Part shown: positions 1 to 64,000 of the stretch, piece by piece
How positions within the stretch are numbered: position 1 is the first letter of the stretch
Layout of the letters: the number at the start of each line of letters is the position of its first letter
DNA from: Tubulanus polymorphus
Taxonomy: Eukaryota; Animalia; Nemertea
DNA length: 64,000 bases
Reading direction: 5' to 3'
Assembly: GCF_964204645.1 (NCBI RefSeq)
Contig: NC_134029.1
Coordinates: 6,262,001-6,326,000 of the forward strand
Made by a program: the position numbers and the translations under genes
The notes under the pieces: generated by a model
The model's database searches: none
Seen by the model: the letters and a program-made list of their open reading frames with translations, nothing else
What the model was told of the DNA's origin: nothing

Positions 1-871
1 ATTGTGGAGTACGACCCGCTTAGATCAGATCGCTTAATAGAGCACGGTCCCTTCGATTCCTTTTCTCAACAGAAAATGCTTGTAACTCCTTTGATTTGAA
101 AAAAACCCACTTCAATTTTGGGAAATGGGCAATTAAAAATTAATGTAGTTCTACATAAAACTACCGGTTCACCTAAATCGGTACAATGCGGTTACCGAAT
201 TAGAAACTTTGATTACAAAACCACCACCGGTTTATTAAGATAAACAGTAGTACCGATTTAGGAGACGCATTAAGTTGGGAAATGAAATTTATGCAGCTAC
301 GCTTCTTCAAAACTTTCCCTTCTAAAACTCCTTTATCCAGCAATGACCAATCTGTATGGAGACCCTCGGAGCAATCAATCAATTCAGTGAAATGAAGAAA
401 ATAGCATGCCCCACATCGATCTGCATTTAAAGCACGTCCTGCTGTACACGTATTTCATAATCATGTATGATAGCTGCTGAGTGTATCATTCGTACCCACT
501 TCATTTTGTTTTTGATCGAATTATTTACGAGCTTTCCAACCGACGCTAAACTTTCCTCATTAAACTTTGTCTATCTAGGTCTGCAATTTATTATCCATTA
601 GCGGAATGTGGGTTCGAATGCAAAGCACAAGTGAACTACGGATGTAACGTTTCGATGGATATTTACTTGTCGTGTTCTTGATTTTTCCGCGCGAATTGGA
701 AAAAACTTTTTGAGATAGATAGAATTGTTGGTTAAAAAACAATGACAACTATGATACGTTTATCCGTAGTTTACAATTTTCATATTATATGCACTACTTC
801 ATTGTATACCAGGGCAGATGGCTCACGCAGGTGGTCATCTGTAGTAAATACGAGGAAAATATCTGTTGTAG

Positions 872-9904
<9,033 letters not shown>

Positions 9905-10679
9905 AAATATTTTTGGTGTCGATTGCTGGTAAAATATTATATCGAGTATATATTCGTAGATGATATCTGCAATTGAATATTGGCGAAATCGATCCCAGTG
10001 TTTGTGTATCATAGTAGAAGTTGTATATTTGTAGTCGTGCAAGTCCCACAGTGGTGACGTCATTTCTTCAATTGTAAATATTATTATTCCAATATCTCCA
10101 AAAGTCGAGATAGCTCATATAAATCATGTACATAGACATTTAATCATGAACAAACAAACAAAAAATATGGTTATTTTAATCGATTTTTCGTTTTAATTTG
10201 TCATTCCGAATAGTATTTTGGTGTTTATATTTTTTTATGTACACACTCGCTTGATGTTGGGTAGTGTGATGTTGGGTAGTGTTTGAGACCAGTCAAATTC
10301 TTTATATTATTTTAATTGATTATCGTTTGGAAGAAAAACTCTCAACTCTGTCCGGTCGGATCTCTTCATTTTCATTGTTCAGTTCAGTGTATTTGCGATG
10401 TGTTATCGGTTAGTCTGGAAACATTTCTTGGATTCAGTTCCGACGAAATGTATATTATAGAAAACCCATCTCTCGAAGGAAATGTATATGGATACTAAAA
10501 CTGAAATGCTAGACATGTGTGAAATTTTGAATGTAGTTCAATAAGAAGAAAGTATAGGTATAGGAATAGGAATATCGTGTAAAATCTAACGGGAATGAGA
10601 ATGAATTTGAATGCATAAGGCGCGTATGCATGACGTTTATCAGTAATTAGTTCAGTGTGTGTTGTTCAAAATCAAGTCA

Positions 10680-10685
10680 AATAAA
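10680..10685 (+). promoter_or_regulatory. Probable ZFR polyadenylation signal
   Basis: AATAAA about 780 nt after the ZFR stop, followed by GT/T-rich sequence. Confidence 0.55.
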
Positions 10686-10831
10686 CAAAGTGCTTTGTGC
10701 TTATCTTAATTCATTTTGACAGTATATTTTTCTTTCTGACGAATAATCTCTCATGTCTTAAATGGATTCAGGATATCATGTGCGGGACAGGTCTATTCAG
10801 TAATCCATTCAAATCATCTATTCTTACTGTA

Positions 10832-10944
10832 CTGGGTCCAGTTCCACAGTTCCGAGTTAAGATTTAACTCTGAGTTAAATCACTGAAAATGAACTAACTT
10901 AAACTCAGAGTTAACTCTAACTCACAACTGTGGAACTGGGTCCT
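10832..10944. mobile_element. Short palindromic MITE family C (GG[AG][CT]CCAGTTCCACAG ... CTGTGGAACTGG); copies at about 37750-37863, 57658-57762, 17099-17222
   Basis: Near-perfect fold-back of about 110 bp, recurring across the window. Confidence 0.7.
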
Positions 10945-12067
10945 GAATGTGTAAAAAATCCAAAAAAATTTGCCGATCCTGACAACTGCTGCTAGAATCT
11001 ACTCAAAGAGAATTAAGATAAAAATGCCCAGTTGCAGTCATAACTTAGTCTTAAAAAGTGATTTAAAATCATCACTTGATCATCAACCTGGGGCCAGTTG
11101 GTGAAAAGTTGGTTTAAGATAACTGGAGGATTGATACCAAAGTAACCATGAACTTTTGATTTTGACGATGTCAACTATCCATGCAACTTTGGAGCAACTG
11201 GCCCGTGGATTCTATCTAAAGCCATGACTGCTACTGACCCCAGAATTTATTGTGGTTTATGGTGATGTGTGACCTACTAGATAATTTGCACAGTTCTCCA
11301 GTCCTTGGCAAAAAAATCCTCGTAAGCAACCTCTAATAATCACAAGGTAAAACTTTCCATGACCGAGGAGGAACAATGTCCATCCAGTAAGGATTGGAGT
11401 TAAAACGATTTCCTTCGCCATTTCAGGAGAGCTACGGGTATATTGATAAAATTTTATTGAATACAAAATATTTGATATTATCCATTACAAATCACTAACA
11501 GGCTGTATAATTATATGATATATAAAAAATAGTAAATGCACTATTACAATTAAAACTTTGGCAAATTTTCGCTCCCTACACCCAGATTTATCTGTTAAAA
11601 AATGTTACAGGGTCCCTACCACCCCTCGGTTACTTAAAAACTTCGAAACAGAGAATTCTCTCGAGGTGCTAGAAACTCTTGACGGTGCTTAATATGAGCA
11701 AAATGCCTGAAACTCCTTCAATTTTGTGAAATAGGCAATTGGAAATGTGTGTAAGATAAACTACACCTAAATCGAAACCTGTAAAGGATAAAAATTTGCT
11801 CACAAAACCACCAAATTACCGTAATGGTTTACCGAGATAAACGGTACCGATTCAGGAGTCTATTGTAATTGGGATATGAAAGCCATGCAGACACTTCCTA
11901 AAAATTTGAAATTAATTCCTTTAAAACGTATAGCCAGGAATGACTGTAGGGACCCTGAGTAAGTTTGTGTATGATCATTGGTGAGGAAAACTCTTCCATT
12001 GTGGGAAGTTAAATCGTATGAAATCAAATTATTGAGTGTATGAATTTTACACCATGTGTAACAACTT

Positions 12068-14362
12068 CTAATAGTAATAAAGGCTGAAGAAAGCCCATGG
12101 CTCCGGTACATAAATGAAGCCCGGGTACTTCTTTCTGAGATCTACATCATCCCATAGATAAGCCACCCAGACGCTGACCAGCACCAAGGTCATCATGAAC
12201 GTATTGTAGAGAAATAATCCGTTCGAATCCATCTGGTGTCCTCGATGGTGTTGATATAGGACAATCAGCGTCATTACTAACAGAGATAAGGCAAATAAGG
12301 GAAATATTTGTCCTTCAGTAACCAGATACCTGTGTAAAATAGAATATTATACACCATTTAGGTCAAAATTGTGGTTGTTATACAATAGAACCTTGTTATA
12401 ACGAATGCGGATACAATAAGTTGGATGTAACAAATATAGAATTTCATCCAATGTAAGAAAATTTATTTAATATCATACTGGATATAACAAACTGATTATC
12501 TGGTCTTGTGGAAGTTCATTGTAACAAGGTTCCACTGTCTATGATACATTCTGTACATTCACAACATACATACCAGTAATATAAGGCACTACCGATAGCT
12601 AAGCTCCAACCACCTGCTGATAGTGTTGCCGGTGAACTGTTTGAAGTAAAACTGCTGCCAAAGTATAGTGTCAGTATCGTAAAAAACGGGATGTACCTCA
12701 ATGAATAAAATAACAAGAATGAAATGGCTTGAAGAATACAATAAGTTGTTGTTCAGGAGAACTTTAATGTCTTAATAATTTCATGTCATAATGCAGCACC
12801 AATGGAACATTAATAAATTGTGATGTCGGTCTCTAAAAGGTAGAATAGTTCATCACTAATTGATTGAATACAGTGAGACAAACTTACCACATCAGATGTC
12901 CAAGTTCTTCATCATAAAAATAGAGTAGTTCAAATACATTTACCTGAAATTAGATGTACTTGGTATGTCCAAATGTTCAACCACTTAAAATTCAATGTTT
13001 ACGTCAATATGAACCATGTATTTTATGATCTGCACACGAGGTATGCATAAGTTAAAGAAATCTTTAGAATTCTCTTGAAGTTGCTAAATCACTAATAATC
13101 AAATTTGGTACATGTAAATAAACGGTCCCTTACCAGTGATTTCGGCTTGAGTTCTTTCATAATCGGGTTATCTTGAACCGATAAATGAAGTTGATATCCA
13201 CTGTGGGTTAAACGATGGTTCACCGAATCACCGACCAGATGTATACTAGCGCCCATCACAAATGTTATAATCAGAATTTGTATCATAAACTCGGGCAATT
13301 TCTGTGAGCTTTTCTTGACCAACTGAAAAACGAGTATAAATAGCATTTAATGTAGTGATAGATACCGGACAGGATCACTCACACAAAATGAATTGCTAAT
13401 GAGTATTCAACATACCTTCATTAGAATAAATGCTGTGAAAATGTTATAAGCCATATGGAAGAAATCACCAACATTCGGCAAGTTCAAAGGAGACCAAGAC
13501 AGTGGAACATAGGACTGCAAGAAAAATCACAAAAATGCAGTAACATGTGCAACAGTATTCTCGAGCCATCTGTGGAGCTGATTTACAAGAGCAGTTTAAT
13601 AAATTTCTACCACCATATGTACGTTTTGTCATAGGGAAATGGGGGTGGACTAACTGGTGGATAACTTAGCCACAAGTAATATAATTCACAATGTATTTAC
13701 TCACTGGCATTAAAAAGATTTTCTAAGGCACATTTTCAGAATTTGAGGGGCCAAGGGCTAAAGCTCAGAATTTGAGCTGTACCCTCAAAAAAGAATTTTT
13801 TTGGGGAATTTTAGGGGTTTTTTGGGATTTGAGGGGCTGTAGAAACCTGAGCTAGCATGTGAAGTTATCTATATCACATGAGGAACCACAAGAGCACAGA
13901 AAAATAGGGAATTTTCAGCTAAAGCCTATTGGATTATATGACAAACTACACATTGTCTGTGAATATTCTATTACAGTAGATCAAATGATCAAAAGAAAGC
14001 AGGGGAACTAGTGAATTATTCAACGATATTGAGAATTATAGAGCTCACCATAGCAATAGGTCTTCCAAAATCTAGAACCCAGTTTTCAATCATAAGAGCT
14101 AACCACAGCTTCCATTGAAATGCAGCCCTAGAAGAAACATTGCATTAAGCCTTTGATGATCATTAAATCAGTGAAGGTAGATTGTGTCTAGTTAATAGTT
14201 AATACAGCAAGGGACCAAAACCTACATAAATTGCAGCGGTGGAACCTGTATCTTTTTAATATCTTTGGTGAATTTCTGTAAAATTTCTTTTTCGCGTATA
14301 GCTAACGAATTTGGATTTTCATCTATTCCTTTTTCGTACATTCTATCACGATCAATCGTCAT
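12068..14362 (-). CDS. CLN6: CLN6 ER transmembrane protein (ceroid-lipofuscinosis neuronal 6)
   Basis: Minus-strand exons at about 14362-14226, 14127-14049, 13514-13416, 13322-13134, 12943-12888, 12696-12574 and 12329-12068. Motifs: [87 protein letters not shown]. Probable upstream exon with donor at 15104/15103. Confidence 0.93.
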
Positions 14363-15103
14363 CTTATCCTGAAAAATTGCAATCAAATTGAACAAATGTG
14401 CATAATGAATACGGTATCCAGAAGACAAAAAATAGATTAAAGGCTTATTTAATTAGGTCTAACTAAGACATAGGCATATTCAAATAGGGATTAGGCCTAC
14501 TAGAGGCAACATAACTTATCATTAAAAAATAGTCAGTGACCTGTCAGTCACGACACTGATGTTGCAGAAAAATATTGACTTAGAAGCCCTACAACTAACA
14601 AGAGACAACTTCTAGATGTGACAAGTTGCCACGAAGATGGATTCCAATGATCCAACCACTCAATTGGAGGCTGTGTTAGGTGTACGGCTGTGGAAGGAGA
14701 GCATTTTTCAGGAGAGCTAAGTCTTCGCCCCTTCATAGTAGAGCCGGGTGGGTGATTCAGCGAGGGAACAGAACACGAGGCAAATGACTGGAGGGAGCCG
14801 GGGCAGGGCCTAACCAGCAGGGCAGGTCAGGAAGGGTGGGGACGGACGGAGTAGGGAGGGGGAGAGAGGCCAGACAGAGCAGAAGAGATGGACGGGGAGG
14901 GAGGGAAGACCGAGACGATTTCATCTTTTATTCATTTGCATTTATTTGTAAACATTCGTTAATCCACGTATTCTATGCATGAAGTAACCAGTATTTCACC
15001 TAAATCAAACTCCCACCGGAATAGATGCGGCCTTAAAATCAGTAGAACCAGAAGAGACAAGTTTCTCGGAACAATCAATAAACTTAATTTGATTGTCAAT
15101 TAC

Positions 15104-15415
15104 TTCCTGGACTCGTTTACGTACGCCAGAAATCTATGACGTCATCCGGCGTTCCCGGAAAAATGCTCAAAGCGCCGTCTATCGTCGAGTTTGAGAAGTA
15201 ACAAATTTATACCTGATGAACTACAGCCGCTAGAGGTCGTTGCGGTGATGACAGCTATGGCACCGAGAAATTAAGATTTAGAGAGGATTTTGCAGGAATT
15301 TTACGGTGGAATATTCAGCAGTTTGCGGCTGATTCTGGAGACAATGCGACGCTGTGCGTATTAACAATGTTCGCGCATATATCGGAAAATAGAAGAATGA
15401 AGGTTTAGAGGCGCT
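15104..15415. promoter_or_regulatory. Compact bidirectional promoter / 5' UTR region shared by CLN6 (-) and MYCBP2 (+)
   Basis: About 310 bp between the CLN6 first-exon donor and the MYCBP2 ATG. CpG-rich, with a perfect CRE palindrome ATGACGTCAT (15136-15145), TTCCCGGAA (STAT/ETS-like, 15152-15160) and a CTCF-like CCGCTAGAGGTCG (15227-15239). Confidence 0.6.
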
Positions 15416-18400
15416 ATGACGGCTACGGCAGCGCTAGAAAACAGTCGTTTTTACGTCTCTCAGCTTCTTCAAGGAGGCCACCTCGGCTCGAAATTTCATC
15501 AGTTATTCATCACCAGCAGGGAGCCGACAGAAAAGTACGTTTCTTTTTCTCTCTGTTCCCACTATTTCTTGTAGCTGTAATGAATGAGTACATGTAAAAA
15601 CCGAAAGTGAAGCTGAGAAAAAATTGGGCCTAAAAAATTAGTTTTTAAGGAGGCCCTTACTATCTGAATAAACTGGCTTACTGAATTATCATTGACACTA
15701 ATGTAATTATCTACAAATTGTAAAGGAAATAAGTGATAAAATTTTTTATTTTTTCTATGTGGAGATTTTTTTGATCACCAGCCAGTAAGAATTCGGTTGG
15801 CCCTCCCCCAACAGTTTTTGGAAAATAGATAAAACTGTATTGTAGTAGTCTGAATAGGCCTATAGCGTACAGCTTAGCCTACTCTTTTACAGAAGCTAGA
15901 TACTATTTGGTGCATCATTAAAAAACAGAGGTTGAGTCTATGAATTGATTTTCTTGTAGGAAAAAGACTGAAAAAAAGAAAGTAACTAAAAAGAAAATCA
16001 AACCCAAACCGAAGGAAAAACAAAAAGCAGTTAAGGTAAGCCCAAGTGTTGGTTTTCCTATGTACCGCTAGATTTTCACAGTCGGCTGACTCAACAGATT
16101 TAGTTTTTGTTTTGTTCGAATTTATTTTGTCTTTGAAATAACTACCACTCAACAATGAAATTAAACTTAGGCCTACAATATTGTGCCTAGTTCCTCAGTT
16201 GGGGTTAGAATCTGACTTTATGAAAATGAACTCATTTTAATTTGAATCTCAAAATTTTAATGCGGCCTTGTGGACTACAACCATGGCTGATGCTTCTTTT
16301 AAATATTATTAATTAAAGCACAGGGTGGCCACTGACCTGGAAAACCTGGAAAACTCAGGGTATTCAAATAATGTTGTTCAACGCTTGTTTCTTTATCAAT
16401 ATGTGTTCAATGAAAAATGAATGTAACATTTTAAACCTAGAAATTTCTCTGATTCGCTCTTGGGAATTTTGTGTAATGACATGGAAAAATCTGGGCTAAC
16501 TCAATTCATTTTCAAATGAGTTGACCCCAGAGTTAAAGATAATACCAGTCTATAAGACTGACCCCGGGCGATTTGTAAATGGGCGAAAAGTGGCCACCCC
16601 GAAGCAGATAAAACAATTGGCTAGGATAATCCTAATAATGTAATGCCATTCTATGCTTTCTTACATTATCGATAGAGAGACAAAAGTCCGGAAAATGCAG
16701 AATTCCATCCTCCGCACATTGAACTGCATGAGAATCCGTCTGCGTTCAGCGTCTACGCGAGCATCAAACAACTCGTGTTAGAACAACAAACGAAAGAAAC
16801 TCGACAGACTTTCGTCGTCGCTCACAGCGCTCAAATATCAGACGGCGACAGCGACGAAGATGAAGAAAAGACGAAAGATCCACAGATCACTATACCTAAG
16901 GTAGGCTTTCAAAATTATTCATTATTATTCCATATATTGTAGATTACATTGGCTACCCATTGTAGAAGGAGTTGACTGATCTTAGCCCAGATCTTCAAGT
17001 GCGTCCATGGCATTGCTCCTGTATATTAACAAAACCTCATCCGCATTAAGACATGTAATAGTGCCCGGGCACATCCTTTCACATATACCTTAATCACCAG
17101 GACCCAGTTGCACAGTAGTGACTTAAGACCAATAAAGGTCTCAAATTGCTAGGTTGGCTACATAACTGAGTTGGTCTAAGACTGGTCTTAAATCTAAGTC
17201 ATGACTGTGTAACAGACCCCAGGGCCTCTGAATTTGGTAGGTATTTCGAGAAAATTGATTTATGAAATTTGTAAGAAAAATGAATATAGTTTGCTGAGTT
17301 TATCAAAACAAAGATTTGTATATACTGGTAAATCATGGCACTGGAGGACAGTAGTAATACTGTGGTGGTGTTATTTAATTGTAGATTGTTGGTCTTGGTT
17401 TGTGCGGTGTATTCGAACTGATTAAAGAGACTCGTATAACTCAACCATCATTATGTACGCGAGCGTTACAAGCCTTGCTCGACATGTTACAAGGTCAAGC
17501 TCCCGAGGGTCTCAAAACCGAACCCGGAGAAGTGATCGGTATGTTGAAATTGATGACACCCTATTTCTCTCTTTCTTGAGAGAGCGATTATACATAATTT
17601 AGCAGCAAGGAGGAGATCCATCAGCAAAAATGGCACTTTCAATATTTTCACCTCTGATTTGATGATTTCAGATTCGCTGTTTTTGTTATTGATGGAATTA
17701 ACATCGAAGTCGAATCCAGAGCAAAATTGTCAGTCCAGTTATTCTCTAAGCGCTGTAGCATGCGCTTGCCTGATCAGTCTGGTTGTCGGAAGAGGAGACA
17801 CTGGCAAGCTGTTGTCTGCTATTGGTGCTATGTTGATGAGCTCGGCGAAGTTAGCATCACAGGACATTCGAGTAAGTTTTATGGGAATAATGTAGGAATT
17901 TTTTTGAAAAAGGGAAAAGCCACTGATAAAACATTCTTTTTCTAGCAATGATAATCGACAAACAATTTTTGATTTCATTGCAAATTCTATGATGCTGTGG
18001 TAACTAAAATAGTTTATTTTAAGAAGCTCGGATTTTCTCAACTCAACAACTTAGATTTTTAAGATCTTTCAAAATTTTTCACTCATCATCATTTGACGGA
18101 TCTTTTGAATTTTCATTTTTTGAATTTTTATTTATCCGTTTCGATGTCCCACATTTTGCCGCACTCATATTTCTACTCTAATTATTTCAAGGTGCCGAGC
18201 ATTTTAACGTCGTTACAAAAAAGCGTACAGTCGGCGTTATTAGGAACTACGATTCATCCGGATTGGTTTAACAACGGCATACCGGATAAAGCAAGAACTG
18301 AAGTAATACCAATTATTCTACCGAAAGTAGCAAAACCTGTTCAAATGAAAAAAGGTATGTAATTGTCGAGAATGTGTCATAGTTGTCGGTGAGATAATGT

Positions 18401-21400
18401 GTAAGTAGAAAAGTTAGCGGTGTTAGAGTTCAATGAAAACCCCAAAAAATATCACCGCTATTCCACCCGTGCTGTTGGCAGGTATTTGCTGCATGTAAAT
18501 AAAAGTCGTTTTAAAGATTTCCAGAATTTATTCGAATTTTTGTAACTTAATTATTGTAGTATCGCCGGAGGTTGTATTACACAGCGCGATCGCCTCGGAT
18601 GGTAAATACCTTTACATTCATCACAAAGACAAACTGCTGAAAGTCGGCTCCGGTTACAGTAGTACGATTAAAGGCCACGTCTATTTAACGCGTACCGATT
18701 TCCACGCCAAAGAACGAGGCTGGCTAGCCTATGCTAAGGTAACTACATTCTTAATACAAAATCTGTTTCAACGACCAACGGTTTTATATTTTTAAGCTTA
18801 AAAGATAATAAATTTTCGTTGGGCCATCCAACTATATCTGTATTTTGATATCTGATTTCTAAATAGAACTCTGTTTCATTTTGGCCGGGTGGAGTGTGTT
18901 TGATGGGGAGCAGAACATCAACAAATAAATCTAGAAATCAAACTAATCAATCAAAAAGACGGACAATTACCTATTTTAAGATTGAAGAAATCAAAATTTA
19001 CTGATTGGTTTAACTTGTCTATGTAGATACTACTCATTTTGATAAAATGCTGCCTTGTTGATTTTTCTAGGGAATGCTTTTCTATAAAGATATGGACAGT
19101 GCCTCCGGAGCTTTAGCCGTAATAAATATTGAAACCCTCGATGAGGAAAAACTCTTCAAGTTCGAAGGTAAATAGATACATCATGAAATAGGAAACTCAA
19201 ATTAGGTTATGAGTCTTTGAAGGTTCTTTGAATCTGAATTTTTCTTCCTTAGGGAATAATTTTGGTTCGACTGTGCTGTTTAGCGATGGTGAACATATTG
19301 GACGAGTAGCTGCCTCTAAAGATGTGAGTTAATTTTGATTCATCGCAAGATTGTCGACTTAACAGGGGCCTGATTGATGGGAAAAATTGCAATGAATGGC
19401 GGTCTGCTTGAAAAATTGTGACAAATTTTAAAAATCTGTCAAAAATCATGAAATTCTGTGAAAAAATCAAAAAGATGTCTATGTCAAAATATTTTAATCA
19501 TCTTTCTGCCATATACAATGGAGCTCAGATAAATCCTGGTATTTTATTGTGAGAAAATGTGAATCCAGAATTCATTAATCTGGCCCTTGCTACAAAGAAA
19601 CATAGCTTATACAATGAATGTGGATTGATTATTTCATTGTAGGATAGCTTTGTCGTACGAACGTATGATCCGACTTACAGTCCGATGCCTATCGTTAGTG
19701 AGATACCATTGAAGCTCGCTCGGAAGTGCATGGATGTTTTTGGCACAGCGCCGTTTGACAACCTGTGCGATATTCACAGTATTAATCTCGGTTGTGATGA
19801 AGAGATTCTTTCCGTTACGTCTGGCAAGGAATTCTCACTTGCTCGCACAGCAAGTGGCAAGGTAGGCAATGAATAATCAGGGTCCCTACAACTCCTTGGT
19901 TCCATAGAAACTCCTTATGAACGGAAATTGCTTTTAAAGGTGCTCGAAACAGTGATTGGAATATGAAAGTAATGTGGGCACTTCCTCAAAATTTGAAATC
20001 TTGTGCTTTAAAACACCTTGAAAACTCCTTATATCCAGGACTGACTGATCTGTAGGGACCTGTATAGGCTTACAATCTCGATTTAACCTACCTCAACTTC
20101 AATGACTTGATAATCTATTACTATTTCATTTCTTTTCTCATAGATATTTTATACGGGTAAATCATCTGTGGTAGGTATTAAACACGGTGGCGCTCCGATA
20201 GGTCGATGGAACGAACTGCCAGTCACGAAGTCACCGAGGTTCGTTCAGTATTCTGTCGGTCACGAAGGAATGCACGCGTTACTGGTCACCGAAGACGGCA
20301 CGGTCTATTTCACCGGAACTCCTAAACGAGGGGAAGATGGTGAATCAGGATTAGGTATGTAAATGATAAAGCATATGCAAAATGACCTACATCTTCCTTA
20401 ACAATTGTGGCAAAAATTATCTATCCTAATTGGTGTGACCAGTTTCAACTGTCAACGTTGAATTTCTTTGGTAAATTATGAAAACTTCAATTCGTTTCCA
20501 TGCTATGTATGATGTTGATATCCAACGTTTTCTCTACTGTAGTGGAAGGCAGACGAGCACCGAAACCGATAAAACCAAAGAAAATGGTGAAAATGGAAAG
20601 CAAGATGGTGCTAACAACAGCCTGTAACTACGGAACTAGTGCCTTGGTTACTAAAGATGGGGAGCTTTTCATGTTCGGCAAAGACAACCAACATTGTGAT
20701 GCCACCACTGGTAAGTGGGGACATTGTCTCTGATCTTATAATGTACTGGCACTTAGAATGCAATATTGGTAATCGGTATTTTCTGTGATTATCGTTGAAG
20801 GTCTTGTCACTGATTTGAAAGAAGTTACCGTCACGCAAGTGGTTTTGGGTAAAGCTCACGCAGTCGTACTGACCAGTGATGGATTCGTTTATACATTCGG
20901 TCTCAACAACAAGGGACAGTGCGGCAGAGAATTGTCGTCTGCTCCGAAAGAAGGTGAGTTATTTGAGAAAGCATCCCGTGCTCAATTCCACCGCATCTTA
21001 CGGACCCAAAAACAAATTGGTATGCAGGGGTTAGACTGGGTGGCCACTGTTCTGGAAAACTCAGGGAATTTGGATAATGCTATTCAGTGCGTGTTTTTGC
21101 ATCAATGAAAAATGAATGAATGTAACATTTTAAACCTTCTCTGATTCACTCAGGGAATTTTATGTAATCACATGGAAAAATCAGGGAGAACTCGAGGGAT
21201 TTGTGAATGGCCCTGTAAGAGAATGCTAATTGTGATACTAACGTTTGTGGCTTTTAAAGATATCAAACCAGTTTGGAAAATCTAAATATTTATTTGATTT
21301 GATGTTCTCGCAGTGAGTAGCGTTGTAACTATGGCAGACGAAGAAGATGATATCTATTTCGAGGATATCATTTGTCCACCGGGAAATCACAAATGGAAAG

Positions 21401-24400
21401 ATCAGGAATGTATGGTGTGTATCGTTTGCGGAGAGTGTACCGGATACGGAAACTCGTGCGTTAACAGCCTCAAAACCGAACGAAATCCTGGCCAGTAAGT
21501 TTTATATACGTAGTGAAGCAGTCGAGTATCCAGTTCCACGAAGTCTCTTTTCGAATTCTACATGTATTACACTTGTTTCAGACCGTGTGGATGTGGATCT
21601 GGTGATGCTGGCTGCGTCGAGTGCGGTATCTGTCGATCGTGTGCCGGAGTTGCTGGTGATGATGATAAACAGGAGATACTGTTTGATTTTTTTACGAAAA
21701 CGAAAGAAGCCATTAAAGTGGCACATAATTTAGGTATATTTGGTAGGTTTAGATTGATAGATTTGTCCTCAGCCTGAGTGGCCTCCAATGATATATACTC
21801 AACTACCATATGTAAAGGGTTGATTATCAAATACTGTTACATAGTACTAACTTAGAAAATTTGCGTTTAAGCTTAGGAAAGCTATTGGCTTAACTTAGAT
21901 CAGAGTTAAGTATGCCCAAGTTAATCATGGTTTAACTGAACTAGTAAAGCAACGGCTAACAATGATCTGTGTCCATGTACTTGGAATAAAATGGAAAGAT
22001 CCCACTTGGGAATCAAGTCCACAGTTCTGACTCTTGAAATTAACTAATTTCTACTTAAGAGTCAAATGTTGAAACAAGTCCAGATTGAGATGGTTATGCT
22101 GTTGTCGTTGTATTTCAGGTCGTCGCGGTTCTCGTACTGCCGGTAATATCGGCAAACGATTCAGTGAAGAGAAATACCGCGAGCGAATCAAGAACAAAGG
22201 AGCTGCTGCGGCGTCCCCTGTAAAAAAATACTCTAAATCATGTACGTATTCAAAAGATATTCATTCTATTATACAAGGAAAAATGAAGAATTTGCGCAGT
22301 TCGTGACTTAGAAAATTCAGGGTGGTCACTTACCTGAAAATCAAGGAAAAGTTAGGAAATTTTCTTTTCTTTCAAAAAAAAGATAAGGGAAATTAGTTGG
22401 GATTGCTAGATATCCCACATAAAATCAAACAGTTTCCATATACCCGGTATGTCTTATGTTTTGGACTGTGTTAATTGATTGGATTCTTAGCAGATCAAGT
22501 CAGAGAAAAACAACATGCATGTCGGGGAATTCTTAGGGAAAAGTCAGCGGAAAAGCATGTCAAATATAAGTGGCCACCCTGAAATTTTCCTAACCGCTAT
22601 ATCAACCCATATTTGATCAAAATTCATCGAAGCTTTGGCCTATCGCTGAGTGCTCTGATAATTACTCTAGGAAATGATTGCAATTTTACACAATCATACT
22701 TTCAGTAAGTGAAACGAGCACCGATGCCGAGACTGAACAAGCCAAAACCGTCAGTTTGTCACCAGCCTTGGTTACTATCGGTACCGGCACGATTCCTGTA
22801 ATACATATAGCAAGCGGTCTACATCACACGATAGCTCTGCTCGAAAATGGCGACGTTTACACGTTCGGTCACAATTCTTGTGGACAACTCGGCCTCGGTG
22901 ATACTTCTACTCGGTACGTATCAGTTTTACATTTCATTCATGTATTCCAAATATCAAATACCGGCAATTTATACATTGTGCGGTGTCCCTAAGACTTAAA
23001 GACTCCTTCAGAATGGAAAATGCTTTTAAAGGTGCTTGAAACTCCTTTGATTTATTCATTTGTTCACTATGTTAACTCGGCATATATATTGTTCATTTCA
23101 TTGTTATCTTTAAGTGAAAAATGAATTGTATATTTGATTTGAACAAAATGCAGGAAATTCCTTTAAAACCTAAAAAGATTGATATTGATTCTTAAATTTT
23201 TTGTAGTGGTACCCCATGTAAAGTAATGTTACACCATAAAGCAGTTCAAGTTGCGGCGGGCAGTTCACATTCAGTGATTTTGACATCTACTGGGATGGTC
23301 TACACTTTCGGCGCTTTTCAGGTAAATATCCGTTTACCATGCGTACTAAACCTTCGAAAATATATGGCATTTTCTAACTAATTTGTTTGGTTTGTTTCGA
23401 TGTTTCAGAAGGGACAACTAGGTCGTGAAATTCCAGATGATGGCTTAAGCAAGGACAAAAAGAAATTATGGTTCTCATTGCCAGGTTACGTTCCAGGCAT
23501 TGGTAAGTTGACGAAAGATTCGGATTTCTTGTAAAAACTTGACTGCATATTGTTGCTTGGATTCTTCAGTTGAAGTTTTCTACTCATAGGTATAAAGTAT
23601 GGCAGGAAATGTACATGGATCGGTGCAAGCGGTGACCAGACTTACATGCGAATTGACGAGTCACTGATCAATGCTCATACATTGACGAGATCGAGCATAT
23701 TTGCCAATCAGAGCTCAATCGGTAAGTGAAGTGATAACTCACGAAAACTTTCAGCAGGTTTAGTAAAGTAACAGTGGTGCTTCGTAAGTTAAATGTCTTC
23801 AAATTAAAAGATGAGAGTTTGTAAAAACATTGGTTATTGGTATTATCTGAGGATGGTGCTTGTCAATGTTCAACTTATGCAAACCTTTCTGTCAAAAACT
23901 GTTAACAATCGCAATACTTTACAGATAACAATACTTAGAACGTTTGGAGAAAAATTTCACCAAAGACTCTTTAACATATGATTCACTGTTATCTTGTAGG
24001 ATTGATTCCAAACTGTGAAGAAGGTCAATCGCCAATCAAATGTCTAGTCATCAGTAAAACGGACGGAACGTGTCGAAGTTTTAGCGGAACCGATCAGGCT
24101 AATCTCGGTTTGAATAGCGTCTGCCTTGATCCTTGTTACGACGTTTTATGGAGGTACCCAACATCTTGGCTGAAATGAAATCCTTCATGCAAAAAGATTT
24201 CTGGGTTGACTTAAAAAACTAATTATCGATAACTATATTTCAGTTATTCACCCCAGCGTTCGACTGTGACGTGTTACAATATTTTACGTTCGGAGACCCG
24301 CGACCTCGAGAACCGAAGTCCAAGTGTTTGTAGTATACTCACACCTGAACTGGCCGTACCTACACGTCCAAATTCTATCATATCACGAAGCAATTGTGCA

Positions 24401-27400
24401 CTTTATATGTTAGGTAAGTGTTTACTTTATGGCAAGTGAAACTATGGACATTTGGAAAAGATTCTTAAAACGTCCTTTTCCATAAAGGATGATATATATT
24501 CTATTATTATGACATGTAGTTATAAATATCTTCTTTACAAATAAATGTTATATACCTAAACATTACTCAGCCCTCAACGGGCTTATACAATACCAACTTC
24601 ATTGATCAGACATATCCATGAATGGATTCAAGTGGCACTGAAAAAACATGAACTCTTTTTACTCCAACATTGTTCAGTGAAAGTTGCTAGAGTTATTTGA
24701 TAGTTGACCATTAATGTTTGAAACTGTTGTTGTTTTGGTAGATCTTTGAAATTGTGCATCTCCTGTGCCATATTGACTAAAAGTTCCGTTCTTGTTCATA
24801 TTTCTTACAGTGATGTGATGTTTTAATCTCGCGGCGTAATTATACCTTTTTTGTTCGATTTCAGGTTGTTTGGACACGTTGACGACGGCTTCACAACTTG
24901 GGCTACAAGTCGCGACCGAGGAACACGAAAAACACGCTCCGAATAAAATCTACACGAAGGAAGATTTTAGCGTCGTAAACAGATTCAAAAGTGAGTTGGT
25001 GATTATTCTTACAGATAATCAGAATTATGCGCATATCTTATTTCCTCAAATAATTAATTTTGTTACACCTATTTTAAGGTCACGGTGGAGGTTGGGGTTA
25101 TTCTGATCATTCTGTCGAATCAATCCGGTTCAGTACGGACACTGATATCCTATTAGGTGGTTTTGGCCTCTTCGGTGGACGTGGACTCTATTTCGGCAAA
25201 ATAAAGGTAGATTCTTACTCCACTCGGACTGTGGAAATGAAATGAAATCTTTATAATCCTTTAAACGCGAATTTTGCACCTTGTTTTTGAAGGTGTTCGA
25301 TTTGGGAAATGATGGTGGAGAAAGCGAAACCTACGGCGATTTACTGGCAGAAACTGAAGAAATACCATTTGAATGCGGCCCTAGGTAATATCGATATTGA
25401 TGAAATCATAAAATGGCTCAAAATCAATTCAAGTTAAAAGTACTGTGTTTGCGTACATACATCGGTTGCTTGATACTATTTCACACTATCAGGACTTATA
25501 GCTGAAAAAGGTCCAAAAAAAACCATTGATGAATGGTGGTAAACAGGGTCCCTGCGAGTCCTTGATTCCTTAAAAACTCATTCTAAACAGAAAATGCTCT
25601 AAAGGAGCTTGAAACTCCTTTAGTTTGTGCAAAATGCCTAAAATTCTTTTAAAACTCCTTCAATTTTGAGAAATAGGCAACTAGAAATATTAGTATAAAG
25701 TACACCTAAATCGATAGTTCGGAACAGGACTTTTTTTAGGCCCAATTAGGCAGTTACCAAATTGGAACCAGAGTTTAGTTAGTACAAATGATAAAAATGT
25801 GCTTAGAAAACCACAGAAATAATGGTTTACCACGATAAACAGTACCGATGTAGGAGGAATCTACTGTAATAGGGATTGTAAGTGATGCGAACACTTCCTC
25901 GAAATTTGAAATTTTCAGTAAAACTCCTTGAAAACTCCTTATATCCAGGAATGACCGACCCCGGTAAAATTAAGAACATTTGAAGATAACCGTAGTGGGT
26001 TTGAATCATGATATGTTTGATTCGGAGTTATGTGGCATTGCTTGTCCTGTCATTTTGAAATAGCTGTTGACTCTAATCGGCCTCAAACACACAGAACCCT
26101 GCCTGTCAGATACTTCCTATGAGGTCCGGATGCTCATACAATATCTAATGCAGTTGTATTATCGTTGCATGTTTACTGTTTAAACTTTTAAGGGAAAAAT
26201 TTCTATTTCACCTCGATGAACCGATATTACTCACTGCAAACCAATGGTATTGCGTATGGGCTCGAATCATCGGGCCGAGCAGTGACTGCGGATCCGGTGG
26301 CCAATCTCACGTAGTCTCCGACGATCAGTGAGTATATAAACTTTCTAAATCTACCCGTCTATCTTATCGTGTATCTGTTTCTTACTATAGGGAGGTATAC
26401 ACAATGCTTTTGGATGACCCTGTACCGTTACAAGCGAACTACTGGTACTGTGCCTGGGCTAGTGTATCTGGCCCAAACAGTGACTGTGGCGCTTGTGGAC
26501 AGGCGATGGTTATTACAGAGGACCCGTAAGTAACGGTCGGAGTCGTGTGTTTTGATGTCCACCCAGTTTATTTTCAATTCACTGACATTAGTTTCACGTT
26601 TCAGGCGGCTGTGTTTCATACATTGACGGCATGCTCTTGTAGATTTCTTCAGTTGCATATTTTTCATTCAAGAATGTGTTTTTTTTTCTTCATTTTTCCT
26701 CCTATTATGCGCGCGGATGTGTACTTCTGAGTAGATAGATACTGGGCTTGTGTTAATCACCGTACACGCAGAATAGTGTATCTTTTTCCATTAAATCTCA
26801 AAGCTTCATTTTTAGACTCTGTCAATGTATTATGTAGGTAATCTATTGAATATGTGGAGTCTAAACTCACTGTACTGTAGATATACGTATGCACTTAAAC
26901 TTGTGCAGACCTTAAACACATGCTTCATATTCGTATTTATTTAGTGTTTACGTACGTACCATCTTCGGTGCACTATTTCTTCTCAAATTATAGTCGTCTT
27001 GGATGTCGTGAAAACCACATGCCCAGTGTCCCTCTCTTAGTTTCGTTTATACGATGAATCAGCTGCTGTGGTTATCAGCTTAATTGCATGAATTCCATTA
27101 TTTCATCTGATATTCAGGATCGAAATAAGTAATAGATCTATTTTCATGAATTGTAAACTTTGTACCTTTGTTCATTAAATGTGATGAAGAAGTGACTGAA
27201 TTTATTACTCGTTTTGGTTCTTGAATAAAGATCAGTTTTAAAATTTATGGAAACTGACTATGGCACTGATAAGTTGATTAACAGCGTGTAGCAACTGATT
27301 CAAAAAAGTAATGAATTGTTTCATATGTGTACAATGATCAGTTATAATCGTTAATATGCATCATTTTCATCTCGCGCGCTCGATATGTATTCATTGATTT

Positions 27401-30400
27401 ACATTATGTTTGAATTTGTGATGATTGATTGAAAATTTTCATTGAATTTCGTTTATGTCTATAACAGCATTGATGAATCTATGAAGTTTATGTAGATAAA
27501 CTGATATTATTCGAAATTAAATCTTCAGTAGAGTTTAGGTAGTTGAACAACCATAACAGCTTAAACACAATGAAATATCATTTTCAAATGAATAAGCAAA
27601 TTCATTTGATGCGAGCGTTTTGGGGAATATTTCCCCTCATCAAGTGACTGGAAATGGATCACATAGGTACTTATATACATACTAATCTTTGATAGTCCAA
27701 CCTAAAATTGACTAGTTAACCCTTTCAGTGCTGACTAATTAATACCCTATAGTGCTGGAGAAAATTTGAAAATTCTAAAAAATTCAACCCTAGTGTGTTG
27801 AACAATGGGAATACCACTATAGTGCGTCTACACCGCAGTGCGGTGTATCGTTAGTTACTAGTATTTCACTATGTTTGACACTTGCTGCCATTTTTCAATA
27901 GAGATAATTACAAATTACTAATTACATCAATACACCGCAGTGCGGTATTCTAGCAAAATCCATCACTGATTTATACACCGCACTGCGGTGTAGACGCATC
28001 GAAAGGGTTAAACATGAAGATTAATTGATTGAATAGATTCCACCACTAGATTCATTAAACGAGGGGATATGTTCCCAAAAACGTCTATATTGAATAAATT
28101 TGCTTACTCGTTTGAAAATTAGATATATTGTGTTTAGGCTATTATGGTTGTTCAAAATATTGCTCTCTGTTGCTTTAATACTGACACATGTTGCATTCTT
28201 GATGTATGTACATCCTGTGAAAAGCACGTTTTTAAAGGAATTTGTAGAGTAGAAAGTGTTCATTTTGATAGTTTAGAGCCTGAAATGGCCACCTCAACCC
28301 CACTTCATAATGTGGATTGTGGCTTAGCATGATTTTCTATTATAACCAACTAGCGTTGAAGCAGTTCCGAAAATCTTCCATTAGAATTTGAGTGATTGCT
28401 TAGTTTTTTGACTCGTCGATATCCAAAAGAAATGCGTATGTATTTGTTTTATAGGGTGGCATTCAAATTCAAAAGTTCAAAAAAGTCGAACAATGGAACG
28501 GACGTAAACGCCGGTCAAATACCGCAGATATTGTACAGGTAATTGGCACTGTAAAATTCAAAGGACATTCAGAACAATGGAATTATTTATTCCTTGACAA
28601 TCTTCCCTCATGAAATTTTAAGTAAATTGACATACTGTATATAAATATTTTTGGATTTTTCAGGCTGCCCACAGCAGATAGTAACTCAGGAAGTCGTACT
28701 CATTATCCCTCGGAGCTAATCCATGTAATCAGCCCAGACTTGCCCAGAACAGTTACTCCTGTAAGCTACTTATCTCATTCAATTCTCATTACCGGCAGTT
28801 CAAGTTCCGATCGTATAGCGGCTAATCATTTTCACTCTCCACAGACCATTGTCCCATTATAAAAATTATTGTGAAATCTGTCAATATTTTAGGATTGTTT
28901 CGAGTCGTTGTTGAAATTGTTACACTGGAGTTGGAACACATTCAACGCCGTTATGATGGAGATCAGAGAGCTGAAGGGTACGAACATGGTGGCGGCCATG
29001 TTGGATTTAGAACGATTGGTGTACATAACTACAGCCACATTGAGATTGTTACGCACATATATCTGTGAGGTCTTCCCGAATGGAGGTATATATAGAGATT
29101 CAATATTCTACTTATCAAAAAAGAGAAAAGTAATGAAAGAGGATTCGTAACATATCCTTTTAATTGCAGGGACGAAAAAGCAAAGACCTGAATCGACGAA
29201 GCTCGCTGAAGCAGTAGGTGAAACTCGCGCGTTACTGAGACGTATTCTAACAGAAAATAGAGCCAACATTTACCATCGCGAGAGCATTTCAGTGCCCGGT
29301 TCCGAGCCAAAATACATCAAACTCGGACACCAAATCCTGGAAGAATGCCACGAGACGTTCGTCGCTTGTTTCCACGCGTTTTATCCGACTGGAAGTTTGA
29401 AATGGTTGTGTTTATGTGATCTGTTGAATCTAATCGACCCGGTTTGTAGAATCTTATAAGCTAGTTAAATTTATGAAATCACACTCTGTTGTATTCTCTT
29501 TAATACATTCACTACCGCCGTGTTTCTTCTCGGTTACTACTACGAGTTATCTCGTAGTTTGCAATCGAACGAGTACGTAGTCAGCCATTGTTCAAAAATT
29601 GACCGATGAGCATTGGGGGAATAAAGAGGGTTCGTTCACGTTGCCAGCCAATCAGTAACTGATTCATTCATTTTTGCCGGAGTACAAGTATCTAACTGTG
29701 AATAGGAACGATCACTCGTAGTGGCTATGATGAAAGACCCAGATATCTGAGATATCCGGCAGTGGCACATTTGTACTTCAAAGTAATAGATATTGGTCTG
29801 GCGATGTTGAAATTGTATCATTCTTGTTCATATATAGAGCTATCACGACGTAGAAGGAATCGGTCGTTTATTAGCGGCGGTGATGGAAGCGTTATGTCAT
29901 CCGACGGTTAAACTCAGTAACGTGCTGCCAGTTATGTGTGAATACGAAACGCAATTACTGCTAAAACAACAATATAAACTCGACGATAACAGCCCGGATT
30001 CTCCACAGAGCGGAGACCTCAATAGTTTCCCATTGCTTATAGCTCACATGACTCACCGAACTGAGGTATGTATACTTAGCATTGTAGTGTACATGTATGT
30101 GAGTTTTGGAACCTTGGGTTCGGCCACAGTTCCGACTACACTTGACTTGGAATAAATAATTTCTACCAGAACCTGATAAAGAGATTTTGCATCGTTTCTA
30201 TTAAAGGTTGAAGGTATTGGTACTAGTCATATGTTCAAAGATATTCTCGATAAGTTACTATCAATAGTCACTTTGTCGGTGAAACAGGCTTTGAGTAAAG
30301 AACGCGTTTCGTATTCCGACGAACTAGTACTGAATACCTGCACGCTGTTAACGGCAATCATCAGTGAACTGACCGCTGCGGCTGCTGGATCTGAGGTATG

Positions 30401-33400
30401 TTATCTATTTCATATAAGCATTGTTTTAAGTAGTTTAGGCTGTGAACGAAGTGCAGGTAGAGCCTTGCCGAAAAGATGGTTGCCCAATCCTCAGCTATTT
30501 TGGAAAATAGTTCGTGGAGATACTAATTGATAAGATAGAAATTTTAAGTAGGTGTTTCATTACGTAGGATTGCAAAAAATGTTTTCATCTGTATAGTATT
30601 TCGTATTACGGTAGTTAAAAACTGGTAGTTAGAACGTCAGGGGTGGGATTGATGTGAAAAACTGCAAAGAATAGATGGCTGCTTAGAAAATGTGAAAATA
30701 TGAGAAATCTGTGATTGATCATGAAAATGTTATTGCACTTAATGAAGAAAAAAAATTTGAAAAATCTTGGAAAATTATGTGCACATCTCAAGAGTCCTGA
30801 TATTTTGTCTCGAATAAAGGGGACGAATGTAAGGATCTGAAAAAAATGTGATAATTCTATAGTTCATCAATCTGACCCCTTGATGGTTACGTATACTTTA
30901 ATTTATCTGTTGTTTTGTTTGTTCATAGGGTGAAAGCCCGACTGCAAGTCGACCGTTGTTTACAACACCGAACAGATTTACACGCATGAGTCAGAATGCC
31001 TACTGGAACCCGGGCAACGGTTCACCGGACGCGATATGTTTCAGCGTCGATCGGCCGGGAATTGTTATAGCTGGTGTCGGCGTGTACGGTGGGGGTTCTC
31101 ACTGGGATTACGAACTAGAACTTCTAGACGAAGTCCATGTAAGTTTTATCAATGTACTCATATCAGGAAAAAAATGAATCATAATCATGAGAAGAACTGA
31201 TTAGAAGATTTGTAGAGAAGCGTTGTTAGAGATAGATAATATGCAACTAATGCGTAGTAGCTTGTATCTTGAATAAAGAAGCTACTATGCATCAGTAGCG
31301 AAAGCTTATATCTTCAATACTAGATAATTATGTTTTATTCGATGTTTTCGATTATTTTCAGTCGGAAGGCACGCATGACCCATCTCACACTCAACGTTGG
31401 AATAGTATCGAACTGGCTAAAGGATCTTACGGTTCCGATGACTGCACTAACAACATCAGCGAACTGAAATTCGAACGACCCATTCCGATTAAAGTATGTT
31501 TGTGTGTAGAATTTTAAAAATCTCATTCTTAAAACCTTTAATTTGCTGGGTAACAAAACAATTTGATCAATCGCATCGGTCTTTTACAGGAGGGAGTTAA
31601 ATACGCTATTCGATTACGCAATCACGGGCCGAGAACCTTCAACGGTGATGGCGGACAGTCGAAAGTCAAATGTCAAGATGGAACTACATTTCTATTCAGC
31701 GCGTGTTCATTAAGTAGTAACGGTACGAATCACACGCGAGGACAAATACCACATATTCTATACTACAGGTCTGTATTACATTGAACAAATACAATTGCAT
31801 AGCTAAATCAGTTGAAGTCATTGTCTGAGAACTTTTTCATCGCAAATATGCAACAGTCAGTTACGAATTGGTACACGGTTGTATTACTGTGTTTGTTTAT
31901 TTCAGTGCCCCTCAAGAAGGTGAAAACCGACTTCAGAGCAGTAAAATGATAGCCGAATACCAGGCGCGCAAAAGCATCATTTCGTTGATCGGATCGATAA
32001 TCAGAGCGGCGACTGACATTCTACACAAAGCTCACAGTTGTTTAGGTAACGGTTATATAATCACTTACCCGGTAATACATTTTGTAAACAGTCTGACCTG
32101 TGTCGAGAATTGGCTTTAACGTGTTCTATGATTGTTGTAGATCAAGAAGTGATTAGAATACTCGGTTCAGCGCAGATATTTTGTACGTTGCTCCCGCTGG
32201 TGTTCGCTTACATCGGACCGGTGGCATCTCAGGATCCTAGGGTAGGTTTTCTAATCGACTTTCTAAAATCGAGAATTTGAAGATCGTGGTCATCCTGTAA
32301 AATGATTCGATTTGTCGTTGTAGAGCGCTGTACAAGTTCTGAATTTGGTTCAGGAGATTTTGCCATCTGTTGCGTCGATCAACAGTAAACTCTTGCCGTT
32401 AGTGAGTTCGAATCAACCGGAGATCGGTCCATTGAATTTCGAGTCGTCGACGACGTCGAGTCATTACGCCGAAATCGAAAGCGATCATCCGTACAAGCCG
32501 GCGACGGTCGCCAATTATCGTCTGACGTTTCCGTCGGAGGTGAAGTGGATTTCGATTGAGTTCGACTCGCAGTGCGGAACGGCCCAGGTCGAGGATACGT
32601 TGCAGTTGTACATTCCCTCCAGCGCGATGATCGGTGGCCCTAAAGCTCCGTCGCTGACCGGCAGTATTACGCAGAAATCCGCCATCGCGATCGAAGAGAA
32701 AGACGTCGATCTGACCGATAGCGTGCCGGTTTTACGGAAATTTTACGGTTTAGACAATTGGCCCCAAATGGCTATCGTTTTACCTGGTAAGTCGGTGATA
32801 ATCAACCTGTACTCCTCTACCCACCCCCTGCAGAAAAATCATCGAACAATTTTTTTCGTCTTTGTCCAGGCAATGAAGTTTGCTTTTCATTGGAAACGGC
32901 GTCCGACTACGTGAAAGATGACAAAGCTTGCTTTTATGGATTTAAATGTTCGGCAGTTGGCTACGAATGGACCGGAAAACCTGAAGAAGTATTTAGTTCG
33001 AAACCATCCATTAAATCGTTCTGAAATTCGATGTAGGCTTAGGTTTGATTATGTCCATATATTGTCCATTCATAGGGATTGCTGCAATTGGAAAAAGCTA
33101 TAACTTATCTAGGTGGAATGTGCGCTTCTGCGTTGATGAGAAAAGATATCATCCTACCTCCTGGTATGTTAGACTTTCTTAACTAAAACCTATACTTTAG
33201 AAGATATCGATCAATTTTTTATCGTCTGTTATGTGTGAATTTCAGTAACAATAGAAGAAGCTGAAGAAGATCTCGATTCGCTAGAAGAAAGCGCCGAACA
33301 AGTATTCCAAGCTCATTCCGGATTGCTCGGTAAAGGCTTTGCTCTGTCTCATTCTCTGACGATATCTCAGGCATTAGAAGGCAGTCTTCCGTACAGCTGG

Positions 33401-36400
33401 CAGTCAAACGAACGCGCGTTTCTGAAAGACTTCGTCGCTTGTTCACCGGGTACAAGCGGTGGCAGATTAGCGAGGTATGATTTTGTATCTTTTGTGGAGT
33501 GGTCTGTACTTCCCCCGGGCTTACCCTTGTATGCACTAATGTACATGTAGTTATATTCATCTGTAAAAACATGCACTCTTGAGCCTGATGTCTATTTCAA
33601 CTTTGCTTGAGAGGACATTAGATGGCCTAGCTCAGTCAGATTTAGTAGTACATAGGTCTTATGTCTGATGTAGGCATGGAAACATATGATTAAACATTCA
33701 AATTAACGGAGTTGCTTTTCTCTATTTCACCCCAATCAAAGAGAATTTTGGCAATCCTTCAGTACATGCTCTCTAGCTCAATTTTAACGACATATTCTCA
33801 CTGTATTTTCAGGTGGTTACAGCCCGACTCGTATCTAGATCCAAAACAATGCGAAGTAATGTGTAATAAAGATGATTTACAGTGTAGCTGGCCTACTGTA
33901 ATAACTGTTCATACGAAGGATCAATACGGTCACCTCGTCGATGTCCCCATTCTGAAGGTTCGAGTTAAAAATTACTTAATACTCGGTGAAAATGTGGGAT
34001 CCTTAATTTCTGTATGCCCGCACATTTTCAGGTGGAAGTGAAAGCCATACCTGTTGACAATAAAGAATCCTCCGGCGAAGATACGAAAAAACTACGCCGT
34101 TTCAGTCGACCCGACGAACTGACCTGTCTGATATTCGGAGGTCATCCCCCTCCGCGACTGGACGTTCCGTACGATGTCACGATCAAAGATAAAAAAGACG
34201 CTTATCACTCTATCTGTATGATGAAGGTATGTACTGGTATATTCCATGAACGTATTTTCAATCTGGTTTTGAAATAAACTTCTCGGGTAGGTTTTATAGA
34301 CTGGTGTCGTCATTAACCCGGGGGGTTAGCTCAATTCATTTTCAATTGAGTTAACCCCTGGGTTAAAGTTAACAGGGCCTGGTTTCGGATTAATACTAGT
34401 CTCAATGCTGCTGCCGCAGTGTTTCTTTCAAGTTGCTTCTACGAGTTATCTCGTAGTTGGCAACAGAGCTTTAACGTAGTCAGCTATTGTTAAAAATTCA
34501 ATAATGAGCATTGTGAATGAAGAAAAGTTAGTTCACATTGCCAGCTAATCAGGTACTCTGTCATTCCAATTACCAGCCAGAGTGCTAATAACTAGTGTAT
34601 AAGAGGAATACGCTACAAGATAACTCGTAGTCTCAATAGCGGCAGCACCCGAAATACGATGTATCTCGTAGTTAACAGCGAACATAGTTCAAGAGACCGG
34701 GTTACCAAAAAAAGGGTTTCTTGTAGGCCTAACTGGGATTTGTTACCAATCTGTTTGTTACACCAGGATCGACTCTGTCAGTGATTCATGTTTCTTCTCA
34801 ATTGATTCCAGGCTTATGAAAATTATTCTTTCGAGGAACTTCGCTTTGCGTCGCCGACGATCCGTCGACCGAGTGAAAATATGCTCGTACGCGCGAATAA
34901 CGATGGCACGTACGCAGCGAGTTGGACACCAGGAGGCACTGGTTTCTATAACATCGTCATGACTATCGACGGTTTTGAAACAGGTGAGACGGGTTATTTT
35001 TGCGTCCTCTGGTAATGCGCCGCCTACGGTTTGCGTAATCATCGCGCAGTGTTTCCGAGAAGAAATGAGGAAACCTGCTTCCACCATTAACCTACCTACT
35101 CATTAATGCAATATTATCAATCCTCGGATGACTTAGCATCCGCAGGTCGGGTTTTAACTGACTTACCATCACAAAAACCCCATTTTCAAAGAAAGAAAAT
35201 TATTATTTCATTTTATATTGAATTCTCAGGTGAAGCCTATAAAGTTGAAGTCAAAGATCCACCTCTTGGAGTCACTCCACCTACAAAAGGCACTACTAAG
35301 AAGCCTTCTCATATTCCGAGCAAGGTAATTACTGAAACTACACCCGGTAAATACATGTTTTCTTAAGATATCATTTGCTATTCAGTGTTCTATCATTCTC
35401 CAGACTCGTAAATTCATCGGGAAACACAGCGCCGGTCTGCGCGTCCGACAAAATCCTTCTTTGCAGAGTGAAGAGATCGGAATTATTCCTCCGAATGGCA
35501 TTATTGCCTTCACCGATGAGGTAAATAGTAGTTGAGCTATAAACACGAATGCTTCTATCGCTAGAAATGATCGGCAAATTGAAATGCGCAAATTGTTGCT
35601 GATATTTCAGATCCATAACGACGACGGTGTGTGGGTTCGATTGAGCAATCACTCGATTAAAGAATTCTGCTCAAATGGACATACGGAGGCCTGGTGTTTA
35701 CAGTACAATCAACACCTCGGCAAAACCCTGCTCGTACCCGTCGATGAGCCGAAATCGATCCTCGACGAGATCATCAAAGAAACGTCGACTCGTAAAATGC
35801 CGGATATCCTTCGAGAGCCGTCGTTGAAAGGTCGAGCCGGTGGTCCGGGGGTTTATCAGGTCGTCAAATGCGGCCCGTCGGGTCATAATATTCGCTGCCA
35901 TCCGACGATGAAAGCAACGCCAGTCGGAATGCTCGTCCTCGGAAATCAACTCACAGCTACTGAAGATGTAAGTTGTTTAAAGTTAGTTCATTTCTAAAGG
36001 TCTCCATGAAATCAGCCCGACACTGATAATGCATGCCCTTCTGTAGCTGACTAACTTCAAAATGAAGTCAAACATTCTGATTTGCAGTCAAACAATCTCA
36101 TATCATACACAAGGTCTCGATTCTGGTATGAGAAATGTGGAGGCTGTCGTTCCAAAATACTTAGATAATGTATTGCACCTTCCTCGTTGTTGTATTTAAT
36201 TTAGATCGTGAATGCTGAAGGCGTTTGGGTGAAATTAGACCACACCAGTCAACAGCATTACTGTCACGAAATGGAAGGAGAATCGTGGTCGTTAGCCGTC
36301 GGGGTCGACGATATCGTTTATCTTCAACACGAATCGGAACTCAGCGCCGATTCTGATAACGGCGGCGGCCTCTCACAAGGCGAACCGATGTTCGGGTACG

Positions 36401-39400
36401 CCGCTGCCGCCGGCGGCAATGCGCCCGTAGTCGAACCGGCACCGATGGCGAACGGCTGCCTCGAACCGCCGCCGAAGGGATTCGATTTCACAAACGCGCA
36501 ACAAGTTCCTACCTTCACAGTGTTCAACAATATCAAAAATACAAGTAAGTGTAGATAATCACTTAATGAAAAAATATTTTCATTAATGTATTACATGTAT
36601 ATTTCAGTTCCGTTGTTTATGTTTATTTCAATTCGTTTATTTCTAAATTAATAACTAAAGACCCACACTGAACCGCTTAGATTGATCTTAAACTTAATTT
36701 TGAATGTACTGTTTTGACTGCCGATCTATCGTCCAGTAAATTCAGCTCGTAAATCATATACATGTATGTAAATTGACATTTTAAGAATTTGTATATCTTT
36801 TCTATGTTGGCTGTATTTGTTTTAGGTTCTGCAGGTTAACTACTGACCTGGAAAACCTGAAACATCTAGAAAAAATCAGGGAAAACTCAGGGATTTTGAC
36901 AAATTTTACCAAAAACCTGGGCCCGGTTTCATAGACTGACTATCAAAGTTTTCCCTAGGGGTAAATCCTCAATCTGCCACCATAGTATCAAAGAGAAACC
37001 ATGGTTATAACTGACATATTTCAAAATGTTCCCAGGGAATATTTTGCTTCCACATCTATGAAACCCAGCCCTGGAAAACTTTAGACAATGCTACTGACCA
37101 CATGAATGAATTGTAACATTTTTAACCTGGAAATATTTCTGATTCACTGGGGGAATTTTGTGTAATCACATGATGAGGTAAATAGAAATGAGGCAGAAAG
37201 TGGCCACCCTGTTCTGTTTCTCGAAAAACATAAAATCCGAATTTTCGAATCAATTTCATCTAGGATCTGATTTTAACTCATTTCACTTACGCACATGCAA
37301 ATAATCCAATTTCAAAATGAATTTGAAATTCATCTACATTATCAAGTGTGGTTTAGCATTTGCGTTTTTCTGTAAAACGATATCTCTACATTTTACGAAT
37401 GAAATAAACATCGACCGATCAATGTATTAGAAATGAAAACTGTTGCAGATACTGCCGCATTTCCTCGGCCGGTCGTTTTCGGCCATTTAGATCGTCCCCC
37501 GGCGCCGACGCCGATGCGTGCAAGTGAGTGATTCGTTATTTGTGAATCCGTCGTCGTCGTCGTGGTTGTCTTGCATACGTCGTAGTTTAGATCAAATTTC
37601 ACACCCGTTTTCTAGCACAGATTTGTGAAGTTTTTTAAACATGAAAATCCGATTTATTGATACGTGAAAGTTTGTATTCCGGCGCTGTTTTCCTCGGCCA
37701 CATTTATGTCGATACGCTTTGATTGAAACTCTTCTAACCCTTTAAAGTCCTGGACCCGGTTCCACAGGAGTTAGAGTTAACTCCGAGTTAAAATTAGTTC
37801 ATTTTCAATAATGAGTTAACTCAAGAGTTAAATCTTTACTCAGAAGTGTGGAACTGGGCCCTGATTACATTATTTTATGTCATTTGATTTTAATCGAATT
37901 GCTTTAGACAGTTTTTGAATGTTAGTTTACGATGTCTCAATTTACTTGAATTACATTTTACGTCATTTGATTATTCTCAGTATATCTTCTTGTCTCGTTT
38001 TAAGTCTAGGTTGTTTTTATTCCTTATTATGATTAGTGTAGCCTTTTCATCTTTTACCCGCGGAGTAAAAAGTATTCGTATTTTTTTGTTTGAACAGTTG
38101 ATGAAAAGAAAGGGCTACGAGTTGCCACCAAAGGACCAATGCATGTACCAAAACCAACTGATGAAAACCATAAACGCATTGATGATAGCCACTTATATAC
38201 AGGTATATACTCCTATAGCCATCTTACCCGTGTCTCATTTTTGCCGGATTATTTGAAGTTTTTCATTCTCTTCATGATAGAGTATGGTTCTCCGCCCAAG
38301 GCCGGAGTTAGCGGCAAACCCCCTCCTGGATCGCCAGTCCATCGCGGGGTTTCCAAACTGAGTCCGAAACAACGCGCCGAGAAACCGCAACCTCTGGCGG
38401 TCCCTCCGTCTGCTCCTCCACCATCAGAATTATCGGAGAAAGACAAGGAAATTCCACCGGAACTGCAAGGTGTCTCGGTGAAAGATCTCGTGAAAGCCTT
38501 AGGTGAGATATTAACTAATTCATTTCATTCATTTCAACGGAAAGTTACCAGCGACTAGCTGCTGATTTTAGAATGATCTGGCAACAGGTTTTTGAGACTC
38601 TGATTGCGGTTGAGGGAGAGCTTTCATTTACCACTTCCTTATACACCACCGAACTTACCAGAAATGAAGCTATATCAGCCATATTGAACATCCTCACATA
38701 CGAAATGTGTTTTGTAGAAGGCCGTTAGACTTAAGCTTTTTGTAATGATGTATATATATCGTTAGAATTGCACTATAATACACCTTAAGGTGAAATGATG
38801 AATAAGTATTGTTTCGTTGTTGTGTTCTATGCGAAGTTTTGATATAGAAATACATGAAAACGCAGGCATACGTGCATAGTACGCGTAGAATAGGACTTTC
38901 CGTGGCACTGTCGCGTTGCCAAACTTTTATTTCGATTGGTACAAACTTTTGTTCACACGGTTACAAATAAAATAACTAACATGGCATATTTTTTCCATTC
39001 CTCTTGAAGGACTATTCAAGTGTGGATGTGAGTTGCAATTACGTTTTATTATTTGGCTGGAAAATTATGTGCTGCCTCGTTTTTACTGCCGCCCTCAATT
39101 CAGTTGCTACTCATATTCTTTTCATATTTCGGTTTTTACGGCTCCTTATTTGCTTAAAATGAATATTTACGTATTCATTTTTCGATTGGGTACGCAAAAA
39201 AATGGTCAAAATGAGTTATTCAGATTGTACTCGCACTTTCTCATTTCATTCAAGGAAATTTTCTAGAAATCTATGTCATGACACATGATTGTAAAACGAA
39301 TAGTTTCAAAGCCAGCGAACTGAAATTGATAAAACGTGTTTCTATTCTAAAATCGGCAAAATAGTTCGATGATTCAAATAGGAATCTATTGAAAATAATA

Positions 39401-42400
39401 TACACGCTACAAAGAATTGTGATAATGATTATTTGAAGCTATGGGATTTTTTGCATGGATTGTTGCTTATGAATTGCTTTGTGTCACGTTTTCATTTCTT
39501 CGGTTTTTAAGTTGTGTTGATTTTTTTCATACCATGCCCCGGTCGGTGATTATTGCAGGCAAAGCGCGCCCGGAGAAAACTCCGACGAGCAGTCCACCGT
39601 CGCCACAACCATCTCATCGGCAACAACAACAACAACTACCGGCGCCACCTCCTTCGCGTAGTCCGGAGAAAACACACCACAAACCGTGGGAGCGTTTTCT
39701 TTCCCCGGAGCGAAAAGCTGCTACTCAGCAGCAGGTTAAACCTCGTCATCCCTCCGAGTTACGAGGGCTGTCCGTGCGCGATTTAATTAAAGTGATAGGT
39801 AAGATATAGGATTCACCTGTGCATGCTGCTGCTGCTGCTACTATAGCTATGTCGTCGTCGTCGTCGTGTTTTTTTGTTTTGTTTTTGTGTCGTGTAAAGC
39901 AGCTATCTTTCATTATGTATGTTGTCGTGTTTCGTTTCGATTATATTTTATCGAATGTTGTTCGTGTAGATATAGTGAATGCCTTGTGTAGTGTATAATA
40001 GTTGATCCTACGTAAGCCGAAGATATTTTGGTAGATTGCTTTTCCACGGGTTATGTTTCACAAAACCCATGAAGTTTTTTCAGCTCAATTCGGTCGATTT
40101 GTTAAAAGAAGTTTTTAACGGAAGGTTAAATTTTGTGAAACTGGTCCCTTGGCGTATGTTGTTCTCCTGAATTTTGGCTCAATCGGTTCTTGGCTGGGTT
40201 TTCTATTCTTAGCCGGGTTTTCTACACTTAGATATGTCCTTCCATTAGCAGATCTTCTCTTTTTTCACTATATTTCATATTAACGTCATAAGTTTCTCGA
40301 AAATTTTTTTTTATCTTTGCGTGTTTGTGTCATGTGTCATATCATTAACGAAAGTCCTCTGAGGTACTGTATTATTGCGCAAGAAATAGGAACATTTATA
40401 TATACGTAGTTATGAATTACCATTTAGTAAGGTACAATTTAACTGGTATGTTCACCTGATGAAAGGGAATTTTCTGCAGGTCGCATGTGTTTATGTAACG
40501 TTGTCGACTCTCAGGGAAGATTGATGCCTCTATAAATCCCCTACCAGATCAGGAAGTGATATCGATTAGGGGCTTACCGGAGATCGCTGTATCTTTTCTG
40601 GGAAGGTCTACGTAAACACTAACCGGATTAATCACAAGTTTGTAGCAGCCGATTATCGCGCAAAGCGTTATCATGTTTACGAAGCTTATTTCATAACGGG
40701 TTGATTTGAAGTAAAGATTTCAACCTGATGATGGATTCTGTCGTGACAAAATGAAACCCTGCCATCATTGCCGCCAGGGCTTATTATGATATGATAATAA
40801 GCCAATTTAAAATCTAATTTTGAGCTAATATACATCTAATTCAGGGTGGCCACTGACCTGCAAAGCCTGGAAAATCAGAAAAATCTAGAAAAAAATTCAC
40901 GGAAAACTCTTGGATATGTTTTTGACCATATGTTTCTTTATCACTTTGTGACCTTTCATAAGAAATGAATGAATTGTAACATTTTAAAGAAGAAATTCTC
41001 GAATTCACTCAGGGAATTTTCTGCTATAACATAGAAAACTGGGGGAATTTGTAAATAGGCGGAGAGTGGCTACCCTGTAATCGGGTATGCAAGCTTTTGC
41101 GCGAATAGCTGCACATGCAGTTCACTATGGCACGGGTTCGTATTGGACAGTCTTACGATGTCATCAGTTTCAAATCCTTGCTCGGTTGAATGAACCAAAT
41201 ACAAATGATTCCCCCGAACCCGCAACTATGTGAAATCAATACTAGTCCGTATGATTAAAGCATGCGTCTAGTCGTTTAGTTTGATGTGAAGTTATTTTTG
41301 TTTATCGTATACAGGTGAAAGTAGAGCGAATGGAAACGGAGTGACTCCACCTCGCACTCCTCCCGGCACGCCAAAGAAAACATCTTCACGCAGTTCTAGT
41401 CCCATGCCTGCTGCAGGTTATTACTAACTTTTCTAAACGTATATTTCATCATATCATCGCCGTGGCTAATTGATGTGCGCTCTTCATCGTTCGAATTCTA
41501 GTCTCGAAGAAAATTCAAATTGTACTCTTCTATTCTTCGATCGAAATTTTAATCTGTGACTGAACTGTTTGCTAGCATGTATAACCATTCCTAATCTGAG
41601 AAAAATATTCGATGCATGCAAAATATTGTGCATGGTCTGTTCAGTTTCTATCATTATCGTATTGGACAAGTATTAATTATTGCATGGTAGATCTCAATAA
41701 ATTCCCCATGAAAAATTCATTGAAATTCATTTTTTCACGAGAAATAATCTGGATTCATCTGAAATTTTGTTCTCATTTTTTTAGGGTCTACGAGAAAAGA
41801 AAGCAAAGTCTCTAGTCCATTACCTTCTACCTCACCACGGAAGGAGCCTCTTCATCTGACCGATTCTTGTAAAGCGGCGGCCGGTAGTTTTTACACGCCC
41901 CCGCAGACACCTCCCATGCCGCGAGCTTCTCCACCAGCCAGTTCGCGGTATAGTTCACCATCGCGCAGTGCTAGCAGTGGTGCTAACAGTCCTCAAAGGA
42001 GTGGCAGTCCTTTAGGTCCTCGCCCCGTGGGGCTGGCCGCGTCGAAAGTCGCTGTGCCGGTGGCTACTCAAACCAGTCAAGAAGCAATCAAAAGTCATTT
42101 CAGTATCGGTGCCTCGCCACCTAAAGATGATTCAACTATAAGGTTAGTGCGCTTTCTGTAACCAACGAATCATTCCCATCAAATGGAAATTGATTGAAAT
42201 TGAAAAGCTATTTAACATCCAACAAATTCAATTAATACATATCTGATCCATATTCAGAGCTGCCAACTGTTCCTAATTTTTAGTACCCTGGTATTTGTTA
42301 TCATTCTATAACACGAAATACTGGTTTGATTTGATTGATGCATACTGAAATATGAAAGATGTTACTGAGGGTCTTACTGTTGATAACTGATTGATTTGAA

Positions 42401-45400
42401 CATTTTCTCTCATATTTCAATGAGATGTTTCTGAAAAAAGTTAAATTTGTCACTGATAGCACTTTTCAGTCCTGCATATTGACATGAATGTTGCCCATGC
42501 GCACCTTAACTAAAACAGAGATTTCAAAAACAATTTCAGATTGTCACCGAAGGCGGGTAGAAAAGAGAGAAGTCGCCAGTTGCGTTCAAAAAGGGAACGA
42601 GCAGCTTCGCCGGTATCGAAAGAAAAACCGAGTTCTAGTCATTCGAGCAGATCGAGCACGCTGGAACGTAAAGATAAAGTGGTCGTCGTGAAGGAGGCTC
42701 TGTCTCCGTCTGTCGCTGAGTGTTTGCGCGCCGTTTTCGCCGCGTTCCTTTGGCACGAAGGTATCGTTCACGACGCCATGGCGTGCGCGTCATTCCTGAA
42801 GTTTCACCCGAATCTGACGAAAGAGCTGAAAGACAAACAAAAAACGCCGAAAAGCACGCCGTCGAAAGAACAGCCGCCTAAATCCAACCGACATTCGGTC
42901 GAAGTTACGATGGTCGACGGTGCGAGCGGTGGCGATCCGGAACCTTCGGTGTCCGGCGCGGTGAATCGTAATTTCAATAAGAACCAGTGCATTATCAATT
43001 CGCGGCATGAAATGAAAATGCGCGATCGGCACATATCGGAAGGCGAAGGTTTCACGATGGAAACAAGCGAAACGTTCACCCTCGAGCCGGACGAGGAGTC
43101 CGACTTGCCGCCGACTCTTCAGCACCTCGTGTATTTCTGGGAACAGCTATCGACGGTCACGTTGAAAGTGATCGACCAGAATCTGATCGTGCCGGCACGC
43201 GGCAAGCGGGTCGATCGCAAGGAGAAAGAGAAGGAGAAATGCGACAAGAGCAAAAAGGATAAGAAAGCGACGAAGAAAGACGCGAAGGTCGGCGGAGGTC
43301 GAGGTGGGAATTTATTCGGAGAAGCGGCTGGAGGGGTCGATGGTAGAGGTGATAGGGAATCGGTGTGTGAACTGTGCGGAGGTGTCTTCCCATATCCGGT
43401 CACATATCACATGAGACAGGCGCACCCGGGGTGCGGTCAAAACGCCGGCGGTCAGGGTTATAACAGCGCTGGGCATTTCTGCGGTGGATGGGCCGGCAAT
43501 TGCGGCGACGGCGGTATTGGTGGCAGCAGTTGGTACCTGATTTGCAATCGATGCCGCGAGAAATATCTGAAAGACAAACGCCAAGCGTTGAAAGAGAAGG
43601 CGAAGAAGACGAAGAAGAAATCGCTACCGATTCGACAGCCGAGTATCGTACCACCATTAGAGCCTCATTTGATCATGAAAAGCAACGCGATGTTTCTGAT
43701 GGATTTGGCCAGCGCCGCCGGCTTGACGCTGCCGAATCACGTGCAGCGAAAACAGACCGCCGCCGGCAACCAGTGTCAAGGTCAAATGGACACGAGTCTG
43801 CCAAGCGTGAACGAGGACGTCGCAATGGACCAGAATCCGTTCCCGCCGGTGCCGTTTCTGTATCTGTGCTTGAAAAATTCCCAAGGCGCCGACACGGCGT
43901 TCGCCGAGGAGGTAATTTACGACGAGGAGGGTTTACCGATCGGCAAGGTCGAGTCGCCAGTCGAAGGCTACGCCCCAGCTCGTTTGTGCATGGACACTAA
44001 ACATAGAATCGTGCGTTGCGGCTCAGCCGGTCAGGAACGTAATGGAATATATATGTCTCATATCAGTCCTCAGGTGAATAGATCAATATATAATAAGCAA
44101 AACCCATTTAACAATTTATGATTTAACAATTTCTTCCAACGTTTTTGAAGTTTTATTTCTGTGATGACGAAGTTTAGTCAAATTTGGAAACTATCAGAAA
44201 GAATGGGGTACCGGCAGTGCTACTGTGGCAATCGAGGATTCCACTCATGGCAGGCGAGGATCCGCCAGGTTCGCTAGTAGATAGTTGGTCGTCCACGTTC
44301 GATTTCCTTCTACATTTCAATTAAATCTGAATGAACTTTTCTCTTAAATGAATCAATTATCTATGAAAAATATATCGATATCTGATTAGAAGAATGAAAG
44401 TATTTCATATTCGGTGAGTCCTGTGATAGTAATAACCTCCTGCTCGTGGCGCCATCTAACGGGATAGCTGGTTTTGCGGGCACCCCATTGTTGAATCATC
44501 AACTGTGGGTTTTGCTTATTAACTCTGAATACCGAGACCAACATCAGTTTACCAGTCAAAGATATAGTGTAAAGTGTAAAGAATTCCGATTTAGTCGTAT
44601 TAGTGAATTACACTATCGGTTACAATTTGAATCATAGGAAAAAGCTCGAGCCGAATTGAAGTTTTCAGTTTTCAAAAATTAATTTTCTTGATTGAATTTT
44701 AGGATGAGATGTCATCTAGTCAGCCAGCTACGGCTGGTAAAGTATCACGTAGTGCTCAAGCGAGTCCAGACTCTGACCTCGACACGAATAGACGCACGTT
44801 TTTCCAGCGCAGTATATCGGAGATCGCTTCCGATCACATCGCCGGCGGCAACAGCACGGAGATCGTCACGGTTACGAACAGAGTAGCGGTTCGCAGACGG
44901 AATAACAGCGGAGGGGTTTCTGGTGAGTCAATGTTTATCGGATCATCATCGAATACTGTAGGAGATTTCTTGGGAATTCTCTATTATGTCACTGTGTCCT
45001 CTTAGCACGACACTGCCTGCAGTTCTCAATAGATTTCCCTGAAACAGGGTGGCCACTTGCCTGGAAAACTTAGAAAACTTAGAGAATCCAAAAAATCAGG
45101 GAAAACACAGGGAATTAGACATATTTTCTTAAACGATATTGATCTGTTATTTCGGTCATTGCCCCAAAATGAGTTTTTAAGTGTCGATCGCGAAGCTCGG
45201 ACTAGTTCTTGAATGTATCATGGATAAAAGAATGGCATACTTCCTACTTAAATTTTTAGACGGTGGAATGTCTTTGATCAAACATCCGTCAGCGGCGATG
45301 TCGAAATTGATTAATTCTGTCGAAACTTCGCCGTCGAAGGGAAGCGAGAAATCGTTGAAACGTCCTGTGATGTCATTCATAATGCAACGCCATGACCTCG

Positions 45401-48400
45401 ATAGTTTACAGATCGCGATGAGACAAGCGTTACGCAAGGCAGCATGTAGGATCTATGCATTTCAAGTAGGTTTTGATTCCGTTCTACATAAATGTGTTTT
45501 GCAGAACCTTGAATACTCTTACAAATAGTTGCCTATATCATGTAAAGGATGAGGGTCCAGTTTCATGAAAATGTTTTAAGCTTGAAATGGTTTAGTTTGA
45601 ATTGTTGTCCTCATCGAAAACATTAAGTAACCAAAAGTTTGAGTTCAACTTTTTCATGAACATGGACCCATGGCCAAGTTGCATACCAGTAGTTTGGTCT
45701 TACGTTTGAAAATGACCTTGATTTAGTCTTTAGTTGTTAGATTAGCCATAAAATTAAAATTGTCCTAGACTGGTTTTATACCATAGCTTTGACTAAGCGA
45801 CTTGGCCTCGGTGTTAATTGCGAATATTTACTCTAAATTGTTTTTGAAAAACTGTAGGCTTTGAACTGGTTGTTACGCAGTGTTTCACAAACAACAAGTC
45901 TTCATGATTTATTGTGGTTTTTCGTCTCGTCGTTGCTGTCTCCGCCGTTAGAGGAAGAGGAGGATGATCCGAACGATGAGAAGAAAGTGAAACGAGATCG
46001 TAGGGACCACGAACAGGTTTGTACAGAATAACTCCATCATAACCCCCTAAACTGGTCGACCTTCCTGTCTTGAAGCAATTATCTCATGTAAGAATACGGA
46101 ACTGGATAGATGAGCTCTATGTAGGAACAGTTGCATTACTTATGGGATATGTTTGATATAAGAGGGATCTTGAATTTCTGTTTGATGTTTTAAAGGAGAA
46201 GGATCGCGTTTGTGAACATCCTATGGATGATATAACCATCGCTGGCGATGCTGCTCTACCACTGCTTACAGCATTTCATACATTCCTACAAACTGTCTCC
46301 GACGTCATGATGTATTTACCTGCGAATACTCCCTTACAGGTATGTGTCTGATCGATTATACCAGGGTTTATTGTCTGCTTCTGTTTCTGTTTAATGCGTC
46401 ATTGCATCCAAATGTGGAATATATGCAACGGGAGAGAGAGATGAATAAATGTTAGACGATGGCCTGTGTAGCATAGAGGGTGGTTAGAAAAACCTCTTGA
46501 GTCTGTTGATTGACTAAGTTGTCGCTGAGGTGATTCCAGTCGCCTGTTGAGTGCAGAAACAGATGGGTTCAAATAACCAGGAAAAGTTTTTCGATCTTAT
46601 GTTTATTTACATGGAACTGTCATGATTATGGAATGTTCCCTGAGGGTAATGTTATATTGCCTGTCTATAAAACCTTCGAGGTTGATACAAATAGAATAAT
46701 TTTGTGCGATGAGCATTTTAGAAAATCCTCCAAATTGAATTCAAAGAAAATTGACTTGAATTTATACAATCACACCTTATTTTGTATTTGTCTCGTAGCA
46801 AATGGCTGTTCGATGCTGGTATCTGAAATTCCGACAATCGGATCACTTGTTTCTGCACAAGAGCCACGTTTTCAGTAATATCAGCAAAATATTATCGAAG
46901 TCCGATGAAGAAAACGAAGAACCAATTACAATAACTGACACTGGAGAGGTAAGAAATTATTGAAACATTCAAATCGGAAAAGTTCTGGAAATCTGGTTCA
47001 GACTCAATTCATCATTCTAAAATTAGCCTACATATTATAGGCCTTACTCTGGTACTTCAGCTTCCAGATTCATAAACTGGGTATTGGCTTTTATGGAAGA
47101 GAATGAATTCACAATGATGTCAGTTTACTATGTTTTGATTTTCAGTTGACATCTGTGATTGAAGTACTGAAAGATATAACTCACAGTGCTGATCTCAAAG
47201 CTTCTAGTCGCCAGGCTATGATTAATAGCTTAACAGGTAGAGTCCACTCTCAAATAGCAGCTACCAGTTATTTGAATGCCTTTCCAAGCAGCCATTTTAA
47301 CCGAAAGTGAGAAACAAAACCACTAATATTGATCTTATGAAGGAACAACCGAGATTTCCAATCATTTACTTCAATTCTGTAAATTCTACTGAACACCTAA
47401 CTATATCTGTACATGTGCCTCAATTTTCTGATTTCAAAATAAAAACCTATATTCCTCCCCCCAGGTATTGTGGGTATGTAGGGACAATCCCTATCTTCAG
47501 ATATGAAAATGCATATTTTTGGTACCTACTTGTAAAATCTGTTCACATTCCATTGAAACTCAAGCTGGCTGTTAGCTGATCTGTACTGTAGTCGGTAATG
47601 TATGGCAATTCTATTCTTTGACCTTCAGATAATTCAACTGAGACATTCTGGGAGAGTGGGGACGAAGACCGTAACAAAGCGAAAACCATAACGATAACAT
47701 GCATTCAACAAGCTAATCCATCTATCATCTATGTGCATATCGATAACACCAGAGATTTAGGGGTAAGTTCTGAAAGTGGTAGATCGAGAAGCTGGTAAAT
47801 ACACTTAAGGGGTTAGAAAATATCTATCTGCTTTGTTTGTTTCTAGAACAAGGTATCGGTTGTAATATTCAGCGCTGGTTCGGGGCCAGATGATTTAAAA
47901 CGCGTGAAACAGGTCGACGTACTGTCTCGACATGTCGGCTGGGTTCGCTGTAGTCTACCCGATAATTCGCGAGTCATCAAACTCGAGATGCGAGGACCGG
48001 ATAACAATTTACGATTGCGTCAAATCAAACTACTCGGCGGAATGGAAGGCGAACAACTGATATTGAGTGGCCTGCCGTCATCGTCGGTTATTCAACAGAG
48101 AAACTGTGAATCTGAGACTCTGAAAGTTTTCCGTTTGCTCACTTCGCAAGTAAGTACATTGTATTCTGATTATCTGTACTGGTCGTTGAATCCCATTCAG
48201 GCGCGTTGGAAGCAATTTTTGATTTCCGCCGCCAATTACCGATTTTTGACAGGTTCTAATAATATTGCTGCAGCGAATTTACATCTATTTCGTCTAAAAC
48301 ATAGTATAGAAAGAAAAAAAGGAAACCGTCATTCAATAAATTATTGCTGTGCCTTACGGTTCCAATGCCACTGCTATTTCTCAGCTTTGGTGTCGTTTTC

Positions 48401-51400
48401 ATGTTACAATTTTTCCATCAGGTATTCGGCCGCTTGATATCGGATGAAGGACCCGAAGATGAAAAACGAGATGAATGTCGAGATGACGGAAGCGAGGGCT
48501 CGATAGAGGGCGAAAACGATCTCAAAGAACACATGGTTGGTATATTGTTCAGCAGAAGTAAATTGACGCATCTACAGAAACAGGTAAGGCGAATATACCA
48601 TTTCATAACTGATAGATTTTCTCGATGGGATGTAACTGATGACTGAATGACTGATGAATTGTTGGTTACGATTTTATAGGTGTGCGCTCATATCGTGCTC
48701 GCAATACAGAAAGAAACAAGTCGTGTACGGGAAGAATGGCAGTCTTCTCTCACTGAGGCTAAGATGCTCAACGAGGATCAATCCAGGTAAGTGTCACCTA
48801 ATCTTTATGAAACACTGTCCACGTTGAAATGTTGACACATTAATAGACCACAATACAAAAAGAAAGACTAGTCCGAAAAGGGCTGGTAAATTATTTCACT
48901 GTTTCATCTTTGTCTTATCTCATCTTCCACTAATATTACAACAGAAATAATGTAAAATATATATAGTCCAACAAACGGACTTATCAAGTGATCAAAAATA
49001 ATCCAAACCTACTTCAGCAAAAAAAAACCACTTTTTGATTTGCTACTGAATACATGTATATGACTGTCTGATGTTTGCAGAAGTTCTGATGGTTATTGTT
49101 TCGAGTTGTTGTCGATGGTGCTAGCTCTAAGCGGATCGTCAGTTGGTCGAGCATATTTGGCCCACCAGCATGAGCTGCTTCAAGATCTCCTTAGTCTTCT
49201 ACACACAGCGACACCCAGAGTTCAGAGACAGGTATCTACTAGCAATGAAAACTGCACTATAATCGACAGTCTGCATTTTGGGGGGTTATTAAACATTTCG
49301 AAAACATTAGGTTTGGTGCTGAATATCGTGCCAATATATTTTAGGTGATTTCTTTGCTGCGTCGAGTCCTTCCCGAAGTCGCTCCTCATCAGCTCGGTAA
49401 CGTACTCTCCGTGATGCGGTTACCGCCTCGCGATTTCAGCATTCTAGTCGACTCAACGAATCGAAGTCATTCGATGATTAACTTTGATCCGATGAAGCCC
49501 GGTATAATCGACGTGTTCCTCGCTTGTATCGCAAAATCTTTAACAGTACAGATGAAAGTGAAAAATCACGTTGGTGGAAAAGGCGTGACCAGCGTAACGC
49601 TCGCTGACTGCGGTCTGATTTTGTAAGTGGGCATCTTTCAAAATCTTATTCATAGTAGCCTTGCTCTGGATGTTTTGATTTTGCTGTCTTTTGTAGGGAT
49701 AATGAAGACCCTCGTTGGTGGTTCACTGGTTGCCTTTCGAGTAAACTGGCAAGCAATATCGTCAAGCTACTTAAAGATATGGCATCTGGTAAACTATCGG
49801 ATGCGTGGGCAGCAGTTACTAAAGGTGCTATAGCCGAGGCAATACTCGGTTTAACAAAGTTAGATGACAAACACCGGTTGCCGGCTGAATGTATTAGAAC
49901 ACCAGTCGTAAGTACATTTCATATTTCCGAGAATATTGTATTGTGGATATTTTGACTTGTTTAATGAATTTCTGATGTATTTACTCAAAGCATTCCCACG
50001 TGAAGCCTGCTATCCTTTGATTTACAATTTAATGTCTTTGTGCATACTTTGATGCATTTCCGACGCTGCGGTTATTATTTCAGTTGTGGCTGGCTCTGTC
50101 ATCATTGTGTGTTTTGGATCAAGATCACGTCGAAAGATTGTCATCGGGACAGTGGGTGTCCAAAGACGGGCAAAACCAACAACGGGTAAGTGTGTCTGCT
50201 GATATGTGCTCTATTGAATTTGTACTTGAATATCCATTAAAACATCTGACAAAATGCAACAATTCCATGAGAAATTTCATACATTCGTATATGCGTGTAT
50301 CTCGAATATCTAATCTAATCCAGTTTGTAATGACGTAATTTTATCTGCACTGCAAAAACGATTTATTTCAGCCAACCTGTGATAACCATGACGACGGTGA
50401 AACCATCGCGATTATTCTCTGCACAGAGTGTGGTAATCTATGCGCCGACTGTGACCGATTTCTGCATCTTCATCGTCGAACTCGTAATCATCAAAGACAG
50501 GTGCGTTAAAAACGTTGCCCTTCATTACGGAGATGGTGTTAACTTGGCTAACGCAAAAACGATGATAATGATATTGAGCAATTTGTAAACCTTTCCACAT
50601 ATGATGCTCAAAGCGCTTCCTCCTCATTGCGAAACAGCAATGTTTACAAATAAATCTTAATTTGGTCTATGCTGTCAGATGATCTCATTTGGTAAATTTT
50701 TCCACAATCTTTGGGCCTCATACAGAGGATACAGATTTCCAGGCAAAGTTTTTGCTCTCTTTCCCTTACTTGAAAACATTCCTTACAGAAAGGTTTGTCT
50801 CTAATCTGAGCATTCTTGCACCATATGTATACGGGTTTCATTGATACATGCATTGGAAATTCTGTGCAGGTATTCAAAGAAGAAGAGGAATCCATCAAAG
50901 TTGATCTACATGAAGGATGTGGTCGAACGAAGCTGTTCTGGGTGATGGCGCTAGCCGATTCTAAAACGCTGAAAGCCATGGTTGAATTTCGAGAAGGATC
51001 GAAAGGTACTTGATAACTGAGATAGCCATAGACGATACTAACGCAACTGATTTTAAACATCGCTTCATCATTTCTGTTTACAGGAAAAATCACCGGTGCT
51101 AGTAGTCCAGCGGGTACGGTCGGCACTTGTCGATTCTGCGGTACGCAAGGAAATTCGGGTATTCTCGCAATCGGAAACGTTTGCTCAGATCCAGACTGTC
51201 AGGTTTGAAATACTCTTACTCATTCTGTAAATTCATATGATTTGTAAAGGGTATGTCTCAAGGGAGTCGGCAATCACCATCACTTAATATGATTTTCCAT
51301 ATACAGGAATACGGTAAGATCGCTTGTACTAGAATACACAATTGCGGTCACTTGTGCAATGGTATACGAGATGAACAGGTGTGTTTGCCCTGCCTGAACG

Positions 51401-52796
51401 GCTGTAACAGCGACGAGAACAAAGACTCGTTGAAACAGGATGCCGATGATATGTGTATGATTTGTTTTACCGAAGCTTTAGCAGCTGCTCCCGCCATTCA
51501 GGTACAGCACTGAACTACCAACCTTCCCTTGTCCTTCTTGTTTTTCTGTATAAACCAATTTCAATCTTCTCGTTAGCAGTTAGCGTGCGGCCACGTGTTT
51601 CACTACCGCTGTTGCCGATCTGTGCTCACGCGTAAATGGGTCGGACCCAGGATTACATTCGGTTTTGCTAAATGTCCCATTTGTAAAGTAAGTATGGCAC
51701 AAATTTTGAAAATATTATTTCAATGGTGCAGTCTTTCGACTTCGTCTTAAATGCTTACTGCATCGTTATTTCTGTGCCGAGAACTTGTTTGCCGATAGTT
51801 AAGTGTGTTCCTTGCAGGCGGATATCAGTCACCACGTGCTGAAAGATCTCCTGGATCCGATTAACGTCCTGTACGAAGACGTGCGAAGGAAGGCTTTAAT
51901 GAGATTGGAATACGAGGGTTTGCACAAAGCGGAGGCGATTACCGGCGCCGGTGGACGCTACTGGAATGATCCTGCCGGATACGCTATGGATAGATATGCC
52001 TATTACGTTTGTTATAAATGCAAAAAGGTTCGTTTTGATTTTTGTCATTCAGTGACAAAAGTTCGTTGTTCGGGGCATTTAATTTTTCATGGGTATGGGA
52101 TTGAATTTTCAGGCGTATTACGGAGGAGAGGCACGTTGCGATGAACAGTTGGAAGGTGGTGATGATTACGACCAGACGGAGTTAGTGTGCGGGGGATGTT
52201 CAGATGTTTCTAGAGCTCAGGTACATTAACGCCCACTGTGCCCTAGATATATTGATTCTTTACGTCGAGTCAAGTCCCGCAATCATTTATCGATTCATCA
52301 TTTTTCAGATGTGCCCCAAACACGGCACCGATTTCCTCGAGTATAAATGTCGGTACTGCTGTTCAGTGGCTGTGTTTTTCTGTTTCGGAACGACGCATTT
52401 CTGTAATCCGTGTCACGACGCTTTCCAACGAGTCACTAACATTCCAAAGAGTGAGCTGCCTCACTGTCCTGCAGGTAAAATTAATACCCGGTACTACTAC
52501 GTGATGTACTGGAAATTGTGTGACGATAAATCCAGATACAGTGTGTAACTAAATATGAAAAGATTCATACTGAATGTGAATGTTAGACAAGAATACCTGT
52601 TTTACTCTGCATGTGTTTTTGTTAGTTCTGAGATATCTGACCATGTGTGTTTTGCAAATTCGGTATTCTTTTCTCTTCAGGTCCAAAAGGTAAACAATTG
52701 GAGGGCGACGAATGCCCACTACACGTTCAGCATCCACCAACCGGTGAAGAGTTCGCCCTCGGCTGCGGAGTGTGTCGAAACGCGCACACGTTTTGA
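15416..52796 (+). CDS. MYCBP2: E3 ubiquitin ligase MYCBP2 / Highwire / RPM-1 (PHR protein), complete multi-exon gene
   Basis: ATG 15416 ([12 protein letters not shown]) spliced to [11 protein letters not shown] (near 16731). RCC1-like repeats about 19700-23720 ([20 protein letters not shown]). PHR1 about 25080-28540 and PHR2 about 30960-31770 ([16 protein letters not shown]). [18 protein letters not shown] near 42710. DOC-like region 47146-48150. B-box and RING-H2 ([12 protein letters not shown]) and tandem-cysteine domain ([19 protein letters not shown]). Ends [14 protein letters not shown] at 52796. Confidence 0.97.
16321..16601. mobile_element. MITE family A copy with 5-bp TSD AAGCA
   Basis: AAGCA-CAGGGTGGCCAC...GTGGCCACCCCG-AAGCA. 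Confidence 0.8.
22318..22581. mobile_element. MITE family A-related copy with 5-bp TSD AAATT
   Basis: AAATT-CAGGGTGGTCAC...GTGGCCACCCTG-AAATT; interior resembles 4260-4400. Confidence 0.8.
26193..26327 (+). CDS. MYCBP2: MYCBP2 PHR1 alternative exon A (candidate mutually exclusive)
   Basis: 135 nt, AAG|...|GTGAGT, phase 2-2; encodes (R)[44 protein letters not shown](Q). Confidence 0.9.
26391..26525 (+). CDS. MYCBP2: MYCBP2 PHR1 alternative exon B (candidate mutually exclusive)
   Basis: 135 nt, TAG|...|GTAAGT, phase 2-2; encodes (R)[44 protein letters not shown](P). Confidence 0.9.
27720..28007. mobile_element. Non-autonomous piggyBac-type MITE
   Basis: TTAA-CCCTTTC...GAAAGGG-TTAA. Internal palindrome TACACCGCA[GC]TGCGGT occurs three times (about 27829, 27931, 27974). 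Confidence 0.8.
30638..30880. mobile_element. TIR element (CAGGGG..GATTGATG / CATCAATC..CCCCT); related copy at about 19362-19588
   Basis: Inverted termini and similar interior in two introns. Confidence 0.55.
34407..34649. mobile_element. TIR element; diverged second copy at about 29512-29730
   Basis: GCTGCCGC..CTACGAGTTATCT ... AGATAACTCGTAG..GCGGCAGC. Interior (ACGTAGTCAGC, ATGAGCATTG, TTGCCAGC[CT]AATCAG) is shared with 29512-29730. Confidence 0.65.
36832..37211. mobile_element. MITE family A copy (TSD TTCTG) with a nested family D MITE at about 36918-37072
   Basis: TTCTG flanks both ends. The nested insert CTGGGCCCGGTTTCATAGA...TCTATGAAACCCAGCCCTG is also present at about 58883-59049. 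Confidence 0.75.
38281..38502 (+). CDS. MYCBP2: MYCBP2 central-region exon X (Pro/Ser-rich, ends [17 protein letters not shown])
   Basis: 222 nt, phase 1-1, TAG|...|GTGAGA, open frame. Confidence 0.85.
39559..39798 (+). CDS. MYCBP2: MYCBP2 central-region exon Y (paralog of X, ends [17 protein letters not shown])
   Basis: 240 nt, phase 1-1, CAG|...|GTAAGA, open frame, same C-terminal motif as exon X. Confidence 0.75.
40842..41077. mobile_element. MITE family A copy
   Basis: TAATT-CAGGGTGGCCAC...GTGGCTACCCTG-TAATC. Confidence 0.75.
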
Positions 52797-53483
52797 TAAT
52801 GGACGTCATTAGGTTATTTAAAAAAAAAACTTGTATAGAAAAATAGAAAATGTTTGCTGTGATTATATCTCGACGTGGAAAGATGTATCGAAACCAGTAT
52901 TCGAAGATAATTTGTGATCGCTTCTCGCAAGTAAAAAAACGAAATGTGTAAAATAGTCCTTAAATAGATTTGTCAATTCGAAGGAACTTTAGATTGTCGA
53001 TTATTTAGATTTATCGTATTCAAAATCATTATTTATGAGAATCTCCGCTGCGAAAATATTTGTAGAAAGTATAGTACTTAATTAGAAATATGATATTGAA
53101 ATTGAGTTTCGAGTGACTTTGAATTGTTTTGAGATTGGGTGAGATACGTGCATTTAATCGTGGAATTGACCCCGACCACATCGAAATATACTTTGATAAG
53201 TAGATCGCCTGCAGCCAATAACTGTTCGGCCAGTTGGAAAACCGTATTATGGTATATCTGCCTTTCCTCTATCGCCATTATTGACGCCACTGGGGATATT
53301 TCGGGATGCGTAAAAATTCAGAGTAGTAATTTTCATAATTCATTCGTTCATCATGCGCGTATTTTTAGCGTGTACATATTATATAAATTCGCCGAGTCAT
53401 TTCGAATGTAAGCACTCGTTTCTGTGAACCACCGATCATTTTGTTTGCTTTTTATTCAGAGATCTCATCAACGCATTATTGTA

Positions 53484-54847
53484 AATAAAACCCGACTGAT
53501 TCAAATCAATGAGAAAGGGTGGTGCTTCACTCTGCATGAACATCAAGTGTGTCGTATATCTTTCTGTTTTGAGATTTCATTGTTTTGCATCACTTGCTGT
53601 ATCACTTCTAAGAGAAAAAAAATTGGTCTTGAATTCAGTTATGTTTTGAGTTGACAAATGCAGCTTAATCTTATCATATCGTATAACTTTGCAATAATGA
53701 TATTCCGTACATGGATAGATTTTTGATATCATGAGATATCGCCTATTCTACTACTATTATAAATCCCTCCTGTCTTTCTCTCTGTATGTGAAAATTTCTA
53801 CATCTCAGGTTGCAGTCATAAGCCAACAACAGTTATATTGTGGTCGACTTTAATATGATGATATATGATTTAGATACACATTTATTACTAATTGGTGTTG
53901 TGTAGACAAAAATTTTACCCCTTCTGATCTGAATTACTGATTTTAAACTGTACCAGAGATGATTGCATAGTTAAAAGTTCGCTCATTTCTAATAATAAAA
54001 CCAGTCTTAAAACTGGTTCTATTTGCACAGATCGAGCTCTCTCTGGTCCTTTGATGATAAGAGTTATTCATATGAGTTTTAAGCTCAATTGATTATTTCA
54101 TAATAAATCTAACAATTGATGTCCCAAACCATGATTTTGCACTTATGCATCGCCTTGCATTAGCTATTACCGGTCATTCAATCAAAGACCAGTGTCAGCT
54201 CATTTCTTCTCTAACCAATCCAAGGAATTTAGATCACTTTTATTTATCAAGAACACTTATGAAGACAGTGCAAGCGCACTCAAAATTTGGTGCCGATTAT
54301 TTGAACCTTGTAGCAAAAAAGAAACATAGATATTTAATCGATATAATAAAACACTGTAACTGTTAGTGCATGTACTCGTATCACTCGATATATTATCATG
54401 AGTCTTTTTCGTCAGTGCATTTTGATTGAACCAAAATAATTAATGGATGGTTTTTTATTATTATTAATTCGACAAGTGTGTCAGTGGATGACGCTTGTGC
54501 GTATTATTTTTTCATCATTTCATACTGGTCGCCGATGCTTTCTCGAACTTTTGAAGCGCCATACGTTGTAATATTTCGTGTAAATTATATATAATGAATG
54601 TATGAATTTAAGCATTACCATTATTATTACAGAGTTTCGTTGTGGTCATATATATGATATTAGATATATATATAGTCATGAATGTACATGTGTGCTTGTA
54701 TCAATTTTGTACACTTGTTAAAAAACTGCTATTGGAAAATCGTGAAAATATACGTGTGTATTATAAATAAAATACTAGAGTAAATGTCTATAGTAATGAT
54801 ATTAATGATAATAATGATTAAATGCTATCACATTCAAGTTAAATAAA
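53484..54847 (+). promoter_or_regulatory. MYCBP2 3' UTR with several candidate polyadenylation signals
   Basis: AATAAA at 53484, 53994, 54101, 54766 and 54842 downstream of the TGA at 52796. Confidence 0.5.
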
Positions 54848-55160
54848 TGAAGAATGTACTGAGTAAATAGTGAAATTCTTTCTTTTTAGAGAACATATCT
54901 ATTCAGTTTGGATTCGCCATACTTAATGTTAAGATTCAAACGAATTTTCTCTGGGTGTTCTCTGTTGCCTGCTGTAAAGGATTGAGGATTCGCAACCAGA
55001 CTAAAACATTCTTTTTTGAGGAATACATTCTTGGAGAGCATGTAAAGGATTTGAACTGTTGAGTACGGAAGGCGCGCGGAGGACGTCCCTTAGGTAAACG
55101 CGTATATGTGGATACTACGAAGTGTCTTCTTAACCGATTCTGACTAGCTGACAAAGTCAG

Positions 55161-56419
55161 AAACTAGGGGTCCAGGGACACCATGCCCACTTGGGAAGTG
55201 GTTTCAAATGCTCAACAATCTAACAATTTCAATATTCAACGCCCTCTGGTGACCATATACAAAAACCAATGACCTTGAAAGTCAATACAATCATAAAACA
55301 TGTCAGCAGCTACGATTTTGTAATTGATTGTGATAACAAAAAATGCCTCGTTACTAATTTAATATGGAAATACTAAGTTAATCTACTATTCAACGCCCCC
55401 TGGTGACCATGTTCAAAACCCAATAACCTTGTAACTTACCATATTCATAGAACATGTCATGAACTACAACTTTGCAATTGATCATGGTAACAAAATATGC
55501 CTAGGTACCAATATAATAAGGAAATACCAGGTTATTCTACTATTCAACGCCCCCTGGTGACCATATAGAATAACTAATTTCCTTAAAACTCACCACAATC
55601 ATAGATGATGTCATGAGCTACAACTTTGCGATTGATTGCGGTAACAAAATATGTATTGGTACAAATATAATATAGAAATACTAAGATATTGTATTATTCA
55701 ACGCCCCCTGGTGGCCATATACAAAACTTGAAACTCACCCCAATCATAGAACACGTTATACGCTACAACTTTCTAATTCATTGTTGTAACAAAATATGCT
55801 TAGGTAACAATATAATGTCGAAAAACTTTTTCCCACCTACGAATGAGTACTAATGACACCAAGATGGCCGCCAATTGCGTCATAATTGGCGGATCAAAAA
55901 TACCTATCTCAGGTATAAAACATCCCTTTACAAAAAATACCAATCACAAATTGCAATGAGAAATGGCAAACCAGTAGGAACCAGTAGGAAGCTACAGGAC
56001 CTAGAATTCTGGCCAAAATTGACATTTATGGGCACTAAAAAGGTCATAGGACGGCCATCTTGAGTCAGATGGACCCAATTTTTCTTATGCTGATGGGCCC
56101 TTGGTAGATTCAAATATATTCGAAAGATCAAGGTAATTGATCATATCGTCTTCAAAATTTCCCTCGTAAACTTCGAAAATGTGTAAAAAGTGCTTATTTT
56201 GGCGACCAACAATGGCTGCCAGTCGGCCATCTTGATTCTAATAGGGCCAGTTTTTGGGCTGAAGATGTGTCTAGGGTAGATACATGTATAAACCAAATAT
56301 CAAGACATTACCTTGAAGAGTCTTCAAAACTTTACGGACGGACATACGGACGGACGGACGACGGATGAAAAGTGAATGCAATAGCCCGCTGGGACTAAAG
56401 TCCCAAGTGGGCTAAAAAA
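55161..56419 (+). mobile_element. Non-autonomous Helentron-type element (HINE / DINE-1 / pearl-like) with an internal 154-bp tandem array
   Basis: Subterminal inverted repeat GCCCACTTGGGA (55185) / TCCCAAGTGGGC (56401). ATTCAACGCCC recurs at 55234, 55388, 55542 and 55696 (period 154). (GGAC)n microsatellite about 56335-56364. 3' hairpin AGCCCGCTGGGACTAAAGTCCCAAGTGGGCT followed by an A-run. Confidence 0.8.
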
Positions 56420-56714
56420 TGACGTCACTTGACGTCTGGTTTGAAGTTCATGGGGAAATTGGAAGTAGAATTACGTCACGCTAAAATCTGGCATTCCACT
56501 AACTAAAATACGGTAACTTATGGATCGGGTTATTTCAGAATGTATTTATTTCATGAAATTTCAAACAAGATTGGGTCGATGAATAGTTTAACAATGAACC
56601 GCGTTGATCGATTGAGTTGAAAATAGCTGATATTCCCTTAGCAACAAAGTACACACGAACAAAATTCTGATGCATATTTCCAGAGCAAATCTCCAGAAGA
56701 TGTTTGAATTTTAC

Positions 56715-59700
56715 CTGGTTTACTGGTCAATCTTAGAATAGCACATCTCATTTCATAAATACAATTCTCGAGATCTTCAGGAGGGATAGCATCTTTATGA
56801 GTTCCTACGATGATAACAGGGCGTCCGGGAGCTCTCGCGTGGATATTTACGAGCCACGGTTTCAATGTTTCGACTTCACTGAGACTGCGAGATAAATCAT
56901 AAACCACCTGAAAAATACATATCATATTCTATGACTCTATGACTTCTACTTTAAGGGGAGGGAAAGTTAATTTCATATTTGACCAAAGTTCTGGGTAATG
57001 GTTATCAGTAAACTTCATACTCTAGTTCCACAGTTGTTTCAGTTCAATCTGACTCTGGATACAGTTCCAGCAGATCCAGTTGCACAGTTGTGTGGGTTTA
57101 ATTTGACTCTGGACCCAGTTCCACAGTTGTAAGTTGAGAAATTTGATTGTGAACTTAGTTCCAGATCCACAAGAGATATAAAAATGAGGAAGAGTTTTTA
57201 TTTACCAGATAAAGCGCTCTGTTGGGGAGGAAACACTGATGAGTGCTGTAGAACTCTTCCTGACCCGCGAAATCCCACGTACTCAATGTATAAGAAACAG
57301 GTCTAGAATCTCTATCTCTTCCATCTCGAACCGGTCTCGCTGTTAAAACTCTAGAAATAAATTACATCCATCTAGAGCCTGGTCACAAACACAGAAAAAT
57401 TGGCATAATGGTATATTTGAGGTGTGAAGCATTTCTATGATCTCACCTCCAGTCTTTAACGAGAATCCCGACCGTGGTGACACTTTTTTCGTTGCTATGT
57501 GCTGATTTTTTCGGTCTCTGCAGCGTACGAAGTACGACCTCCGAATCCGACTACCATCATCTTAATGCGGTAATATTCTTCTGACTAAAATATAGATTAT
57601 GAGGTTCTAATCGTAGTGCCAACAGTAGAGCCTTATCTAAAAGGCTCCACTGTAGAGCTGGACCCAGTTCCACAGTTAGAGTTAACTCTCAGTTAAAGTT
57701 GGTTCATTTTCAATGAGTAACTCAGAGTGAAATCTATACTTCAAACTGTGGAACTGGACCCAGAATAATGAGGGGAGGAGAGAGGATAGAGAAAAGGAGG
57801 AGAGAGGTGAAAGGAGAGGGGAAACGTCCAGCGTTTAGCATCTAACCCGAGGTTCAGCTTATCGATATTGTTGTTTGATAGCAGTAATTCACGTAGGTTA
57901 TTTGTCTGTTTTTTTTTTTGGAGGGAATCCTACGAGTCCATTACCGCTGATATCTAGAGCTCGCAATCTACAATCAACAATCAAATACTAACTTCAATAC
58001 GATCTGGACTACTAGACCCCACGATCCAATTCCATAAGTTGTTGGTTTAATTTGAATCTAAAGCTGAAATTAGTACATTTCCAATGTCTTTTTTAGAACT
58101 GTAGAACTAGGAAAATCTCATTTCGGTCCAGTCCATACTTGAGACTAAACATAAGACTGGGATAAACTAACTTTTGTCTAGTTCTACAGAGACACAAAAA
58201 ATCTCAGTCCAGGCTTAATTTTCACTGTACCTCTTTTTTTGGTAATCAAAATTTCCTCTAGAAAATTGAGAAAATCGTGAAAATGATTATCAAACCTAAT
58301 TTGAATGTCAAAGAAATGGGAACTAAGCAGAACTTGTTGAAAATATCCCTAAAATCTTTATATCTGAATTCAAATAAAACTTAAGCTGTGCTAGGGGAGG
58401 TATCGAAGAGGTACAGTGAAAATTAAGCCTGGACTGAGATTTTTTGTGTTAATTAAACAATTTTGTGGAACTGATTCCAGAGATCAGTTTCACACTCAGG
58501 TTAAAACATTCAATTCTAATTCTCAAGTCGAGCTGTAGAACTGGGATTGAGATGTTTGTTTCTTACCGACAGGAATGACTTTATCTCCGAAATGACTTTA
58601 TCTCCGACCGCTGCTTGTTTACGTCTGGGATCTTTATTACTGAACAGAGTATTCGCTCCACTAACCATCTGCTGTTTCCACGTTTCAATCTCTTGTGTGG
58701 CCAGTCGACAAATACAAACTGTTTACGAGTTGCTGCATTTAAAAACAATTACCAAAATACATGAACAAATACAAGGAAATATCTGTTACTCATCTACCGG
58801 TTACAGACAGACGACTTTCAAAACTAGTCAGTTATAATGAATAACCCCGCACTGGTATCACTGTTTCTGAGTATTGGGAAACCTGGGCCCGGTTTCATAG
58901 ACTGAGTATCGAAGTTATCCCTAGGGGTAAATCCTCAATCTGGGTGACAAAACCACCATGGTTACAATGAGAAACCATGGTAATAACTGACAAATTTAAA
59001 AATGTTCCCAGGGACTATTTTTCTTCCACATCTATGAAACCCAGCCCTGTCACTTATTGCTCCTTTAAGATAGGATTTAGATAAATCTCGAAACCCTCGA
59101 ATAATCCAACTTTGAAATATCAAGAATAATGTGGAATAATTCATAATCAGGGGCTGCAGTTGCTAAAAAGTTGGTTATAGTTAACTAGTTGACATGGTGA
59201 CAATCAAAAGACCAACTTTTGTCAACTCTGTTTTTTTGGGAAGCAGATTCAGATTCCTACTTACGTCGATAATCTTTGAATAAATAATTTTCGGAATATC
59301 GTTTCCGTAGTAACGGAGAATTCGGTTGAGCACTGTTGAAATCGAACGGTTTGATTTTGCAGACGTCCGGCGAAGATTGTCGTTTTAAACGCAACTTCGA
59401 CAGAAATGATCGCCGTTCGATGTTTTGTCGGTAAACCGTATCGGGACAAGTCGACATCTGTTTAGATATGTCTTCATTTTCTCGTAAATCTAAACAAAAA
59501 TCAAATAACTAATAATCTACTGGAAAGAATAACCCACAATTAGGAAGCAAGACTACAAGAGAAGAGTTAGATTGCTGACTTACCGATATCTACGGGGTAT
59601 CTGAGCGCCAGTCGACTACCCATTAAAACCTGACTCTCAACTGATAAATTCAGACAGCTTCGCGCTTGTTGTCGAGCTCTTGTTTGTTGCATTAATGGCT

Positions 59701-60820
59701 TCAGTTGGTCGTCTTCTGCAAAAATATAGGATTTTCTTTAAATTTTGTGTTAATGAATCGGAAATGTTACAGCGCGAAAATAAATCGGAAATCTTATAAA
59801 ACTTGTATCTATCCCATTGCGAGGCATCTTGATACTTTTTGTGATCTGGTTCCTGATAAGTTAGTAGGGTAATCTTATTATTGTTTGTAAGCTTTAATTA
59901 AGGTTCGTGGAAACATCCAATCGTAAAACTCAACCACAGACTGGTATTTCTGACCAAGTCCTGGAGGCAGTTCCACGATTTTTGAGTTTGAATTGAACTG
60001 CGCAATAAACCAATTGATAATGAATTGATTCTTACTCTAAGAATAGGGGAACCGAGTTCTGCTAGTTAGACACTCACCAGTAGGTTTAGATACCCTATCA
60101 GGGGAGTCTAATAGCGTAGCTATCAACCATTCTGGTTGAATATTCCTGAGGTTTAAACCACTCCACGATACAATGCCAGCTACAAAATAAACAAGACATC
60201 TTCACCTACAAAACATTCTTATCTTGAACACAATATTCAAAGATACGGTTTCATAGTTTCGAATCAAGTTTGAAACTAACTCACAACCGTGAAACTAGAA
60301 GATTTGTTCAGTACTAACCTTCTTTATCAAATCCCATATGAAGCAGCATGCCTGTAATATTATGAGCTTCTAAATCTAAACTTAATTTCAGCGGTGTTTG
60401 TACATCATTCATACCCTGAAAATGTATACAACCACTTCACAGTCGGACCTCAAAGAAAGTTAACCTTTAAATTTGATAATTTCTATCTATAACTCAGTGT
60501 AGGGTTAATTCCAGTCAAGATCTAGATACAAGATGCTTCTTCGATTAGTCTTAGGGACACTCATAGCATGTTCTTATCTAAAACTGATCTTAAGATGAAA
60601 ATGAGCTCAGCCAGATGTGATTTATGGATTTCAGTAGATATAAACTGGACTGGCTGGCTCTCTCACTGGAGTCACTGATACTCGATATATCGATATATAC
60701 CTGTTGAAGCAGACACTGTACCATAGCCTCGTTCTGATGTCGACAGGCGTAGCAGATCGGAGTATCCTGACCTTCACCTTGATTACAATCAACCCCTAAT
60801 TCTATTAAACACTCGACAAC
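56715..60820 (-). pseudogene. LRRK2: LRRK2-like (ROCO) unprocessed pseudogene fragment: ankyrin and linker exons joined to a partial ROC GTPase
   Basis: Ankyrin exon VVECLIELGVDCNQGEGQDTPICYAC (60820-60701) and IVSWSGLNLRNIQPEWL (about 60179-60078). ROC exons YRIKMMVVGFGGR..TVGILVKDW (57584-57447), STWDFAGQEEFYSTHQCFL (57350-57206), VVYDLS..LKPWLVNIHARAPGRPVIIVGTHKD (56907-56715). P-loop GK[ST] deleted with frameshift. No LRR, COR, kinase or WD40 exons seen. Confidence 0.8.
58192..58449. mobile_element. Young MITE with 44-bp perfect TIRs
   Basis: ACACAAAAAATCTCAGTCCAGGCTTAATTTTCACTGTACCTCTT ... AAGAGGTACAGTGAAAATTAAGCCTGGACTGAGATTTTTTGTGT. Confidence 0.8.
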
Positions 60821-62491
60821 CTAAAACAGAGAAGAACAAGAAACGAAATTCATGGACTTGACCGTTTAATCTAGAATCAAAATTAAAGAAAACATTTTTT
60901 TTTTCAAATCATGAATGGTAGGCATGAAGTTTTTGGCAGAATTTCAGAGGATCCGTGCTCCGAGTGATTCAAAAAATCCTAATATTTCTCCCCTGAATTG
61001 AATCAGGGAGTTTTTATGAAAATCTGACGGCTGGGCCGTATGCAGCCCTGTCTATGGGTAGGTCAAATTTTTTTCATTTATTTAAGGCACTCTAAGGTGT
61101 ATTCTAAGGTGTAAGGTGTATTATTAAGGCTTTCTGGCTATCTTTCTTTTCTGACATTTTCCATGTACGGCAGAATCTAAATAATTTTTCATAATCTGAA
61201 ATTTGATTTGATGATCATCACCTCATAGCAATGTAATCATTAATGCTTCCAACCCACAGAAAACTTATCTATGCAATCAAAAAAACCTAAGATCGACTCA
61301 TGTAGAAAATCCGCGACTAATGTAACGTTTATTTTTTCAAATCATTTGCATTTGAGGAATCCCATGATGAAACATTGCATAGAATCATTCTATGCAATGG
61401 GTCCATCGTGCCACCGTACCATCATGATCTTTGACCCATGTGCATACTACTGATGAGGCCTATACAGATTGGAAAACAACAGGATACCAACCACATAAAT
61501 TGTAAGACATAAACAACACATTACGCACGGAAAATATGAAGCCGAACTCGAACTTTTAGGGGGTAGGAGCGTTCGCACCCTCCCCCCTGAATACGGCCCT
61601 ACAGGTACGGGATCTCTGTGATAACAGCATGAAATGATGATTAATTATAAATACATTCCACTTACATCATGTGAACTACCGATCGATTGTACACTGTGTA
61701 TGAAGTTCGTTAGACAATTAAATTCACTTCAACAAAACAAATCGTAGGCAAAAAAATTGATACCTTGTTTCTCCGCTCTGCTGAGCTTAAAACTTGACCC
61801 GGCCGCCTATCTACCTTGGACATTACTGTTTTTTAGAATCATGATCTATTTTACCATAACAGACCCGGCAGCTATAGAAATGAACTGAAGAAACAAAGTA
61901 TCATTTTTGTTTAGCCTTGAAGTTGGAATTATTTATGTCACCACTTCGGGGTATCTATGCATTTATGAGAAATAAAGCTAGAGGTTTTCATCAATAAATG
62001 CTAATGTTTTTATTCTTCGATTTCAATAAATTATTCTAAAATTTAATTAAAAAAACAGGCAGCGGCTAAATTAGGAGGGGAGTTCCACGATATTGTTCAG
62101 CTGGCTACTGGCGTGTATTCAACCTGGCAGTAGAACCTTTTCATTCAACTTCTATAAGCTCTCAATGTAAATCCATTCAACTATAGAGACACAATTGCGG
62201 CTTTTCAGAGTTGTTGATATCATTCATAGGCGCTATTGAATACGTCACCGGGTGACCACGGTGTACACAAGCATAGGCCATTCACCTCTGCACACTCACA
62301 CTGTGAACATGCTACCGTGTATTCTCCTCCTGGCGATTTTCGCTGCGCTCCCGCTCCTGCTTCTGTTCCTGCTTCCTGAGGAACGACGTCTTTATGTTTT
62401 ATGTGTTACTGTTTGTCTCCGTGCTGTCCTGTACTGTTCCGTGTTTATTAATCCATTCTATTTTTCAGCATTTAACCCGTTTTATTTTTCA

Positions 62492-62760
62492 GGGCCGATT
62501 TCTCTGTCGAATTTCAACGTTTGCTGGAACAAAACTAATGTCCGAAAGCATCAGCTCTCCTTCGCTGGTCATGTGTCGAGGATGTCAGACAAAGAGTCGG
62601 TCAGGAAATTCTGCCCTCTACACGCCCTCATACGGAACACGAAAACCAGGATGACGAGGCCTCACTGCCCCCACCTATCTACAAAGTGTGCTGAGTGATG
62701 TCAATGACGGGCATATCTGTGGGATTGCAGACTGGTTGGAAGATTAATTGAATGAACCGA
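62492..62760 (+). mobile_element. Degenerate 3' end of a non-LTR retrotransposon (RTE-like ORF2 C-terminus)
   Basis: Frameshifted QLSFAGHVSRM...ALYTPSYGTRKPG resembles the RL.[FW]AGH..R ... W.P..G.R..G motif at the end of RTE-clade reverse transcriptase ORFs. Confidence 0.5.
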
Positions 62761-63079
62761 AACCGAAATTCCCAATTATGTGCTTGGATTTAAAGAAAAA
62801 AACATTTATGTAAAATCGACCGCCGATCACACAACTATAGCTGTACTTCGATTTCCGATTTCGAAGTCAAACCCTGTTTCACTCTCAGTTGGTGTGGTGG
62901 GTTTGTAGTAACTGTCTACACCAAACACTGGAGTCTAAAAGATCTCCTAACGCCCCCTCCCGAGTTCTCTCTCCTTTATTATCAGAATCTACGTATCGGT
63001 CTACATTGCTGATCTTTTATATGTTAATTATGATCCGTGATATTAGAAAGGATTTTCTTTTTTTCAGCTAAACTACTTA

Positions 63080-63705
63080 TAATACGTTATAATATAGATA
63101 TCCAAGATCTTGATGTACCGGCATTAAAATAGGCAGAAAAAAAGTTAATCTTGTAATATAGATATCCAAAATCTCGATGTAATAAATAAGGCAGAAAAAA
63201 GTTAACCTTATAATATAGATACGGTATATCCACATGCATAAACAACTAATCAGCAGCAACTGAGACAAAAGTGTATATTATGTACAGTTATTCTGGAGCA
63301 GCAGAGACAATCGTATCTTATAAACAGTTATTCAGGAGCAGCAGAGACAGTGCGTATCTTATAAACACTTATTCAGGAGCAGCAGAGACAATGCGTATCT
63401 TATAAACACTTATTCAGGAGCAGCAGAGACAATAGAATATGTAAAGTATTGACTTATTTTGCTTATTACCTTTTTACAAACCAGCCTGATAGGTAACATG
63501 TAATATAGATATCCAAAATCTTAATATATTAAAGTTAATCTTGTAATATAGATATCCAAAATCTTAATGTATTAAATTAGGCATAAAAAAAAGTTAATCT
63601 TGTAATATAGATATCCAAAATCTTAATGTATTAAATGAGGCATAAAAAAAGTTAATCTTGTAATATAGATATTCCAAATCTTAATGTATTAAATTAGGCA
63701 GAATT
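63080..63705. repeat. Composite minisatellite: about 60-bp units interrupted by a 41-42-bp tandem array (about 63284-63433)
   Basis: Repeated AAAAGTTAATCTTGTAATATAGATATCCAAAATCT units, and TTATTC[AT]GGAGCAGCAGAGACA four times. Confidence 0.85.
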
Positions 63706-64000
63706 AGATCACCGATCACACAACTATATCTGTACTTCGATTTCCGATTTTGAAAAAACTTAGACAAAATTACCTACAACCTTGTAAACTTTCGTACTAT
63801 TTACACGAAAAAAACAACAAAAATTATTTTAAATTAGACAACCAACTTAGGAGACCCTCACCGTTAATTAACCCGGCAATCACAAAAGGTAACTTAATAT
63901 ATATATAGAATTATTGCAATAAATTCTAACTGAAATATTTTGTCATTACAGGATGTCTTCTTTTAATCATTGCAGCTAAATTTCAACTATAAGAAAAACC

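What the first reader, a model, noticed from the sequence alone, without database searches (positions are those of the whole stretch)
26193..26525. Tandem-duplicated, candidate mutually exclusive exons remodel the MYCBP2/Highwire PHR1 domain
Seen: two 135-nt exons of identical phase, each with its own splice sites, separated by only 63 nt. They align without gaps ([44 protein letters not shown] vs [44 protein letters not shown]). They sit between the ECGP exon (ends 25384) and the [28 protein letters not shown] exon (starts 28455). About half the residues differ, yet both frames are open and keep the WY.W.GP.SDCG core, so both look selected. Established: this segment is single in human MYCBP2, and PHR proteins are neuronal regulators of synapse growth and axon termination/degeneration. 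Inference: including both would duplicate strands inside one fold, so mutually exclusive use giving two PHR1 surfaces is likely. I do not know of this being described for PHR ligases.
Basis: partly seen in the sequence, partly recalled or inferred. Interest (0 to 1): 0.85.

Follow-up and report, generated by a model that had tools for sequence, protein, structure and literature searches.

The report
Twin alternative exons in MYCBP2 PHR1
An invertebrate's gene for the nerve-growth regulator MYCBP2 carries two side-by-side, long-diverged copies of one exon, a pair that a second distantly related animal also seems to have, and the copies are likely spliced one-or-the-other to give two versions of the protein's PHR1 domain.

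Summary
Observation confirmed. Exons A (26193-26327) and B (26391-26525) are 135-nt, same-phase, AG/GT-flanked copies of residues 87-130 of the MYCBP2 PHR1 structure. Silent sites are saturated (pS 0.92, pN 0.32), so the pair is old and both copies were selected. The host groups with a mollusc, not insects. Three new points. (1) The 63-nt spacer is shorter than all 64 other modelled introns of the gene (minimum 74), and any usable branch adenine is at most 46 nt from the donor. A+B stays in frame, so steric exclusion is the likely mechanism. (2) An unnamed protein record, P0052, holds a B-type exon preceded by a frame-shifted second copy with a 52-nt spacer. It shares four rare B residues, so the pair is likely conserved in another animal. 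(3) None of 37 fully seen loci from other animals has a full duplicate. No RNA data were available, so exclusivity and function are inferred. This is a new instance of a known mechanism; my searches found none reported for PHR ligases.

The parts
25079..25206 (+). PHR1 exon 1 (start of the domain)
   Evidence: Pfam PHR 7-41; borders from spliced alignment
25293..25384 (+). PHR1 exon 2, common upstream exon; phase-2 donor at 25385
   Evidence: open frame in all splice forms
26193..26327 (+). Exon A, 135 nt. Keeps canonical K2, E9, R24, S29, S34; has private changes at 4-6, 14, 21, 26, 39. Weak donor (6th percentile of the gene's donors)
26328..26390 (+). 63-nt spacer intron, shorter than all 64 other modelled introns; best branch-like motifs at +21 and +39; stop codon in frame if retained
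26391..26525 (+). Exon B, 135 nt. Carries rare D9, S24, N29, A34, shared with the downstream copy in P0052
28455..28538 (+). PHR1 last exon, common downstream exon
   Evidence: Pfam PHR 125-151
27543..28155 (.). Nested inverted-repeat elements in the intron after B; the inner 292 nt (27715-28006) are absent from the X1 contig. Not part of the mechanism
16661..52793 (+). MYCBP2/PHR-family gene, span matched by homologues
   Evidence: collinear tblastn with full-length homologues; spliced models of 1978 and 672 aa without a stop

Best explanation
An ancient 135-nt PHR1 exon of MYCBP2 is tandemly duplicated in this invertebrate, and the two copies are likely spliced mutually exclusively, likely because the 63-nt intron between them is too short to be removed. 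Shown: duplication, intact splice sites, old divergence with selection on both copies, and a spacer below the gene's intron-size floor. Inferred step 1: the A donor and the B branch point are too close for one spliceosome, so the upstream exon joins either A or B and the A donor can only reach the downstream exon. Inferred step 2: skipping both is in frame but would remove at least three strands of the beta-sandwich, so it should not give a folded domain. Inferred step 3: A keeps the canonical R24/S29/S34, while B carries conserved S24/N29/A34 on a strand and the GPSSDCG loop, so B likely changes a binding or localisation surface of PHR1. What chooses between A and B is unknown; tissue-specific splicing factors acting on the weak A donor are my best guess.
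For: Selection: pS 0.92 vs pN 0.32; identity at second codon positions 34 of 44 vs third positions 12 of 44, Fisher p 5e-6. In a neutral-decay simulation 0.2-3.6% of copies kept both splice sites and an open frame, and 0 of 20,000 per distance also kept 12 conserved residues. Spacer: 0 of 64 modelled introns are 63 nt or shorter; minimum 74, and 24 of 64 are under 100 nt. Every adenine 15 nt or more from the AG lies at most 46 nt from the donor, under the <50-nt criterion of PMC5740500 (passages). In C. elegans, exon pairs with sub-minimal spacers all have 3n lengths (PMC4165533 passage), as here. Fold: in an AlphaFold model of a homologue (L009, mean pLDDT 71.8; 3gbw TM 0.86) the exon spans residues 76-119, starts on the first residue of a strand and covers strands 76-88, 93-101 and 114-116. 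Conservation: a profile of the +1-shifted exon built only from other animals' loci hits residues 16-60 of P0052 over its full length at 55.8 bits (best of 720 shuffles 9.0). The implied spacer is 52 nt. The upstream copy allows K2, E9, S29 and C20 but not the usual V20; the downstream copy has D9, S24, N29, A34, found in 10, 4, 1 and 16 of 130 homologues (joint chance about 3e-4 after correcting for 131 rows, assuming independence). PHR1 directs RPM-1 to presynaptic terminals and axon tips and has a flat conserved surface (PMC4806438 passage).
Against: No spliced read was seen, so neither inclusion nor exclusivity is shown. The branch point is not mapped: the spacer has no strict YTRAY match, and neither do 15 of 26 short modelled introns within 15-45 nt of the AG; a fitted branch model drifted to a pyrimidine motif and was dropped. 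The intron floor rests on 64 predicted introns of one gene. I removed one 63-nt boundary artefact and merged two split predictions, one of which held a 43-nt piece. Window exon A has drifted: five residues (L4, F5, H6, C20, H39) occur in none of the homologues counted, and its donor is weak. P0052 is one unnamed protein record with no DNA seen; its upstream copy fits the consensus (39 of 44) better than window A (34) or B (35), and its host's minimum intron size is unknown. No spliced protein carrying a B-type exon turned up. The 44-column exon tree is unresolved. The loop holding S29 and S34 has pLDDT under 50 at 105-111, and surface exposure was not computed.
Confidence: 0.8

Rival explanations
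1. Only one copy is used in this species now (most likely B); the other was functional for a long time but is silent or nearly so, a recent pseudo-exon.
For: A has the weakest donor of the three (6th percentile) and several residues unseen in homologues, including His at hydrophobic position 6; it has a long end branch (0.64).
Against: A keeps all near-invariant residues, both splice sites and the frame, shows no differences in contigs of a second sample, and is the copy with canonical R24/S29/S34. The upstream constitutive donor is also weak (11th percentile).
Confidence: 0.11
2. The exons are independent cassettes or are both included, giving a PHR1 domain with a 45-residue internal repeat.
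For: A+B is in frame with no stop, 190 aa against 145, so nonsense decay would not remove it. Some animals splice introns of this size (about 40-nt minimum in C. elegans).
Against: The spacer is below this gene's floor. The peptide begins inside strand elements of a sandwich, the situation PMC5740500 section 7 takes as incompatible with cassette use. 0 of 133 proteins checked hold two in-frame copies.
Confidence: 0.05
3. The exons are mutually exclusive, but competing RNA pairings (docking site and selector) or protein repressors enforce it, not spacer length.
For: Such mechanisms account for most human clusters; only 9% were put down to steric interference. The branch point is unmapped.
Against: No pairing of the spacer or of either exon's flank with the neighbouring introns beat shuffles (12 pairings; best 3 of 20 shuffles as strong). 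The spacer region folds no better than shuffles (z +0.94). Without related genomes this test is weak. This rival shares the exclusivity claim and overlaps the best explanation.
Confidence: 0.15
4. Assembly artefact or two alleles collapsed in tandem.
For: None. Only one contig, possibly from the source sample, bridges both exons.
Against: The copies are 55% identical with saturated silent sites, depth is single-copy, both exons occur in a second sample, and P0052 shows the same arrangement.
Confidence: 0.01

Closest known systems
Tandem-duplicated mutually exclusive exons held apart by steric interference (alpha-tropomyosin as cited in PMC4165533; OGDH 4a/4b, PMC7969005; C. elegans egl-15 5B/5A, let-2 9/10; passages seen)
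   Same: Homologous same-phase 3n exons, donor-to-branch distance under about 50 nt, spacer kept short in a second species (52 nt implied in P0052).
   Different: Here the whole intron is short, as in the nematode cases, rather than a distant branch point in a longer intron as in OGDH. The branch point and the exclusivity are not shown experimentally.
MYCBP2/Phr1, Highwire, RPM-1 PHR1 domain (PF08005; PDB 3gbw)
   Same: Collinear full-length orthologue; both exons encode 3gbw residues 87-130. The exon has the same borders in 15 of 37 fully seen loci of other animals.
   Different: Single copy in 37 of 37 of those loci and in all named proteins seen. The only alternative splicing I saw cited for the family concerns Myc binding (title of a reference in PMC4806438).
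Docking-site/selector clusters (Dscam, 14-3-3, Mhc; recalled, plus a mention)
   Same: Invertebrate tandem exon duplicates that vary one part of a folded domain.
   Different: Only two copies here, and no pairing above shuffles was found.

Membership tests
MYCBP2/PHR ligase, PHR1 domain | PHR domain match and collinear full-length architecture to the C-terminal RING region | tested here: met
Tandem-duplicated mutually exclusive exons | Adjacent homologous exons of similar length and the same phase, encoding the same region | tested here: met
Tandem-duplicated mutually exclusive exons | Each copy has its own splice sites and is under coding selection | tested here: met
Tandem-duplicated mutually exclusive exons | Peptide embedded in secondary structure of a folded domain | tested here: met
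   model of homologue L009 only, mean pLDDT 71.8
Tandem-duplicated mutually exclusive exons | Each exon is spliced to both flanks in some transcripts and never to the other | not testable with these tools
   the runs available were contigs with no splice joints
Tandem-duplicated mutually exclusive exons | Pair conserved in another species | tested here: met
   one unnamed record, P0052, read at protein level; DNA not seen
Steric-interference subtype | Spacer below the organism's minimal intron size | tested here: met
   63 nt against a minimum of 74 in 64 modelled introns of this one gene
Steric-interference subtype | Mapped branch point under 50 nt from the donor | tested here: inconclusive
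   all plausible adenines lie at +46 or less, but no strict consensus match and no lariat data
Frameshift/NMD-enforced subtype | Double inclusion breaks the frame | tested here: not met
   A+B is in frame with no stop
U2/U12 incompatibility subtype | A U12-type donor on one side (consensus recalled) | tested here: not met
   donors read GTAATA, GTGAGT, GTAAGT
Docking-site/selector subtype | Conserved competing intronic base pairings | tested here: inconclusive
   no pairing above shuffles; no related DNA to test conservation

The most novel reading that the evidence does not exclude
An old branch of spiralian animals evolved a splicing switch in the domain that targets PHR ligases to synapses and axon tips: a canonical form A and a conserved form B with a rebuilt surface (S24, N29, A34), locked apart by an unspliceable spacer. 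B would send the ligase to a different place or partner, and so marks the residues that bind PHR1's still-unknown ligand.
Probability: 0.4. Interest if true: 0.7.

Novelty: new member of a known kind. Interest (0 to 1): 0.5.

Why it matters
PHR1 is necessary and sufficient to place RPM-1 at presynaptic terminals and axon tips, and how it does so was unknown at the time of the 2016 review (PMC4806438 passage). A natural alternative PHR1 whose changes are kept across distant species points to testable residues (exon positions 24, 29, 34) for that interaction. It would also be a case of isoform switching in a PHR domain, which nine literature searches did not find. The splicing mechanism itself is textbook.

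Tried and rejected
No genome is held for the window. No RNA holder was listed, which is no evidence either way. Three word-index protein searches gave little: exon A alone found nothing, the A-spacer-B read-through found nothing, and a vertebrate query returned only vertebrates. Prokaryote-genome and viral scans gave three weak bacterial matches and nothing. The structure paper PMC2881670 is not held; I cite it only through the review. MYCBP2 had 0 hits in 10 supplement files of PMC5740500, but I ran no positive control and the gene tables may not be among them. Loose ends at 26326 in X2/X3 look like a junction but carry the same letters at intronic places 26628 and 27123, so I read them as adapter. 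The fitted branch-point model was dropped. One row of alignment A3 was in the wrong frame; A3 and A4 were not used for folding. P0068 holds shifted partial copies on both sides of a partial exon, and L032 a near-identical 3' part of the exon; both look like recent partial repeats and were not counted as the same pair. P0057 and P0046 have some B-like residues, but too little flank to test. Only 3 of 18 exon-only records had 60 or more residues of upstream flank, so the shifted-frame test had little reach: 1 of 3 positive. Whether A and B form one clade was not resolved (AU p 0.65); with P0052, the duplication predates the split of the two hosts. Four look-ups of earlier findings gave nothing relevant.

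Full report
Observation. The two exons are at the stated places, 135 nt each, phase 2-2, with canonical splice sites and a 63-nt spacer. They share 22 of 44 residues and 74 of 135 bases. Both match Pfam PHR and residues 87-130 of mouse PHR1 chain 3gbw (E 4e-13 and 3e-14). The window has no third copy. One contig of run X1, which may be the window's source, spans both at single-copy depth; contigs of a second sample hold each exon without differences but do not bridge them.

Gene and host. Homologues align collinearly from 16661 to 52793. A spliced alignment gave exon borders whose N- and C-terminal models translate without a stop for 1978 and 672 residues. In a quick tree of 16 proteins the window's protein is sister to the mollusc Lottia (SH-aLRT 96) and outside the insect and mite groups. 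I read the host as a spiralian invertebrate; sampling is thin, so this is a placement and not an identification.

Age and selection. Silent sites are saturated (pS 0.92) while replacement sites are not (pN 0.32); second codon positions are 34 of 44 identical and third positions 12 of 44. Neutral decay almost never leaves such an exon intact. Both copies keep the near-invariant W18, Y19, W22, P28, S30, C32, G36 and Q37 of 131 homologous segments (columns 27-33 are partly conserved by construction, since I anchored on them). A and B differ from each other more than single-copy orthologues do (22 of 44 against a median of 33 among 24 compared), so divergence sped up after duplication. Both carry C20, seen in 0 of 131 homologues.

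Distribution. A scan of metagenome contigs gave 56 animal loci. In 37 of 56 both flanking coding segments are visible, and none has a second full copy; 15 of the 37 have the same exon borders as the window, so the exon itself is ancient. L032 has a near-identical partial repeat only. None of 133 proteins checked holds two in-frame copies, and all named proteins seen have one. One record differs. P0052, an unnamed 122-residue reading frame, ends in an exon 24 of 44 identical to B. Its residues 16-60 match a profile of the exon read one base out of frame, built only from other animals' loci, over the full length at 55.8 bits; the next of 144 proteins was a partial repeat (P0068, 36.5), the rest were under 3, and 720 shuffles reached 9.0. 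The two copies are 52 nt apart, and the spacer starts with the same translated letters as the window's spacer, which fits the same type of donor. The first copy allows K2, E9, S29 and C20 and excludes N29 and V20. The second has D9, S24, N29 and A34, as window B does; these occur in 10, 4, 1 and 16 of 130 homologues. I infer orthology of A to A and B to B, and a duplication older than the split of two distant species. This rests on one record whose DNA I could not see.

Mechanism. All four splice forms are in frame without a stop, so frameshift decay cannot enforce exclusivity, and the donors are ordinary U2 type (U12 consensus recalled). The spacer is the outlier: the other 64 modelled introns are 74 nt or longer with a cluster at 82-90 (I dropped one 63-nt artefact caused by starting an alignment segment inside an intron, and merged two predictions split by 3-nt exons). 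Any adenine 15 nt or more from the acceptor lies at most 46 nt from the donor, with branch-like motifs at +21 and +39. Published work uses under 50 nt as the steric threshold (PMC5740500, passages and section 7; PMC7969005, passages), and nematode pairs with sub-minimal spacers all have 3n exons (PMC4165533, passages). I found no competing RNA pairing. In a model of a homologous domain (L009; TM 0.86 to 3gbw) the exon covers residues 76-119, with strands at 76-88, 93-101 and 114-116 and a loop at 102-113, so skipping or doubling it should break the sandwich. Exclusive use is therefore likely (0.8), with steric exclusion the most likely cause; none of it is shown by reads.

Function. A keeps the canonical R24, S29 and S34 (86, 129 and 113 of 131 homologues); B replaces them, in both species. 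Position 24 lies on strand 93-101. From the alternation of conserved hydrophobic positions shared with BTBD2 I infer that it faces outward. Positions 29 and 34 lie in the conserved loop. The review states that PHR1 localises RPM-1 to presynaptic terminals and axon tips and has a flat conserved surface likely used for binding (PMC4806438, passages). That B alters this surface is an inference; I could not read the structure paper or compute exposure.

Novelty. Nine searches of the held library found no report of duplicated or mutually exclusive exons in a PHR domain (listings only, except the papers named above). MYCBP2 is absent from the supplementary table of human tandem-exon substitutions in PMC8373072, where OGDH was found as a control (listing and supplement search only). 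The library lacks most subscription papers, bioRxiv supplements were not consulted, and genome annotations of relatives may already list such isoforms. Verdict: a real, probably conserved pair of mutually exclusive exons; a new member of a known kind; interest 0.5.

Noticed in passing
window 38281-38502 and 39559-39798 (+): A second candidate duplicated exon pair in the same gene: two phase 1-1 exons (222 and 240 nt) that end in the same motif (58% over 19 aa, E 0.002), between a donor at 36545 and an acceptor near 41314. Thrips and mite proteins have one copy of the motif. The region is low-complexity and the spacer is about 1 kb, so they could be alternative or both included.
   Followed up: partly
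window 27543-28155: Nested inverted-repeat elements: outer arms 29 nt at 93%; the inner element is flanked by TTAA with CCC/GGG ends (piggyBac-like, label recalled), very high copy, and absent from the X1 contig, so it is an insertion polymorphism.
   Followed up: partly
window about 25540-25960: High-copy repeat in the intron before exon A (summed contig depth up to 11,000).
   Followed up: no
window 26030-27500: Only 1 difference in 1471 nt between the window and the X1 contig around and after the exons, against 11 in 722 nt at 24925-25649. Could reflect constraint on intronic splicing elements or just a shared haplotype.
   Followed up: no
L032 2739-2813: Near-identical partial repeat of the 3' part of the same exon with its donor, 75 nt downstream, amid short repeats: a recent independent partial duplication.
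   Followed up: partly
P0068: Reading frame with partial copies of the exon in three frames in a row: a recent partial tandem repeat or an assembly error.
   Followed up: no
P0057/P0127, P0046: Exon-only records with some B-like residues (A34 and C35; N29); they may be B exons of further species.
   Followed up: partly
window 736-9640 (+), about 12000-14450 (-), about 56600 onward (-): Neighbouring genes look like a ZFR-type zinc-finger RNA-binding protein, a CLN6-like membrane protein and an LRRK-type Roc protein; names recalled from the translations, not searched.
   Followed up: no
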